Shown here: piece by piece, positions 1 through 64,000 of the stretch
Layout: each line of letters starts with the position of its first letter
How positions within the stretch are numbered: the first letter of the stretch is position 1
Source of the DNA: an uncultured Gammaproteobacteria bacterium
GTDB taxonomy: Bacteria > Pseudomonadota > Gammaproteobacteria > UBA9214
Assembly (NCBI GenBank): GCA_963773065.1
Contig: CAVYZN010000032.1
Span: forward strand, 128,001 to 192,000
DNA length: 64,000 nucleotides
Direction of reading: 5' to 3'
The notes under the pieces: generated by a model
The model's database searches: none
Seen by the model: only the letters and a program-made list of their open reading frames with translations
What the model was told of the DNA's origin: nothing
Made by a program: the position numbers and the translations under genes

Positions 1-1596
1 GCCGGTCATCGCCACCAGGCGGCCCTCGGCCTGGTACTGGCGGATGAGCGTGAGCTTGGCCTCCGGTGTCGCCTCGGCGAGGAAGTCGTCGACGCCGGCC
101 TCGGCGGCGATGGCCGCGGCGGTCAGGCGGTTATCGCCGGTGATCATCACGGTCTTGATGCCCATGCGGCGCAGCTCGGCGAAGCGTTCCTTGATGCCGC
201 CCTTGACGATGTCCTTGAGCTCGATCACGCCGAGCACGCGCGCGCCGTCGGCGACCACGAGCGGCGTGCTGCCGCGCCGCGCGACATCATCCACGAGCTG
301 AGACGCTTCCTTGGGGAAAGTGCCGCCGTTCGCTTCGACGTGGCGGCGGATGGCATCGCCGGCGCCCTTGCGGATCTGGCGCATCTCATGATGACTTGCG
401 CTTTCGCTTGGGAGATTGACGCCGCTCATGCGCGTCTGCGCCGAGAACGGCACGAAGGTCGCGCCGAGCTCGTGGATGTTGCGTTCGCGCAGATTGAAGC
501 GCTGCTTGGCGAGCACCACGACGCTGCGCCCCTCGGGCGTTTCGTCGGCGAGCGAGGCGAGCTGCGCGGCATCGGCGAGCTGCTGCTCGGTCACGCCGCG
601 CACCGGCAGGAAGGCCGCCGCCTGGCGGTTGCCGAGGGTGATGGTGCCGGTCTTGTCGAGCAGCAACACGTCCACGTCGCCGGCGGCTTCCACCGCGCGT
701 CCGGAGGTCGCGATCACGTTCGCGCCCAGCATGCGGCTCATGCCGGCGATGCCGATGGCCGAGAGCAGCGCGCCGATGGTGGTCGGGATCAGGCACACGA
801 GCAACGCCACCAGCGCGGTGATCGTGACCGGCTGCCCCGCCCCCGCCGCCGCCACGGAAAACAGGGAGTAGGGCAGCAGCGTGACGGTCGCGAGCAGGAA
901 AATCAGCGTCAGCGCCACCAGCAGGATGGTGAGCGCGATCTCGTTCGGCGTCTTCCTGCGCTTCGCGCCCTCGACCAGCGCGATCATGCGGTCGAGAAAG
1001 GTTTCGCCGGGATTGACCGTGACGCGCACCACGATCCAGTCGGACAGGACCGTGGTGCCGCCGGTGACGGCGGAGAAGTCGCCGCCGGACTCGCGGATCA
1101 CCGGCGCGGACTCGCCGGTGATGGCGCTCTCGTTGACCGAGGCGGCGCCCTCGATCACCTCGCCGTCGGCCGGGATCATGTCGCCGGCCTCGATGAGCAC
1201 CACGTCGCCGCGCCGCAGTTCGGTGCCCGGTGTGAGATCCACTTGGGCGCCGTAGCGCGGCTCGCGCAGCTTCCTCGCTATCACGGCCTTCTTGGCGCCG
1301 CGCAGCGCGGCGGCCTGGGCTCGGCTGCGGCCCTCGGCCAGCGCCTCGGCGAAGTTGGCGAACAACACCGTGAACCACAGCCACAGGGTCGTGACGCCGA
1401 TGAACCAGGCCGGCGCTTCGCCCTGGCCTGCAAACACGGCCTGCAGCCACAGACCGGTGGTGAAGATGGCGCCGACGTACACCACGAACATCACCGGGTT
1501 CCTGAGCTGGACGCGCACGTCGAGTTTACGGAAGGAATCGACCAGGGCCGGTTTGACCAGGGTCGGATCGAACAGGGAAAGTTTCTTTGTCGTCAT
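1..1596 (-). CDS. kdpB: K+-transporting P-type ATPase subunit B (3' end outside window)
   Basis: Manual translation from ATG at 1596: [37 protein letters not shown]; TGES and DKTGT motifs; downstream of kdpA. Confidence 0.95.
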
Positions 1597-1606
1597 AAGG
1601 GTCACC

Positions 1607-3404
1607 TCAGTTTCCGGACCACAGGATCAGATGCTCGACCGCCGGCCCCAGGGCCAAAGCCGGCACATAGGTCAGCGCGCCGACCAGCAGCACCGTGCCG
1701 ACCAGGAGACTCACGAACAGCGGCCCGTGCGTCGGCAGGGTGCCGGGTCCGTGCGCCAGGCGTTTCTTCGCGGCGAGCGAACCGGCGATCGCCAGCACCG
1801 GGACGATCACGGCGAAGCGTCCGAACCACATGGCCACTCCGAGCCAGCCGTTATAGAACGGCGTGTTGGCGCCCAGGCCCGCGAAGGCGCTGCCATTGTT
1901 GTTGGCGGCGGACGAGAACGCGTACAGGACCTCCGAGAAGCCATGCGCGCCCGGATTGAAGATGGTCGCCTTGCCGCCGCTCGCCAGCACCCCGATCGCG
2001 GTGCCGAGCAGCACCAGCGCCGGGGTGGCGAGAATCCCGATCGAGACCATCTTCATGTCGAAGGATTCGATCTTCTTGCCGAGGTATTCCGGCGTGCGAC
2101 CGATCATGAGCCCGGCGACGAACACCGCCATGATGGCGTAGAGCAGCATGCCGTACAGGCCCGAGCCGGTGCCGCCGAACACGACCTCGCCCAGCTGCAT
2201 CATGCCACATCGGCACCAGGCCGCCGAGCGGGGTGAATGAGTCGTGCATGGCGTTGACCGAGCCGTTCGAGGCGAGGTGGTCGCGACCGCCCACAGCGCC
2301 GAGGCGCCGATGCCGTAGCGGGTCTCCTTGCCTTCCATGTTGCCGCCCGGATTGCAGCGCGCTCGCCGTCTGATCGGCGCCGAGCTTGGCGAGCAGCGGA
2401 TTGCCCTGCTGCTCGAACGTCGTGGCCGCGATTTCCGCGCCGACGAAGATCACCGTCATCGCCGCCAGCACCGCCCAGCCCTGGCGGGTGTCGCCGACCG
2501 CCCTGCCGAAGGTATAACACAGCGCCGCCGGGATCAGCAGGATCGCCAGCATCTCCAGGAAGTTGGACACGGACGTCGGGTTCTCATACGGATGCGCGGA
2601 GTTGACGTTGAGGAAACCGCCACCGTTGGTGCCGAGCATCTTGATCGATCCTGCGAGGCGGCCGGCCCCATGGGCAGGGTCTGCTGGGTCACGGTCAGGG
2701 TTTCGGTGACCGCCTGGCCCGCGGCGTCCTTCACCGGCTGCCCGGCGGCGTCGAGCTTCGGCGCCTCGTAGGTCGTCGGTTCGAGCGTGGTGACCTCCTG
2801 GTAGGCGGAGAAATTCTGGATCACGCCCTGGCTCACCAATACCAGCGCAAAGACAAACGACAGCGGCAGCAGCAGGTAGACCGTGATGCGATAGAGATCG
2901 GCCCAGAAGTTGCCGATGGTTTGCGCCGAATGGCGCGCGAAGCCGCGGATCAGGGCGTACACCACGGCGATGCCGGTCGCGGCCGAGACGAAGTTCTGCA
3001 CCGCGAGCCCGAGCATCTGGGTGAGATAGCTCATGGTGGCCTCGCCGCCGTAGCCCTGCCAGTTGGTGTTGGTCACGAAGCTGATGGCGGTGTTGAAGCT
3101 CGAGTCCGGCGTGACGTTCGGCATCTGCTGCGGATTGAGCGGCAGGCACGACTGCAGGCGCTGCAGCGCGTACACCACGATGAATCCGACCAGGCTGAAC
3201 ACCAGCACCGCCAGCGCGTACTCGCGCCAGCTCATTTCCTCGCGCCCGATGCCGCACAAGCGGAACACGCCGTTCTCGAGCCGCGCGAGCGGCTGCCAGC
3301 GCGGCGCTTCCATCAATTTGGCCATGTACAGGCCGAGCGGCTTGACCGCCGCCAGCAGCACGAGCCAGATAAACCGCCAACAGCAACCAGGATTGGGTGG
3401 TCAT
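1607..3404 (-). CDS. kdpA: K+-transporting ATPase subunit A (several frameshifts, probably sequencing indels)
   Basis: ORF pieces contain [38 protein letters not shown] and [13 protein letters not shown]. Confidence 0.93.
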
Positions 3405-3494
3405 TTAGAAGTCCTCCGCCTTGATCAGGGCGTAGACGAGATAGCCCAGTAACAGCACCGCGACCACGGCGCCGATCACGTAGATCGCACTCAT
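3405..3494 (-). CDS. kdpF: KdpF small subunit, 29 aa (MSAIYVIGAVVAVLLLGYLVYALIKAEDF)
   Basis: Manual translation; YLVYALIKAEDF signature; stop abuts the kdpA ATG; GGAGG RBS upstream. Confidence 0.9.
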   Translation of the reverse strand: MSAIYVIGAVVAVLLLGYLVYALIKAEDF

Positions 3495-3498
3495 GTTG

Positions 3499-3591
3499 TC
3501 ACCTCCGCGGCATCAGCCGATCGCAACCGACCGCAAGCCCGACGAGTATGAGAAAGAACACGCCAGCCAGCGCGCACCAGATGATGTCCAT
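3499..3591 (-). CDS. 30-aa hydrophobic peptide upstream of kdpF (MDIIWCALAGVFFLILVGLAVGCDRLMPRR)
   Basis: Manual translation; GGGAGGG RBS; one TM segment; stop 4 nt before the kdpF ATG. Confidence 0.7.
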   Translation of the reverse strand: MDIIWCALAGVFFLILVGLAVGCDRLMPRR

Positions 3592-3667
3592 AGTCCCTCC
3601 CGATTGAATGATCCGACCCATAGGATAGGGGTCCGGGTATTAAATCGACGGAAAGAATACGGCCAAC

Positions 3668-3686
3668 GGTATAAAAAAACTGTAAA
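3668..3686 (-). promoter_or_regulatory. KdpE-binding box
   Basis: Minus strand TTTACAGTTTTTTTATACC (TTTA-N7-TTTA) upstream of the kdp operon; resembles the E. coli KdpE site. Confidence 0.7.
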
Positions 3687-3875
3687 CGCCGCCGGCATGC
3701 CCGGGGCCCGACCGGCGGGTTCGAAAGGAGAACTACCCCGCCGCGCCGCTGTTCTTGCGGTGTGTAAGGGACTCGAAAAGAGCGGGGGTCTTTCCTGGGC
3801 GGGTCAGCAGCCTGGAGAGTGATATTAAGAAAGGGAAAATACCGAGACCATCACAAGTAATGCCAGGGATCCGGG

Positions 3876-4370
3876 CTAGCGTGGATTTTTTTCAAGCCAC
3901 TCCCGCGCCAGTTTCACGGCCTCCGCGATTTCGGCCGAGGTCATGTGGGCGGCTATGATTGTCCGGTTCTCTATGGCCGTTTTCTCTCCGTTTGCATCCG
4001 CGATATCGAACCACATGTGGGCCATGACATAGTCCTGCCGTACCCCTTGCCCGTGGGCATACAGGTAGCCCACATTGTTCTGCGAACCCGCGATGCCTTG
4101 TTCAGCGGCGGTAAGAAAACATTTCATCGCTTTCTCGTAATCCCGATAAACGCCATATCCGTTGTAATACATGACACCCAGATTATGGAGCGCCTCTATC
4201 TCGCCGCTGTCGGCCAATTGCTGGTATTCACGGAATGCCGTCGCATAGTCTCCGTTTCTTTCCGCGGCAACCGCCTCATCCCAATCGCCCGAGACCTGAC
4301 AAGATCCGGCCAGCATGAGGCCGAGGGTTAGTGTTCTGATGATGTTAAGTCCGTGTTCGCTGGAAGACAT
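3876..4370 (-). CDS. Sel1-repeat (SLR/TPR-like) exported protein
   Basis: ALHNLGVMYYNGYGV and SQNNVGYLYAHGQGVRQD repeats; N-terminal hydrophobic stretch. Confidence 0.85.
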   Translation of the reverse strand: MSSSEHGLNIIRTLTLGLMLAGSCQVSGDWDEAVAAERNGDYATAFREYQQLADSGEIEALHNLGVMYYNGYGVYRDYEKAMKCFLTAAEQGIAGSQNNVGYLYAHGQGVRQDYVMAHMWFDIADANGEKTAIENRTIIAAHMTSAEIAEAVKLAREWLEKNPR

Positions 4371-4533
4371 GGCTTGTAGTGATGGTTCAACGTTTGGTTT
4401 GAGTCATCGGAATGCCGCCGCCGGCATAATCATGGGCGCGGCGACGGCGTTTCAGCGGCATCAGGATTATTTCCGCCACTGGTTTACCACGTTATTTCAT
4501 GGTTACCGGTTGGTATATTGTCCTTTGGTACGT

Positions 4534-4635
4534 GACGTGCAGGGACGCACTAATGCCGCGGGCGCAAGGATGCGCGGGAGCGGTGACGTGCAGGGACGCA
4601 CTAATGCCGCGGGCGCAGGGATGCGCGGGAGCAGC
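4534..4635 (+). repeat. Two tandem copies of a 51-bp REP/MITE-like unit (GACGTGCAGGGACGCACTAATGCCGCGGGCGCA...GGAGCGG)
   Basis: Direct 51-bp periodicity; same family at 14612, 14918 and about 36065. Confidence 0.85.
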
Positions 4636-4681
4636 GCGGCTGGTGTCAGATAAGGCATGCCTGCTGCTACACTGGCGCGCC

Positions 4682-6112
4682 ATGACCCCCGACACCCGCT
4701 ACCCCGGCCTTGCCCGCAGACCGCTGCCGCGCTTTCCCGGCTGGTGGGCGGCGCTGGGGCCGGGCATCGTGTGGATGGCGCTCGCCCAGGGCAGCGGCGA
4801 GCTGATCTGGTGGCCCTATATGATCGCCAAATACGGGCTCGCCTTCCTGTTCCTGCTCATCCCCGCCTGCCTGCTGCAGTATCCCCTCAATCTGGAGATC
4901 GGCCGCTACACCCTGCTCACCGGCGAGAGCGTTTTCCACGGCTTCTTCCGCCTGAGCCGTACGCTGGGCGTGATTTTGTGGCTGCTGATGACGCTGTCGT
5001 TCCTGTGGTTCGGCGCCTTCGCCTCCGCGGGCGGCACGGCGCTCGCCGCGCTCACGCATTTCCCCGCCGGCTGGAGCCCGCGCGCGCAGACCCTGTTCTG
5101 GGGCTATGCATCGATCGCCGTGTTCGTGCTCGCGGTGCTGTTCTCCGGCGTGGTCTACACGCTGGTGGAACGCTTCATGAAGGGCGTGGCGATCATCACC
5201 GTCGCGGGACTGCTGTGGGCCTGCCTGCAGCCGCAGGTGCTGGAGGCGACGCCCGCGTTCCTGCAGGGCCTGCTGGGTCCGCCGGGCGCCATGCCGCGTC
5301 CCTGGGACCCGGCGGACGCCACCAAGCTGCTCACCGCCATCACCTTCGCGGGCCTGGGCGGCTTCTGGATCCTGTTCTATTCCTACTGGCTGCGCGACAA
5401 GGGCGCGGGCATGGCGGCGCACATCGGGAGGATCACCGGACCCATCGTGGGCAAGCCCGAGGCGGTGACGGCGGACGGCTACCTGCCCGAGGACACTCCC
5501 GCGGCGCGCGCCGAATGGCGGCGCTGGAACCGCTATCTCGGCGTGGACGCGTTCATCGGCGTGGGCGGCAACCTGCTGACCACGCTGCTCACCTGCCTGC
5601 TCGCCTATGCGCTGCTCTTCCCGCAGGGCCTGCTGCCGCAGGACTATGAGCTTGCCGTGGTGCAGAGCCGCTTCTTCGAGGTGAGCTGGGGCGAGGCGGG
5701 GCGCATCCTGTTCCTGCTGGTGGCGGCGGCCTTCCTCACCGACACCTGGCTTGCCACCGCGGATGCGGTGAGCCGCATGCAGGCCGACATCGTGCAGATC
5801 GTGTTTCCGCGCGCGCGGCGCCTGGCGCAGCGCCAGTGGTACTATGTATTCTTCGCGCTGCTGACCGTCGTCACCTGCCTCACCATGTTGCTGGACGCGC
5901 CCGGTCCGCTGATCCTGACCAGCGCCGTGATCGGCTTCGCGGGCACGGTGATCTTCCCGGCAGCGCTGTACCTGTTGAATCATCGCCGCCTGGCGCCGGC
6001 GCTGCCGGCCTGGGCGCGCCCGGCGCCCGGCACGCGCTGGCTGCTGGGGATCGCCTTCCTGGCCTATCTGCTGCTGGCCATCGCATATCTCTACGTAACG
6101 CTGCGCGGCTGA
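4682..6112 (+). CDS. NRAMP-like / APC-superfamily membrane transporter
   Basis: LGPGIVWMALAQGSGELIWWP, EIGRYTLLTGES; many TM segments; start placed at ATG 4682 after the repeats. Confidence 0.75.
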   Translation: MTPDTRYPGLARRPLPRFPGWWAALGPGIVWMALAQGSGELIWWPYMIAKYGLAFLFLLIPACLLQYPLNLEIGRYTLLTGESVFHGFFRLSRTLGVILWLLMTLSFLWFGAFASAGGTALAALTHFPAGWSPRAQTLFWGYASIAVFVLAVLFSGVVYTLVERFMKGVAIITVAGLLWACLQPQVLEATPAFLQGLLGPPGAMPRPWDPADATKLLTAITFAGLGGFWILFYSYWLRDKGAGMAAHIGRITGPIVGKPEAVTADGYLPEDTPAARAEWRRWNRYLGVDAFIGVGGNLLTTLLTCLLAYALLFPQGLLPQDYELAVVQSRFFEVSWGEAGRILFLLVAAAFLTDTWLATADAVSRMQADIVQIVFPRARRLAQRQWYYVFFALLTVVTCLTMLLDAPGPLILTSAVIGFAGTVIFPAALYLLNHRRLAPALPAWARPAPGTRWLLGIAFLAYLLLAIAYLYVTLRG

Positions 6113-6145
6113 CCGGCGCCGCGGCCATGGACCGCAGACATGTGA
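5329..6145 (+). repeat. Copy 1 of an ~815-bp direct duplication (copy 2 at 8172-8990)
   Basis: Constant offset of 2843 through the CDS; about 15 substitutions counted by eye, mostly synonymous. Confidence 0.92.
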
Positions 6146-6256
6146 TAGGTAGGGTGCCGTTTCACCAGCGCGGAGGGGTATGAGATTCCCAGGCCGGCAA
6201 GTCGTTCTTCATATGTCGAGGTGGCGGCGTAGGGTGGCACAATAAATCTGTCACCT

Positions 6257-6472
6257 TTATTGCGGGTACACCCGGTCGGCGAGCGCGCCGTAGAAGCGTT
6301 CGCACAACCGGTGGCGTACTTCCTGTTGCGACAATCCGGGCGGGAAGGAGGCAAGCGCCAGCGTGCGCGCGGTTTCGAACAGGCTCGCGCCCATGGCGAT
6401 GCGTTCAGCGCCGGTGAGCGCGCGGTAGCGCTTACGCAGGTAGCGCTCGACTTTCGGGGTGGTGTCACGCAT
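6257..6472 (-). CDS. Small helical protein coupled to the nucleotidyltransferase (putative TA partner)
   Basis: 71-aa ORF whose start overlaps the upstream stop. Confidence 0.65.
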   Translation of the reverse strand: MRDTTPKVERYLRKRYRALTGAERIAMGASLFETARTLALASFPPGLSQQEVRHRLCERFYGALADRVYPQ

Positions 6473-7010
6473 GCCGGCATTTCTCCATTAACGCCGCCAC
6501 GCCGAGGCGCGCGGCCCACTCACGCAAATATTCATCATCCGCTCCCGAGGCGAGCAGGTTGCGCACGTCACGCAGTTGCAGTTCCGACGCGGAATCCTTG
6601 GCCCAGACAAGCTTGGAAAGAATCAGGTCCTCCTTGGCTGCGATCCAGGTGCGAAAACCCGGAAGCTCGACCGACCGGCGGCGGGCGAACTCGACCCGGC
6701 GGTAAGCCTCGTCCTTGCGAACGATGACATCCACTTTAACCACGCTCTCGATATGAACCAGATTGAACATGCCTTGTAACCGGATCGCCTGTTCCAGATC
6801 GGGTGGTACGTAGTAGTCGGACTCGAACAGCGCCTGCAATCGCGGTGCATCGGCGGGATCGATCGCGACGACAAGATCGATGTCACGCGTCATGCGCGGC
6901 TCGGCGTAGTAGTTCATGGCCACCGACCCGGTCAACATGTATTCGATGCTCGCCCTTTCCAGCCTGCCGCCGACGTCCTGCAACACCTCCAGCTCAGTCA
7001 GCATTTCCAT
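6465..7010 (-). CDS. Nucleotidyltransferase-fold protein (putative TA component)
   Basis: MLTGSVAMNYYAEPRMTRDIDLVV gives a GS...DxD motif; EDLILSKL...DVRNLL C-terminus. Confidence 0.8.
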   Translation of the reverse strand: MEMLTELEVLQDVGGRLERASIEYMLTGSVAMNYYAEPRMTRDIDLVVAIDPADAPRLQALFESDYYVPPDLEQAIRLQGMFNLVHIESVVKVDVIVRKDEAYRRVEFARRRSVELPGFRTWIAAKEDLILSKLVWAKDSASELQLRDVRNLLASGADDEYLREWAARLGVAALMEKCRHA

Positions 7011-7120
7011 GAGTTGCCATTTGTATCGTATTATTCTTTGGCGAAAATCGCGTAGCGTTTTTTTTTCATCTGGAATTGCCTGTTGCGTGGTGTAACTTTA
7101 CATGCTCACAAAAAACATCG

Positions 7121-7462
7121 CTAAACATCATCTACATAAAGACGTTTTCCATATGAAAATCCGCTCAGCTTCCCTTCAGAGATCATTCGTTCTATATCCT
7201 CAATTGTTAAATCCCTAGAATCGGCGTACGATTCTACGAGAACCGGATTGGTTAAATATTGTGATGCTTTCCGTAAACCAAGCATATCCGCCGGAACAAG
7301 GATCCAATTGAATCCACCTACGAATGCACCATATAGCAAGATCTTTACAAAGCCAAATGTGCGCATGCTACTTGCTTCTGAATGTAATGAGTCGGCAATA
7401 ACTGCAAACAGTGAAAATGCGACAATTGTATCGACAACAAGCCGGCAGGGTGGTATCTGCAA
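7121..7462 (-). CDS. AT-rich hypothetical membrane protein
   Basis: 113-aa ORF in a low-GC stretch with hydrophobic segments; no family recognised. Confidence 0.4.
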   Translation of the reverse strand: MQIPPCRLVVDTIVAFSLFAVIADSLHSEASSMRTFGFVKILLYGAFVGGFNWILVPADMLGLRKASQYLTNPVLVESYADSRDLTIEDIERMISEGKLSGFSYGKRLYVDDV

Positions 7463-7512
7463 GGGCTGATGCAGGCTGGGGAGCGCAAGAGCGTGGAGCC
7501 GATGGCGGCGCG

Positions 7513-8074
7513 AGTAAAGGAAGAATAAACGCCCTTTTCCCCCAAGTCCACGGGTAGTTCACAGGCAACACGCAGCCATTCGCCCTCTCGCTGTCCACGA
7601 AATCGGTCGGAATTTTACCACTGCCGGGGAAATCATTCCCTTTCCTTCTCTCCCTTCCCTCAATCTCTGGCCGATTCCGGCCAGCAGGCAAACCGATACC
7701 CTACCACTTCTGCAAAGTCGTCAACTCGAGTTGAATAGTCGGTTTTTTAGGTTCAGTCTAACAGGCCCACTTGCCTGCTTGTGCGTTGCATGCTGACCGG
7801 CGGCGGCGCACGGCTTTGGGGTAATGGCATCGATTCTGTTGCGGCGGCTTTTTCGTTCAGGTGGGTAAGTATTTTCTTGAGGGCCTGCCCCACGAAGTGC
7901 TTTGGGCATTACCACCGGATCTTCGATGCAGGCAAGAGCCTGCCCCGCGAGCGCAGCGAGTGCTTTGGGCATGATCCTGACCGCGCCACCGCATGCGTGG
8001 CAGGTCTCGATGTCGATGTCGATTAAAGGCCTACTTTTGGTGAACACCCGCTTGAGGCGTTGTGCCGAAGTCAT
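7513..8074 (-). mobile_element. IS91/ISCR-family remnant: 3' end of the transposase plus oriIS
   Basis: MT(S)AQRLKRVF..IDIETCHACGGAVRI..ACIEDPVV C-terminal motif; minus-strand GAAAAGGGCGTTTATTCTTCCTTTAC at 7513-7542 resembles ISCR oriIS ends. Confidence 0.85.
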
Positions 8075-8175
8075 CGAGGCGCGTCGCTTGGCGAGCCGCG
8101 CAGCGCCCCGAGCAGGCCCTTGAGGAGATCGATGGGCGTGGGCGGGCAGCCGGGGATCATCACGTCCACGGGCTC
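8071..8175 (-). pseudogene. C-terminal fragment of a NuoB/HyfI-type Fe-S small subunit
   Basis: PVDVMIPGCPPTPIDLLKGLLGAL matches the conserved PVD..IPGCPP motif; no upstream part present. Confidence 0.7.
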
Positions 8176-8955
8176 ACCGCCATCACCTTCGCGGGCCTGG
8201 GCGGCTTCTGGATCCTGTTCTATTCCTACTGGCTGCGCGACAAGGGCGCGGGCATGGCCTCGCACATCGGGCGCATCACCGGACCCATCGTGGGCAAGCC
8301 CGAGGCGGTGACGGCGGACGGCTACCTGCCCGAGGACACCCCCGCGGCGCGCGCCGAATGGCGGCGCTGGAACCGCTATCTCGGCGTGGACGCGTTCATC
8401 GGCGTGGGCGGCAACCTGCTGACCACGCTGCTCACCTGTCTGCTGGCCTATGCGCTGCTCTTCCCGCAGGGCCTGCTGCCGCAGGACTATGACCTTGCCG
8501 TGGTGCAGAGCCGCTTCTTCGAGGTGAGCTGGGGCGAGGCGGGGCGCATCCTGTTCCTGCTCGTGGCGGCGGCCTTCCTCACCGACACCTGGCTCGCCAC
8601 CGCGGATGCGGTGAGCCGCATGCAGGCCGACATCGTGCAGATCGTGTTTCCGCGCGCGCGGCGCCTGGCGCAGCGCCAGTGGTACTATGTATTCTTCGCG
8701 CTGCTGACCGTCGTCACCTGCCTCACCATGTTGCTGGACGCGCCCGGTCCGCTGATCCTGACCAGCGCCGTGATCGGCTTCGCGGGCACGGTGATCTTCC
8801 CGGCGGCGCTGTACCTGTTGAATCATCGCCGCCTGGCGCCGGCGCTGCCGGCCTGGGCGCGCCCCGCGCGCGGCGCGCGCTGGCTGCTGGGGATCGCCTT
8901 CCTGGCCTATCTGCTGCTGGCCGTCGCATATCTCTACGTAACGCTGCGCGGCTGA
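8172..8955 (+). pseudogene. 5'-truncated second copy of the NRAMP-like transporter
   Basis: Near-identical to 5329-6112; lacks the N-terminal ~215 codons. Confidence 0.9.
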
Positions 8956-9058
8956 CCGGCGCCGCGGCAATGGACCGCGGATATGCGAATAGAAATGGGC
9001 CACATTTTCCGTTGAGATACTAAGGTCCTTCCTTGATATAGCAACTTTGCAGGGGCAC

Positions 9059-9174
9059 GCGGTCCGGGATGGGCTTGCCGGAACACGCCGTGAATGCATC
9101 GCCTGGACGGCTGGGCACCCGAGCCGTACAGGGATGTATTCACGGCGTGTTCCGGCAAGCCCATCCCGGACCGC
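9059..9174. repeat. Long REP-like inverted repeat (37-bp perfect arms)
   Basis: GCGGTCCGGGATGGGCTTGCCGGAACACGCCGTGAAT and its exact reverse complement. Confidence 0.85.
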
Positions 9175-9292
9175 ATGACAGGTGATGGTCTTGAAAACAG
9201 GGGCAAGGAGTTTGTAAGGCAGGGGTATCAAACGTGGTCTGTCCCCGTGGGTTTGTGGTATAAGTCGCACACTTTCCAATGGAGCGACGATC

Positions 9293-10453
9293 TTGAAATC
9301 ACGATACCGGTCGGTGGCATGGTTGCTGGTGGCGGGCGCCCTGGCCGCGGGCTGTGGCAAGCAGGAGAGCGGCACGGCCGCCGGCGAGACGGTCGTCAGG
9401 ATCGGTTCGGTGGCGCCGCTCACCGGTCCGCAGGCCCACCTCGGCAAGGACAATGACAATGGCGCGCGACTGGCGATGGACGATATCAACGCCGCCGGGC
9501 TCACGCTGGGGGGCAAGCAGGCCCGCATCGAACTGATCAGCGAAGACGATCAGGCCGACCCGCGCATCGCGACCATCATCGCGCAGAAATTCGTCGATAA
9601 CGGCGTCGCCGGCGTGATCGGGCATCTCAATTCCGGGGCCACCATACCCGCCTCGAAGATCTACCACGATGCCGGCATACCGCAGATTTCCCCGTCCGCC
9701 ACCGCCATCGCCTATACCGCGCAAGGCTTCGAGACGGCCTTCCGGGTCATGACCAACGACGAGCAACAGGGCAAGGTGCTGGGGCAGTTCGCGGTCAACA
9801 CGCTGGGCGCGAAGCGGATAGCCATCATCGACGATCGCACCGCCTACGGCCAGGGGCTGGCGGATGAATTCGAAAAATCCGCCAGGGCCTCGGGCGCGCA
9901 GATCGTGACGCGGGAATTCACCTCCGACCGTTCCACGGACTTCATGGCGATCCTGACCTCGATCAAGGGCAAGGATCCGCAATTGGTGTTTTACGGCGGC
10001 ATGGACGCGCAGGGCGGGCCGATGGCGAGGCAGATGAAGGAACTGGGGCTCGGCGCGCGGCTGCTGGGCGCCGACGGCATGCAGACCGCCGAGTTCCTCA
10101 AGCTCGCGGGCGCGAATGCGGAAGGGGTGGTGGCCTCATCGCCGGGCTTGTCGCTCTCGGCCATGCCGGAGGGCCAGACGTTCAAGCAAAAATTCAACGC
10201 GCGTTACGGCGAGATCCAGAACTACGCGCCCTATGCCTACGATGCCGTGCAGGTGATGGTCGCGGCGATGCGCCGCGCCGATTCCGCCGATCCGCGGATC
10301 TACCTGCCGGAAATCGCCAGGACCGATTATCAGGGCGTGACCGGCCATATCCGCTTTGACGCCAAGGGCGATGTCGCGGGCGGCTATGTGACACTCTATC
10401 AGGTGAAGAACGGCGCCTGGCAGGTGCTCGAAACCGTCGAGAGCGGGAAGTAG
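9293..10453 (+). CDS. livK: Branched-chain amino acid ABC transporter substrate-binding lipoprotein
   Basis: LAAGC lipobox; EDDQADP, GVIGHLNSG, ISPSAT and YAYDA motifs. Confidence 0.9.
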   Translation: MKSRYRSVAWLLVAGALAAGCGKQESGTAAGETVVRIGSVAPLTGPQAHLGKDNDNGARLAMDDINAAGLTLGGKQARIELISEDDQADPRIATIIAQKFVDNGVAGVIGHLNSGATIPASKIYHDAGIPQISPSATAIAYTAQGFETAFRVMTNDEQQGKVLGQFAVNTLGAKRIAIIDDRTAYGQGLADEFEKSARASGAQIVTREFTSDRSTDFMAILTSIKGKDPQLVFYGGMDAQGGPMARQMKELGLGARLLGADGMQTAEFLKLAGANAEGVVASSPGLSLSAMPEGQTFKQKFNARYGEIQNYAPYAYDAVQVMVAAMRRADSADPRIYLPEIARTDYQGVTGHIRFDAKGDVAGGYVTLYQVKNGAWQVLETVESGK

Positions 10454-10669
10454 CCTATAGCCACGGAAGCACACGGAAGACATCGGACATGATGTTCCAG
10501 CTGACCATCGAATGTCCTAGGATGACTCTGATTGTCCGTGTGCCTTCGACCAGTCGGTCGCAAATGGACGTCATTATAGGAGACTGACACTCCCTTAAGC
10601 AAGCGCCATTACATCCCTCGCCCTGTCTCAGGTAAACTTCCCGCCCTGGCGGTATCGGACAGGTAAGCC

Positions 10670-11599
10670 ATGGAAATCTTCGCGCAGCAGATCATCAACG
10701 GCCTGGTGCTGGGCAGCGTCTACGCGCTGGTCGCGCTCGGCTACACCATGGTGTACGGCATCCTCGAACTCATCAACTTCGCCCACGGCGAGATCACCAT
10801 GATCGGCGCGATGGTGGCCCTGGCGGTGATCGGCGCCCTTGTCGGTGCCGGCGTGGAACTGCCGGGCATCCTCATTGCCGGACTGGGCCTGCTCGCCGCC
10901 ATCCCGGCGTGCATGACGCTCGGTTACTGCATCGAACGCATCGCCTATCGGCCGCTGCGCCGGGCGCCGCGGCTGGCGGCGTTGATCACCGCCATCGGCA
11001 TGTCCATCATCCTGCAGAACGTCGCCATGCTGATCTGGGGACGCCAGTATATTTCCTTTCCGCCGATCCTGCCGCAGGGCCGGCATGTCGTGTTCGGCGC
11101 GACCATCTCCGATGTGCAGATCGTGATATTGACCACCGCGACGGTGCTGATGTTCGCCCTGGTGCTGCTGGTGAGCAAAACCCGGCTCGGCCGCGCCATG
11201 CGCGCCACCGCGCAGGCGCCGCAGATCGCGGGGCTGATGGGCGTGAACGTCGATACGATCATTTCGCTGACCTTCGTCATCGGTTCGGCGCTGGCCGCGG
11301 TGGCGGGCGTGATGGTCAGCGCCTATTATGGCCTGGCGCATTACTACATGGGTTTCCTGCTGGGACTGAAGGCGTTCTCCGCCGCGGTGCTGGGCGGCAT
11401 CGGCAACCTCGCCGGCGCGATGCTCGGCGGTCTGCTGCTCGGCGTGATCGAGAGTCTGGGCGCCGGTTATATCGGCGATCTCACCGGCGGCTTTCTCGGC
11501 AGTCACTATCAGGATGTGTTCGCGTTCTTTGTCCTGATACTGGTGCTGGTGCTGCGGCCATCGGGTCTGCTCGGGGAACGTGTCGCTGAACGCGCCTGA
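10670..11599 (+). CDS. livH: Branched-chain amino acid ABC permease
   Basis: QQIINGLVLGSVYALVALGYTMVYG...NFAHGE. Confidence 0.95.
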   Translation: MEIFAQQIINGLVLGSVYALVALGYTMVYGILELINFAHGEITMIGAMVALAVIGALVGAGVELPGILIAGLGLLAAIPACMTLGYCIERIAYRPLRRAPRLAALITAIGMSIILQNVAMLIWGRQYISFPPILPQGRHVVFGATISDVQIVILTTATVLMFALVLLVSKTRLGRAMRATAQAPQIAGLMGVNVDTIISLTFVIGSALAAVAGVMVSAYYGLAHYYMGFLLGLKAFSAAVLGGIGNLAGAMLGGLLLGVIESLGAGYIGDLTGGFLGSHYQDVFAFFVLILVLVLRPSGLLGERVAERA

Positions 11600-12707
11600 C
11601 GCCCTTTCCAGGACCCGCCGGCGCAACGCCTGGCTGGGCTACCTGCTGTTGTGCCTGCTGCTGGCCGCGCTGCCGTTTATCGCCGATGCCGGACTGGGCC
11701 GCTCCTGGGTGCGCGTGCTGGATTACACGCTGCTCTACATCATGCTCTCCCTCGGCCTTAACATCGTGGTCGGCTACGCCGGCCTGCTCGATCTCGGTTA
11801 CATCGCCTTCTACGCCGTCGGCGCCTATCTCTACGCCCTGCTCGCCTCGCCGCACTTCGGTCTGCATCTGCCGTTCTGGCTGCTGCTGCCTCTGGGCGCC
11901 ATGACGGCCGCGCTGTTCGGCGTATTGCTCGGCACCCCGACCCTGCGGCTGCGCGGCGATTATCTCGCCATCGTCACCCTCGGCTTCGGCGAGATCATCC
12001 GTATCTTTCTCAACAACCTCAACGCGCCGGTCAACATCACCAATGGCCCCCAGGGCGTGAATCTCATCGATCCGATCGCCTTCGGGGGTTTTTCCCTGGG
12101 CAAGACCCACATCCTGTTCGGCGTCACGTTCAGCGCCGCGCATCAATATTACTACCTGTTCCTGCTGCTGGCGCTGGCGGTGATCTTCATTTCACTGCGC
12201 CTGCAGGACTCGCGCATCGGCCGCGCCTGGGTGGCGATACGCGAGGATGAAGTGGCGGCCGAGGCCGTGGGCGTCAACACGCGCAACATCAAACTGCTCG
12301 CCTTCGCCATGGGCGCGACCTTCGGGGGCGTGGCCGGCGGACTGTTTGCCGGCTTTCAGGGTTTCATCAGTCCCGAGAGCTTCAATCTCATGGAGTCGGT
12401 CATGATCCTGTGCATGATCGTATTGGGCGGCATGGGCAGCATCCCGGGCGTGATTTTCGGCGCGGTGCTGCTCACGGTGCTCCCCGAGTCGCTGCGCTAT
12501 ATCGGCGATCTGCAGCGCGCCACGCTGGGACGCATCGTGGTCGACCCTTCCGATCTGCGCATGCTGCTCTTCGGTCTCGCGCTGCTGGCGGTCATGCTCT
12601 ATCGCCCCGCCGGCCTGCTGCCCTCGGGGCTGCGCCGGCGCGAGCTGGCGGCGGAGGACGGCGTCGCCGAGCAGGAACAGGCCTCGGTGTACGATGCCCG
12701 GCGCTAG
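11580..12707 (+). CDS. livM: Branched-chain amino acid ABC permease
   Basis: GLNIVVGYAGLLDLGY, LRLRGDYLAIVTLGFGEI. Confidence 0.95.
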   Translation: MSLNAPDALSRTRRRNAWLGYLLLCLLLAALPFIADAGLGRSWVRVLDYTLLYIMLSLGLNIVVGYAGLLDLGYIAFYAVGAYLYALLASPHFGLHLPFWLLLPLGAMTAALFGVLLGTPTLRLRGDYLAIVTLGFGEIIRIFLNNLNAPVNITNGPQGVNLIDPIAFGGFSLGKTHILFGVTFSAAHQYYYLFLLLALAVIFISLRLQDSRIGRAWVAIREDEVAAEAVGVNTRNIKLLAFAMGATFGGVAGGLFAGFQGFISPESFNLMESVMILCMIVLGGMGSIPGVIFGAVLLTVLPESLRYIGDLQRATLGRIVVDPSDLRMLLFGLALLAVMLYRPAGLLPSGLRRRELAAEDGVAEQEQASVYDARR

Positions 12708-13489
12708 CCCGGCAACCGGCGGACCCTTGCTGTCGGTTGCCGCTGTGGGCAAGCGCTTCGGCGGCATCACCGCGCTGGATGGCGTTACGCTGTCCGTGCA
12801 GCATGGCGAAATCTACGGCCTGATAGGCCCCAACGGCGCCGGCAAGACCACCTTGTTCAATGTGTTCACCGGGCTGTACACGCCGAGCGCCGGCGCCGTC
12901 AGCTTTGCCGGTCATCCGCTGCGCGGCCTGAAACCGCATCAGGTCCTCGGCCTGGGTCTCGCGCGCACCTTCCAGAACATCCGCCTGTTCGCCAACATGA
13001 CCGCGCTTGGAGAATGTCATGGTTGGCCGCCATGCGCGCACCCATGCCGGCGTCTTGGGCGCCATTATCCGCGGTGCGCGCACGCGCGCGGAAGAGGCCG
13101 CGATCAAGGCGCGCGCCGGCGAACTGCTGGATCAGGTCGGCATCCGCGGGCAGCGCCGCACGCTGGCGAAAAATCTTTCCTACGGCGATCAGCGCCGCTT
13201 GGAGATCGCGCGCGCCCTGGCGAGCGAACCGCTGGCGCTGGCGCTGGATGAACCCGCCGCCGGCATGAATTCCGTCGAGCGTCAGGAGCTGACGCGTCTG
13301 ATCCGCCGCCTGCGCGATGAACTCCGGCTCACCATCCTGCTGATCGAACACGATGTGAAACTGGTGATGGGTTTGTGCGACCGTATCGCCGTGCTGGATT
13401 TTGGCGCGAAGATCGCCGAGGGCGCGCCGCGCGACGTGCAGAGCGATCCCCGCGTCATCGCCGCCTATCTCGGGAGCGAACCGGCGTGA
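12694..13489 (+). CDS. livG: Branched-chain amino acid ABC ATPase (one frameshift near 13008)
   Basis: GPNGAGKTT, ARTFQNIRLF, LSYGDQRRLEIARAL. Confidence 0.9.
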
Positions 13490-14199
13490 ACCAGCTGGAG
13501 GTGCGCAATCTGTCGGTCGCCTACGGCAACATACACGCGGTGCGCGAGGTGAGCATGGAATTGCGCGAAGGCGAGCAGGTCTGTCTCATCGGGGCCAACG
13601 GCGCGGGCAAGACCACCTTGCTCAAGGCCATCGCCGGCATGTTGCCGCCCGCGAGAGGCACGGTATATTTCCAGGGCATCGCGCTGACTGGCAAGCCATC
13701 CCATGAAATCGTGAGACTGGGCATCGCCCTGGCGCCGGAGGGCCGCGGCATTTTCGGCCGGCTTACCGTGGCGGAAAATCTCGCCATGGGCGCCTACATA
13801 CGTCGTGATTACGCGTCGATGCGCAGCGACACCCACATGGTGTTCGACCTGTTTCCGCGCCTCGCCGAACGCAAGGCCCAGCCCGCCGGTCTGCTCTCCG
13901 GCGGCGAACAGCAGATGCTCGCCATCGGCCGCGCCTTGATGAGCCGCCCGCGATTGCTGTTGCTGGATGAACCCAGCATGGGGCTCGCCCCGCTGCTGGT
14001 GCAAAAGATCTTCGACACCATCGGCCACATCGCCGCGCGCGGCGTCACCATGATCCTGGTCGAACAGAATGCCCGCCTCGCGCTTAAGGCGTGCAGCCGC
14101 GGTTATGTCATGGAAAGCGGCAAAATCACGCTGAGTGACAGCGCGCGGAATCTGATCGAGAGTCCGAAGGTGCGCCACGCCTATCTCGGCGAGGCCTAG
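13486..14199 (+). CDS. livF: Branched-chain amino acid ABC ATPase
   Basis: GANGAGKTT, LSGGEQQMLAIGRALM, LDEPSMGLAP; GTG start overlaps the livG stop. Confidence 0.93.
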   Translation: MNQLEVRNLSVAYGNIHAVREVSMELREGEQVCLIGANGAGKTTLLKAIAGMLPPARGTVYFQGIALTGKPSHEIVRLGIALAPEGRGIFGRLTVAENLAMGAYIRRDYASMRSDTHMVFDLFPRLAERKAQPAGLLSGGEQQMLAIGRALMSRPRLLLLDEPSMGLAPLLVQKIFDTIGHIAARGVTMILVEQNARLALKACSRGYVMESGKITLSDSARNLIESPKVRHAYLGEA

Positions 14200-14349
14200 C
14201 CCGCCTATCACCGGGCAGGCCCGTTCGAGTGCGCAACGATTTCAGGGCAACGCGTGATGGACTTAAGCATCCAGGGCAGGGCAAGCCGGACGGCATCATC
14301 CAGGCGGCGCCTCGCCATCCCGCCTCTTGGCGTCAACGCTCACCCAGTC

Positions 14350-16167
14350 AGAATGCCGAGAGCGCCGCGCTGCTGGTGGAGGCGCGTGTTCCCCAACAGC
14401 CGGTGCGCCAATGGGTATTGAGCTTTCCGTATTCCTTGCGTTTACTGTTCGCCAGCCGCTCGGGCGTGATGGGTCAGTTGCTGGGCATCGTCTACCATGT
14501 CATCGCCACGCACCTGATCAAGAAAGCCGGGTTTACCCGCAAGACGGCCCGCATCGGCGCGGTGACCTTGATCCAACGCTTCGGTAGCGCGCTGAATCTC
14601 AACATCCACTTGATGTGCATGGACGCACGAATGCCGCGGGCGCAGGGATGCGCAGGAGCGGCCCACATGCTCTTTCTGGATGGCGTCTACATCAATGGTG
14701 TCAATGGAACCTGCCAGCCGGTTTCAGTGGGTCAAGGCGCCGACCAACACCGATCTCACCCGGCTGGCCCTACACCATCGCCCGGCGCGTCGGTCGTTTG
14801 CTGGAACGGCAGGGATTGCTGGAACGCTATATCGACGACACGCGATGTGGACGACAGCTATCTGGCCGGAGAGGCTGTGGATGCGGGGCCGTTGGATCAG
14901 CTACTGGCTCACTCGATGATGTGCAGGGACGCACGAATGCCGCGAAGCGCATGGATGCGAGAGAGCGGCCACGTACCGCATCGCCGTAGGCGCCAGCCAA
15001 GGCCGCAAGGTGTTCGCCTAAAGCGCCTACTGTTGGCACCCTGCAGACCCTGCCCGCGTGCGACCCGGAGGATCAATTTGCGGACACGGTGGGCAAGGTG
15101 GCCGGCTTCTCGCTCCATGCCGAGGTGGCGGCGAGGGCGGATGAACGCCAGAAGCTGGAACGGTTTGGCTGGCACTGTGTCAGGGCGCAGCTTTCAGTGT
15201 AATGGGGCTATCCACCAGCGACGTACTGTCGCTGAACCTGCTCAGCCTCCAGCGGCCAATCCTTCCAGCTGCGATGACGAGGCTACATTGCCAGGCCGGC
15301 GGTATCGGAAAAGCGCCTGTCGCTCACTGCGAATGGTAACGTGCGGTACCAACTCAAGACGCCGTACCGCGAAAGCTTGCCCCGCGAGCGCAGCGAGTGC
15401 TTTGGGCATGGCACGACGCACGCCATCTTTGAGCCGCTGGATTTTGTCGCGCGGCTCGCTGCACTGGTGCCGAAGCCCCGGGTCAACCTGACGCGTTTCC
15501 ATGGCGTGTTTGCGCCGAACAGCCGGCACCGTGCGCGGGTGACGCCGAGCGGGAGGGGCAAGGGAAGCCGGCGTCCCTGGCAGGGGGATTCGGACGACGA
15601 GCAAACGCCCGCCGAACGCCGGGCATCGATGACCTGCACCCAAAGGGCATAAAGGCGCAGCGCCTGAAACGCGTATTTGGTATCGATATCGAGACTTGCC
15701 GGATCTGCGGCGGGTCGGTCAGGATCATGCCCAAAGCACTCGCTACGCTCGCGGGGCAGGCTCTCGCAGGGACGCACGAGGTAGGGCGACGCAGGATGCC
15801 GAAGCCGAGAGGAGCCGGCGGTGATGCCCAAATCACTTCGTGGGGCAGGCTCTCAAGAAGATCCTCAGCCACCTCGATGAGAAAGGCGCCTCGGCGGAAG
15901 CCTCACCGATGCCACCGTGCCGGGCGCCGCCACAGGCGGTCTTGTTCGACTGATACAGGCACCCGGGGGACAACCCGCGTCTGCGAGATCGAGCGACGCG
16001 GCAGGGAGGCGGCCGGTCTGAGGGTCAGAACATGTCCGAAAAGCTCACTGACGTGCGACGGGGATTCAGGCGGAAATCATGTTGAGGGGCAGATCGACGG
16101 CCGCCGGTGACGCTGATGACCGACGGATGGTTACTCGATCTGAGGAAAAGTTGGTTTATATCTTCTA
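14350..16167 (+). mobile_element. IS91/ISCR-family element, 5'-truncated transposase pseudogene with oriIS
   Basis: AESAALLV, PVRQWVLSFP, GAVTLIQRFGSALNLNIH.H, FEPLDFVARLAALVPKPRVNLTRFHGVFAPNS; oriIS-like GAAAAGTTGGTTTATATCTTCTA at 16143-16167; many small insertions. Confidence 0.9.
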
Positions 16168-17640
16168 AAGCGCCGCCGCAATTTCCATAAAGCTGTTCAA
16201 TCCAGCCTCAAGGTTTTCAATGATCTCCCCCGCCAGCTCATCCGGCTCCGGCAGGTTGTCTAGATCGGCCAGGCTTTTATCCTTGAGCCAGAAGATATCC
16301 AGACTGGTTTTATCCCGCGCTATGATTTGCTCGTAGCTGAATTTGCGCCAGCGTCCTTCCGGGTTGCTTTGCTCTCCCCATAGCTCTTTACGCTCATGGC
16401 GATTGAGCGGGTTATAGTAGGCAATGAATTCCTGTAAATCCTCGAAGCGTAGCGGTTTCTTTTTCAGGGTGTTGTGAATGTTGGTGCGGTAGTCGTAGTA
16501 CCAGACTTCCTTTGTCCACGGCTCTTTACTGGCTGCGCGGTTATCGAAGAACAGCACATTCGCCTTTACGCCGTTGGCGTAGAAGATGCCGGTGGGCAAG
16601 CGCAGGATGGTGTGCAGGTCGGTAGTTTCCAGCAACTTCTTGCGCACCGATTCACCCGCGCCGCCTTCAAACAGCACATTGTCCGGCACCACCACCGCCG
16701 CGCGTCCGGTGGTTTTCAGCATGGTGCGGATGTGCTGCACGAAGTTGAGCTGTTTGTTGGAAGTGGTCGCCCAGAAATCCTGCCGGTTGTAGGTCAGGTC
16801 GTCCTTCTCCTGTTCGCCTTCCTCATTGGTGAAACTCATCGCGCTCTTCTTGCCGAACGGCGGATTCGCCAGCACGTAGTCGAAGCGTTTTCCGCTATCG
16901 GCCATCAGCGCATCGTTAGGCGACACCATGCTCTCGCCGTCGATCTCGCCGATATTGTGCAAGAACATATTCATCAAAGCGAGGCGGCGGGTGCCTGCGA
17001 CAATCTCATTGCCGTAAAATGTCTCGTGCTTGAGAAACGCTTTCTGTTTCTTGTCCATCTGATGCGCCGCCACCAGAAAATCATACGCCGCCAAAAAGAA
17101 CCCGCCCGTACCGCAGGCCGGATCGGCAATGGTCTTGCTGGGTTCCGGACGCACGCATTCCACCATTGCTTTAATCAGCGCACGCGGCGTGAAGTATTGC
17201 CCCGCGCCGGATTTCGTATCCTCGGCATTGCGCTCCAGCAAACCTTCGTAGATGTCGCCCTTCACATCCGCGCCCATCGTCACCCATTGCGTTTCATTCA
17301 CCATGTCGATCAGGCGATACAGCTTGGCGGGATCCTGAATCTTGTTCTGCGACTTGGTGAAAATCTGTCCCAGCATCCCCGGCTTGTTGCCCAGCTCGCG
17401 CAGCAGCGTCATGTAGTGCACTTCCAACTCCGCGCCGCGCTTTGGCTTGAGACTTTGCCAGTTGTATTCCGCAGGAATGCCGACCTTGCGGTTGTAAGGC
17501 GGCTGGCTGTATTCATCCGCCATTTTCAGGAAGATCAAATAAGTGAGCTGCTCCAGATAGTCGCCATAGCTCACGCCATCATCTTTAAGGACAGTGCAGA
17601 AACTCCAGACCTTGGAAACGATGGATGCGGTTGCGTTCAT
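16165..17640 (-). CDS. hsdM: Type I restriction-modification N6-adenine methyltransferase
   Basis: GAGQYFTPR, DPACGTGGF and NPPF motifs; intact 491-aa ORF. Confidence 0.95.
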   Translation of the reverse strand: MNATASIVSKVWSFCTVLKDDGVSYGDYLEQLTYLIFLKMADEYSQPPYNRKVGIPAEYNWQSLKPKRGAELEVHYMTLLRELGNKPGMLGQIFTKSQNKIQDPAKLYRLIDMVNETQWVTMGADVKGDIYEGLLERNAEDTKSGAGQYFTPRALIKAMVECVRPEPSKTIADPACGTGGFFLAAYDFLVAAHQMDKKQKAFLKHETFYGNEIVAGTRRLALMNMFLHNIGEIDGESMVSPNDALMADSGKRFDYVLANPPFGKKSAMSFTNEEGEQEKDDLTYNRQDFWATTSNKQLNFVQHIRTMLKTTGRAAVVVPDNVLFEGGAGESVRKKLLETTDLHTILRLPTGIFYANGVKANVLFFDNRAASKEPWTKEVWYYDYRTNIHNTLKKKPLRFEDLQEFIAYYNPLNRHERKELWGEQSNPEGRWRKFSYEQIIARDKTSLDIFWLKDKSLADLDNLPEPDELAGEIIENLEAGLNSFMEIAAAL

Positions 17641-17662
17641 GTATTAACCTCGAAAATAATTT

Positions 17663-17729
17663 GTCATTCCCGTGAAAGCGGGAATCCAGTTTTTTAACTC
17701 ACTGGATGCCGGATCAAGTCCGGCATGAT
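17663..17729. repeat. REP-type hairpin pair GTCATTCCCGTGAAAGCGGGAATCCAG / CTGGATGCCGGATCAAGTCCGGCATGA
   Basis: Two palindromic units in inverted arrangement between fic and hsdM. Confidence 0.75.
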
Positions 17730-17812
17730 GGGTTTCTGCAATCGGTCAGCAGGCTGCTGACCGATTCGGCACTTAACTTATTACCCTCTTTATTACCCTT
17801 ACTAAAGGGTAA

Positions 17813-18859
17813 TTACCCTTTCTTTTTCCAACGTGCCGCAGGCCCACGGCCTTGGCATTCGATGACATTTGCGTTTTGCTGTTCTCTCAAGACCCGCCGC
17901 ACCATGTCTTTGCTCACACCGGGGCATGCCTGCTCCACCTGCGAAACGGTGAATTCACCCACGAATCGGTTGATGGCCGCCAACACCAAATCCGTCTTCG
18001 AGCCACGTGGCGCTCTCACCTCGCCCACGCGCTCGGCAAACTCGCGATATGCCAACTTCAGAATGGACAACACGTAGTTGATGTAAGGCCAAGGATCATG
18101 CTTGCCCTCATGCCATCCCTGCGAACTCTGCTCCAGCGTCTCGTAATAGCGATCCTTATTTTCCTCGATCAATCGCTCAAGGCTGATGTAGCGCCCCACC
18201 TCATTACCCAACTGATAGCACTGAAGTAGCAGCGCCAACCGGGACACACGCCCGTTGCCATCGCGGAAAGGATGAATGCACAGAAAATCCAGATTGAATG
18301 CCGCCATCGCAATGAGCGGATGAATCCAGCGCTCATCCAGGCAATGTTGCCAATCGGCAACCAGATTCGCCATGGCTGCCGGTGTGCCCGCCGCAGGCAC
18401 CGGGCGGAAACGCACCCGCTCGCGCCCATCCGGGTAGCGTTCGATGATGTCGCCGTCTTTCTCCTTGTACTGCCCCGCATCCCAGATTTGCCCGCGCGCC
18501 AGCCGGTGTAGTTCACGTATCGTCGCCTCGCTCACAGGCATGCGCGTAGCGCCTTCGTGGATGAGCTGCAATGCATCGCGATAACCGCGCACCTCTTCTT
18601 CATCGCGATCCCGGAACAAAGGCTTGGCCGCAACCAGCACATCACGCACCCGTGACGGATCGACCGATACCCCTTCAATCCGGTTGGAAGAAACCGCACT
18701 TTCAATCAGCGCATGTTCCCACAATGTCTTGAGCCGCTGCGGCGATTGCTGTGTATAAAGCGCCTGCTTGCCGCGAAACTCGCCAAGATCGGCGAGATAC
18801 CAGGAGGTGCCGGCGGGAATGGAAAAATCTTTTACGGTGAAAAGGCGCAGGGTGTTCAT
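17813..18859 (-). CDS. Fic-domain protein with C-terminal HTH
   Basis: Canonical HPFRDGNGRVSR motif; SSNRIEG inhibitory-like motif; start overlaps the hsdS stop. Confidence 0.92.
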   Translation of the reverse strand: MNTLRLFTVKDFSIPAGTSWYLADLGEFRGKQALYTQQSPQRLKTLWEHALIESAVSSNRIEGVSVDPSRVRDVLVAAKPLFRDRDEEEVRGYRDALQLIHEGATRMPVSEATIRELHRLARGQIWDAGQYKEKDGDIIERYPDGRERVRFRPVPAAGTPAAMANLVADWQHCLDERWIHPLIAMAAFNLDFLCIHPFRDGNGRVSRLALLLQCYQLGNEVGRYISLERLIEENKDRYYETLEQSSQGWHEGKHDPWPYINYVLSILKLAYREFAERVGEVRAPRGSKTDLVLAAINRFVGEFTVSQVEQACPGVSKDMVRRVLREQQNANVIECQGRGPAARWKKKG

Positions 18860-20097
18860 GTTGGCATACCTTCCGTTTCAGAAACACCTTTATTGCGACG
18901 CGATCGCCCCCCTTTAGCAAAGGGGGGTTGGGGGGATTTTGCCCGCTCCGCCTTGATGCGCGCCAGCAGCACCGAGGCAGGTTCATCGTGCGGGTCTTGC
19001 GGCACCAATTGGCCGGAGAAGGCTTTTTTCAGGATGGACTGACGCAGGGCTTCGGCTTGTTGCAGGGATGTGGTGATGGTTTGGTCGAGTTGGTCAGCTA
19101 TCGGAGAAGTTTGCATCGACTGGCATCTTGCAAGACCTCGTCTATTCTTCGGCTATACTGCAAAGAGGGAAAAGCAGATCTGACATCACGTTCTCTTGTG
19201 TTAATGCAGCTGGTCTTTTAACGCCATGTATTTCCTGAACCTCAAGTTTTTCTGAGTAGATGCTGCATTGACTGAGAACATCACAGGATAATGATATCCA
19301 CAAAGTACACGACCGAATAGCCTGACGCAGAAACACGAATCGGCCTGATGTTTGATTATGAGAAGCTTCAATATCTACGAAGCGCAGTCTGGCCACCGAG
19401 CTTTCTCGTGTCACGAATGATCAGCAAGCAATGTTACCTGATCACAACTGGGTGATTCTTCAGTCGACTGCATTCTTATAGCCTCAGTAGCTTATTTTTT
19501 CCTTTGTCTTCATTAAATTCTGGCGAAGGCAACACTCTCAACACTGCAATACCACATGGAACATCGCTATTCCACAAAGTCAGCTACTTTTCAGATTCGA
19601 TCCGAAAGGGCCATCATGAAACATCTGACATACGTATTGCCCGAGCTTCACCCACCTCCACCCCTCCGGCACTTCAGGCAATTCGGCCAGTTCTTCGGCG
19701 GTGAGCGGCGGCAGAGATTTCGGGGCTTTGGGTTTAAAGTCCCCTGCCTCCTTTTCAAAGGGGGATTAGCAAGGTGGCGGCGCTGGGGTCTCCCTTTGTA
19801 AAAGGGGGATCGAGGGGGATCTCTCCCAGTCAGCGAGTTGTTGCTGGTAGCGTTGCGCGCGTTCTTGCTGGATGCGCTTTTGCAAGGCAGCGGCGGTTTC
19901 GAGTTTGTCCTGATTCTCCACGCGCCACTGCGCGGTGAGCTTTCCTTCGAAAGCGTGTTTCAGCAGCGCTTGGCGATACACCTTGAGCTGCGCGCGGGCG
20001 GTCTTCAGGTTTTCGATGCCCTTATCCAGATCGGAAAACAACTCCTCTATTTTGGTGACGATGCGGTGTTGTTCGGGGAGTGGGGGTAAACCGAACT
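18856..20097 (-). pseudogene. hsdS: Type I R-M specificity subunit: TRD1 missing, TRD2 unreadable
   Basis: LPPLPEQHRIVTKIEELFSDLD, YRQALLKHAFEGKLT, PEGWRWVKLG, LRQSILKKAFSGQLVPQDP; many stops in 19140-19600. Confidence 0.85.
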
Positions 20098-22812
20098 CTA
20101 GTTCCTCCCGCTCTGCCCGTCGAACGGCGACATTTCAAGATCGCCGCGTTCGATGTGGAACGAGTTGGCGACGTGGTCGCGGATCATGCGCAACCAGTCC
20201 ATTTGTTCCTCGTTGAACTTTTCGCTGCCGCCGGAGTGGTGTTTCATCACCCAGTTCTGGAAGTTGCGGCGCACGGTGTCGTCGAAGGTGGAGAGCTTGG
20301 CATCCATGCCGCACACGCGGCGGATGAGTGCGACTAATGCCGTCAGTTCGCTGATGGGCTGTGCTCCCTTTATAGTCATCCAACTGGCAGTAGGCTTGCC
20401 ACACGCGCAACGGAGCGAGTTTGGGTTTGTCGGCTTTGAGCTTGTCCAGCACTTGGCGGATCAGGTCAAAGCTGAGTTCGCGCCGCCGGTAAGGCTGGCT
20501 AAAGAAAATAGTCAGCGCTTCAATATTGTTCTGATTGGTTTTCAGGTAATCGGCGAATTCATCGGTGAGGGCTTGCGCGTTGTTGGCGGCGTCTTTGTCC
20601 CATTCAGCGCGTAACACCTTGTCGATGTTGTCGTGGTCGATGGTTTGTTCCTTGTCGCGGCGGATGGTGTCGATGAAGTTCGACCAGTTCGCCATTCAGA
20701 AGACCCGCAGCGGCACTCACTAATTGCTGTTGCGCCAATTCGCGCTTTGCGTCTCCGGGATCGGTGCCGATGGGTTGCCCGGCAACTCCAGGGCTTTGGC
20801 TTCGATGTTGTCGGCATCGATGGCGGCGAACAGTTTGCCGACCAGCTGGGTGAGTTCCATGCCTCCGGCAGCCTGCCGGATTTGCCGTTGTTCATCGGTG
20901 CTGAGTTGTTTATTGAGACGCGCCAGCCGTCCGGCCAGTGATGACAGTGTCTTCATCCGTCGCGCCCATCATCAGGCTCATAGCCAAGTCTTTGAGCGGC
21001 ACGGTGGGCTTCGTGATGAGCGGCTGGCTGGCGGTTTTCAGCGACTTGGTGACACCGATGGCATCGACAATCACATAGTGGGTCTTGGCACTGACGGCGG
21101 AGGGCGTGACTTTTTTCAGGTCGTCATGTCCAGCGTGCGTGTGCCCCGGCCTTTCATCTGCTCGAAGTAGTTGCGGCTTTTCACGTCGCGCATGAACAGC
21201 AGGCACTCCAGCGGCTTCACATCCGTGCCGGTGGCGATCATGTCCACGGTGACGGCAATGCGTGGATAGTAGGCGTTGCGAAAATTTGCCAGCACCGATT
21301 TAGGGTCTTCCTCGTCTTGGTAGGTGAGCTTTTTGCAGAAGGCGTTGCCCTCGTCAAATTCTTCGCGCACGGCCTGGATGATGTCGTCGGCGTGGCTGTC
21401 GGTCTTGGCGAAGATCAGAGTTTTCGGAACTTCGGTGCGGCCCGGGAAAATCTCCGGCAGTTTTTCGCGAAAGGTGCGGATGACGGTGCGTATTTGATCG
21501 GGATTGACGATGTTGCGGTCAAGCTGCGTGGCGGAATAGGCTTCGTCTTTGTCCTGCTGTTCCCAGCGTTTTTTGCGGGTGAGCTTTTCGCGCTTTTCCA
21601 CTTGCTGGTGCGCATTGATTTGCGCACCCTGCTTGGTGATTGCGGTTTCGATCACATAGATTTCATTGCCGACATTCACCCATCGGCCACGGCTTTTTCA
21701 TGGCTGTAATCGCTGACCACGTTCTTTTTGAAAAAGCCGTAGGTGCGGTTGTCCGGCGTGGCGGTGAGGCCGATCAGGCTAGGCGTCGAAATAATCGATC
21801 ACCTGTTGCCACAGGTTGTAGATGGAGCGGTGGCATTCATCAATAAAAATGAAATCGAAAAACTCCGGCGGAACTTTTCCGTTATACACCACCGGCATGG
21901 GTTTCCTTGGGCTGCGCCAGTTCCGCCGGGTTGATCTCTTCGGCGGCTTCGTCTAACTCCTTGATCTTTCAAAATAGAGTACAGCCGCTGGATGGTGCTG
22001 ATGCACACCTGACTGTCCTTGGCGACAAACGACGATTTGAGCCGCTGCACGGTGTACAGCTCGGTGAATTTGCGGTTATCGTCGAGCGGCACGTAGGACA
22101 TCATTTCCTGTTCGGCTTGTTCGCCGAGATTTTTGGTGTCGACCAGAAACAGGATGCGTTTGCCGTGCGCATATTTGAGCAAGCGGTAAATGGAAGTGAT
22201 GGCAGTGTAGGTTTTGCCCGCGCCGGTCGCCATCTGGATCAGGGCGCGGGGGCGGTCGGCCTTGAACGAGGCTTCCAGATTGGTGATGGCGATTTCCTGG
22301 CAATCGCGCAGGCGCAATTCCTTGGCCGGGCGCTGGTTCGGGTTGAGCGGCGGGATGTGCTGCAAGCGCTCGCGCAAGCTGACACCCTGCGTCAGCCATT
22401 CCTTGAGCGTTTCCGGGCGGTGGAAGTTGAACACCTCGCGTGAACGCGGCTTGGGTTCGCGCGCATCGGTGAAGCGGGTGATGACGCCGGTGCTTTCGTA
22501 GAGAAAGGGCAAAGGCTCCTTGTTGTTGACCCACTTCAGTTTGGCCGCCGCATAGCTTTCGGTTTGTGTTTCATGGGTGGTGAGTCGCTGCCCTTCTTCC
22601 TCGCGCTTGGCCTCGATCACGCCCACCGCTTTTTTGTCGACGAACAGCACATAGTCCGCCGGGCCGACATCGGTCTGGTATTCGCGCACCGCCTGCCCCA
22701 GCCCGGCATTCAGGTCAATTTTCTTGTTGTGCTGAACTGTCCAACCCGCCTGCTTCAACAGCGCGTCGATAGTGTCGCGGGCTTTTTGCTCGGGGTTCTG
22801 GTTTTCAGTCAT
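20098..22812 (-). CDS. hsdR: Type I restriction endonuclease R subunit (multiple frameshifts; extreme C-terminus probably deleted)
   Basis: GPADYVLF..VIEAK nuclease motif, MATGAGKT, DECH, TVDMIATGTDV and EQMKGRG helicase motifs across the ORF pieces. Confidence 0.88.
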
Positions 22813-22943
22813 TTCTTCGAACCTGCATGCAGCACCTGACGGCAATTAGCAATAGGAACAGACAGTTATTATACATGTTCGGCCCGGCGTATAAGGTTGC
22901 CAGGGTAGCACTCATTTGCCCCACACCCTACCGGACACCAAGC

Positions 22944-23453
22944 CCGCGCAGGCGCCGCAAATCGCGGGGCTGATGGGCGTGAACGTCGACACGATCATTT
23001 CGCTGACCTTCGTCATCGGCTCGGCGCTGGCCGCGGTGGCGGGCGTGATGGTCAGCGCCTATTATGGCCTGGCGCATTACTACATGGGTTTCCTGCTGGG
23101 ACTGAAGGCGTTCTCCGCCGCGGTGCTGGGCGGCATAGGCAACCTCGCCGGCGCGATGCTCGGTGGTCTGCTGCTCGGCGTGATCGAGAGTCTGGGCGCC
23201 GGTTATATCGGCGATCACACCGGCGGCTTTCTCGGCAGTCACTATCAGGATGTGTTCGCTTTCTTTGTCCTGATACTGGTGCTGGTGCTGCGGCCAGCGG
23301 GTCTGCTCGGGGAACGTATCGCTGAACGCGCCTGACGTCCTTTCCAGCACCCGCCGGCGCAACGCCTGGCTGGGCTACCTGCTGTTGTGCCTGCTGCTGG
23401 CCGCGCTGCCGTTTATCGCCGATGCCGGACTGGGCCGCTCCTGGGTGCGCGTG
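22944..23453 (+). repeat. 510-bp direct duplicate of livH 3'/livM 5' (original at 11208-11717)
   Basis: Constant offset of 11736; about 11 substitutions counted by eye, no indels seen. Confidence 0.92.
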
Positions 23454-23534
23454 TATGCGCCTCGCAATCGGGAAAATCTGTTCTCGCTCTCCCACCATGC
23501 TCGCTACGATCACCTAAGTCCGACAGGCTGCTAG
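23454..23534. mobile_element. One arm of a MITE-like element ending ...CCTAAGTCCGACAGGCTGCTAG
   Basis: Abrupt junction with the livM copy; terminal CTAG overlaps the stop of the convergent gene; recognised by resemblance only. Confidence 0.45.
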
Positions 23535-26500
23535 TCGCCGCGGCTCACCCAGTCAGGATGCAACGGCAGCAACAGGGGCCCAATCTGTTTGAGCAGTTCC
23601 ACGGGCAGAGAACTCGTGAACTTGAATGCGGCCGCCTGCTCGCCCGGTACATAGGCAGAAACCGCGCCGTAGAAACGATCGCCGATGAAAAATACGAAGG
23701 TTGCCGTACGATTGACCACGCGCTCACGCACCAGCCGTCCCGCTTCATCGAACATTTCCATGCGGTGATCGCCGGTGCCGGTCTTGCCGCCGACCGGAAT
23801 GGTGACCCCCTCCGCGGGATGCAGGCCACCCGCCAGGCGGACCGCGGTACCATGTTCGACCACATCCAGCAGCGCCCCCCGCACGACCTCGGCGATCTCC
23901 ACCGGCAGCACCCGTTCGGGTTTCGAACCCCGGTATCGCAACACCGTGTCATAGGGCGTGTCCGCGGCGAAACGCAGTTCGTCCATCCGGATCGCCGGCG
24001 CGCGGATTCCCCCGCGCAGGATGATCCCCATCAGCTCCGCCAGTGCGGCGGGGCGATCGGCCGAACTCCCGATCGCCGTGGCGTAGGAGGGCGTCAGGTA
24101 AGTGAACGGATAACCCAGGCGAACCCAGGCGGCGTGGATGCTGTTGAAGGCCTCGATCTCGAGCAGGGTGCGAATGCGTATATCCTGGCGGCTTTTGCTC
24201 TTGGTCTTGAACAACCAGGCATAGACGTCGATCCGCTCCTGCGCGCTCGCCGTCGCACAAGCCTCAAAGTTCGCCTCGGGGTACTGCTGCAGGTATGTCA
24301 CCAGCCACAACTCGAGGGGATGTACCTTGGCGAGATAGCCGCGGTCCATCAAGGTGTAGCTATCCGGGCCGTAGTTCCGGAATAGCCGCTCGACGACTGT
24401 CTCGCCCAGACTGGCGCCGGGAAGAGCCCCCTTGAGGAATTCGGCGAACTTGATCTCATCGGCTTCCGGATGGATGCTGCGATAGGCGATGCTGAGCGGC
24501 ACCGGCGCCGCGCGCACGCTGTCCACCAGCAGGTTGAAGCGCTCCGCCGGCGTCTTGCCGGCGTACTTGTGGTAGAACCTCCGCAGGAAAGTCTTGCCTT
24601 CGCGATCGGCGAAGCGCGTCAGGTATTCAACGCGCCGCGGCTCGGCGGCATCCTCCAGCAGGCGACGGCCGCTCTCGGAACGGTTCAAATGGTACCTGAC
24701 GATGTCGCGCATCAGGCGCACGAACGGCAGGTTGATCGAATCGCGGAAGGCCTGCCGGACGGTGACTATCTTGCCGTTGTCCTCCTTTTTGAAGTTGACG
24801 AAGTGGTGCGCGCCGCCGCCGGTGATGAATGTTTCCGCGGGGCTCGCCGAATATTTACGGTCCATTGCGGCATCGAGCAGGCCGCGCAGATCATGCGCCG
24901 GTTTATGGATCAGGTAGTCGAGTACCCAGGCGCGCAACTTGTCCTCCGGCGAGGGTTTGATAGCACGCAGGTCATCGGCGGACAACGGCGCATACTCGTT
25001 GTAGAGACTGGTCATGATCTCAAGGTAATGCACCAGCGTGCGCAGCTTGGCGGTCGAGCCGAGATCCAGCCTGACACCCTCGTTGATGTCGAAGGGCTCG
25101 GGAAAGTTGTCCGCCTGCACGCGCAGCACGTTAACATTGCCCGTCGCCTCATAAAGCGAGAAGCTGTAGATCACCCGCTCCAGGCCTTCCTTGGACTCCA
25201 GCAATCGATGTCCCATCAGATTCGCTTCCTTCACCTGCGCGGGGTCCTTGAGTTCCAGCAGTCGTGCGGCCACCGCCCGCTGAACCGGGTAGTCGAGTGT
25301 GCTGGCGATGCTGAGATCAAGGCGGTCGAGGTCGTAGAAACGCGTGAGACCCAGCATCGACAACAGGCGGGAACGGATCATGTAGGCGGTTTTGGCGGAA
25401 CGCATCTCGTGCGTATAGACGAGCGGCTCGCTGCTGGGGACGGCGAGCCGTTGCGCCAGCACGGCATCGCGGAACAACGGATCGATGATGCCCTCCTGTG
25501 CGAGCAGTCTGACATATTCGTCAACCCGCGCCGCAAGCGTGGGAAAGCCAGTGCGGCCGAGGAAATAGGTCGGTCGCTGCTGCGCGAGCAGCAGGCTCAA
25601 CACCCGGCGGTAGGCGAGCGCACTCTGCTCCAGCAGTTCCACCGGCGGTTTCCCGTGAAAACCGAGCAAGCGGTTTACCTCGCCCGGATCGGCGTCGAAC
25701 CAGACACGCAGACCATCCTGCAGTCCGTGTATTTCGCCATAACCGGACCGTGCGGCGAGCGGCACGCCATTGAGGTAGGCGCGGACGATCTCCCGGCGCG
25801 CTTCCAGGTTGTGCGGGCCACCGAGGTAGGCGCGCAGCGAAGCGCTGAGGACCTGGCGGAGCTTTTCGGCGATCGTTGGGGTTACACCCCGGTCGGAGTG
25901 GCGGAACTTCTCCAGTTGCGTCGCCAGGGTACTTCCCCCGGCGGCGTTGAGGTGTGGATCGAAAACCTGTTCGACCTGATCCGTCAGCGCCTGCCCCAGT
26001 CTTTCCCAGGCGATCGCCGGGTTGCGCCGCGGCAAGTCTGAGTTCACCACGCCGCGATCTTCAATGAAGGCGAGCGTGTCGACGATCAGCGGCGGGATCG
26101 CTCCGAAGCGCTCGTAGATGGCGCGCGGATAGCTGCTGGAGAAGATGGGTGTACCCCGCCGATCCAGGATCTCCAGACCGGCTTGCTGCTTCTCGGGATA
26201 GAGGGGGAAGATCCCCAGGTCGAACGCATGCTCCATCTGCGGTGAAACCCGCGCCTGTGCCTCGATGGCATACCCCTTTTTCTGGAGAGCGGCCGTCCAC
26301 TGGGGAAGATGCGTGTAGCCAAGACGCTGATCGTATGGGCCCGCGGCCGGAAACAGCATGCGCGGATTCGGTCCCGATGCCTGCCTGAATCCCATGTGAT
26401 CCGCAAGGTGCGCCAGTACCAAGGACTGCACATACGAGGTTCTGGCCTCGGCAGCGACGAGAACCGCCGCAACCAGCGCCACGATCAGCCAGAAATACCG

Positions 26501-26629
26501 GCGCGAATCCCGCGGTGGCGGCGCGGCCTGCGCTGGTTCGGGGTTCGAGCCGGCTATGCCCTGCGTGTCGCTGTCAGTGACTTGATTCGGCAGGAATTCG
26601 TAGACGTTGTCCTGGGTGGATGATCGCAT
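23531..26629 (-). CDS. Large bifunctional transglycosylase/transpeptidase (class A PBP-like)
   Basis: N-terminal TM; IEDR, GGSTLATQLEK and EKLRQ GT motifs; STAK, SIN and KTGT TP motifs. Confidence 0.85.
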   Translation of the reverse strand: MRSSTQDNVYEFLPNQVTDSDTQGIAGSNPEPAQAAPPPRDSRRYFWLIVALVAAVLVAAEARTSYVQSLVLAHLADHMGFRQASGPNPRMLFPAAGPYDQRLGYTHLPQWTAALQKKGYAIEAQARVSPQMEHAFDLGIFPLYPEKQQAGLEILDRRGTPIFSSSYPRAIYERFGAIPPLIVDTLAFIEDRGVVNSDLPRRNPAIAWERLGQALTDQVEQVFDPHLNAAGGSTLATQLEKFRHSDRGVTPTIAEKLRQVLSASLRAYLGGPHNLEARREIVRAYLNGVPLAARSGYGEIHGLQDGLRVWFDADPGEVNRLLGFHGKPPVELLEQSALAYRRVLSLLLAQQRPTYFLGRTGFPTLAARVDEYVRLLAQEGIIDPLFRDAVLAQRLAVPSSEPLVYTHEMRSAKTAYMIRSRLLSMLGLTRFYDLDRLDLSIASTLDYPVQRAVAARLLELKDPAQVKEANLMGHRLLESKEGLERVIYSFSLYEATGNVNVLRVQADNFPEPFDINEGVRLDLGSTAKLRTLVHYLEIMTSLYNEYAPLSADDLRAIKPSPEDKLRAWVLDYLIHKPAHDLRGLLDAAMDRKYSASPAETFITGGGAHHFVNFKKEDNGKIVTVRQAFRDSINLPFVRLMRDIVRYHLNRSESGRRLLEDAAEPRRVEYLTRFADREGKTFLRRFYHKYAGKTPAERFNLLVDSVRAAPVPLSIAYRSIHPEADEIKFAEFLKGALPGASLGETVVERLFRNYGPDSYTLMDRGYLAKVHPLELWLVTYLQQYPEANFEACATASAQERIDVYAWLFKTKSKSRQDIRIRTLLEIEAFNSIHAAWVRLGYPFTYLTPSYATAIGSSADRPAALAELMGIILRGGIRAPAIRMDELRFAADTPYDTVLRYRGSKPERVLPVEIAEVVRGALLDVVEHGTAVRLAGGLHPAEGVTIPVGGKTGTGDHRMEMFDEAGRLVRERVVNRTATFVFFIGDRFYGAVSAYVPGEQAAAFKFTSSLPVELLKQIGPLLLPLHPDWVSRGD

Positions 26630-28183
26630 CCTGTACTAATCCATTGGCAGCCAGTAATGAGGGCAAGGATATCTTATAGCGCCTTGCGATAACGAATGGA
26701 TTCTCGCCGTTTCGCACCATATGGTGCCCGGACTTCGACGCTGCGGACGCCACCTCGCGGTTTTTACCAGCGTCCGGGGCCGGCAGTTTTAAGCGCTGAC
26801 CCACATGGATGAGATCCTTGTCCGAGTGCATTGCGTTCAGGCGTCGCAGTGCAATCAGTCCGACGCCCTGTCGGCTGGCGATCGCCCCCAGGGTATCGCC
26901 GGCGCGCACGCGATAAAACTCTGTCCGGGCGCCGGCTTCCCTTTGCACACCCGGGGCGGGCTCCTGAGTGTCGTTGCGAGGGCGACTCGCAATTGTTCGT
27001 CGATCTCACTGATACTGGTCTGTATATCCTGCGGTAGCCAGATCTCGGTGTCGGCGGGCAAGGCCACCTTGCCCCGCAGGGCCTTGTGTGTCCAGGCGGG
27101 ATTCGCGGCCGCGAGCCGGTCAACATCCGTACGCAATAGCTGCGCGAGCCGGGGCGCGGTCGCGGACCTTGGCAGAACCAGCGATTTCAGGTGCACCGGC
27201 GCATCGATTCTCACCGGTGCGTCGAGGTACTTCCCGGGATGACCGAGAATTTCCCGGACCGCGAGAAACTCCGTATAGAAATTGCGGGAGGCGAATCCGA
27301 ACGTATCCGAGTGGTACTCCCTTACGATGCGCTCGAGATCCGGGCCGAACTGCCGCGAGGCGCGCAACACCCCTGTGGTGCCATGGTTATAGGCGGTAAT
27401 GGCCAGTGCCCAGTCACCAAGCGTTTCATGGGCCGCGCGCAGGTACGCCGCGGCGGCGCGCGTAGCGGCGATGGGGTCCAGGCGCTCGTCGAGGGCTTCG
27501 CCGACATGCAGGTAACGGCGGCCCGTCGGGCGAGTGAACTGCCATATACCCGCGGCCCCGGCCGTTGAGTGCGCCGCGAGGTTGAATGAGGATTCGACGT
27601 GAGGCAGGTAGGCAAGATCCGGCGGGAGACCCGCCTCACCGAGTATCGTCCGCATCTGCGCTTCATACCGGCCGCTGCGGCGCACGCCATCGAGAAAGCG
27701 CTCCCGCAGTCCCCGCTGGGAGCGCACGCGCTGCGCGGCATCGCGCACGGCGTCCTGGCCGCCGGCGGCTTCGAGCCGGCGCTGCAGTTCCTGCTCATCC
27801 TCGCTCAGGGGTTCACCCCGCCCGAGTTTGCCTTCAAGCAGCGCCAAGCGGCTGGTCAGTTGATCCTTGCGCGTGTTCAGGTAGCGGAGCTGGGCGGGGG
27901 TCGGCGCCTCATCGACTGCACCGGGCAGTGTGAACACTTCGTAGCGCAACTGGGGGTAATCCGTATCATGCAACATTACCTCGTTCTGCCGCAGTTGCGT
28001 GAAGACATGGATCCAGAACTCGACCTGCGGGCGTAGTCCCGGCACGGGAGGGTAGGAGTTGGTCGTTTCCGAACGGCCTGGGTCGGGAACCTCCGTGTCC
28101 GCCAAGATGCCGGAACACACGGATGCCAGGATTAGCGCGAACACCCTCGGCAAGAGCACCACCGCACGCCCATCCATCGTCAT
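26574..28183 (-). CDS. Lytic transglycosylase with LysM domains, MltD-like (frameshift near 26950)
   Basis: LPHVESSFN, AAGIWQF and LAITAYNHG SLT motifs; two LysM repeats (YRVRAGDTLGAIA, HMVRNGENPFVIA). Confidence 0.88.
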
Positions 28184-29044
28184 TTCCTTTGTCCTTGTTG
28201 GATTTCTTTGTGTACCGGTAACCGGCGATTCCGCTCCTCGGTCAGGTTTTGTCCATCCCACTGGCCCGCTCGCGGCAACCAGCAGAGCGGTTGTAATTCT
28301 ATCAAGCTTTGCCGGTATCTTGAACTCTCATGCGCATCGTTGCCAACACGGCCGGTAGTGCCACCGCAACGCACTCATCTGGACCGTGCGACTGCCGGCA
28401 TCCTGTTGATGGACATTGAGCTGTGAGAGGGTTGTGTACATAAATTCATCCTGGATATCGGCCGGGATTGTCTCGACACAAGGGTGCTGGTGTATCGGCG
28501 CAGTCACGTTAGGCAAACGGGCTGGAGGCGATCCGCTGCGGTGCGCACGGTTATCATCGAGGCTGCCGCGCCGGAGCAGCCAGGAATTCTCGCCGCGCGA
28601 TATCGCGGCGCTGCATCCACCGGTAATTCTGATTGCCAGAGTAGCCACTCCAGTCGGTCATGCGGGCTAACGCGCGAATGCAAAAGGAGAATACCCGCAC
28701 CGACCACAACACCCACCTGGCTTCCAAAAAAACCGGCTATTCATCGTTAATGCCTAAATGGCCTGTTTTACTTGGCGCTCTTGGCGGTTTAGTGGAAAAT
28801 CCGTTCTATACGATACGATTGTATATGAATTATTTTTAATAGAATCAATATATCAAGAGCCTGCCCAGACAATCACACGGTAGATTCCTGCAAAAATCAA
28901 ATTGCATGTCACATTTTTGGCGTTATTATTGAATTACTTGGTATACCCGTGGTACGGGTTACGGCATAACCGCTAGTGAATCGTACCCGGCAATAACAAC
29001 AGGACGATAATAACCGGCAGCATTGCCCCGCCAAGGTCGATACG

Positions 29045-30367
29045 GTGCGTACCCTCAAGCATTTCTGGCAAAGCCTGACACAGCGGATCACGCAGCATGC
29101 ATCGCGGCGGGCCGGGGAACTCGAACGCGAGTTGTCCGCCGCCCGGCTGGAACAGCAAACCCTGCTCGGGGAGTTTACCGGTCTTCAGGCTCATGTCGAA
29201 CACGAGTTGTCCGCCGCTCGGCAGGAAAAGCTAAACCTCCTTGGGCAGTTGACCGGACTGCAGGCCGATATCGAACGCGAGCTGTCAGCCGCCAACGTGG
29301 AGAAGCATGCCCTGCTCGGGCAGTTGACCGGACTGCAGGCCGATATCGAACGACTCAGGAGCCGGGATGAGCAACTATTCGCCGAATTGGGGCAGCAGCT
29401 TCACGAGATCCAGACCGAACGCAACGCCGAGCACCAGCGGGTCGAGGCGCTGCGCACCGCGCTGGCCGATGCCGCTTCCCGGGAGGAACAGACCGAAACC
29501 CGTGTCAATAAGCTGGAGATCAGACTGCGGGAGCAGCACCGGGAGCACCAGGCCGCCCTGCAGGAGTCGCAGGACCAGGAGCGCAGACAGGCCCGACGCC
29601 TGAACGTGGCGATGACGGTGGCCGGCGCCGCCTTCGCGCTCGGTATTGTGGGCAGCGCCACCAATTTCTGGGAGGTTAGGAGCACGGCCCGCCTGCTGGC
29701 CGAGGTGAGTCAGGGCATCAAGAACATCCAAACTGCCATGGGTGGATATCCGGCAGGTCACATGCAGACGCCTTCCAGGGAAGCACCGGCGTCACCGATC
29801 GCAGAACCCGCGCGGGCAAAAACACCTGAATCCGTACCGTCAACCGTCTCCGGATCGTCGCGGGAGGCGGCCGATGCAAACGAGTGGGTGCCTGCGCAGA
29901 TACTGCCGGAGCCTGACTTCATCGCCTCCAGGTCCCTGCCACTTAGCGAACACACGTTTAACAACCGACAGGACGTGCACACCTTCTTCGAGGAGAATGC
30001 CCGACAGCCAGGGGTCGTCACCCTGCCTAGTGGTCTGCAGTACCGGGTACTGATACCCGGCACCGGCAAGCCGCCCAGGAGCAGCGACGAGGTCGTGGTT
30101 GAATACCGTGCCTTCCGTCCCGACGGGACGGAATTGGATAACTCCTTCAAGGAAGACTTGCCGACCACCTTTACCGTCAATGAGGCAATTCCCGCCCTGA
30201 AGGAGGCGCTGCAGCACATGGAAGAAGGCGCCCAGTGGGAGTTGTACATACCTCCCGCGCTCGCGTACAAAGGTGTAAGAAAGCGGGGGCCGCGTGGCTT
30301 TGAACCGCTTATTATGACCGTGGAACTGATTTCGGTCGTTTCACCGGAAACCTCGAACAAACGCTAG
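29045..30367 (+). CDS. Coiled-coil/TM protein with C-terminal FKBP-type PPIase domain
   Basis: GVVTLPSGLQYRVL...WELYIPPALAY FKBP domain; central TM; N-terminal repeats. Confidence 0.8.
   Translation: MRTLKHFWQSLTQRITQHASRRAGELERELSAARLEQQTLLGEFTGLQAHVEHELSAARQEKLNLLGQLTGLQADIERELSAANVEKHALLGQLTGLQADIERLRSRDEQLFAELGQQLHEIQTERNAEHQRVEALRTALADAASREEQTETRVNKLEIRLREQHREHQAALQESQDQERRQARRLNVAMTVAGAAFALGIVGSATNFWEVRSTARLLAEVSQGIKNIQTAMGGYPAGHMQTPSREAPASPIAEPARAKTPESVPSTVSGSSREAADANEWVPAQILPEPDFIASRSLPLSEHTFNNRQDVHTFFEENARQPGVVTLPSGLQYRVLIPGTGKPPRSSDEVVVEYRAFRPDGTELDNSFKEDLPTTFTVNEAIPALKEALQHMEEGAQWELYIPPALAYKGVRKRGPRGFEPLIMTVELISVVSPETSNKR
29123..29352 (+). repeat. Three tandem 75-bp (25-aa) intragenic repeats
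   Basis: ERELSAARLEQQTLLGEFTGLQAHV / EHELSAARQEKLNLLGQLTGLQADI / ERELSAANVEKHALLGQLTGLQADI. Confidence 0.85.
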
Positions 30368-30681
30368 CCTGCGTTGCACACCGGAATAGGCAATTCCCGA
30401 AAACATACCGTCTTTTACCAGGTTAATACGATTACCGTTATCTCAATGCCGTATGTCGTTCTACCGCTGGTCGGTGAGCAACGCGAGCTGCCAGGAAGGG
30501 CAGATTCTTCGATGATTCCACCGGCGCTAATCAGGGCAACCTCGGTTGCGCGGATTTCCGCTGCAGCAACGGCAGGCCGTAACCCCAAGCAGGGTTGCAC
30601 GAGACCCTGATGTCATGTCCGATGGAAACCGGGCACCCGGCATAATGGGTCGGCGCCCCCGCGAGGTTCTTTTCTACTGTG

Positions 30682-31065
30682 TCAGGCTGCAGGGATAGGC
30701 TTCCGCAGGGCCTCGAGCACCAATGATGCGGCAGGTGCGTTCATCTCGTCGCGGTGTTTGGCGGCATAATTCATGTAAGCATCCACCAGGCCGCGCGACG
30801 TCACCCATGTCGATGGACAGACCGTCGGTTTCTCCCCGCGCGTGTGCTCCAGCAGGCGCACGCCCTCTTCGACCCCGCTGATAAAAGCCGCGCAATATCT
30901 GCGGCGTTCGCGTTCTTCGGCGGTCAATGCGCTGGAGTCGCAGGCCGACATGAGCGTACCCGCTCTCACCCGCTGCGGGTATTCGGTTTCCGCATCCTGA
31001 GCCGTACCCTGCGCGCTCGAGGCAACCGGTATCAACAAGGCAAACAGCACGATCAGGTAGTTCAT
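30682..31065 (-). CDS. Rap1a/Tai-like periplasmic immunity-family protein
   Basis: Signal peptide; LMSAC...YCAAFISGV...VCP...YAAKH...AASLVLEAL pattern. Confidence 0.65.
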   Translation of the reverse strand: MNYLIVLFALLIPVASSAQGTAQDAETEYPQRVRAGTLMSACDSSALTAEERERRRYCAAFISGVEEGVRLLEHTRGEKPTVCPSTWVTSRGLVDAYMNYAAKHRDEMNAPAASLVLEALRKPIPAA

Positions 31066-31331
31066 AGTATGATCCTTTCGTTCTCGTTATCATCAGGCGC
31101 CGCTACCGCCCGGAATAGGTCATCGATTGGCAGGGCAGGCATGCCGACGCCGTCCGGCCGTACACTTTCTAGTCTAGTGTCCATCCAGCAAGAAATAAAT
31201 GCACCGCAAAGGCGCGAAGAAAGCAAGCTGTTTAATCGTTTTGTTAAAAAATCCCCAAACACCGGGATCCGGGAACAAACCGCTATGGGAGAGGCGTGCG
31301 AGGCACCATCGACGGCGTCTCATAAACTCGA

Positions 31332-32855
31332 CTATCTCTTCCATTTCAGACTCGTGGTGAGATCGCGATCCAGTGAGCGATAGCCGAGTGCCTCACTGAT
31401 ATGGACGGTCTCGATGCCGGAGCAATCCGCCAGGTCGGCAATGGTGCGCGCCACCTTCAGTATCCGGTGATAGGCGCGCGCCGACAGCTTCAGCCGTTCC
31501 ATGGCCTGCTGCAGCAGGCGGCGGTCGCTATGTTGCAAGGCACAGTGGGCGTCGATTTCCTGATGATCCAGCCGGCTGTTCAGTGAGCCGGCGCGGGCGT
31601 ACTGATACTCGCGCGCCCGCATCACCCGCGCACGCACCCGCTGGCTGGGCTCCCCCCGCGGTCCGTCGAGTTCACCGAAGGGGAGGCGGGGGACCTCGAT
31701 ATGCAGGTCGATGCGATCCAGCAGCGGACCCGAGAGGCGGCCTCGATAGCGCTGGATCTGTTCCGAGGTGCATCGGCAGCGTCCCGATGCGTCACCCAGG
31801 TAGCCGCAGGGGCAGGGATTCATGGCCGCGACAAGCTGGAATTGCGCCGGGTATTCCGCTTGCCGCGCCGCGCGTGAAATCATGATGCGGCCGGACTCGA
31901 GCGGTTCGCGCAGCACCTCCAGCACCCGGCGGTCGAACTCGGGCAGTTCGTCGAGAAACAGCACGCCGTGATGGGCGAGGGAGATTTCCCCGGGGCGCGG
32001 GTTGGAACCGCCGCCGACCAGCGCCACGGCCGAGGCGGTGTGATGCGGCGCCCGGTAGGCGCGCCGCCGCCAGCTGGCGGTGCTGATCACATGCCCGCTG
32101 ATCGAGGTGATGGCGGCCGCCTCCATGGCTTCCTCTTCGGTCAGTTCCGGGAGGATGCTCGGCAGGCGGCTGGCCAGCAGGGATTTGCCGGTTCCCGGCG
32201 GTCCGATCAGCAGCAGGCTGTGGCCGCCGGCGGCGGCGATCTCCAAAGCGCGCCGCGCGTGATGCTGGCCGCGGACATCGGCGAGATCCGGGAGCGGGGT
32301 ATCACAGGCGGTGGCGCGCGGTGCTGCCTGGCGCTCCAGCGGGCGCGTTCCCGTCAGGTGGGCGCTGATATCGAGCAGATGATGACCGGCATAGACACTC
32401 GCCGTTCTGACCAGCACCGCTTCCGCCACGTTTTCCACGGGGACCACGAGGGCCCGTCCCGCCCGCTGGGTGTGCACTGTCATGGGCAGTATCCCGTGCA
32501 CGGGGCGCAGTTCCCCGGACAGGGCCAGTTCACCGGCAAATTCGTAGCGCGGTAAATCCTGTCCCGGAATCTGGCCGGAGGCGGCGAGTATGCCCAGCGC
32601 GATCGGCAGATCGAAGCGCCCGCCCTCCTTCGGCAGGTCGGCGGGCGCGAGGTTGATGGTGATGCGGCGCGCCGGAAACGCGAACCGCGAATTCAGCAAC
32701 GCCCCGCGCACCCGGTCCTTGCTTTCCTTGACCGCCGTTTCCGGCAGGCCGACGATGGAAAGACCCGGCAGGCCGTTGGAGAGGTGTACCTCGACCGTGA
32801 CCAGCGGGGCGTCCATCCCCACCTGGGCGCGGCTGTAGAGTATCGCCAGTGACAT
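31332..32855 (-). CDS. comM: ComM/YifB Mg-chelatase-like AAA+ ATPase
   Basis: ITINLAPADLPKEG, GPPGTGKS, GEISLAHHGVLFLDELPEF, AMNPCPCG. Confidence 0.95.
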   Translation of the reverse strand: MSLAILYSRAQVGMDAPLVTVEVHLSNGLPGLSIVGLPETAVKESKDRVRGALLNSRFAFPARRITINLAPADLPKEGGRFDLPIALGILAASGQIPGQDLPRYEFAGELALSGELRPVHGILPMTVHTQRAGRALVVPVENVAEAVLVRTASVYAGHHLLDISAHLTGTRPLERQAAPRATACDTPLPDLADVRGQHHARRALEIAAAGGHSLLLIGPPGTGKSLLASRLPSILPELTEEEAMEAAAITSISGHVISTASWRRRAYRAPHHTASAVALVGGGSNPRPGEISLAHHGVLFLDELPEFDRRVLEVLREPLESGRIMISRAARQAEYPAQFQLVAAMNPCPCGYLGDASGRCRCTSEQIQRYRGRLSGPLLDRIDLHIEVPRLPFGELDGPRGEPSQRVRARVMRAREYQYARAGSLNSRLDHQEIDAHCALQHSDRRLLQQAMERLKLSARAYHRILKVARTIADLADCSGIETVHISEALGYRSLDRDLTTSLKWKR

Positions 32856-32921
32856 GGTGTTCCTTCCGTGGTTGTTTGCGTGGTGGCTGGCCACGCGGTG
32901 GCTTCATTGCCGGTTATGCCG

Positions 32922-33206
32922 TCAGGTCTGGTCGTGTCGTTTGTTACCTTGTGGTTCGTTCGGCGGTGTCTGCCCTTCCAGTGTGGCAATCATACTTTCC
33001 AGTTTGTCGAGTTTCTCGCGCGTGCGCGCCAGCAGGCGTGACTGTACATCGAACTCCTCGCGCGTCACCAGGTCCAGTTTCGACAATGTCGCCTGCAGGA
33101 TGCTGCGCAGGTTTTTTTCCACGTCCTGCTGGATTTCCCGGACGCCGGGCGGAACGGCATCGGCCAAGCGCCTGGCAAGGTCATCTAGGAATTTGGTGTC
33201 AATCAT
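32922..33206 (-). CDS. ubiK: Ubiquinone biosynthesis accessory factor
   Basis: KLDLVTREEFDVQ..LARTREKL..LE; conserved position between comM and glnK. Confidence 0.9.
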   Translation of the reverse strand: MIDTKFLDDLARRLADAVPPGVREIQQDVEKNLRSILQATLSKLDLVTREEFDVQSRLLARTREKLDKLESMIATLEGQTPPNEPQGNKRHDQT

Positions 33207-33300
33207 TTCGATCACCATAGACCAAGCCGTTGAGGTGTGTCCAGTGAGGCGTGAACCGATGCCCCGATGAAGTGCGTTTGTTGGTTATATGCATCATCAA

Positions 33301-33318
33301 GCGCCCCATAATGGCGCA
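33301..33318. promoter_or_regulatory. NtrC-type enhancer site
   Basis: GCGCCCCATAATGGCGCA resembles TGCACC-N5-GGTGCA; lies upstream of a sigma54 promoter. Confidence 0.55.
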
Positions 33319-33380
33319 TCGTTTATTATGGTAGTTCTCGGCATTACTGCAAGCAACTGTTTATTAATTAATTATTATTG

Positions 33381-33395
33381 TGGCACGCTGATTGC
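33381..33395 (+). promoter_or_regulatory. Sigma-54 (-24/-12) promoter of the porin-glnK-amtB operon
   Basis: TGGCACGCTGATTGC fits TGGCAC-N5-TTGC exactly. Confidence 0.85.
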
Positions 33396-33511
33396 TTTTG
33401 TCGGCTTGTGAGCCAAAACAGCAACAACGCCTTGCGTTCTGTTCACGGCGGCAAGGGTTACTTTCTTTCGAAGAACGCTTTTCAGCTAACACCTTAACAG
33501 GAGTCTATGAC

Positions 33512-34221
33512 ATGAACACCTTTACCAAGACCTTGACCGCGGCGGCGCTGGCGACTGTTTCCGGCTTCGTCGCGGCGGCGGATGACATCGCCGCCAACGT
33601 CTCGATGGCGAGCGACTACATCTGGCGTGGCGTTTCCCAGACCAATGAGAAGCCGGCCATTCCAGGGGGTTTCGATTACAGCCACGACTTCGATCCGATC
33701 ACCTGGTATGTCGGTACCTGGGGCAGCAACATCGATCCGACCTTCTTCGGCGGCATCCACAGCCCCACCATGGAACTGGACCTCTATACCGGCATCTCCG
33801 GCAAGAAGGACGACTTCAGCTATAACGCGGGCTGGTTGCGTTACTTCTATCCGGGCGGTTCTTCCAATGCCACGACCGAATGGAAGGTCGGCGGTGGCTG
33901 GAAGTGGTTCGGGGTGGAGTACTACTACAGCAAGGACTGGTTCGGTACGAGCGACAACTCGAGCCGCATCGAAGGCTCATTCAACTATGCGCTGCCTTAT
34001 GAGATCGCCCTGTCGGCCGTCGTTGGCAACAACTACGGCGACGGCACCGAGGATTTCTTCACCGACAGCTACGTCGACTGGAAGCTGGGGGTGAGCAAGA
34101 AGTGGCTGGGCGTCAACTGGGGCCTGGCCTATACCGACACCAACATTGATAAGGAGGACTGCGGCAACTCGGATCTGTGCGACGCCCACTATGTGGCTTC
34201 CCTGAGCAAGGAAGTTTCTAA
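33512..34221 (+). CDS. TorF-family putative outer-membrane porin (end approximate; probable indel)
   Basis: SDYIWRGVSQT...PAI.GGFDY...GTWGSN...ELDLY motifs; typical position upstream of glnK. Confidence 0.8.
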
Positions 34222-34614
<393 letters not shown>

Positions 34615-34645
34615 TCTCAATCCATCAGCAGAAGAGGAGAGCATT

Positions 34646-35976
34646 ATGTTTAAGCAGATCAAGGGGCGTTCAGGCGCCCTGATGGTGGGATTACTCGGCC
34701 TGCTGCCATCCCTGGCGATGGCCGAGAACGCCCCCCCACCTTGAATTCCGGTGATACCGCCTGGATGCTGACGTCAACCGCACTGGTGCTGTTCATGACC
34801 ATTCCGGGCCTGGCGCTGTTCTATGGCGGCATGGTGCGTGCCAAAAACGTGCTGGCGACACTGATGCAGTGCTTCGCCGTCACCTGTCTGGTCACGGTGC
34901 TGTGGACGCTGTATGGCTACAGCATGGCCTTTGACACGACGGGTATGGAGAAGGGCGTCACGAACCTCTATTCGTTCGTCGGCAGCCTCAACAAGGCATT
35001 TCTGAGCGGCGTAGGTCTGGATAGCCTGACCCTCACCATTCCTGAAACGGTGTTTATGTGCTTCCAGATGACCTTCGCGATCATCACCCCGGCGCTGATC
35101 GTGGGCGCCTTCGCGGAGCGCATGAAGTTCTCGGCGCTGCTGTGGTTCATGGGCATCTGGTTCACCGTCATCTACGCGCCGATTGCGCACATGGTGTGGA
35201 GCGGCGACGGCGGCCTGCTGTGGGATCTGGGCGTGCTGGACTTCGCCGGCGGCACCGTGGTGCACATCAATGCCGGTATCGCGGGGCTGATGGCATGCCT
35301 GGTGATGGGCAAACGCAAGGGTTACCCCACCACCGCCATGCCGCCGCACAACCTGGGCTATACCGTGATGGGCGCCTCGATGCTGTGGGTCGGCTGGTTT
35401 GGCTTCAATGCGGGCAGCGCGGTGGCCGCAAACGGCACCGCGGGCATGGCCATGGCCGTGACGCAGATCGCCACGGCAACAGCGGCGCTGGCGTGGATGT
35501 TCGCGGAGTGGATCTCGCATGGCAAGCCCAGCGTGCTGGGTATCGCTTCCGGCGCGGTCGCCGGTCTGGTCGCGATCACGCCGGCCTCGGGTTTCGTCGG
35601 TCCGATGGGCGCGCTGGTGATCGGCGTTGCCGCCGGCGTCGGCTGCTACCTCGCCGCCGCCAAGCTCAAGCGCGCACTCGGCTACGATGACTCGCTCGAC
35701 GTGTTCGGCGTGCACGCGGTCGGGGGTATCATCGGCGCGCTGCTCACCGGCGTATTCGCCGCGGCGAGCTTGGGCGGCTCCAAGGCCGATCTCGACATCG
35801 GCGGCCAGGTCTGGATACAGACACTGGGCGTGCTGTTCACCCTGGTGTACTCGGGCATCGGCAGCTTCATCATCCTGAAGATCGTCGATGTGATCATCGG
35901 TCTGCGGGTCACGGAGGAACAGGAAACCGAAGGTCTGGATGTCAGCCAGCACGACGAGCGAGGTTATATCCTGTAA
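34646..35976 (+). CDS. amtB: Ammonium transporter (frameshift in C-run near 34735)
   Basis: GDTAWML, FQMTFAIITPALI, DFAGGTVVH, WFGFNAGS. Confidence 0.95.
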
Positions 35977-35994
35977 CACCGTATCACCAACGGG

Positions 35995-36026
35995 AAAACG
36001 ACGGGCGCTACGGCGCCCGTTTTTTT
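35995..36026 (+). terminator. Rho-independent terminator after amtB
   Basis: ACGGGCGC-TACG-GCGCCCGT stem-loop followed by a T run. Confidence 0.8.
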
Positions 36027-36345
36027 GCATCCATGGATGGATGCAGGTCGCGGTAGGCAGGGACGATGCATAGGGATATGCAAGTGTCGCGGGAGGCAGG
36101 ATGCCGGGAGCGGCGGCCGGGAGCGACCCTTCAACGACGCGATGTGGGTTGTAAGTGTCGGGAGCGATGAGCCGTAAGGGAAGGCCGCTCCGGACATCCT
36201 CGGTAACTGCTCCTGCGTTACCCTACCTCCTGCATCCCTGCAGTCGTGTCCTCACGCGGCACTCGTACATCCATGTACATCGTAGGCACGGTCGTTCTCG
36301 CACTTCCGTGTGCTTCGCGACACTCGGACCTTCTGTCCATCGCCG
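36027..36345. repeat. Cluster of nested ~45-55 bp REP/MITE-like units
   Basis: GATGCATAGGGATATGCAAGTGTCGCGGGAGGCAGGATGCCGGGAGCGGC at 36065-36114 plus reverse-strand relatives at 36184-36281 and 36291-36344. Confidence 0.7.
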
Positions 36346-36432
36346 GGCACCCTATATAGGAAATGAGAGTTTGAATCACTATACTGCGTTGTGCATCTCC
36401 CAAGACCCAGCGGTAACCACAAGGACACAACG

Positions 36433-38555
36433 ATGGGAAAAGTGTTGAAAGTCATCTTAGGCTTGGTAGCGGTTGCCATCGGATTAATCATCGTGCTGGC
36501 AGTAGCGCTGCCATTCATCATCGATCCGAATGATTACAAGGACCAGATCGCGGCGGCGGTGAAAGACAAGACCGGTCGCACCCTGACCATAGACGGTGAT
36601 ATCAACCTGTCCGTGTTCCCCTGGCTGGGGCTGGATATCGGTCCCACGCGCTTGAGCAACGCGGAGGGCTTCGGCGAGCAGCCTATGGCCAGCATGGAAA
36701 AGGTGCAGGTGCGCGTAAAATTGCTTCCGCTGCTGCACAAGCAGATGGAGATGGACACACTCAGGCTGTCCGGCCTGCGCCTGCAGCTTGGCAAGGATGT
36801 CAGCGGCCGCAGCAACTGGGATGATCTGCGGGGTGAACCCGGCGAGCAAACGCAAACCGGCGCGCAGCAGCCGGGCGAAGCGGCGGGCAGTCCTCTCGCC
36901 GGTCTGGCAATCGGCGGTGTGGAGGTGGCCGATGCCGAAGTGCTGTGGGATGACCGCGCCGCCGGGACGCGTTACGAGATCAACGACCTGGCATTTACCA
37001 CCGGCGCCATCGATCCCGGTGAACCGTTCGATATCGATCTGCATTTCCGCATGAACGCCAGGGAGCCCGCCATTGCCGGGGAGATAACACTGCGCGGCAA
37101 GATCCTGGTGGCCACATCATTGCGTGCTATCAACATGGACGGCGTTGATCTGAATGTCGACCTGCAGGGTGAAGGCGCGCCCGGCGGCCGGCTGCGGCTT
37201 TCGCTGGATGACCGATATCGCCGTCGATCTCGATCGGCAAACGCTGCAGATGCCGAAGCTGGCGCTGGAGACGCCGGGGCTCAAAATCACCGGCAATGCC
37301 AGCGGCACCGGGATCAGCGGCGAGGATCCCCGTTTCACCGGCGCGCTGAGTGTGGCGGAATTTGTGCCGCGTGATCTCATCAAGGCGCTGGGCCAGAAGC
37401 CGCCGGTCACCGCGGACAGCACGGTGCTGGGCAAGGCCGGCGCCGCGTTGCAATGGGAGGCCATCGAAGCGCCAAGCGTCAGCCACGTCCCTGCAGTTCC
37501 AGCTCGATGACACGCACGTGAACGGCAAGCTGCGCGTGGACAATTTCGCCAAGCCCGCGATTGACTTCGCCTTGCAGGCCGACCAGTTCGACCTGGATCG
37601 CTACCTGCCGCCGCCCGCCAAAGAGGCGCAGGCGGCCGCCGCCACGCCCGCCGCCACCGCGGCAGGTGGGGCGGGCGCCTTGCCGGTCGAGACCCTGCGC
37701 GGCCTGAACCTGGCCGGCAGCGTGAAAATTGGCAGGCTGAAGGCCTTTAATCTACGCTCCACGGACATCGAGTTCACGCTCAAATCCCAGGACGGCTTGC
37801 TGCGCGTGCACCCGGCCGTCGCCCGGCTGTACCAGGGGCAATACAGCGGGGACATCAGCATGGATGTGCGGGGAACTACCCCGCGTCTTTCCATGAATGA
37901 GCACGTGAAGACCATCCAGGCCGGGCCGTTGCTCAAGGATCTGACCGGCGATGACAAGATGAGCGGCACCGGCACCGTCGATGTCCAACTGGCCGGCAGC
38001 GGGACGACACCGGAGCAACTGCGCCGCACCCTGAATGGCAACGCCGCGTTTTCCTTCACCAACGGCAGCGTCAAGGGGGTGAACATCGCCTCCCTGCTGC
38101 GCAATGCCCAGGCAAAGCTCCAGGGACAGCCGCTGCCCGCGGACAACCAGCCCAATCAGACCGACTTCGCCGAGCTGCGGGGAACCGCGACCGTGACCGA
38201 TGGCGTGGTCAGGAACAACGATCTGTCCGTCAAGTCACCGCTGCTGAGAATCAACGGTGAAGGCCAGGCGAGCCTGCCCGCCGAGACCATTGATTACCTG
38301 TTGACGACCAAGATCGTCGGTTCCCTGAAAGGTCAGGGGGGCAAGGCGCTCGATGAGCTGAAGGGCGTCGCGATCCCGGTGCGCATCGGCGGAACCTTCA
38401 ACAAGCCGACCTACACGCCGGATCTCGCCGCCGCACTCGGCGACGTCGCCACGGAAAAGGCGAAGGAGAAGATCGAAAAGAAGACACAGAAGCTGCTGAA
38501 GGACAGGCTCGGCGATGAATCCACCAAGCAGTTGCTGAAGGGCTTGTTCAAATAG
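36433..38555 (+). CDS. asmA: AsmA family protein (frameshifts near 37210 and 37460)
   Basis: IDPNDYKDQI...TGRTL.IDGDI.LSVFPWLG; conserved position before mutY. Confidence 0.88.
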
Positions 38556-38569
38556 ACAGGCGGCCGGCA

Positions 38570-39124
38570 GTGCGCCTGATCCTGTGTGCGCTGCTGCTGG
38601 CGCCGCTCCTCGGCCACGCCGGTGGCGTGCTGGAGTCGTCCGTAACCTATCATGAGGGCGTATATTCGCTGTCCCTCGAGGCGCGCATCGACGCCCCGGT
38701 GGCCATGGTCTACCGCCTGATCACGGACTATGATCACCTCTCCGACATCAATCCGGCCATCAAGTACAGCCGGGTCCTGCGTACCGATAGCCCGGTAAAA
38801 CACCGTATGCGCAGCGTCACCCGCGTCTGCGTCCTGTTTTATTGCCGGGAGGTAACCCAGGTGCAGGACATGACGCAGCAGGCTGATTACGGTATTGATG
38901 CGCTGATCCTGCCGCAGGGAAGCGACTTTCGCCGTGGCCGCGCGCACTGGCGGCTCAAGGCTTCCGGCGATGCCACCCTGATGCATTTCGATGCCGAACT
39001 GGTACCGGATTTCTATATCCCGCCGCTGATCGGGCCTTGGCTGATCCGGCGTGAAATGGTCGGCCAGATAACGGAAATAATCAGGATCATCGAAGACCGC
39101 TACCAGCGGCGGAAATCGTCATGA
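38570..39124 (+). CDS. SRPBCC/START-like exported protein
   Basis: IDAPVAMVYRLITDYDHL...PDFYIPPLIG; signal peptide. Confidence 0.65.
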   Translation: MRLILCALLLAPLLGHAGGVLESSVTYHEGVYSLSLEARIDAPVAMVYRLITDYDHLSDINPAIKYSRVLRTDSPVKHRMRSVTRVCVLFYCREVTQVQDMTQQADYGIDALILPQGSDFRRGRAHWRLKASGDATLMHFDAELVPDFYIPPLIGPWLIRREMVGQITEIIRIIEDRYQRRKSS

Positions 39125-40186
39125 TGCCCAGGGATTTCAGTGGCCGGATACTCGACTGGTTTGACGTGCCATGGCCGCAGGGATCTTCCCTGGCAGGCAA
39201 ACCCCACGCCCTACCGCGTCTGGGTCTCGGAGATCATGTTGCAGCAGACCCAGGTGGCCACGGTCATTCCCTACTATGAGCGCTTCCTGGCGCGCTTTCC
39301 CGATGTGCATGCCCTGGCCGGCGCGAGCCCCGACCAGGTGCTGCACTACTGGTCGGGTCTGGGGTACTACGCGCGGGCGCGCAATCTGCATGCCGGTGCG
39401 CGCCTCGTCGCCGCGCGGTTTCGGGGCGGTTTCCCCGAAGACCTCGACGAGGCGATGGCGTTGCCCGGCATCGGCCGTTCCACCGCCGGGGCGATCCTGT
39501 CCCTGGCGTGCGGGCAGCGCCATGCCATACTGGACGGTAACGTGAAACGGGTGCTGGCCCGTTTCCACGCGGTGGAAGGCTGGCCGGGGCAGGCGTCCGT
39601 GCAGAAAAAGCTCTGGGCGCTGGCCGAGCGCCACACGCCGCCTACCCGCGTGGCGGACTACACCCAGGCGATCATGGATCTCGGCGCGACGCTGTGCACC
39701 CGGGGGCAACCCGCGTGCGGACAGTGTCCGCTCGCGCCGGACTGCAAGGCCCATGCCGCGGGACGACAGCGGGACTTCCCGGCGGCGCGCCCGCGCAGGG
39801 ATCTGCCGGTACGCAAGACGCGCCTGCTGCTCCTCAGTAACGAGGCTGGGGGAATACTGCTGGAGCAGCGTCCGCCGGCCGGTATCTGGGGCGGGCTGTG
39901 GAGTCTCCCCGAGGTGGCGCACGGACAGCCGCTGGATGCCTGGTGCCGCGAGCACATGGGACTGCGCGTGCGCGTAATCGAGGAATGGCCGTGCGTGCAG
40001 CATACCTTCAGCCATTTTCATCTGGAGATTACGCCGGTGCTGGCGCTGGCGGAGGCGCCGGCGGATGGCGTAAGGGAAGGGCGTAACCGGTTCTGGTTTA
40101 ATCCGGAGAACGCGGATGAGCGGGGTCTTGCGGCGCCGGTGGAACGGCTGCTGCGGCGTTTTAATCAACGACGGAAAAAGGAGTAG
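39121..40186 (+). CDS. mutY: A/G-specific adenine glycosylase (indel near the start)
   Basis: [36 protein letters not shown], Fe-S Cys cluster. Confidence 0.95.
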
Positions 40187-40190
40187 CGCC

Positions 40191-40469
40191 ATGAGCCGAA
40201 TGGTGAAATGCGTCAAGCTGGGAAAGGAAGCCGAAGGACTGGATGCGCCGACCTATCCCGGCGAACTGGGGCGGCGGATTTTCGAGCACGTTTCGAAGGA
40301 GGCCTGGCAGCTCTGGCTGCGCCACCAGACCATGCTGATCAATGAAAACCGCATCACGCCGGTGGATCCCAAGGCGCGCAAGTTTCTGGAGCAGGAGATG
40401 GAAAAGTTTTTCTTCGGCGGCGGCTCGACGCTTCCCGGCGGGTTCGTGTCGCCGGATACCTTGAAGTGA
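40191..40469 (+). CDS. yggX: Fe(II)-trafficking / oxidative damage protection protein
   Basis: [18 protein letters not shown]...[13 protein letters not shown]. Confidence 0.95.
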
Positions 40470-40589
40470 TGGGTGTTCGCGATGTCAAGGAACTCCCCGG
40501 CCATGACCGGCGCTGTTTCCGCCCTCACTGCGATGGATTATCAACAGACTGTTCATTCCACCCGCCAGGGTAAATAATACCGTCCCGCC

Positions 40590-40618
40590 TTGACTCGCCA
40601 TGGGTCTGCGGCTTTAAT
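40590..40618 (+). promoter_or_regulatory. Sigma-70 promoter of tRNA-Phe
   Basis: TTGACT-N17-TTTAAT, 10 nt before the tRNA. Confidence 0.65.
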
Positions 40619-40628
40619 ACACACCCCC

Positions 40629-40704
40629 GGCCAGGTAGCTCAGTTGGTAGAGCAGGGGACTGAAAATCCCCGTGTCGGCGGTTCGATTCCGTCCCTGGCC
40701 ACCA
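40629..40704 (+). tRNA. tRNA-Phe(GAA)
   Basis: 76-nt cloverleaf GGCCAGG...CCTGGCC-ACCA; anticodon loop CTGAAAA; TTCGATT T-loop. Confidence 0.98.
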
Positions 40705-41125
40705 TATTTCCAGTCACTTACGTCATTTGCAAACGTTACGGTATTTCCCCTCGCGGGAGTTTTGCAGGGAGCTATCTCACGCTCAGTCATCAGCCCACGT
40801 CGTTCTCACCGCTCGCAACTCCACGCCCCTTAGTGGGTTCTATACTGATATCACCGCCTCAGCCTTTCAGTCGATCCGCGACTGTTGGAGCCCGACATGT
40901 CTGGCAGATGAAAGCGACGCAAAAAATTCTTCAGCGTGTCGATTTTACGGGACCTCGTTCGTCTACAGTTAGAGCGAGGGTCAGAATCCGTCCGGGATTA
41001 TCCGGAAGCCTGGCTCGAAATCCAAGCAACAAGGGGAAGTTACGATGCGATTCATGATTATCGTCAAGAGGAGGAAGGGGGAGGAGGAGATGAATGCGTT
41101 AGAAAGGAAGGGTTAGAGGCGGCGT

Positions 41126-42427
41126 GTGGCCCGCTCGTGGATTAACGACATGAATGCCGACCTCATCAGGCACGAACTAGCAGGAATCAAACCGTCTTTG
41201 AATTTCATCGCCGCATTGGCGCTGGTGTTATCGATAGGTACGCTCGGAGGCTGCAAACAAGGGGGCGGCACCCAGGCCCCGCAGATGCCGCCTCCTGCCG
41301 TCAGCGTGGCTGAAGTCATCACCAGAGAAGTGACGCAGTGGGATGAGTTCACCGGCCATATCGAGGCCGTGGAGACAGTCCGTATCCAGCCGCGGGTGGC
41401 GGGTTATCTAGAGACGGTCAACTTCCAGGAAGGCAAGGAGGTGAAGAAGGGAGACGTACTGTTCGTCATCGACCAACGCCCTTTCCAAGCCGAACTCGCG
41501 CGCGCCACGGCCGAACTCGCGCGCGCGCAAACGCGCTCCGAACTTGCCCGGGCCCAGGCATCGCGCGCCAAGAAACTCTTGGAACGGCACCTGACCTCAG
41601 AAGACGAATACGATGAACGCACCGCCGCGGACGCACAGGCCAAGGCCGATGTTCGCGCCGCCGAGGCGGCGGTCGAGGTCGCCCGTCTCGATCTTCAATA
41701 CACGGAGATCCGCTCGCCCATCGACGGCCGCACCAGTCGACGCCATCGTGACACCGGGTAATCTGGTGGCGGGTGGCGAAATGGTGCCCGATGCGACCTT
41801 GCTCACCACGGTGGTGTCGCTGGACCCGGTATACGTGTACTTCGAAGCGGACGAACAGACCTATCTCCGTTACGGCGCCATGGCGCGCAACGGCGAACGG
41901 CCGGGTTCGCGCGAGGTCGCGAACAAGGTCATGGTTGGATTGGCCAACGACGAGAATTTTCCGTACGAAGGACAGCATGGACTTCATCGATAATCAAGTC
42001 GATCCCGCGACCGGTACGATCCGCGCCCGCGCCGTGCTCGACAACAAGGAGCGCATCTTCACCCCTGGCCTGTTCGCGCGCATCAAGCTGGCCGGCAGCG
42101 GCAAGTTCCCGGCCGTGCTGATGGACGATAAAGCCGATCCTCACTGACCAGGACCGGAAGTATGTTTATGTGCTCGGGCCTGACAAGACCGCGCAGCGCC
42201 GCGACGTTAAGATCGGCCGCAAGGCCGAGGGCCTGCGCATCGTGACCGATGGCCTGACAGCCGGAGACAAGGTGATCGTGCATGGCGTGCAGAAGATCTT
42301 CTTCCCCGGCATGCCGGTGATGCCACAAACGATCATCATGGGCGACCCGCCGCCGTCGCCCGGACCGCCGGCCGCCGCGAGTGGTGAGTCGGGGCCGGCG
42401 AGTACGGTCCAGCCGCCTGGCACATGA
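41126..42427 (+). CDS. RND efflux membrane fusion protein, MexE-like (frameshifts)
   Basis: WDEFTGHIEAVETVRIQPRVAGY, IRSPIDG, FIDNQVDPATGTIRARA. Confidence 0.88.
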
Positions 42428-45400
42428 AAGATTTTTCCGCTCTGTTCATCGACCGGCCGATCTTGGCGGCGGTGCTTTCGATCATCATCTTCGCGGTGGG
42501 ACTGATTGCCATACCGCTGTTGCCGATCACGGAATATCCCGACGTCGTGCCGCCATCGGTTCAGGTGCGCGCGGTCTATCCGGGCGCTAATCCGAAGGTG
42601 ATCGCCGAGACGGTCGCCACGCCGCTCGAGGAGGCGATCAACGGCGTCGAGAACATGATCTACATGAAGTCGATCGCCGGCGTCCGACGGCGTGATGCAG
42701 TTGACCGTCACGTTCAAACCGGGCACCGACATCGATCTCGCCCAGGTGCAGGTGCAAAACCGCGTGAGTCAAGCGAGCGCGCGCCTGCCCGAGGACGTGC
42801 GCCGGCTCGGGGTCACCACGGAAAAGCAGTCACCCAATTTGACCATGGTGGTGCATCTGTTGTCGCCGGATCAAACCTACGACGCCTTGTACTTGCGCAA
42901 CTACGCCACCCTGCGCATCAAGGATGAGCTGGCGCGTTTGCCCGGCGTCGGTCAGGCGCATGATCTTCGGCGGCGGCGACTATTCGATGCGCATCTGGCT
43001 GGACCCCAACAAGGTCGCGGCACGCGGCATGACAGCCGGCGATGTCGTCCGAGCCGTCCGCGAGCAGAACGTGCAGGTCTCGGCCGGCACGATCGGCGGG
43101 CCTCCACAGCCGGGCGCCAGCGACTTGACGCTCTCGATCAACGCGCAAGGCCGGCTCGTCACCGAAGAGGAGTTCGCCAACATCATCATCAAGACCGGCG
43201 CAAACGGCGAGGTCACGCGCCTGCGCGACGTTGCGCGTATCGAGCTCGGCGCCGTCGGAATACGCATTGCGCTCATTGCTCGACAATCAGCAGGCCGTCG
43301 CAATCGTCATCTTCCAGGCGCCAGGCTCCAACGCCATCGCCTTGTCGGACAGCGTCCGCGCCAAGATGCAAGAGCTGGATCGCTTTTTCCCCAGCGGGTG
43401 TGACATGGGACGTGGTCTACGACCCGACCGTATTCGTGCGCGACTCCATCAAGGCGGTGGTCACGACGCTACTGGAGGCCGTGCTGCTGGTGGTGCTGGT
43501 GGTCATCCTGTTCCTGCAGACCTGGCGCGCCTCCATCATTCCGCTGCTCGCGGTGCCGGTGTCGATCATCGGCACTTTCGCGGTACTGCTGGCGCTGGGC
43601 TTTTCGATCAACACGCTGACCTTGTTCGGCATGGTGCTCGCCATCGGCATCGTCGTCGATGACGCCATCGTGGTGGTCGAGAACGTGGAGCGTAACATCG
43701 GCAACGGACTCACGCCGAAGGCGGCCGCGCACCAGGCGATGCGCGAGGTGAGCGGACCGATCATCGCCATCGCGTTGGTGCTGTGCGCGGTATTCGTGCC
43801 GATCGCGTTCCTCTCCGGCGTGACGGGTCAGTTTTTCCGCCAGTTCGCGGTGACCATCGCCATTTCGACCGTGATCTCGGCGATCAATTCGCTGACCCTT
43901 TCCCCCGCGCTGGCCGCCGTGCTGCTGCGCGCGCATGGCGCACCGCCGGATCGCTTCACCCGCTTGTTGAATGCGCTGTTCGGCTGGGTGTTCCGGCCGT
44001 TCAATCGTTTCTTTAACGGCGCCGCCCACGCCTATGCGGGCGGTGGGCAGCGGGCGATCCGGCATGCGCCGCTCATGCTCGCACTGTACGCGGTGTTGAT
44101 CGCCTGGCACGATGGTGATGTTCCGTGCCGTACCCGGCGGATTCATTCCGACTCAGGACAAGCTCTATCTTATCGGAGGCCTGAAGCTGCCCGAGGGCGC
44201 CTCGTTGGATCGCACCGAGGCCGTGGTGCGCAAGATGAGCGATATGGCGCTATCGACCGATGGCGTCATCGATGCGGTGGCGTTTCCTGGACTCAATGCG
44301 CTGCAGTTCAGCAATACGCCCAATACGGGCACGATCTTTTTTGGTCTGAAAAGTTTCGATCGGCGGCACCGGCCGGCAACCGAGATCGTCGCAGAGCTCA
44401 ACGGGCAAGTTCTCATCCATACAAGAGGGATTTGCCTTTGCGTTCATGCCGCCGGCGATCCTCGGCATAGGCACCGGCTCGGGTTTCTCGCTGTACGTGC
44501 AGGACCAGGCGGGTCTGGGCTACGGTGAGTTGCAAAATGCCGCGGGCGCGCTGATCGGTGCGCTATCGCAAAGTACCGGGCATGGGTTTCCCGGTCACGT
44601 CCTATCAGGCCAACGTGCCGCAGCTCACCGCTGAAATCGATCGCATCAAGGCCAAGACCCAGGGGATTGCGATCACCGATTTATTCGAATCGTTGCAGGT
44701 CTATCTGGGTTCGGTCTACGTGAACGACTTCAGCCGCTTCGGCCGCACCTACCAGGTCTATGCGCAAGCGGACGCGGCGTTCCGCGATCAGGTCGAGGAC
44801 ATCGGTGTTCTGCGCACCCGCAATCAGGCCGGGGAGATGGTTCCGATCGGCAGTGTCGTAAAGGTCGGTCAGACCTACGGTCCGGATCCGGTGATCCGCT
44901 ACAACGGCTATCCCGCGGCCGATCTGCTGGGAGAGGCGGACCCGCGTGTCATGTCATCCGATCAGGCCATCGCCGCGATTAGCGACATGGCGCCGCGGGT
45001 GCTGCCCGCCGGCATGGGTTACGCGTGGACCGATCTGAGTTTCCAAGAGGTCAATGAGGGTAAGGCCAACCTCGTGGTATACCCGCTCTGCGTGTTGCTG
45101 GTATTCCTGGTGCTGGCGGCGCTTTACGAGAGCTGGACGTTGCCATTGGCCGTGATCCTCATCGTGCCGATGTGCATGCTCTCGGCGCTCTTCGGCGTTT
45201 GGTCCAGCGGCGGCGATAACAACATCTTCGTGCAGATCGGTTTAGTGGTCTTGATGGGGCTCGCGTGCAAGAACGCTATCCTCATCGTCGAGTTCGCCCG
45301 CGAGCTGGAGCATCAGGGCCGCGGACTCATCGAGGCGGCGCTTGAGGCGTGCCGCTTGCGGCTGCGGCCGATCGTGATGACCTCGGTGGCTTTCATCGCC

Positions 45401-45580
45401 GGTGTGGTGCCGCTCGTGCTATCGAGCGGTGCGGGCGCCGAGGTACGGCAGGTGATGGGGATCACCGTGTTCTCGGGCATGATAGGCGTGACCCTGTTCG
45501 GCCTGTTCCTGACGCCCGTGTTCTACGTAAGGATACGCGCGTTGTTTTCGCGACGCCCTGCATCCGTACCGGCCGTATGA
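42424..45580 (+). CDS. RND efflux transporter, MexF/HAE1-like (frameshifts)
   Basis: FIDRPILAAVLS, GMVLAIGIVVDDAIVVVENVER, KNAILIVEFA, RLRPIVMTS. Confidence 0.92.
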
Positions 45581-45699
45581 CACTGGACCACACGATCCTG
45601 CGCATTAGCGATCCGCTCGAATCCGAGCGCTTTTATCGGCAAATCCCGAGATTCGAACACGAAGGCCGAGTGGGACTCTTCGTTATTAGGCTCAAGTGA
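45577..45699 (+). pseudogene. Truncated VOC/glyoxalase-family fragment
   Basis: MTLDHTILRISDPLESERFY N-terminal motif only. Confidence 0.5.
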
Positions 45700-45808
45700 C
45701 AATGGCTGAGACATTACATTTCATAGAGCGTGCCTGCATCTGCGCCGGTGAGTCAAAGGAACAGGCGGCCCGGGACGAACCGAAGGCACGACGGCAGGTC
45801 GAACCCGC

Positions 45809-47612
45809 ATGAAGCGTAGTTATCAATCTCCGCTAGTGTTACCCAATCCGGCGCGCCGGCGGTTCCTTCAAGGGCTGGCCGCCGGGGGTGTCATGCTGGG
45901 CCTGTCGCCCTGGCTCGGTTCGGCCCGGGCACGGGAAGCGGCCGGCACGGTCACCGGAGTCGTCCCGGTGCTAGGCGGCACGGAGTTCGACCTCAGCATT
46001 GCGGAAACACCGGTCAATTTCACCGGTACGCCGCGCCTCGCCACGACCATCAACGGCTCCCTGCCGGGTCCCATCCTGCGCTGGCGCGAGGGCGATACGG
46101 TGACGCTGCGGGTCACCAACCGGCTCGCCGAGGACACCTCCATCCACTGGCACGGCATCCTGCTGCCGTTTCGAGATGGACGGCGTGCCGGGCATCAGCT
46201 TCACCGGCATCGCCCCGGGCGAGACCTTCGTCTATCGCTTCAAGGTGCGGCAGTCGGGCACCTACTGGTACCACTCGCATTCGGGTATGCAGGAGCAGAC
46301 CGGCATGTTTGGCGCCATCATCATCGATCCCGCGAAGGGTGATTCGATCCGCGCCGACCGTGATTATGTCGTCCAGTTGTCCGACTGGACCGATGAAGAC
46401 CCGATGACGGTCTTGGGCAAGCTCAAGAAGCAGAGCGATTACTATAACTTCAACGAGCCGACGGCGGTCGATTTCTTTCGCGATGCAGCCAACCTGGGTC
46501 TCGGCGCGGCGCTCGACAAGCGGCGCATGTGGAACCAGATGCGCATGAGCCCGGCCGATCTGGCCGACGTTTCCGGCTATACCTACACCTATCTCATGAA
46601 CGGCGCCACGCCCGCGGGCAACTGGACGGGGCTGTTCCGCCGCGGCGAACGGGTGCGGCTGCGCTTCATCAACTCCGGCGCGATGACGTTCTTCGACGTG
46701 CGTATCCCCGGGCTCAAGATGACGGTGGTTCAGGCCGACGGCCAGGACGTCGAGCCGGTCACGGTGGACGAGATCCGCATCGGCGTGGCCGAGACCTATG
46801 ACGTGATCGTCGAGCCCCAGGATGACCGGGCTTATACCATTTTCGCGCAATCCATGGACCGCACCGGCTTTGCGCGCGGCACGCTCGCGCCGCGCGCCGG
46901 CATGGCGGCCGAAGTCCCGGCACTGGATGCGCCCGAGCGGCTCACCATGGCGGACATGATGGGCGCGCATGCCGCACGGCGACATGGCCGGCATGGAACA
47001 TGGGTGGAATGGACATGGCGGATGGACATGAGCGGCATGGATCACGGCAGCATGCCATGCACGAGGGCATGGCCATGGGCGCCGCCCCGGTGCGCGCGCG
47101 CCACGCCAAAACCGAATACGGTCCCAGCGTCGACATGCGCGTCGACTACCCCCGGACCAATCTGGACGACCCCGGCATCGGCCTGCGCGACAACGGCCGG
47201 CGGGTGCTGACCTATGCCGATCTGCACACCCTCGGCGGGCCGCTCGATGCCCGCGACGCCGGAGCGGGAGATCGAGCTGCATCTGACCGGCAACATGGAA
47301 CGCTACAGTTGGTCGATCGACGGGCTGGAGTTCGGCAGATCCACGCCCGTGCATTTCCGCCCCAACGAGCGCCTGCGCGTGATTCTGCACAACGACACCA
47401 TGATGACCCATCCCATGCACCTGCACGGCATGTGGCAGGAGCTGGAAAGCCCGGACGGGCGCTTCCAGGTGCGCAAGCACACCCTCAACGTGCAGCCGGC
47501 GCAGCGCGTGAGCTTCCTCGTCACCGCCGATGCGCTCGGCCGCTGGGCCTGGCACTGCCACCTGCTCTATCACATGGATGCGGGCATGTTCCGTCAGGTG
47601 GTCGTGGCGTGA
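45809..47612 (+). CDS. copA: Copper resistance multicopper oxidase (frameshifts)
   Basis: Tat signal RRRFLQG; IHWHG, YWYHSH, HPMHLHG and WHCHLLYHM motifs; Met/His-rich linker. Confidence 0.93.
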
Positions 47613-48584
47613 ACGCGGCGCAAGCCGGCCAGCGGATGGAAGTCGCGGCGAAATACAAGCGAATCGCGCGGATCGCCCCGGTGGTTCTGGTCGTTGCGGC
47701 CGGCTGGCCTGTGCCGCCGGCGTGGGCGCAGGACCAGCCGACGACAGACCCGCATGCGGAACACCAGATGATGTCGTCTCCCGCTACGCCACCGAACCCG
47801 GACGGCGATGCAGCCGGGACAGCCGGAGCGACAAGCGAGGCGGGGATGGACATGGGCTCGATGCAGGGTGGTTCCGCCCCGCCCGACGCGCGCGATCCCC
47901 ATGCCTATAGCGACGGCTACGATTTCGGCCCCTACCCGTTGCACATGGCGGATACGCACAGTCTCGCGTCATTACTGGTGGACCGGTTCGAGGCCGTGCG
48001 CGGCGACGACAACAGCTTCGCGGCGTACGACCTGCAGGCCTGGTACGGGCGCACCTACGACCGCGCCGTGCTGAAATCCGAAGGCGATGTCGACGGCGGT
48101 GAAATCAAGGAGGCGCGCAGCGAGCTGCTCTGGGGGCACGCCGTCGCGGCCTACTGGGATACCCAGCTCGGCGCTGCGCCATGACAGTGGCGAAGGGCCG
48201 AACCGGGACTGGCTGGCGTTTGGCGTACAGGGACTGGCGCCCTACTGGTTCGAGGTGGAGCTTACCGGTTACCTCGGAGAGGGGGGACGCACGGCGCTGC
48301 GGCTTGATACGGAGTATGAATTGCTGTTCACCCAGAAACTGATCCTGCAGCCGCGCATCGAGGCGAATGCCTACGGCAAGGACGACGCCGGGCGCGGGCT
48401 GGGCAGCGGCTTGTCCGACCTCACCGCGGGCGTGCGCCTGCGCTACGAGATCCGGCGCGAGTTTGCCCCTTACGTTGGTGTCGAGTGGGGGCGCAGGTTC
48501 GGTGAAACGGGAGACCTGGCGCGGGCCGCGGGCGAAGATGCGAGTGAGACGGCGTTCGTCGCCGGGCTGCGGTTCTGGTTTTAA
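47609..48584 (+). CDS. copB: Copper resistance protein B (frameshift near 48175)
   Basis: QGLAPYWFE, LLFTQKLILQP, RLRYEIRREFAPYVGV, GLRFWF. Confidence 0.92.
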
Positions 48585-49102
48585 GTGATCCAGATGGAGA
48601 GACTGATATGAAAACGATGATTTCGGCTCTGATGCTGGGTGTCTTGCCCGCGGTGGCGAGCGCCATCATCAAGAACGCGTCGTTTTTCTACAGCCATCGC
48701 ATGATGCGCCGCCACGCGAGCGACGCCTATGTGCGTTGACCGGCAACGAGGAGGTAGCGATCATGCCCACCCATACGCTGAATCGGTGACGTATGCGGGA
48801 TAGCCCACCGCGTTGCATTCGCACCAGCGGATCAACCGCTGGCCGCAGTACCCCCCTTACGGTTTGACTTCGACACTCACATGGTAAGGGGAAAACGGTT
48901 TCACCGATCTTCTCTCGTGAAATATCCGGACTATACTTAGCGATGCCATGAGGGCATCACATTGCGCGCCAACATGGTGCAGCAAACCATGCAGTACCAG
49001 AGACAACAGTGACCGAATTGCTACGCAAGACTCAGCGGGTAGGCGGGCATCGCCTATACCATTGACACGGTTACCACCTCATAAATCACCAAGGAGACTC
49101 TC

Positions 49103-49393
49103 ATGAAGAAAACACTGATCGCAATGGCGCTGGCTTGCTTGGTTGGGTCGTTGACGGCGGTTCATGCCACCGAGCCGCCGGCAGAGCAGTTGAAACTCAA
49201 GGACGGTTCGACGTTGTACCTCCATCCGGATGGCACCGGGCGGATGGTGGACGCGCACGGCAAGCCGATGAGCATGGCCGATGGCGAGGAAATGGAACTC
49301 AAGGATGGCCGGATGATGATGATGAAGAACAAGAAAGTGTGGGTCACATATGGTCCACCGGGGAAAGGGAAAACCACCCTGAAACCCTACTGA
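49103..49393 (+). CDS. copK: Periplasmic Cu-binding protein, CopK family
   Basis: Signal peptide; LKDGSTLY..DG..M.D..GK..M..G..MELKDG..MM.N..W; AAGGAG RBS. Confidence 0.8.
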   Translation: MKKTLIAMALACLVGSLTAVHATEPPAEQLKLKDGSTLYLHPDGTGRMVDAHGKPMSMADGEEMELKDGRMMMMKNKKVWVTYGPPGKGKTTLKPY

Positions 49394-49939
49394 TGCCTCA
49401 GCCGGATGTAGCGTAGGGTTAGCGTTTTTCGCGTAACCCACCAAGCGTTGCGCAGCAACACAACGCATATTTTAGTGAATGCCTGGCGGCACGGCGGGTG
49501 GGCTTACTGGCGACCAACGGCGTGCCTAACCCACCCTCACATCGATTATGAAACCGCTTAAGGATCATCCGAAGAAGTGTCGAACATGTTCTGGTGATGT
49601 CTGGTATCGAGTCTCCGGAGGTGAACTGTGATCACTTCCATTATCCTTGGCACGCCGAAATCCCGTTGTTACTCAGCATACGATTTCCTGTGAAGCAAGT
49701 GTCATTGATAGCGACATCCGCCTTTCGCGGCTCCTTTTTCAGTACAGCGGAAGTCGATGGAGCGGCGCATCCGATTGCCCTCGATAATCACTACGGGCGA
49801 AAAGAACTTGGTGGCCGAATTTCCCGACGCAAAATGGGTTGGCCTGGGTGGGGAACAGATTTCCGTGATCACTATGCTAAGGCTCCCGGAGAAGCACTAT
49901 GAGAATCGGGAAGTTCTCTACCTCACATAGCAAGTTCAA

Positions 49940-50005
49940 TGAAGGCAGATACGGGGAAACCACAAGGTATTTACCATCGAATACCACTTCGTGTGGATTC
50001 GGAGC
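49940..50005 (+). pseudogene. N-terminal scrap of an IS200/IS605 TnpA
   Basis: Manual translation RGNHKVFTIEYHFVWI resembles the H...YH.VW start of Y1 transposases. Confidence 0.4.
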
Positions 50006-50483
50006 ATCATTTTGAGCCGAATCCCAATGATAATTTTCAGATGGAGCCTGATTAAGACGCGTCGTTCAGTCGACGCGTATCCGGACGTTCAGTTCATAGC
50101 CTTAACCCACCGGTTCTCAGCCTGGTAATTGTTGACTCATGGTTCGTAACACGGCGACCGCAAGGAAGCCGCCCCAGGGAATGCGGTGAGGCACGGCATA
50201 TTCCGTCAATCGCGATACCCGGTTCCCGCCCGGCAGGAAAATGCCATAGCGCGTTTTCATATGCGTGACCGGCGCGCGCAGGGATGTTACGTCGCCACTG
50301 CGCGCGCCGAAGGAGCGCAGCGCTCGGTACACCGTTGAGTCTCTGTCGATCATACCGAAAGTCTACCCGATGTTGAGCCTCTGTCGATCACCCCGAAAAC
50401 ATAGCCCGGATATTTCGTCACGACGCCGGGACGTGTGCTGAAAGGCGTGAAACACGAGCACGGCTTCCGATGATCTGCGATGG

Positions 50484-51122
50484 TTAAGTAACCAACGGGC
50501 ATTTCCCGGATTCCAGGCGCAGCTCACATTCCCCGTAGAGCACCGGGTCCTCCGTGAGGGACGGCGGTATCCGCCGGTCTGCATAGACATCCGAGAAATA
50601 AAACTCGCCACCGGCTTTGAGCAAGCGATAAACCTGCTGTAGCACCGCGCGTTTGTCCGGCACAAGATTGATGACGCAGTTGGAGACGACCAGATCGAAG
50701 GTTCCGGCCTCGAGACCGGATTCCTCCAGGTGTTCTACCGTGCCATCGATAAAGTCCACATTGGGCCGATCGTATCCGAATCGGCTGGTGTGGTACGCCA
50801 CATGGCGGCGGGCGAAGTTTATCTGTTCGGGTGTCATGTCAATCCCGACGACGAACCCCTGTCTTCCCACCAGCTTCGACAGCAGAAAGGTATCGCGACC
50901 GCTGCCGCAGCCAAGGTCCAGTACCCGCAATCCTTCCAGTCCTTCAGACACCACCAGACCGCAACCGTAGTAGCGGGCCTGAACCTCCTCGTGGATCTGC
51001 TCCAATACGGCCTTGACATGGGTCGGCATGGCCGTGGTGGTGCAGCAGGCATTGGTCTTGAGGTCGGCCGTGCTCTGCAGCACCTGGCCATAGTAGTGTT
51101 TAACCATCTCATGTTGCTTCAT
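50484..51122 (-). pseudogene. ArsM-like SAM methyltransferase, C-terminally truncated
   Basis: DLKTNACCT, YYGCG, VLDLGCGSGRD, VVSNCVINL; similarity ends at PVLYGEC. Confidence 0.8.
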
Positions 51123-51248
51123 GGGTTTTTCCTGAGGTTTCGAATGGCAATTATCTTACTGAAGAGCCAAGGCTTGGATATCAACCTGGAAACACGCGAT
51201 CCGATTCATGGCCTGTGCTTCGGGGCGAGCAGCATTTTTTACGTAGGG

Positions 51249-52510
51249 TCATTGAGCGAGGACTTCTAGGCAGGGTTCGCTGTTCACGTAACCAATCCGC
51301 TGGCGGCGTGTTTCATCGAGCAGGTGGTAGCGCACCACCGCTTCCACCGCCGCGGGCCGCTGCCCGTCATGCATCGGGAAGGTGAATTGATAGCTACGGG
51401 ATTGCCAGCGCGGCAACCGGGTATCCCACAGATCGACGATGAACGGCCGCCACATCACGGTCCGCCTCAAGGTATGGTTCTGCTCATCGATGAGTTCTTC
51501 CCGGCTGTTCAGCAAGCGCAACTGGACGGTGAGATGGCGATCGGGTGTCCCGGTCGGGAGGTAATGCGCCGCACCGACATTCGTCAGCGTCACGGCGAAG
51601 GTTCGAGTGTCGGAAGCGGCGGAGGAAATTTCCGCGAAGCGCACTTCCAGCCCCTTTTTCACCATCTCCGGATCGTGTCCGCCCCGCCACAGGTGGCGCC
51701 GGACCGGGCGCGCCTTGCCGCCTTTGACCAGTGGCCGCTCAACGAGCGGCATGTGGCACTGCACGCAGCCGAGCGATCCCGTAGCCGGTCGGTTGATCAC
51801 CAGTCTTCTCGTCCGGCGGTATGGCGGGAACGGGTGCCGTCGATCCCACGTGATTCGCAGCGCTGCATGATCCTCAACGGTCAACCTGCCGGAAGTGGAT
51901 GGCCTGAATTTCCGCGACCGTGCCACAGGGCGGAAAGCGGAAGAAGCGTGTCCCACCGTTCGCCTGTCGACCACATGGCAGCGCACACAGACCTGTGTTT
52001 GGATCATCGAGTTTACTGTACCGGGTGCGGGTGCATCGGTGATCGCCGAAGCACGCCCACGATCCTGCCCTCACGCAGATGACAGGCCGTACAGGTCACA
52101 CCCTCGTGCTGCAGCGGGGGATCGAAGCCGGGATTGGGCGCCAGGATCGGGTCCCATTTGTCCTTGTCCCGGAACCCGAGGATCGTATGCTCCTGCTGGC
52201 GGTCCAGCGGGATATGACAGTTCTTGCAGATTTGTTGCGAGCGGTCGAAGGCCCAGTCCGACTGGAAATAGGGATCGGTCCAGGCCTGGCTGTGCATCGT
52301 GGTGCGCCATTCCTCGTAAATGTCGCGATGACAGCCCGCGCATTCAGCGGCGCGGAGTGTCCGGAATTGCGCCGGTGCATCGGTGGTGGAGACCGGGCGT
52401 TCGAAGGCATCCGACACGACGAAAATATTCAGCGGCCGGAGGAAGCGCCAGCCGAGAAATCCAGCCAGCGCCGAGGCCAGCAGCAGAATACCCTTGGTGC
52501 GCCGCTTCAT
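51249..52510 (-). CDS. Multiheme c-type cytochrome (5 CxxCH; frameshifts near 51900-52050)
   Basis: CAGCH, CKNCH, CTACH, CVRCH, CVQCH; N-terminal anchor; AHYLPTG motif. Confidence 0.8.
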
Positions 52511-52534
52511 CTGCCGGGGCTGGTTTGTTCGTGT

Positions 52535-52888
52535 TCAGAACACCATGACGTGATCGCTGTCCTTCACCCAGTTCGCCAGCGCCTTCATGGAACCGCGCTC
52601 GATTCCCGGCAGCATGGCCGACTCGTCGATGCCGCAACCATCCAGCGCCATGCCACAGGCCCTCACTTCCAGACCGCAGTCGATGAGTTCGGCGAGCAAC
52701 GCTTCCAGGTTGGCCGCGCCCTCCGGTACCTGCTGCCCCCGGTAGCCCACTTGAACGCCATCGTCCAGCAGGTGAACGCGGACCCGCAGATCCTCCGCCA
52801 GCGCCGCACCGGCAAACCGCAGCGCGTGCCACGCCTTGTTATTTTCCTTGTAGGGTGCGTTCTGAATCACGATGGTGACGGTGGTCAT
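52535..52888 (-). CDS. DsrE/DsrF-like sulfur-relay protein
   Basis: APY....ALRFA...V.L..DGV...ACG..LD.CGI pattern; AGGAGG RBS. Confidence 0.8.
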   Translation of the reverse strand: MTTVTIVIQNAPYKENNKAWHALRFAGAALAEDLRVRVHLLDDGVQVGYRGQQVPEGAANLEALLAELIDCGLEVRACGMALDGCGIDESAMLPGIERGSMKALANWVKDSDHVMVF

Positions 52889-53024
52889 GGCAAGCCTCCT
52901 TACACTACGAAGTACAACATCCGTCATGCCTCCTGCCCTTGGCCCATTAGATAATGTTCATCCATAAACACCGTTTTCACCGCAAAGACGCAAAGTTCGC
53001 GAAGAAACTTATTGACAAAAATAA

Positions 53025-54050
53025 TTAAATGGCTTTGCGCCTTTGCGGTGAGTTTGTTTCTTTATGGAGGCGTGGCCTGGCATAGCGCTTCACCGGCAGG
53101 CCGGCCTCGTTCCACTTCGTCATGCCGCCGCGCACCACATGCACGTCGGCGAAACCCTCCTCCGTCAGCAGCAACGCGGCCTTTGCCGACATCCTGTCCG
53201 TTCGGCAAACGATGGCCACGGGACGTTCCAGGTAATCGCCCAGTTCAGCCATGCGCCGCTGCAGGTCCTCCAGCGGGATGTTTACCGCTCCGTCGATGTG
53301 TCCCTGTTCGCCGGTAAAGGCTTCGGCGGGGCGCACATCGAGCACCAGCAGGCCGTTGCCGGCATCGAGCCGTCGCTTGAAATCCTCAAACTCGATCATG
53401 GCACCGCGGCGCAGCTTGCCGATGAGGCGCGGCAGGAAGGCCACGACCGCGAGCAGCGCCAGCGCCAGCAGCGCCTTCTGGATCATCCCTTCGCCGCCGG
53501 CGACCGCCTCGCGGCCCGCGTAACCCAGATAGGTATAGGCGATGGCGCCGGGCAGCATGAAGACATAGGTGGCGATGAGGTAGTGGCTGAACTTCAGGCG
53601 CGTCAGGCCGAGCGCGTAATTCAGCAGGTTGAACGGGAACAGCGGCACCAGCCGCACGAAGGCGACGAAGCGCCAGCCCTCATTCTCGACGCCGTTGATG
53701 AGCTGCTTCACGCGCCCGCCCGCCTTCCGCGCGACCCAGTCCGAGGCGAGGTAGCGTGCGATCAGAAACGCCAGGGTGGCGCCGAGGGTGGCCCCGGTCA
53801 GGTTATAAAAGGTACCCAGCACCGGGCCGAACAGGGCGCCGCCGGCCAGGGTGAGGACCGATCCCGGCAGAAACAGCACGGCGGCGAGCGCATAGATCAG
53901 CATGAAGAGCAGCGGCGCAACCGCCCCGGCCTCATGAATCCAGGTCTGCAGCGCCGCCGCGTCAAAGCGGTCGCGGTAGAGCACCGCCAGCGCCACGCCC
54001 GCCACGAGACCGAGGAGCAGCACAATACGCATGAGGCGGTTATTGTTCAC
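53025..54050 (-). CDS. TVP38/DedA membrane protein fused to a rhodanese domain
   Basis: LAGGALFG, RLVPLFPFNLLNYALG; LDVR...GHIDGAVNIP...CRTDRMS. Confidence 0.88.
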   Translation of the reverse strand: MNNNRLMRIVLLLGLVAGVALAVLYRDRFDAAALQTWIHEAGAVAPLLFMLIYALAAVLFLPGSVLTLAGGALFGPVLGTFYNLTGATLGATLAFLIARYLASDWVARKAGGRVKQLINGVENEGWRFVAFVRLVPLFPFNLLNYALGLTRLKFSHYLIATYVFMLPGAIAYTYLGYAGREAVAGGEGMIQKALLALALLAVVAFLPRLIGKLRRGAMIEFEDFKRRLDAGNGLLVLDVRPAEAFTGEQGHIDGAVNIPLEDLQRRMAELGDYLERPVAIVCRTDRMSAKAALLLTEEGFADVHVVRGGMTKWNEAGLPVKRYARPRLHKETNSPQRRKAI

Positions 54051-54903
54051 GCGCCTTCTCCCATTGACGCCGGTTGATGGCATAGTCCTGCACCTTGCCG
54101 ACGAAGGGAATCGAGAGCATGCCGGGCAGCCAGCTGCACCACTTGTCCGCGCGGAAGGTGCGTATGCCGATGGTCATGGTCTCGTGGCCGGCGCGCGGTT
54201 GCGCGCGGTAGGTCCCGAACAGGCGGTCCCACCACGGCAGATTGAAGCCGAAGTTGCTGTTGGTCTCGTCGTCCTCGACGGAGTGATGCACGCGGTGCAT
54301 GTCCGGCGTCACCACGATGAGGCGCAGCAGCCGGTCGAGCGCCGGCGGCAGCCGCACATTGCCGTGATTGAACATGGCCGTGGCATTGAGCAGCACCTCG
54401 AACAACACCACCGCGACCAGCGGCGGACCCAGCAGCAGGATCACCGCGAACTTGATCAGCATCGAGAGCAGAATCTCCAAGGTGTGAAAGCGCGCGCCGG
54501 TGGTGACGTCGAAGTCGAGGTCGGCATGATGCACCCGGTGCAGCCGCCACAGCACCGGTATGGCATGCACCATCACATGCTGGAGCCAGATGAAGAAGTC
54601 GAATGCCATGACCGAGGCCACTACCGCAACCCAGTAGGGCGCCTCGATAACATTGAACAGACCCCAGCCCCGCTCACCGGCCTGCAGCGCCATGCCCACG
54701 GCGGCGGCCGGGAAGGCGAGGCGCACGATGAAACTGTTCAGGAACACCAGGCCGAGATTGTTGGCCCAGCGCACGGCCTTGGAGGTCCGCGGGCGGCGGC
54801 GCGGGGTCATGATCTCCCACAGCGCCATGACGGCGAAGACGCCGAAGAAAAACCCCAGCCGGATCGGCAGCTCGTTGGTCAAGACAAACTCATTGAAACC
54901 CAT
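54040..54903 (-). CDS. Sterol desaturase / fatty acid hydroxylase family protein
   Basis: His boxes HVMVH, HRVHH, FNHGN, HRVHHS. Confidence 0.88.
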   Translation of the reverse strand: MGFNEFVLTNELPIRLGFFFGVFAVMALWEIMTPRRRPRTSKAVRWANNLGLVFLNSFIVRLAFPAAAVGMALQAGERGWGLFNVIEAPYWVAVVASVMAFDFFIWLQHVMVHAIPVLWRLHRVHHADLDFDVTTGARFHTLEILLSMLIKFAVILLLGPPLVAVVLFEVLLNATAMFNHGNVRLPPALDRLLRLIVVTPDMHRVHHSVEDDETNSNFGFNLPWWDRLFGTYRAQPRAGHETMTIGIRTFRADKWCSWLPGMLSIPFVGKVQDYAINRRQWEKAREQ

Positions 54904-54975
54904 CGGTACGTTTCCTCCGCCACGGTGCAATTGCCTGCCCCCGGGCAACTGTTATAATGAATCGTGTTAACAACT

Positions 54976-54997
54976 AATCAATCGAATAGTTGAATAG
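54976..54997. promoter_or_regulatory. Putative ArsR-family operator in the divergent promoter
   Basis: Imperfect palindrome ATCAATCGAATAGTTGAAT immediately upstream of the ArsR gene. Confidence 0.45.
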
Positions 54998-55019
54998 TAG
55001 ATTAGCCGTTCGAGGTAGG

Positions 55020-55692
55020 ATGTCAAGCGCGCATTTCAAACACGATCTGTTCACCCAGTTCGCCCGCATCGCCAAGGCGATGAGTCACGGTAACCGGCTC
55101 GAACTGCTGGAATATCTGGCCCAGGGCGAGCGCAGCGTCGAGGCGCTGGCGACGGTGTCGGGATTGACGGTGGCCAATACCTCGAAACACCTGCAGCAAC
55201 TGCGCCAGGCCGGACTGGTGGAAACCCGCAAGGTCGGCCTGAACGTGATTTACCGCCTGAGCGGCGACGATGTGCTGGACCTGTTCGAGTGTCTGCGCGC
55301 GGTCGCGGAACGACCGTCTGGCCGAGGTGGAGCGCCTGATCAATACCTATCTCACGGTCAAGGACAGTCTGGAGCCGGTGCCGGCCGGTGAGCTGTTGGA
55401 GCGCGCCCGCCAGGGGCTGGTTACCGTGCTCGATGTCCGGCCACCAGAAGAATATGCCGCCGGACACCTGCCGGGCGCCATTAATATCCCGCTGGCTGAA
55501 CTGGAAGCCCGACTTGAAAGCCTGGATTCGCACAAGGAAGTCATCGCCTACTGCCGCGGTCCGCACTGCGTGCTGGCCTTCGATGCCGTGGCTCGTCTGC
55601 GTGAACAGGGACGTCTGGCACGCCGCCTGGAAGGCGGATTTCCCGAATGGCAGCGCGCCGGCCTGCCGGTCGAAACAGCGGGCGAGAACTGA
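55020..55692 (+). CDS. ArsR/SmtB regulator fused to a rhodanese domain (frameshift near 55312)
   Basis: RLELLEYLAQGERSVEALA..SVANTS.HLQ.L-type HTH; LDVRPPEEYAAGHLPGA, YCRGPHC. Confidence 0.88.
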
Positions 55693-55790
55693 ACCGCTGA
55701 CCGGCTGTTGAAAAATCCCTTTTCATAGGCGCACAACTGCGCCCCGCAAGGTAGCCAATCGCGAAAAGGAGCTTGTCAGAAAAATATAGA

Positions 55791-55820
55791 AATGATTATT
55801 ACATATATGTAATAATCATT
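55791..55820. promoter_or_regulatory. Perfect 30-bp palindrome immediately upstream of chrB
   Basis: AATGATTATTACATATATGTAATAATCATT is its own reverse complement. Confidence 0.75.
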
Positions 55821-55824
55821 ACAT

Positions 55825-56790
55825 ATGTCTGATACTACCGCGCCTCGTTGGTTGCTTTTCGCCGCCAGCCTGTCGGGTCGCTTAGCCAGCACCCCGCGGG
55901 TGCGCTTGTGGCGTGCGTTGAAAGAGCGGGGCGCCGCAACGTTGCGGGACGGCGTAACGCTGCTGCCGGCGACCGCTGCCCACTTCGACGCCTTGAAGGA
56001 GATTGGCGCGCAAGTCGAGTCCGAAGGCGGGTCTTCCTGGCTGTTCGAGCTGGCGGCGCAGGCGCCTACGACGGAAGAACGACTGTCGACGCTGTTCGAC
56101 CGCTTCGAGGGCTACGCTGGACTGAGGTCGGCCATTGTCGAACTGCAAGCCGAATCAGCGCGGCTCGACGAGGCCACCGCCAGGCGACGGCTGCGACAGC
56201 TCGAGCGCGAGTTCGAGGCGATTGCCGGTATCGATTTCTTTCCCGGGGAGGCCAGGGCCCGGTCGCGGCAGGCGCTGGAGGCGGTGATTGCCTCGCTCAA
56301 TCGCCGCTACTCCCCCGCGGAACCTTCGGAAGTCGCCGGCGAGGTGCGGCGACTCGACCGTTCCGGTTTCCAGGGCCGGTGCTGGGCCACCCGCAAGCGG
56401 CTCTGGGTCGACCGGGCGGCGAGCGCCTGGTTGATCCGGCGGTTCGTGGATACGCAGGCGCAGTTCATCTGGCTGGAACGGCCGGAAGATTGCCCGGATG
56501 ACGCGCTCGGCTTCGACTTCGATGGGGCTTCGTTTACCCATGTCGGCGAGCGCGTGACCTTCGAGGTCCTGCTGGCGAGTTTCGGTCTCGAGGCCGATCC
56601 GGGTCTCGTCCGCCTCGGGCGACTGGTCCATTACCTGGACGTGGGCGGGGTGCCCGTCGCCGAGGCGGCGGGTTTTGAGGCCGTGCTGGCCGGGCTGCGC
56701 GAAAGCGCCCCGAACGACGACGCCCTGCTGGCCGCCATGGCGCCGGTGCTGAATGCCCTCCACCGCCGTTTTTCGTCGGTGGAGACCTGA
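55825..56790 (+). CDS. chrB: Chromate resistance regulator
   Basis: RVRLWRALK..GA..LRDG, IDFFPG, DRAASAWLIRRFVD, FDFDGA.FTH. Confidence 0.9.
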   Translation: MSDTTAPRWLLFAASLSGRLASTPRVRLWRALKERGAATLRDGVTLLPATAAHFDALKEIGAQVESEGGSSWLFELAAQAPTTEERLSTLFDRFEGYAGLRSAIVELQAESARLDEATARRRLRQLEREFEAIAGIDFFPGEARARSRQALEAVIASLNRRYSPAEPSEVAGEVRRLDRSGFQGRCWATRKRLWVDRAASAWLIRRFVDTQAQFIWLERPEDCPDDALGFDFDGASFTHVGERVTFEVLLASFGLEADPGLVRLGRLVHYLDVGGVPVAEAAGFEAVLAGLRESAPNDDALLAAMAPVLNALHRRFSSVET

Positions 56791-56832
56791 TCTCGCCGGA
56801 TTTTTCGAACAACGCGTACCGAGGAACCAACC

Positions 56833-58207
56833 ATGTCTATAATTACCGAGGCGCTGGCGGCAGAGCCGGCGCCGCCGGCACCGGTCTCTCTCCGGGAAGC
56901 CTTTCTCTACTGGCTCAAGCTCGGCTTCATCAGTTTCGGCGGTCCGGCCGGACAGATCTCGATGATGCACGCCGAACTGGTGGAGCGGCGGCGCTGGATC
57001 AGCGAGCACCGTTTTTTGCACGCGCTCAACTACGCCATGGTGCTGCCGGGACCCGAGGCGCAACAGCTCGCCACCTACATCGGCTGGCTGATGCACGGCA
57101 CCCTGGGCGGCATCATGGCGGGGGTGTTGTTCGTGCTGCCCTCACTGGCCATCCTGATTGCGCTGACCTGGATTTATCTCGCCTACGGCGACCTCCCCGT
57201 GGTCGCCGGCGTGCTCTACGGGATCAAGCCGGCCGTCACCGCTATCGTTGTCTTCGCCGCCTATCGCATCGGCTCGCGGGCGCTGCGCAACGCCGTGCTC
57301 TGGGCCATGGCGGCGGCGGCCTTCGTCGCCATCTTCGCCTTCGACATACCTTTTCCCTCCATCGTACTGGCGGCCGGCATCATCGGCTATATCGGCGGCC
57401 GTATCGCCCCTGGCAAGTTCAAGACTGGCGGTGGCCACGGCGCCGCCGGCAAGTCCTTCGGCCCGGCGATCATCGACGACCACACGCCCCCACCCCACTG
57501 GGCCCGCTTCACCTGGCGTTCCATCTTCGTCCACCTGGCGGTTGGACTCGGACTCTGGGCTCTGGCGGAGGGGCTCCTTTATATGACCTATGGCTGGCAA
57601 GGTCCGCTCACCCAGATGGGCTGGTTCTTCACCAAGGCGGCGCTGGTGACCTTCGGCGGCGCCTATGCGGTGCTTGCCTTATGTCTACCAGGGTGGCGTT
57701 GAACACTACGGCTGGTTGACCGGCACCCAGATGATCGACGGCCTCGCGCTCGGCGAGACCACCCCCGGTCCGCTCATCATGGTGGTCGCCTTCGTCGGCT
57801 TCGTGGGCGGCTGGACCAAGGCGCTCTTCGGTCCGGAGAGTCTCGCGCTCGCCGGCATCGCCGGGGCGACGGTGGCCACCTTCTTCACCTTTCTGCCCTC
57901 GTTCCTGTTTATTCTGGTGGGTGGCCCAGCAGTAGAGGCCACGCGCGATGACATCAAATTCACCGCGCCCTTGACCGGCATCACCGCGGCGGTGGTCGGC
58001 GTGGTGTTGAACCTGGCGGTGTTCTTCGCCTGGCATGTGTTGTGGCCGGAGGCGACCAAAACCACGCCGTTCAGCGGTCGTTTCGAATGGTTTTCGCTCG
58101 TCATCACGATTGCCGCCTTCGTCGCCCTGTGGCGTTACAAGGTCGGCATCATCCCGGTGATCGGCGCCTGCGCGGCGGCCGGTCTTGCGTACTCGCTGCT
58201 TTTCTGA
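56833..58207 (+). CDS. chrA: Chromate efflux transporter (frameshift near 57672)
   Basis: KLGFISFGGPAGQI, LPGPEAQQLA, TFGGAYAVL, ETTPGP. Confidence 0.93.
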
Positions 58208-58294
58208 GGTCCTGTCATGAATTATGCGATGAAACCCCTGGCGAAGTATGGGTTCACGGCAGATTATTCCCGGCAATCCGATCCCTGCGCTGGC

Positions 58295-58465
58295 CTACCC
58301 GGAGGCCGCAGTCGGCGCCTCGTCACGCCGGCGCGCGAAGGTTGCGCGGCGCGGCGCATTGTGAAAGCGCAGCGACTCGGGATAGGGAAACACGTCCGCC
58401 GCTTCGATCGGATACCAGGGCTCAGCCGCGAGTTCGTACTCGGGGTATGGCGGTTCCGCGATGCG
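58295..58465 (-). pseudogene. aceK: Internally deleted 3' remnant of isocitrate dehydrogenase kinase/phosphatase
   Basis: Manual translation RIAEPPYPEYELAAEPWYPIEAADVFP-YPESLRF. Confidence 0.6.
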
Positions 58466-58618
58466 CCCTGCGCCTCGTGTACTCTGGCGCCTATGGAGTC
58501 GCTTCGCCTCACTGGCAACTGGCGCTCCAGGTGGCGTCGCATCCGCTCTGCGATTGCGCGACTTCGCGATGCTGCGCTTCTCGCGGAACGGTGGGCGCCC
58601 CCTGGCGCGATGATGCTC

Positions 58619-58834
58619 TTACGGGATCGAGACCCACCCCTCGAGGGACTGGTGGGCGGCCTCGTCGAGGGTTTTGGGGCCGAACGGATCGCCGTAATTG
58701 CGATCTTGGTCGTCCTCCAGCATCTGGCCAAGCATACCGAGGCGGTTGGAATAGTCCCACACGCCGCCGCGAATCTCGGCCATCGAGCTGACGTCAAGCT
58801 CTCTGCTCAAATCATAGATACGAATGTTGCTCAT
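58619..58834 (-). CDS. Small peptide with a double-glycine-type leader
   Basis: AGGAGG RBS; MSNIRIYDLSRELDVSSMAEIRGG leader followed by a 47-aa acidic core. Confidence 0.65.
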   Translation of the reverse strand: MSNIRIYDLSRELDVSSMAEIRGGVWDYSNRLGMLGQMLEDDQDRNYGDPFGPKTLDEAAHQSLEGWVSIP

Positions 58835-59113
58835 GGTGCCTCCTGAAAAGTTACCTGGTTACGTTGCGGTTGGCACTCCACAGTGAAAATCCCGAGATGC
58901 ACAGCAACTGAGTCACATTTCGTGCCACCACAGCAACTGAACGTGGGTATATCTGCAAGTCCTTGGGAGAAAATCGGTTTTTGTTGTAGAGCCGTTGCGC
59001 TCCAGCTCTGCTTGCGGCACCCGCTTCGAAGGTGAGTTGGATAGGAAACGCCATTCGCCAGTCGAAAGTCCGGTCGGATCCAACATCAACACCCGATCGC
59101 GTCGCACCGCATA

Positions 59114-59402
59114 GGGGTCAGGTCTTGCAATCACGCATACCCCGATTTTGCTTGCTCGTCGGCACGGATGTTAGATCGCTCACCCCTGCTTCGAGCCGGT
59201 GCACTGCGTGGATGACCGTTGAGTAATGCACTCGGGAATAGTCTGCGATCTCCTGCAGGGTGTAAACACCGCTGAGAAAGGCGTGTGCCATAGCTCGCGG
59301 CGAACGGAATGGATTCGCTTGAAGACGGCGAGCTCGATGCTGAGAGGTTTTGCCATATGGCGAAGCATAAATCTCGAATGCTTGATTGCAAGACCTGACC
59401 CC
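59114..59402 (-). mobile_element. Internally deleted RAYT/Y1-transposase element bounded by 20-bp inverted repeats
   Basis: GGGGTCAGGTCTTGCAATCA (59114-59133) and exact inverse (59383-59402); inside are MAKPLSIELA and YTLQEIADY..VHYSTV..AV remnants. Confidence 0.7.
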
Positions 59403-59743
59403 CTGTCTTGTGTCTTGTGTGTGGCGATCTATACGCTACGGGATTTTACCGTTTATACGTAGTTCTACGTACGATATTCCCTTATCCATGATATAGAAAA
59501 TAACAATGACCATGCGGTGTTTCATTTGACAGATGTCAATGTCAAGTAAGCAGCACAACGTTACGCTTCTCACGCAATCCCGCCAACTCTCTAGCCCTCG
59601 GCTCCGACCTGGTTGGGCTGATTGGAATTGCGCCAGAAGAAGACCAGAAGGAGAAAAAAGGCTGAGTAACGTAAGCATAACGAGTCATCGAAATACACAG
59701 GAGACTGGCAACCAAGAATTAAGTATTTACGGAGGAACTAACC

Positions 59744-60406
59744 ATGAAAAGATCAAATCTGGTAGGTACCTTATGCAGTGTAGTGTTAGCTACTGCGACT
59801 GATTGGGCATTGGCAAGTTTCGTAACGTACACGGGAAACTTGTCCGCCGAATCGGCTTGGCAGGCGGCTGCGGGTACTACGGTACTAGAGGACTTCGAGT
59901 CCTATCAAGACGATACACAGATATCGATTTTACCGGCGCTTGGGATTGGTTTTGATCCGTTAGCCGGAGGCGGATTTCCCAATACCTATCTTTTTAGTGA
60001 AGGTCCCCCGCACGGCCCAATGCATTTGGCGAACTTCCCTAACGGGATTAATGACACTAATCGCTGGGATGATGTTGTCCTGCATGTGCTCCCCGGTTAC
60101 GAAATTACCGCACTCGGGTTTTGGAACGGAGATGGTCAAAGCGATACTTTGGTGGCAACAGCTTACGACGCGGCTGACAACATCCTGGGTTCCGTAGGAG
60201 CTTTTAAAGATACCTTTGCGGGTTTCATCTCAGATGTTTCCATACCACGGGTTGTATTTGCTGAAAATACGGGTGATGGATGGAACCATCTGGATGGACT
60301 CCAAACCAACGCTGTAGAAGCTGTGCCAATACCGGCAGCCGTATGGCTGTTCGGTTCCGGACTGCTTGGCTTGCTTGGCATTACCCGGCGCAAGCAGACA
60401 GAGTAA
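59744..60406 (+). CDS. Exported protein with VPLPA/PEP-CTERM sorting signal
   Basis: Signal peptide; C-terminal VPIPAAVWLFGSGLLGLLGITRRK. Confidence 0.88.
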   Translation: MKRSNLVGTLCSVVLATATDWALASFVTYTGNLSAESAWQAAAGTTVLEDFESYQDDTQISILPALGIGFDPLAGGGFPNTYLFSEGPPHGPMHLANFPNGINDTNRWDDVVLHVLPGYEITALGFWNGDGQSDTLVATAYDAADNILGSVGAFKDTFAGFISDVSIPRVVFAENTGDGWNHLDGLQTNAVEAVPIPAAVWLFGSGLLGLLGITRRKQTE

Positions 60407-60509
60407 CCATTAATCAGTGTTACAAGCAGCGGCTTCTTCGAAAGCCGTGACTCAGGTGAAAGCATATGAACCTGTAAATTTTTCATATCAAAGCATGGAG
60501 GAGACGAAG

Positions 60510-61813
60510 ATGAATAAAAGTACTGTTACATACCGTATAAAGCGGGCTCTGATTGGCAGTGTAGCATCATTGGTTTTTCTTTCTGTTGCAAATGTAAGCT
60601 GGGCCGATACGTGGACGGGTACGGTTGATGATTTATGGTCAACGAACGGTAACTGGCTGGATGGCAGCGCGCCAACAAGCACGGATTCGGTTACATTTAA
60701 TTCCGGCGATACAGGTGGTACAAATTTCGTCGATACGAATTTCACAATTACCGGCCTTGAATACCTCATCAATGGTACTCACACGACTAACCTCAACAGT
60801 GGAATCACCCTGCAAGTCGATCAATATCTCAGCCTCGGTTTCCGAAAACACCACCAGTAGCGCAGGCACGGCCGATGGCACGCTGGTGTTGGGCGGCAAT
60901 TCGGTGCTGAATGTGGGCACACCGACGGTGCGGGCGGATCTCGAACCTGGGCTGGAACGAGTCGAGCAACGCGGCGAGTGACGCCACGGGCGTGCTCAAT
61001 GCGCTGGACGGCACGGCGAATCTACGGCTCAACGAGTTCAACATCGGGCGTTCGGTGCGCGGGCAGAGCGCCACGGGGACGCTGCTGTGGGATCAGCCGG
61101 GAGCGATCGATGCGGATGTGATCTATCTGAGCCGCGGTGCAGGTGCGGTGGGCACGATTGCGACGCCGGCCGGCGGGACGTTGAAGCTCGGCTCGGCCAG
61201 TGCGCCGGTGGGGTTTCTGCGCCTTGGCTGGAATGACACCGGTTCTGCGGGAGCGGCCAGCGGCACGCTGGATTTGAGCGTGAACAATCCGACCTTCGAG
61301 GCGGTGATCAGCAACGAGCTGAGCCTGGGTCATAACGGCATTCCCACTGGTGTGGGCACGGCCGATGGCACGCTGGTGCTGGGCGGCAATTCGGTGCTGA
61401 ATGTGGGCACACCGACGGTGCGGGCGGATCTGAACCTGGGCTGGAACGAGTCGAGCAACGCGGCGAGTGACGCCACGGGCGTGCTCAATGCGCTGGACGG
61501 CACGGCGAATCTACGGCTCAACGAGTTCAACATCGGGCGTTCGGTGCGCGGGCAGAGTGCGACAGGGACGTTCTCGATGGGCAGTAACGCTAATGTAGAC
61601 GTCAACGTCGTCAATATTGGGACCGGGACTAACGCTACTGGAACAGTTAATCTGACCGGTGGTCTGATGACCGCAAACATCATCAATCTCGATCAAGGAG
61701 CGTTTAATTTTACCGGTGGCCGGTTAGCGGTCAATACCTTCAACGGCACGCTCACTGATAAAGGTGGTACGCTTGCGCCCGGTGTAGCGCCGAACACGAC
61801 CTCGATTGCGGGG
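60510..61813 (+). pseudogene. Beta-strand-repeat (autotransporter/PEP-CTERM-like) surface protein cut by the intron
   Basis: Signal peptide; TWTG....WSTNGNW..G..P; G/N/T-rich repeats; GGTLAPG; frameshifts; no continuation after the intron. Confidence 0.7.
60865..61570 (+). repeat. Two ~216-bp near-identical intragenic direct repeats (60865-61081, 61355-61570)
   Basis: GGCACGGCCGATGGCACGCTGGTG...GGGCAGAG occurs twice, offset about 490. Confidence 0.9.
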
Positions 61814-63807
61814 ATGCGACCTGGCAAGGTCGCGTAATCGAGTGGGTGCGAATCCCACCCGGGTAGCCGCTAGCCACGGGCCCGGTATTGAGCCTTGCAG
61901 TCAGCGGGGTAACTTGCTGATTGATGCGTAGGTACGAAAGGAGGCGAGGTGCAAAGGTAACAGGTGATGCTGACCCTGAAGACGTTGAGTCCCGAAAACG
62001 GCATCGTTGGAATCGGCCGATGGGTTCCCGCACCCAGCAGGCAACAGTTCCTGACGCGTGAGAGGCAAGTGTCAGGGAACGCCCCGGGATCTAAGGTCGC
62101 TTCGAGCCTCACAAGGCGATTGCGCGGTAACCAGGGAGATCCGACAGTCGGCGCAGAGGGATCTGCGTACCCTCGGACAAGCCTAGCAAGCGAGGAAGAG
62201 GGCGGTGGCGGTCGGAAGTCGGGGGTGCCCATACGAGCGATGAAGCCCGGTAATGCGGGTGGAGCAAAGGGGCACCGGTTTGAGACAACGGGTAAGGGCA
62301 ACATGGCCCGACACTGAGCGGACTGTGACCATGACAACGAAGTTTATCCGTTTCACCGAGAAGGCGCGTGCGGAACCGCAGTTGCGGTTCAATGCCCTGA
62401 TGGGGCTGCTGTTCGACCCGGAGGGGTTGCACGCCAGCTTCGGGCGTCAAGATGGAAAGAAGGCGCCCGGAGTGGATGGAATCAGGAAAGTGGACTATGC
62501 GGAAGGGCTGGAAAGCCGGCTAACGGAGCTGTCGTGTAGCCTGAGGCAAATGGGCTATCGGCCGCAGCCGGTGCGGCGAGTATACATCCCGAAAGGGAAT
62601 GGCCGTCGTCGTCCGCTGGGCATTCCTTGTTTTGAGGATCGCATTGTGCAGGATCGACTGAGTCTGATTCTGCAGGCGATATGGGAGCCGGAGTTTCAGG
62701 ACTGCTCTTTTGGTTTTCGTCCCGGGCGCAGCGCGCACGATGCGCTGCGTCGAGTGGCGGAGGTCATTACCAACGAGCGCACGCAGTGGGTGGTAGAGGC
62801 CGACATTAAAGGCTTCTTCGATCATGTTTCGCATTCCCACCTGCTACGGTTTCTGGAACACCGCATCGCAGACCCGAACGTTCTGCGAATCCTGAAGCGG
62901 TTTCTCAAGGCAGGGGTAATGGAAGATGGGGTGGTCAACGAGGTGAATGAAGGGACCCCACAAGGTGGGTTGGTATCACCGGCATTGGCTAATATTTACC
63001 TCCATTACGTGCTGGACCTGTGGTTCGAGCGGCGTTACAAGAAGTCCTGTCGTGGTAAAGCCTTTTTGGTGCGCTACTGCGACGACTTCATCGCCTGCTT
63101 TCAGCACGAGGATGAGGCGCATCGCTTTCACCGGGAATTGGGGGAGCGAGTGGCTGCCTTTGACCTGGAAGTCGAGCCCAGCAAGACGGCTGTGCTGCGT
63201 TTCGGTACGCAAGCGAAAAGGGATTGCCATCGGGATGGGCTAGGTCGTCCCCAGACGTTCAGCTTCCTGGGGTTGACCCACTACGTCGGTCGCAGTCGTC
63301 GCGGCCGCTTTGTGGTGGGTCGCAAGACTGAGCGGAAGCGGTTCAATGGCAAACTCAAGCAGTTGAACGAGCGTCTGTGCCGGCTACGGATGGCCGGTGG
63401 CAAGGCCATGATGGACTATGTGCGGCGGCATCTTGAAGGGCACATCCGTTACTATGGGGTGAGTGGCAACTACCGGGCGTTGAGTCGCTACGTCATGGCG
63501 GCGAGCCGCCTACTGTACAAGTGGCTCAACCGGCGTAGTCAACGCCGTTCTATCCCTTGGAAGCGGTTCCGTCCGATATTGCTGGAACGCGTGTTGCCGC
63601 GTATACGCATTGTTCACAACCTCTATCCTAAGCCGATCGGAATGACTCAATCTGGGAGCCGGATGGTGTAACGCACCTTGTCCGGTTCTACGAGGGGTCG
63701 GGGACGTACTGCTGTGTGGACACGCTATTGTGGCACCGCCGGGAAACCAGGCGGAACAGAGAAAACAAACAGTGTCCGGGCATGGCGGGAGGAACCGACC
63801 TACTCAC
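61814..63807 (+). mobile_element. Group II intron (ribozyme plus RT/maturase ORF)
   Basis: 5' (A)TGCGACC; domain V GAGCCGGATGGTGTAACGCACCTTGTCCGGTTC at 63656-63688; 3' end CCTACTCAC. Confidence 0.9.
62331..63671 (+). CDS. ltrA: Group II intron reverse transcriptase/maturase, no endonuclease domain
   Basis: APGVDG, RPLGIP..EDRIVQ, SFGFRPGRS, ADIKGFFD, GTPQGG, YCDD, FSFLG, domain X. Confidence 0.95.
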   Translation: MTTKFIRFTEKARAEPQLRFNALMGLLFDPEGLHASFGRQDGKKAPGVDGIRKVDYAEGLESRLTELSCSLRQMGYRPQPVRRVYIPKGNGRRRPLGIPCFEDRIVQDRLSLILQAIWEPEFQDCSFGFRPGRSAHDALRRVAEVITNERTQWVVEADIKGFFDHVSHSHLLRFLEHRIADPNVLRILKRFLKAGVMEDGVVNEVNEGTPQGGLVSPALANIYLHYVLDLWFERRYKKSCRGKAFLVRYCDDFIACFQHEDEAHRFHRELGERVAAFDLEVEPSKTAVLRFGTQAKRDCHRDGLGRPQTFSFLGLTHYVGRSRRGRFVVGRKTERKRFNGKLKQLNERLCRLRMAGGKAMMDYVRRHLEGHIRYYGVSGNYRALSRYVMAASRLLYKWLNRRSQRRSIPWKRFRPILLERVLPRIRIVHNLYPKPIGMTQSGSRMV

Positions 63808-63866
63808 CAAAACCGCACGTCCGGGACTGTGCCGGGAGCTCCGGGTAACCGGAGTCCCTACGGCGG
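63808..63866 (+). ncRNA. 3' half of domain V plus domain VI of a second group II intron-like RNA
   Basis: AAAACCGCACGTCCGGGACTGTGCCGGG followed by hairpin CTCCGGGTAACCGGAG and TCCCTACGGCGG. Confidence 0.65.
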
Positions 63867-63944
63867 AGGCGGCAGAGGTATTACGATGCGTGAGAACCTG
63901 CCCCAATGGTAGAGGGACATGGACAGAACGAGGAGACAAGAGCG

Positions 63945-64000
63945 ATGACAAAGCACAAGACCGGAACACGTGAAGAGTGGCTCGCAGCGCGGCTCGAGCT
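63945..64000 (+). CDS. DUF899-like protein, N-terminus only
   Basis: MTKHKTGTREEWLAARLEL with GAGGAG upstream. Confidence 0.65.
   Translation, partial: MTKHKTGTREEWLAARLE

Follow-up and report, generated by a model that had tools for sequence, protein, structure and literature searches.

How did a transporter operon, a transposase remnant and a type I restriction-modification (R-M) block come to be enclosed by two copies of the same transporter-gene segment? The arrangement lies in the window analysed here, a stretch of 64,000 nucleotides from the genome of an uncultured gammaproteobacterium (G000). The original prediction likened it to an ISCR1 complex integron built without an integron, with a housekeeping liv operon to land on and defence genes brought in by the ISCR element. 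The layout of copy 1, ISCR, oriIS, cargo and partial copy 2 proves to be real.

Anatomy of the liv module

The module and its right edge consist of the following features.

9293..14199, plus strand: livK-H-M-G-F ABC transporter operon, from Pfam domains
9293..10453, plus strand: livK
10670..11599, plus strand: livH
11580..12707, plus strand: livM
12694..13489, plus strand: livG, in two frames
13375..14199, plus strand: livF
11208..11717, plus strand: left copy of the 510-bp repeat, livH 3' / livM 5'
14355..15953, plus strand: ISCR remnant #3, ISCR2/ISVsa3-like Y2 HUH transposase, residues ~104 to the end
15954..16167, plus strand: non-coding oriIS-side end of ISCR #3, from homology to a copy on contig C2
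16165..17640, minus strand: hsdM, intact 491-aa ORF, from Pfam and relatives
17813..18859, minus strand: Fic-domain gene, intact 348-aa ORF
18880..20089, minus strand: hsdS remnant without its N-terminal ~133-158 residues, the remainder in two frames
20107..22812, minus strand: hsdR, a pseudogene as assembled, with at least 7 frame changes and its last ~25 codons deleted
22813..22943, no strand: 131-bp spacer from the hsdR start to the right liv copy
22944..23453, plus strand: right copy of the 510-bp repeat (liv'), livH 3' / livM 5'
23454..23534, plus strand: half MITE, one hairpin arm; right island edge and deletion breakpoint
23531..26629, minus strand: transglycosylase-domain (penicillin-binding-protein-like) gene

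The 510-bp direct repeat brackets livM-G-F, the ISCR remnant and the R-M/Fic block. Its copies align at a constant offset of 11736 with 11 substitutions and no indels, as first described, and identity drops away at either side. All five domain sets of a LIV-type operon are found with Pfam (a binding protein, two BPD_transp_2 permeases and two ABC ATPases), and a 1-base frameshift near 13005 divides livG between two frames. The left copy continues unbroken into livH 5' and livK, and the right copy ends at livM codon 46, without the onward livM-G-F. When a congener (G004), whose liv is 97% identical and sits on a contig of 3.5 kb, is brought into the comparison, 10 of the 11 differences occur in the right copy alone.

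That an IS91/ISCR remnant follows the operon is borne out by a Y2_Tnp match at 15284-15523 (54.4 bits against a cut-off of 20.9, profile positions 113-179 only) and by tblastn with a 498-aa IS91-family reference, which places residues 104 to ~489 over 14355-15932. The closest protein matches are ISCR2/ISVsa3 transposases (IS91 family, Y2 HUH), and an 82-aa piece is 74% identical to plasmid-borne IS91-family/ISVsa3 proteins. Transposase order and C-terminal motifs align with these, and both have a ~210-bp non-coding end 3' of the transposase stop, with cargo starting at its tip. Unlike ISCR2/ISVsa3, ISCR #3 shows ~50-74% identity over the aligned pieces, and its reading frame is broken into at least 4 frame pieces with in-frame 40-50-bp repeat insertions. 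It is cut at about codon 104, lacking the first ~103 residues (the 5' third) and the terIS side, and the preceding 14200-14354 matches no other ISCR copy. Every ISCR copy found in this genome is a fragment, with no intact or full-length transposase, and an active element is not supported.

The oriIS-side end is defined by homology. Positions 15994-16165 are 93.6% identical over 172 bp to a second copy (G000:C2:12863-12692), and this homology breaks off at the hsdM stop codon (16165-16167). The C2 copy thus sets the boundary independently of the cargo. In most of the first 16 related loci listed, R-M homology comes to an end between a few and ~25 bp from that point. The end that touches the hsdM stop is a putative oriIS, bounded as expected and with a degenerate terminal 18-mer (GGTTTATATCTTCTAAAG) that departs from the C2 end at 6 or more positions. 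The tip ...CCTATAC is common to the C2 end and the best-matching ends in the genome, five of which read so.

Cargo and spacer together span 6776 bp. In most of the first 16 loci listed, DNA homology to R-M relatives begins at the hsdM stop (~16155-16190) and reaches the hsdR start (~22751-22816), the right limit being seen only where the related locus extends that far. HsdM shares 75-93% amino acid identity with homologues in 80 loci from many phyla, and ISCR-like or liv-like sequence occurs in 0/80 of these. The gene order is that of type I R-M operons, hsdR-hsdS-(fic)-hsdM, and two related loci (L044, L046) likewise carry the Fic gene. Unlike them, this locus has ISCR and liv adjoining, a frameshifted hsdR, and a deletion of ~0.46-0.5 kb across the hsdR 3' end and the hsdS 5' end, including the first target-recognition domain. 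The hsdS pieces match no Pfam family. Most hsdR indels lie outside homopolymers, so a simple homopolymer-error explanation is unsupported and other sequencing error is possible; relatives' contigs from four metagenome runs show 1-2-base differences near several of the frame-change sites. As assembled, the R-M cargo is dead, contrary to the delivery of defence genes first proposed. A plasmid megablast of 14100-23600 returned only distant hsdR and hsdM matches (74-78%). The tetranucleotide CAAG, presumably an IS91-type target, lies one base from the 22943/22944 junction, a placement with an estimated chance probability of roughly 5% that carries no evidential weight.

A second module and the surrounding island

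The original prediction called for a search for ISCR oriIS ends with flanking core-gene duplications. A comparable case adjoins the liv module in the same genome, where a duplicate of a gene here called X brackets ISCR #2, an oriIS-like end and a short cargo.

4499..6143, plus strand: gene X, predicted membrane protein, 537-aa ORF at 4499-6112
6144..7513, minus strand: cargo 2, 1.37 kb, 55% GC, small ORFs
7514..8092, minus strand: ISCR remnant #2, transposase residues 421-489 (8092->7801)
8093..8171, minus strand: 79-bp filler from ISCR #2 to X'
8172..8986, plus strand: X', partial second copy of gene X, its 3' end plus ~30 bp

Gene X matches no Pfam family. Its 3' 815-821 bp (5329-6143) form copy 1 of the duplication, from which X' differs by 19 substitutions and no indels. 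ISCR #2 is ~70% identical to ISCR #3 in DNA, and its oriIS-like end, CGTTTATTCTTCCTTTAC, lies at 7531->7514. One ORF of cargo 2 is weakly AbiEii-like (a nucleotidyltransferase; E 1e-3, under the Pfam cut-off), and the filler holds a weak NuoB-like (Oxidored_q6) fragment (E 5e-4, 20.2 bits, under the cut-off of 27). Cargo 1, like cargo 2, has 55% GC, and the flanking genes have 63-69%. From the left end of X' at 8172, a novel junction, the sequence continues through spacer and liv to ISCR #3 as a single uninterrupted block.

Both modules lie in DNA that two relatives lack at this site. In 2/2 congeners with an assembled junction (G002, G003) the flanks are joined directly, so a variable island of ~35 kb, liv included, begins 11.7 kb left of the window and ends at ~23540. 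The comparison with empty sites suggested at the outset gives one for the island as a whole; an empty liv site was not found. The transglycosylase-domain gene is the first congener-syntenic gene right of the island. Next to it, the right liv copy is truncated at half of a ~170-bp hairpin MITE, as had been suspected from the MITE-like arm at 23454; the MITE is complete at two sites on contig C11 and multi-copy in three congeners. No microhomology is seen at the breakpoint between 11717 and the MITE.

These findings bear on the account first given, read as one of an ISCR that used a core housekeeping liv operon to land and brought in working defence genes. The layout agrees with it, as does the host-like liv GC3 of 0.85-0.87. 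Yet the liv stretch is absent from G002 and G003 at this site, a close liv DNA homologue occurs in only 2/54 genomes of the order (G000 being one of the two), livG is frameshifted, and both hsdR and hsdS are disrupted, with part of each deleted. These observations contradict it on the housekeeping status of liv and on working defence, and we consider that account very improbable.

Origin of the duplicated segments

The divergence of the copies is informative. Both duplicate pairs differ by ~2.3%, mainly at third codon positions: 6/8 differences in liv (binomial p 0.02) and 10/15 in X (p 0.009), or 16/23 when pooled (p 4e-4), where neutral decay would place one third of the changes at each position. 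This excess indicates that the copies diverged as working genes in separate lineages. From their sequences, the pairs look like alleles of two lineages that diverged under purifying selection, which fits import followed by homologous recombination.

The same excess counts against a duplication of the segments in place that then decayed neutrally and had the ISCR remnants as incidental neighbours. In favour of such an origin, direct repeats are frequent in this genome, whose self-comparison lists 54 near-repeat rows of at least 250 bp. Nevertheless, an oriIS-side end is enclosed by each of the two repeats, with the relative order unchanged from one to the other. Duplication in place is thus hardly credible.

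Allele-like divergence would also result if reads of two co-occurring strains, ~2% apart, had been chained into false duplications. The bin does contain a second related strain and near-duplicate contigs 93-97% identical (for example C24 against C27 over 16.8 kb), its contamination is 6.3%, and both duplicate pairs show strain-like divergence. The search for the source run was without success, the best public run sharing 0.10 of sampled words and none containing the stretch; four runs gave only short contigs of relatives with 90-95% likeness over the R-M genes, which bridge no junction and are neutral on the assembly. Against such an artefact, the junctions to left and right of each copy are found with that copy alone, and unique sequence lies between the copies, whereas misjoins would be expected within repeats rather than at their ends. 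Furthermore, the differences are evenly spread with no switch point, the second strain's version of the island is missing from the bin, and the 379-kb contig shows congener synteny at both flanks. An assembly artefact is accordingly quite improbable.

The best reading of the locus, held at about even chances, is the homologous insertion of ISCR-linked circles, the Toleman model. On each circle an ISCR and its oriIS would have been joined to the neighbouring cargo and to a segment of liv (or X) from a lineage ~2.3% diverged. Integration would have taken one homologous crossover between the circle and the resident copy, an event that duplicates the shared segment. The liv and X repeats are in exact register and free of indels, and the ISCR remnants and oriIS-side ends stand in the predicted order and orientation. 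Further points in favour are the end of ISCR #3 as set by the C2 copy, the private differences of the right liv copy, the 55% GC of both cargos, and a check of the remaining oriIS-like ends against the 54 near-repeat rows listed, in which no bracketing repeat was seen, leaving the liv and X ends as the only cases. The stretch would then be the right part of an island enlarged by one ISCR-linked acquisition after another and now in decay. It holds two adjacent modules in opposite orientation, each running from resident gene through ISCR remnant, oriIS-side end and low-GC cargo to a second gene copy. Module 1 would comprise liv, ISCR #3, type I R-M/Fic and liv', and module 2, on the minus strand, X', ISCR #2, the 1.4-kb cargo and X. 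That a second module of the same layout adjoins the first makes an ISCR-linked process more credible. Contrary to the prediction of the model, the right liv copy is without livM-G-F, which requires an extra deletion; one with its end inside the MITE may later have taken the remainder of that copy. Loss of the 5' third of the ISCR and inactivation of hsdR, hsdS and livG would likewise be later events. No circle, donor or empty liv site was found, and exact scans of metagenome contigs for words across the hsdR-spacer/liv' and oriIS/hsdM junctions gave 0 matches each. Also weighing against the model are the 0/80 related R-M loci with ISCR-like or liv-like sequence, the degenerate terminal 18-mer, the fragmentary state of every ISCR transposase in the genome, the contigs of a second related strain in the bin, and the statement on ISCR transposition in PMC6218425 (2018) taken up below. 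The left liv copy shows no clear step that would mark a crossover point, with 2 to 13 differences per 200 bp from its counterpart in the congener (G004:C321).

A history free of homologous recombination would have two separate one-ended rolling-circle transpositions place liv-ISCR units, of different lengths and from two lineages, on the two sides of an R-M locus already present, with all past livM codon 46 lost from the right unit afterwards. On this view X' would mark the far end of a captured 8-kb unit (8172-16167), lying upstream of ISCR #3. One-ended transposition yields variable distal ends, according to the relevant passages of PMC3575428 and PMC7707992, and the uninterrupted block from X' to ISCR #3 with its novel junction at 8172 agrees with this, as does the commonness of ISCR-like remnants in 4/4 congeners. 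It would, however, demand two coincidences within a single island, a liv unit landing 6.8 kb from liv and an X' unit 2 kb from X, and the left liv copy, unbroken into livH 5' and livK, is what a crossover leaves and an insertion does not. One-ended transposition is therefore considered unlikely.

Relation to ISCR1 complex integrons

The order of segment, ISCR, oriIS, cargo and partial duplicate is that of the ISCR1 complex (sul1-type) class 1 integrons, and here it occurs twice. Here, though, what is repeated belongs to an accessory transporter operon or a membrane-protein gene, the element is truncated and ISCR2-like (74% amino acid identity over 82 residues), and the cargo is a decayed R-M system where theirs is a resistance gene. 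A class 1 integron is recognized by its 5'-CS and 3'-CS (intI1, qacEdelta1, sul1), and this locus does not qualify; an integrase or dihydropteroate-synthase (sul1-type) domain was found in 0/65 ORFs scanned with Pfam. The model of circle formation and homologous rescue is itself based on the ISCR1 integron layout.

PMC3575428 and PMC7707992 trace ISCR1 complex integrons, as a proposal, to aberrant rolling-circle products for which homologous recombination provided the rescue, and PMC7707992 sets out the circle-plus-recombination model. The passage in PMC6218425 (2018) that deals with ISCR transposition describes it as being, up to then, without experimental demonstration. Among the literature listed on ISCR combined with type I restriction, or with direct repeats plus one-ended transposition, nothing concerns this layout outside resistance contexts.

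Neither a working defence island nor a core-gene landing pad is supported by the locus, and because every part is decayed its value is historical and comparative, without a functional side. That value lies in the footprint itself: an environmental metagenome-assembled genome has it at two places in the same island, with ordinary accessory genes as the putative anchors. To our knowledge, ISCR elements have been studied almost solely beside antibiotic resistance genes; the two modules are an independent, integron-free natural example that lends support to the model and offers a simple search pattern. By analogy, ISCR-type elements of environmental, non-clinical bacteria may build islands in the manner of ISCR1 integrons, using any shared accessory gene as a recombination anchor, a generalization that is offered tentatively, at somewhat less than even chances. 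If it is true, the two modules with their equal divergence would be a record of repeated circle-plus-crossover exchange between two sister lineages, and the order gene - ISCR - oriIS - cargo - partial gene would be a signature of rolling-circle-mediated island growth that is general and can be searched for.

Direct repeats around two ISCR remnants

The direct repeat of livH 3′/livM 5′ that was predicted to close the cargo is real. Window positions 11208-11717 match 22944-23453 in register, differing at 11 sites and needing 0 gaps, and identity falls to background beyond both ends of this 510-bp segment. The left copy falls within a livK-H-M-G-F operon (9293-14199, Pfam) whose livG carries a 1-base frameshift, and an IS91/ISCR-type transposase remnant, ISCR#3, follows downstream of livF. 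The right copy is joined to the centre of a ~170-bp hairpin MITE, of which a single arm is present (23454-23534); contig C11 carries two complete copies of the MITE, and three congeners hold it in multiple copies. Because the liv copy meets the MITE centre, a deletion took the other arm and everything after livM codon 46, bearing out the proposal that the right copy was cut at this arm. Another hairpin MITE (~120 bp, 45-nt arms, 96% complementarity) lies upstream of livK (9056-9177), at the left border of the variable island described below (C32:116397-116519) and at about 10 further sites in the source genome G000, and congeners carry it too.

A genome self-comparison reveals the same layout again. 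The 3′ end of gene X, predicted to encode a 537-aa membrane protein, occupies 5329-6143 and recurs at 8172-8986; the two copies, separated by 19 substitutions and 0 indels, form an 815-821-bp direct repeat of 97.6-97.7% identity. Between the copies (6144-8171) lie 1.37 kb of cargo at 55% GC, an oriIS-like end (7531->7514), the last ~70 transposase codons of ISCR#2 (8092->7801, minus strand) and a 79-bp filler. In the orientation of ISCR#2, the module runs X′ - ISCR - oriIS - cargo - X, matching the liv module. ISCR#2 and ISCR#3 share only ~70% DNA identity, so two different elements took part.

The ISCR#3 remnant and its cargo

By its transposase ISCR#3 belongs to the IS91/ISCR family, but it has neither an intact gene nor a terIS end. 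Its Y2_Tnp domain scores 54.4 bits (15284-15523, Pfam), and an 82-aa piece shares 74% identity with ISVsa3/ISCR2-type transposases of thousands of plasmids. In tblastn, residues 104 to ~489 of a 498-aa reference match 14355-15932 in several frames, interrupted by 40-50-bp repeat insertions; the N-terminal ~103 residues are missing, as is any terIS side, and there is no full-length ISCR copy in the G000 genome. After the stop codon (15953) comes a ~210-bp non-coding tail, the putative oriIS side; contig C2 holds another copy at 93.6% identity, and this homology stops at the hsdM stop codon (16165-16167). The last 18 bases of the tail are degenerate relative to the ...CCTATAC tip common to five of the best-matching oriIS-like ends in G000. 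One inserted repeat, of 42 bp, lies within ISCR transposase remnants in both orientations and adds 13-14 in-frame residues, at one position common to several ISCR copies and at another unique to ISCR#3. The other family splits the HUH-like motif region of ISCR#3 and has tandem copies within the gene X ORF, close to its 5′ end.

Repeat insertions
Window 15369-15410, 15726-15767, 7941-7973; G000:C28:121750-121791; C7:2811-2843: 42-bp repeat
Window 14611-14663, 14917-14944, 4530-4635; C6:149158; C23:7231: ~46-52-bp repeat family

The liv module carries hsdR, hsdS, a Fic-domain gene and hsdM on the minus strand, with a 131-bp spacer between hsdR and the right liv copy. HsdM is found at 75-93% identity in 80 related loci from many phyla, and most of the first 16 examined are homologous to the window at the DNA level from ~16155-16190 to ~22751-22816 (hsdM stop to hsdR start); the ISCR end therefore abuts the operon's natural end. 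Elsewhere, at C11:309174-325906, G000 holds another type I R-M locus, divergent at 68-75% DNA identity and likewise including a Fic gene. While hsdM and fic are intact, hsdR has at least seven frame changes, ~0.46-0.5 kb covering the 3′ end of hsdR and the first target-recognition domain of hsdS is absent relative to related loci L039-L041, and the remaining hsdS is split over two frames. With this damage the R-M system is dead as assembled, which leaves the claim that the module delivers defence genes unsupported.

Assembly, island and divergence

G000 is a metagenome-assembled genome of 3.84 Mb in 33 contigs, 90.9% complete with 6.3% contamination; the window corresponds to C32:128001-192000. 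Near several hsdR frame-change sites, relatives' contigs from four metagenome runs differ by 1-2 bases. Other window genes, including those below, are also split or partial, reflecting either a pseudogene-rich genome or assembly indel errors. Assembly error could therefore account for part of the R-M/livG frame damage but not for the ~0.5-kb hsdR/hsdS deletion.

Split or partial genes
Window 36391-38555: AsmA
Window 41126-42147: HlyD-type adaptor
Window 42692-45580: AcrB-type pump
Window 1851-3404: KdpA

Multi-kb matches at 93-97% identity link contigs C24/C25 with C27, C18 with C19, C29 with C30, C1 with C20 and C9 with C10, so the bin seems to hold pieces of a second related strain. These contigs favour a strain-chimeric assembly as the source of the layout, which we nevertheless consider improbable.

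In congeners G002 and G003, homologues of C32:~116227 and C32:~151562 lie only about 130 bp apart. Both therefore lack the intervening ~35 kb, which starts 11.7 kb left of the window and ends at ~23540; this call rests on these two genomes, the other two congeners being uninformative at the site.

Variable island
G000:C32:116300-151545 (window -11700 to 23545): sensor kinase, multicopper-oxidase fragment, kdpE/D/C, broken kdpA, Sel1, gene X, liv, ISCR remnants, R-M block
C32:120514, window 7514, window 16167: oriIS-like ends

Of 54 genomes of the order, only G000 itself and G004 (97% identity, on a 3.5-kb contig) have close liv DNA. Given its place in a variable island, liv is, on this distribution, an accessory gene set and not the native housekeeping operon of the original prediction; a housekeeping landing pad delivering defence, as first written, is thus very unlikely. 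Elsewhere in the window, with no connection to the two modules, are a tRNA-Phe gene (40629-40704) and a group II intron domain match (61849-62099; Rfam RF02005, 113.5 bits).

Both duplicate pairs have diverged by 2.2-2.3%, and with G004 as reference, the right liv copy alone carries 10 of its pair's 11 differences. Third codon positions account for 6 of 8 differing livH-only sites and for 10 of 15 differing X coding sites (binomial p 0.02 and 0.009; 4e-4 combined), which argues that the copies diverged while purifying selection acted on them. Duplication in place with later decay would not leave this skew and is scarcely credible; the duplicates are best read as alleles of separate lineages.

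A proposed recombination model without an integron

PMC7707992 and PMC3575428 model ISCR1 complex integrons as aberrant rolling-circle products that circularised and were then rescued by 3′-CS recombination. A circular molecule entering through one homologous crossover would leave a duplicated anchor flanking foreign DNA. The foreign part of each module begins with an ISCR, and the cargo at its oriIS-like tip, matching this model; the right liv end further requires the later MITE deletion. We put the chance that both modules arose by such circles and homologous rescue at about even, a reading drawn entirely from their layout. Two independent one-ended transpositions would be an unlikely source. 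The relatives comparison gave a site lacking the whole ~35 kb in G002/G003; metagenome contigs searched by junction word and the related R-M loci yielded neither a circle nor a donor or recipient state.

In the assembly, the predicted ISCR1-like layout without an integron thus stands, seen twice, shorn of its housekeeping anchor and working defence cargo. All parts are inactive remnants. In layout and presumed working the stretch resembles an ISCR1 complex integron without being one: it contains no integron, its element is ISCR2-like, and its anchors and cargo differ. With its allelic duplicates, this twofold footprint free of integrons is a helpful case from nature in favour of the recombination model.

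Follow-up and report, generated by a model that had tools for sequence, protein, structure and literature searches.

The HUH enzymes of the Y1 (RAYT) type are the accepted candidate mobilisers of REP-type repeats. PATE derived from IS200/IS605 elements (Y1 HUH) insert precisely, without target duplication, and have hairpin ends, and Rickettsia palindromic elements (RPEs), which are ~100-150 bp long, are known from the housekeeping genes of one genus. A RAYT gene that is bracketed by inverted repeat arms represents the classical REPIN-RAYT layout (Bertels and Rainey). Di Nocera et al. 2013 (PMC3733652) describe REP/BIME sequences as palindromic repeats tagged with GTAG/CGTC, which are mostly extragenic, form mosaic clusters and insert inside other palindromes, and which sometimes lie in frame within ORFs, at times near the same site of homologous genes. 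The same paper cites RPEs as in-frame inserts in protein genes.

Here we analyse a window of 64,000 nt (positions 128,001 to 192,000 of contig CAVYZN010000032.1) from the MAG of an uncultured gammaproteobacterium (GCA_963773065.1; 91% complete, 6.3% estimated contamination), in which a decayed transposase gene of the ISCR/IS91 family is interrupted by a series of short inserts (Table 1). The most likely reading is that REP-like micro-elements have accumulated in transposase genes and are carried by them, with no mechanism that is specific to rolling-circle elements.

The pseudogene matches residues ~101-492 of intact homologs (residues 104-491 in tblastn against the intact protein). Its first ~100 codons are gone, including the N-terminal zinc-binding domain (PF14319), and its reading frame is disrupted many times; the ORF list contains fragments in three frames and no intact ORF. 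A 29-aa piece encoded at 15284-15372 scores 22.8 bits against Y2_Tnp (Pfam PF04986, cut-off 20.9), and the search of the whole genome with this domain gave 54.4 bits at C32:143284-143523. All nine ISCR loci in this genome are broken remnants, and none is full length. Inserted DNA makes up about a quarter of the window gene, and intact homologs (494-498 aa) are free of the inserts. A preliminary description of this DNA had overlooked the missing first ~100 codons as well as small frameshifts at 14709-14712 and 14770. The 3' tail is presumably the oriIS end of the element; part of it (15994-16165) recurs with 93.6% identity at contig C2:12692-12863. On its right side the tail ends at 16165, directly against the stop codon of hsdM. 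No resistance gene lies beside the window gene. Four genomes of the same genus contain no orthologous ISCR copy; the neighbouring gene is 75-79% identical in them, and synteny stops at the repeat.

Table 1. Coordinates of the ISCR-related features and repeat units in the window
Feature	Position	Strand	Evidence or remark
Tandem pair of 51-nt A-type units, apparently intergenic	4537..4638	+	Flank reading
Second ISCR remnant, C-terminal piece	7801..8092	-	Contains B (7938-7972), B' (7875-7909) and a C-like unit
ISCR/IS91-family transposase pseudogene	14340..15953	+	tblastn, protein-to-DNA alignment, Pfam Y2_Tnp
A-type unit, 51 nt, in frame	14612..14662	+	Interrupts the motif NIHF/HML; three-hairpin, REP-like
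16-nt insert, between LLER and RD	14825..14840	not assigned	Protein-to-DNA alignment; no family found
A-type unit, 52 nt, frameshifting	14918..14969	+	Between LLAHS and ITYR
C unit, 22 nt, non-palindromic	15015..15036	-	Reverse complement CCAACAGTAGGCGCTTTAGGCG
117-nt insert, between KLER and YIARP	15167..15283	not assigned	tblastn, protein-to-DNA alignment
B unit, 36 nt, in frame, between PYR and GTTH	15373..15408	+	Protein-to-DNA alignment
D insert, 17 nt, frameshifting, between MTW and AQR	15637..15653	not assigned	Protein-to-DNA alignment
B unit, 36 nt, between V(R/K)I and IACI	15728..15763	-	Protein-to-DNA alignment
GTAG-type unit ("A3"), 43 nt	15766..15808	+	Comparison with the C7 and C6 remnants
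B' insert, 28 nt, between PxV and IKxIL	15825..15852	-	B unit lacking 8 nt internally
3' non-coding tail of the ISCR element	15954..16165	+	Similarity to the C2 copy stops at 16165
Mosaic array: GGGA-loop hairpin, GTAG unit and others, REP-like	36057..36290	-	Several kinds of unit in one array

The inserts were placed by frameshift-tolerant protein-to-DNA alignment against the intact proteins P0096 (ISVsa3-type) and P0017, together with tblastn. The alignment to intact IS91/ISCR transposases fixed the boundaries and bore out the eight inserts listed in the preliminary description, seven of which agree with our placement to 0-3 nt; the seventh on that list starts at 15766, as given there, and ends at 15808, not 15805. 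The list was incomplete in that it lacked the 117-nt and the 16-nt insert. Neither of these matches a family, and no other copy of the 117-nt insert was found in this genome or among the fetched loci. In blastn comparisons of the region with 54 same-family genomes, alignments ended exactly at the insert borders, with break points at query positions 272/324, 578/631, 698, 824/943, 1030/1071, 1297 and 1389. No target duplication was seen at any insert junction that was compared with empty homologs, and inserts of 51, 36 and 36 nt preserve the frame; both observations had been made before and are upheld here. Among the unit lengths, 51, 48, 36 and 45 are multiples of three and 22, 17 and those of a 70-73-nt family are not, a division for which the families are too few to be interpreted. 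Most of the inserts had also been called hairpin-rich, a term that is correct for the 51/52-nt and 43-nt units, applies only weakly to the 36-nt units and does not describe those of 22 and 17 nt. The flanking ABC-transporter and hsdM genes contain no unit of the tested library, in agreement with the earlier remark that no inserts were seen in neighbouring housekeeping genes. An artefact of assembly or binning of the MAG might be suspected from its estimated contamination and from the all-A and all-C 16-mers that are among the commonest in the genome, and its probability is nevertheless negligible, as identical inserts are present at identical sites in independent assemblies (G070, G003, G021, named public MAGs and isolates).

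The two inserts of 51-52 nt in the window gene share a 28-nt block (96%) and a 24-nt block (83%), and the discrete families of tiny elements without target duplication that had been proposed are indeed found as unit families in this and other genomes. A unit library, built only from arrays outside ISCR, marks 73 unit loci in the genome, with modest copy numbers of ~23 A-type and ~24 GTAG-type units. The 23 A-type copies have a common three-hairpin fold, in which 22-23 of 23 sequences are paired at all nine consensus pairs, and compensatory pairs are seen at five positions (CG 6/GC 15; UA 17/CG 5; AU 17/GC 6; AU 5/GC 16; UA 12/CG 10). The tandem pair of A units at 4537-4638 was labelled as coding by the greedy ORF map, a label that we judge unreliable for arrays. 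The 48-nt unit, of which the genome contains 22 further copies with 83-94% identity, has the tag GTAG before its hairpin and occurs with the stem variants GGTAAC/GTTACC and GGCAAT/ATTGCC; GTAG is also present inside C and is missing from the A and B units. The 43-nt unit of the window gene is a 48-nt unit that has lost its 5' end through a 14-nt deletion, which includes the ACI codons, and the remnants C7 and C6 contain units of 48 and 47 nt at this site, between IACI and EDP. In our reading, both the A (51-52 nt) and the GTAG (47-48 nt) units are hairpin modules of a REP-like kind that belong to this genome itself. The units nest in the loops and stems of other units, giving rise to mosaic arrays, and they also occur at one fixed spot of an 80-bp REPIN-like repeat (TTCACCGCAAAGACGC...).

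Transposase genes of the DDE type provide a filled and an empty site. Copy C11 (611 aa) matches copy C5 (595 aa) at 1935 of 1959 nt (98.8%) and differs from it by a precise 48-nt in-frame unit without target duplication, which we read as a clean and recent insertion into a non-HUH gene. The corresponding 16-aa unit is found in DDE ORFs of 611 and 614 aa and is missing from paralogs of 595 and 597 aa. Where C11 has its insert, the divergent paralog C27 contains another stem variant, which counts against gene conversion there, and the paralog C28 is empty.

The 36-nt B unit differs in its distribution from the hairpin modules. It has a stem of only 5 bp and is not a real palindrome, and the two 36-nt inserts of the window gene are inverted copies with 42-nt arms that are 93% complementary. 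The B pattern, with at most three mismatches, matches five times in this genome (G000), and all five matches lie inside ISCR copies. Matches were found in 3 of 60 relatives, one to three in each, and all five loci fetched from them have ISCR protein matches. Of 83 sites in other genomes, at least 13 lie in ISCR; the other 70 were not flagged, and a few of them resemble ISCR C-termini by eye. These sites are mostly extragenic (27 of 83 in open frames of at least 450 nt, versus 241 of 293 control positions). Outside this genome B is a repeat of many Gammaproteobacteria, and it often forms the centre of a ~270-bp TIR element. This distribution, inside ISCR here and widespread outside ISCR elsewhere, agrees with the earlier suggestion that ISCR serves as a vehicle. 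A search with B and its flanks against 72,556 plasmid records gave no match, and an Rfam scan of twelve B-containing loci gave none at E <= 0.01. The flanks have GA at the 5' side in five sites, in a chosen parse that is ambiguous by 1-2 nt, and TA at one site outside ISCR.

All three B sites of the window gene are shared with other ISCR copies. The site at 15373-15408, including an AAGCTT variant, recurs in the loci L017, L048, L087 and L032. The site at 15728-15763 is also filled in the C28, C32b and C7 remnants and in L002, L021 and L071, and it contains an in-frame B in the proteins P0001 and P0017. At the B' site (15825-15852), L130 and L003/L073 contain the full 36-nt B, and the 28-nt form is common to the window gene and the second remnant in the window. 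Among 120 ISCR proteins scanned, five have an in-frame B, including the full-length P0017 (507 aa, both Pfam domains), in which it reads PKALAALAGQAL. B thus appears to be tolerated in frame by at least one apparently intact transposase. That intact homologs might carry the inserts as normal sequence had been raised in the preliminary description as a point against its model, and this is the case in part, as P0017 and three shorter ORFs are among the in-frame B carriers.

C and D are likewise not real palindromes, and the term REP is applied to B, C and D by analogy. Of the seven C copies in this genome, four lie in ISCR remnants and the other three within GTAG units or the REPIN-like repeat; in other genomes, C occupies different ISCR sites. 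We considered C as the scar of a larger element left by its joined ends and rejected this, since all copies have both halves adjacent and separated halves were not found. The D insert has only one further copy, in the ISCR remnant of contig C7, where it occupies the corresponding site.

The identical positions of B (three sites) and D (one site) in ISCR copies of several genomes, the intact P0017 ORF with its B and the lack of B and D copies outside ISCR in this genome would all be expected if the inserts were lineage-specific sequence of ISCR subfamilies, each from one ancient insertion that was spread by descent and gene conversion and is no longer mobile. We find this improbable, because each family is present at several sites and in both orientations, A, GTAG and C are found outside ISCR here and B outside ISCR elsewhere, and the insert is missing from 13 of 15 aligned and 115 of 120 scanned homologs. 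The recent insertion in the DDE pair and the different stem variants of C27 and C11 at one site also speak against it. The site of the A unit at 14612-14662 is filled in G070 (L130) by an insert that is identical at 49 of 51 positions in a surrounding alignment of 78%. Inserts that divergent copies share, at ISCR residues 189, 452 and 461 and at the DDE site, call for either repeated site-specific insertion or gene conversion when they are more conserved than their flanks, as this one is, and this weighs against our own reading.

The preliminary description had proposed that hairpin micro-elements, mobilised by HUH enzymes, preferentially enter the single-stranded rolling-circle intermediates of ISCR, which would act as their sink; the insert load would then be specific to HUH elements. 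The absence of target duplications from all inserts is compatible with this, and so is the unit coverage of the ISCR remnants, 211 of 5168 nt (4.1%), compared with 2616 of 653274 nt of non-coding DNA (0.40%) and 1178 of 3181361 nt of coding DNA (0.037%) elsewhere. This ~10-fold ratio is based on few independent events and on a non-coding map that is a crude greedy-ORF estimate and leaves out the library arrays, which when counted narrow it to ~5-fold; ISCR remnants hold roughly 5-10 times the unit DNA of average non-coding DNA. An enrichment is seen relative to average non-coding DNA but is not supported as a property specific to HUH elements: DDE transposase ORFs carry the units too, and the copies of the 80-bp REPIN-like repeat are, by our estimate, colonised about as densely.

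Over ~35 ISCR copies from many genomes we counted at least seven insert families and ~24 site-by-family events; the aligner over-extends in weak loci, so singleton "inserts" were ignored and only clustered families were counted, and L002/L078 and L003/L073, the same loci fetched twice, were each counted once. About 9-10 of the ~24 events fall in ISCR residues 428-461, at the end nearest the presumed oriIS, which would fit a single-stranded sink, but this clustering is confounded: many of the remnants comprise a C-terminal piece, and some loci had been retrieved with the B pattern itself. Had the units always entered one fixed displaced strand, a single orientation would be expected, whereas A, B and C are found in both relative to the ISCR gene (4:2, 3:2 and about 4:1). 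Together with the units in DDE genes and the nesting of units in each other, these orientations make the single-stranded sink very unlikely.

The C-terminal insert cluster sits in an imperfect palindrome, and several sites lie in or beside it, as might be expected if repair or replication had copied patches of REP arrays into the gene, by template switching or as filler DNA at palindromes. The 117-nt and 16-nt inserts without a family and an A-to-T change that adjoins the 48-nt insert in C11 would also fit. The fold of the palindrome is weak, however (z = -1.74; 9 of 200 shuffles at least as good), and random copying would vary the ends, whereas the units have constant ends at unrelated sites (51, 48, 36 and 22 nt), so that copying of patches is highly improbable. 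Other insert sites, such as ISCR residue 189, are unpaired, and a preference of the inserts for hairpins is no more than a hint. The A and GTAG units have no common flank, and no conserved 4-5-nt target was found next to the inserts.

The search for Y1_Tnp genes in the genome gave ten matches, two of them at one locus and hence nine gene loci, one of which has a unit within 2.5 kb. In the family, 1 of 30 Y1 loci has a unit within 1.5 kb. A transposase flanked by the same hairpins, as the preliminary description had suggested looking for, was not seen, as none of the nine genome loci or 30 family loci is bracketed by units. Among 487 ORFs beside B in 80 loci, a phmmer search for Y1/RAYT gave one weak match (3.9e-05). 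None of these searches ties an enzyme to the units A-D. The MAG is 91% complete, and an enzyme gene may therefore be missing from it. At locus L173 of a relative, inverted arms of the 80-bp repeat (TTCACCGC...AGACGC) that is abundant in this genome flank a RAYT-like gene on both sides. The HUH link made in the preliminary description is supported in part, in that the hairpin families resemble REP-type repeats, whose candidate mobilisers are Y1 (RAYT) enzymes. The units are not typical MITEs, with no target duplication and no terminal inverted repeats matching a transposase end. The only Rfam matches for window positions 4000-17000 were miRNA-like, three in number and below threshold, and lay on a palindrome at 9062-9171.

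In our preferred reading, an old and dead ISCR gene (IS91-family, HUH-type) would have gathered insertions of several very small non-autonomous repeat families. The A and GTAG modules would move as precise units without target duplication, probably by a Y1/RAYT-type enzyme acting on single-stranded hairpins, and would favour other repeats, palindromic DNA and dispensable DNA, nesting into BIME-like mosaics. B at its three sites was most likely gained by ISCR lineages in other hosts and arrived as a passenger of ISCR, as probably did the 17-nt D insert. The window copy would owe its high load to age, to neutrality and to a small number of preferred target sites. A bolder reading, which we put forward tentatively and consider rather unlikely, sets the units A-D, with their relatives, apart from REP/REPIN as a layer of duplication-free modules that are ultra-small (17-52 nt) and selective in their sites. 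These would strike repeatedly at the same nucleotides of HUH and DDE transposase genes, nest in each other and in REPINs and travel as IS passengers between genomes, and would thus be hyperparasites of transposons. The 36-nt B, with its 21-nt conserved loop, its non-palindromic sequence and its presence in several phyla, would then have a mobilising enzyme or RNA of its own.

Little is understood of how REPs move and select their targets, since a filled site can seldom be compared with its empty counterpart. In conserved transposase genes the exact "before" sequence is at hand, and the present data contain dozens of nucleotide-precise junctions, one recent filled/empty pair and three cases in which divergent gene copies were struck at the same nucleotide. 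Target choice, unit boundaries and the missing target duplication thereby become directly testable. The sequences further indicate that tiny repeats can ride between genomes in insertion sequences, and that apparently intact transposases can retain them in frame. In annotation work, the unit inserts explain the fragmented look of many ISCR/IS91 genes in environmental Gammaproteobacteria. The window gene is an instructive case and not a special one, as its insert families also turn up in further repeats and in transposase genes of a different kind.

Compared with known systems, the window gene resembles ISCR2/ISVsa3-type elements in its Y2_Tnp domain and in its DNA, which is ~69-70% identical to plasmid copies over the alignable half only, and differs from them in being truncated, frameshifted and laden with inserts to about a quarter of its length. 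The units share with REP/BIME, as portrayed in PMC3733652, short GC-rich hairpins, compensatory stem variation, one GTAG-tagged family and a mostly extragenic, mosaic, palindrome-nested and occasionally in-frame placement. However, the mobile unit here is 48-52 nt long with two or three hairpins, whereas a REP is a single palindrome of 20-40 nt or an inverted doublet. Moreover, A lacks GTAG, B, C and D are non-palindromic, no flanking RAYT was found and the documented targets are transposase genes. The L173 locus has the REPIN-RAYT layout around its RAYT-like gene, but this layout concerns the 80-bp repeat; the A-D units insert into the REPIN-like repeat and are not REPINs themselves. Like PATE, the units insert precisely and without target duplication and have hairpin ends, but no conserved 4-5-nt target was found beside them, and they are far shorter than a two-ended PATE and mixed in orientation. 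Finally, they resemble RPEs as in-frame repeats in ORFs that stay open (P0017 with its B, the DDE transposases with their 48-nt unit), but they are only 17-52 nt long, their carriers are mobile-element genes and several families occur together.

Between an ABC-transporter ATPase gene and hsdM, a type I methylase gene identified by Pfam, lies a stretch without a long open reading frame. A DNA search matched it to thousands of plasmid IS91-family (ISCR-type) transposase genes at approximately 70% identity, covering only 51% of the query in three pieces. With an intact protein from a plasmid record (L001) as the TBLASTN reference, residues 104-491 aligned to window positions 14355-15932 across all three frames, the DNA side showing large gaps. 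Protein-to-DNA alignments allowing frameshifts and long DNA insertions agreed for both of the intact references used, showing small frameshifts and ten inserts that make up approximately 418 of the 1614 nt, or one quarter of the gene (Table). No target duplication was found at the junctions of these ten. All eight inserts of the preliminary description are real; seven agree with its ends to within 0-3 nt, while the one placed at approximately 15766-15805 starts there and ends 3 nt later. Beyond these eight there are inserts of 117 nt and 16 nt, and the insert load is somewhat larger than was reported. Among 54 genomes from the same taxonomic family, a BLASTN search with the region detected ISCR remnants in 30, with alignment breaks at the exact insert borders, which is independent evidence that the inserts are foreign to the gene. 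The 51-nt insert splits the H-hydrophobic-H stretch of NIHFHML, which we take to be the HUH motif of the IS91 family.

Table. Features of the window, and residues at which the insert families interrupt ISCR genes (slash, insertion point)
Feature	Window position	Strand	Context or ISCR residues
Tandem A units	4537-4638
Second ISCR remnant	7801-8092	minus	C-terminal piece
Palindromic repeat, ~110 nt	9062-9171
ABC-transporter ATPase gene	13375-14199		left neighbor of ISCR stretch
ISCR gene	14340-15953	plus
51-nt insert	14612-14662		after NIHF
16-nt insert	14825-14840		LLER/RD
52-nt insert	14918-14969		LLAHS/ITYR
22-nt insert	15015-15036		GRKVF/TLQTL
117-nt insert	15167-15283		KLER/YIARP
36-nt insert	15373-15408		PYR/GTTH
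17-nt insert	15637-15653		MTW/AQR
36-nt insert	15728-15763		VRI/IACI
43-nt insert	15766-15808		IACI/EDP
28-nt insert	15825-15852		PxV/IKxIL
3' non-coding ISCR tail	15994-16165
hsdM, type I methylase gene	16165-17640	minus	right neighbor of ISCR stretch
Methylase and Fic/DOC-family genes	16165-18859
A family			189, 267, 347, 350, 368, 449
B family			235, 355, 452, 458, 461
GTAG unit			243, 456
C family			89, 282, 429/430, 436
D family			428
70-73-nt family			71, 94, 361
45-nt family			186, 437/438

The source genome is a metagenome-assembled genome of 3.84 Mb in 33 contigs (completeness 91%, contamination 6.3%), and its nine ISCR loci are all remnants, none of full length. Its two commonest 16-mers, all-A (380 occurrences) and all-C (174 occurrences), may hint at assembly artefacts. 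Three units lie in the second remnant in the window, namely the 36-nt unit, the 28-nt deletion form of it and a C-like unit of 21 nt, and their sites coincide with those of the main gene or other remnants. A solo copy of the 3' tail, 93.6% identical, is located at C2:12692-12863, and no transposase remnant was detected beside it. The right end of the ISCR element adjoins the methylase gene (N6_Mtase, HsdM_N) and then a Fic/DOC-family gene, which may represent a defence or mobile island.

The inserts belong to several families. The two window copies of the A family (51-52 nt) are related, and all 23 copies of this architecture in the genome share one fold, in which a small hairpin bearing a GGGA-type loop precedes a 5-6-bp stem that surrounds a third hairpin; the stems differ among copies by compensatory changes. 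A units occur in tandem (window positions 4537-4638), directly past terminators and in mosaic arrays. The GTAG unit (approximately 24 copies) is 48 nt long, or 43 nt in the window gene, and combines a small hairpin with a GGGA loop, the GTAG and a 6-bp hairpin that comes in GGTAAC/GTTACC or GGCAAT/ATTGCC variants. B (36 nt) holds a conserved 21-nt loop in a 5-bp stem, and the 28-nt insert is B minus 8 nt. C (22 nt) and D (17 nt) are non-palindromic, and no other copy of the 117-nt insert was found. ISCR genes of other genomes contain further families of 70-73 nt and 45 nt, the loci concerned being L130 (G070:C367), L146 and L085 in relatives. The palindromic repeat in the window (GGGCTTGCCGGAA...TACAGGGACGTATTCACGGCG...) has core 16-mers that are present 15 times genome-wide; Rfam matched it below threshold to miRNA models of plants and animals, and it is probably a GTAG-type REP doublet.

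The preliminary description had proposed tiny mobile units that insert without target duplications, and junctions compared with homologs bear this out, showing none. Four IS4-like DDE transposase paralogs in the source genome align end to end (C11, 611 aa; C5, 595 aa; C27, 614 aa; C28, 597 aa). The C11 and C5 genes are identical at 1935 of 1959 nt (98.8%), and the difference (C11:222900-223200 versus C5:11891-12143, outside the window) is a precise, in-frame 48-nt GTAG unit without target duplication, with one base change alongside. In the divergent paralog on C27 the identical site is occupied by a unit with a different stem variant, and in C28 it is empty. This comparison implies that the units were recently mobile, can enter non-HUH transposase genes and choose their sites. 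GTAG-type units are also present within open frames of 371, 274 and 535 aa (C14:158000-158554, C16:93162-93233), one of which looks by eye like the N-terminal portion of a subunit of a type I restriction enzyme.

About 24 site-by-family events were identified in approximately 35 ISCR copies, several at the same residue in divergent genes. The A insert at residue 189 is shared by the window gene and the relative G070, and is identical at 49 of 51 positions, compared to 371 of 473 (78%) for the whole alignment. B at residue 452 is shared by lineages merely about 71% identical in protein, and the remnant on C6 has an inverted A unit where others have B. Shared sites in divergent copies reflect either strong site selectivity of the units or their spread by short gene conversions. 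At the DDE site common to C27 and C11, the differing stem variants favor repeated insertion. Nine to ten events fall in residues 428-461, overlapping a coding-sequence stretch that forms an imperfect palindrome with a weak fold (z = -1.74), a clustering that is a hint only, as the sample is skewed to C-terminal fragments. Both orientations are represented in families A (4:2), B (3:2) and C (approximately 4:1), which disfavors insertion into one fixed displaced strand.

B behaves as a passenger. Allowing up to three mismatches, its pattern was found in four of 61 genomes (five matches in the source genome, one to three in each of three relatives), and the reversed control pattern in none. All five source-genome matches are inside ISCR remnants, consistent with the earlier idea that ISCR copies are a vehicle for some units, and ISCR protein matches are present in each of the five loci retrieved from the relatives. 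A scan of one genome per species, which needed an exact B core and is uninformative on B conservation, gave at least 117 stretches. Among 83 B sites in 80 fetched loci, at least 13 fall within ISCR genes; 70 lack an ISCR flag, a few of these resembling ISCR C-termini by eye. They are spread over many Gammaproteobacteria orders and a few MAGs that carry the labels Verrucomicrobiaceae, Haliangium and Paracoccaceae. The sites are mostly extragenic, 27 of 83 being in open frames of at least 450 nt versus 241 of 293 control positions. Ten form the center of an element of approximately 270 bp with terminal inverted repeats (TAGGGCCTGTTCACACTAAT...; L025, L026, L030, L034, L038, L041, L042, L065, L076 and L083, from several genera of public Gammaproteobacteria), which has no Rfam match. 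B was absent from 72,556 plasmid records. In a search of 5.8 billion proteins, an in-frame B was present in five of the 120 best ISCR proteins, situated at residue 452/453 or 461; these five include the C28 fragment of the source genome and the full-length homolog P0017 (507 aa, both Pfam domains). B so appears, from these sequences, to have joined ISCR lineages elsewhere, to have come to the source genome within ISCR copies and to be tolerated in frame. That intact homologs might carry the inserts as normal sequence holds in part only, for B in P0017.

The claim that ISCR copies are rich in units was also confirmed. With a library built from non-ISCR arrays only, units cover 211 of 5168 nt (4.1%) in the nine remnants, in six intervals of which some are inherited copies of one event. 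On a greedy-ORF estimate of the coding map, the corresponding values are 2616 of 653,274 nt (0.40%) for non-coding and 1178 of 3,181,361 nt (0.037%) for coding DNA, excluding the library arrays (approximately 1.8 kb), whose inclusion lowers the ratio to about 5-fold. Coverage near 52 DDE transposase matches (60 kb), most of them seemingly young and intact, is 0.39%. The genome is rich in nested mosaics in which units interrupt one another's loops and stems; a GAGAAGT-type tandem hexamer repeat (approximately 80 16-mer counts) adjoins unit arrays, for example at C9:178490. An abundant 80-bp repeat (TTCACCGCAAAGACGCAAAG...CTTTGCGTCTTTGCGGTGAA, 105 arm matches) likewise contains units, at a single fixed position; by estimate it totals approximately 5 kb and has at least five unit insertions, a load similar to that of ISCR. 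In a relative, a 236-aa RAYT-like gene lies between inverted arms of the TTCACCGC..AGACGC repeat (L173, G021:C60:44496-47837, approximately 1100-2110), and since its arms bracket this gene, the 80-bp repeat is probably a REPIN of the L173-type RAYT-like transposase class. The proposed tie to HUH elements and their single-stranded intermediates did not hold, as units occur in DDE transposases, in the REPIN-like repeat and in each other, and in both orientations. We read the enrichment as build-up in old, dispensable, often palindromic repeat DNA rather than a rolling-circle trait.

The units have exact, family-specific lengths, lack target duplications and nest in one another and in other repeats, alongside compensatory hairpin conservation, one recent insertion and passengers moved between genomes. 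As proposed for REPs, mobilisation of the hairpin families may depend on a RAYT-like enzyme of the Y1 HUH type that acts on single-stranded DNA. Y1_Tnp has 10 matches in the source genome and is present in 45 of 54 family genomes; neither the source-genome genes nor those at the 30 family loci examined are flanked on both sides by A-D units.

Passages of Di Nocera et al. 2013 (PMC3733652) describe GTAG/CGTC-tagged REPs, REPs within other palindromes, mosaic clusters, in-frame REPs inside ORFs, including uvrA of Thioalkalivibrio, and differing REPs at about the same recB site in two Xanthomonas species, and cite the Rickettsia RPEs. The palindromic targets, mosaics, in-frame copies and shared sites of these REP/BIME systems match the units found here, as does the tag in the case of the GTAG unit. 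Parts of the existing literature cover REPIN-RAYT systems and insertion sequences that insert into REPs. In full-text search results, no title or abstract dealt with the colonisation of IS91/ISCR or DDE transposase genes by REP-like units, and the supplementary REP-ORF tables of PMC3733652 could include transposases. What is seen here is a variant of known REP/BIME biology, with three features that exceed the descriptions found: the multi-hairpin 48-52-nt and non-palindromic 17-36-nt modules, the repeated striking of identical nucleotides in transposase genes, and the hitch-hiking of units on insertion sequences.
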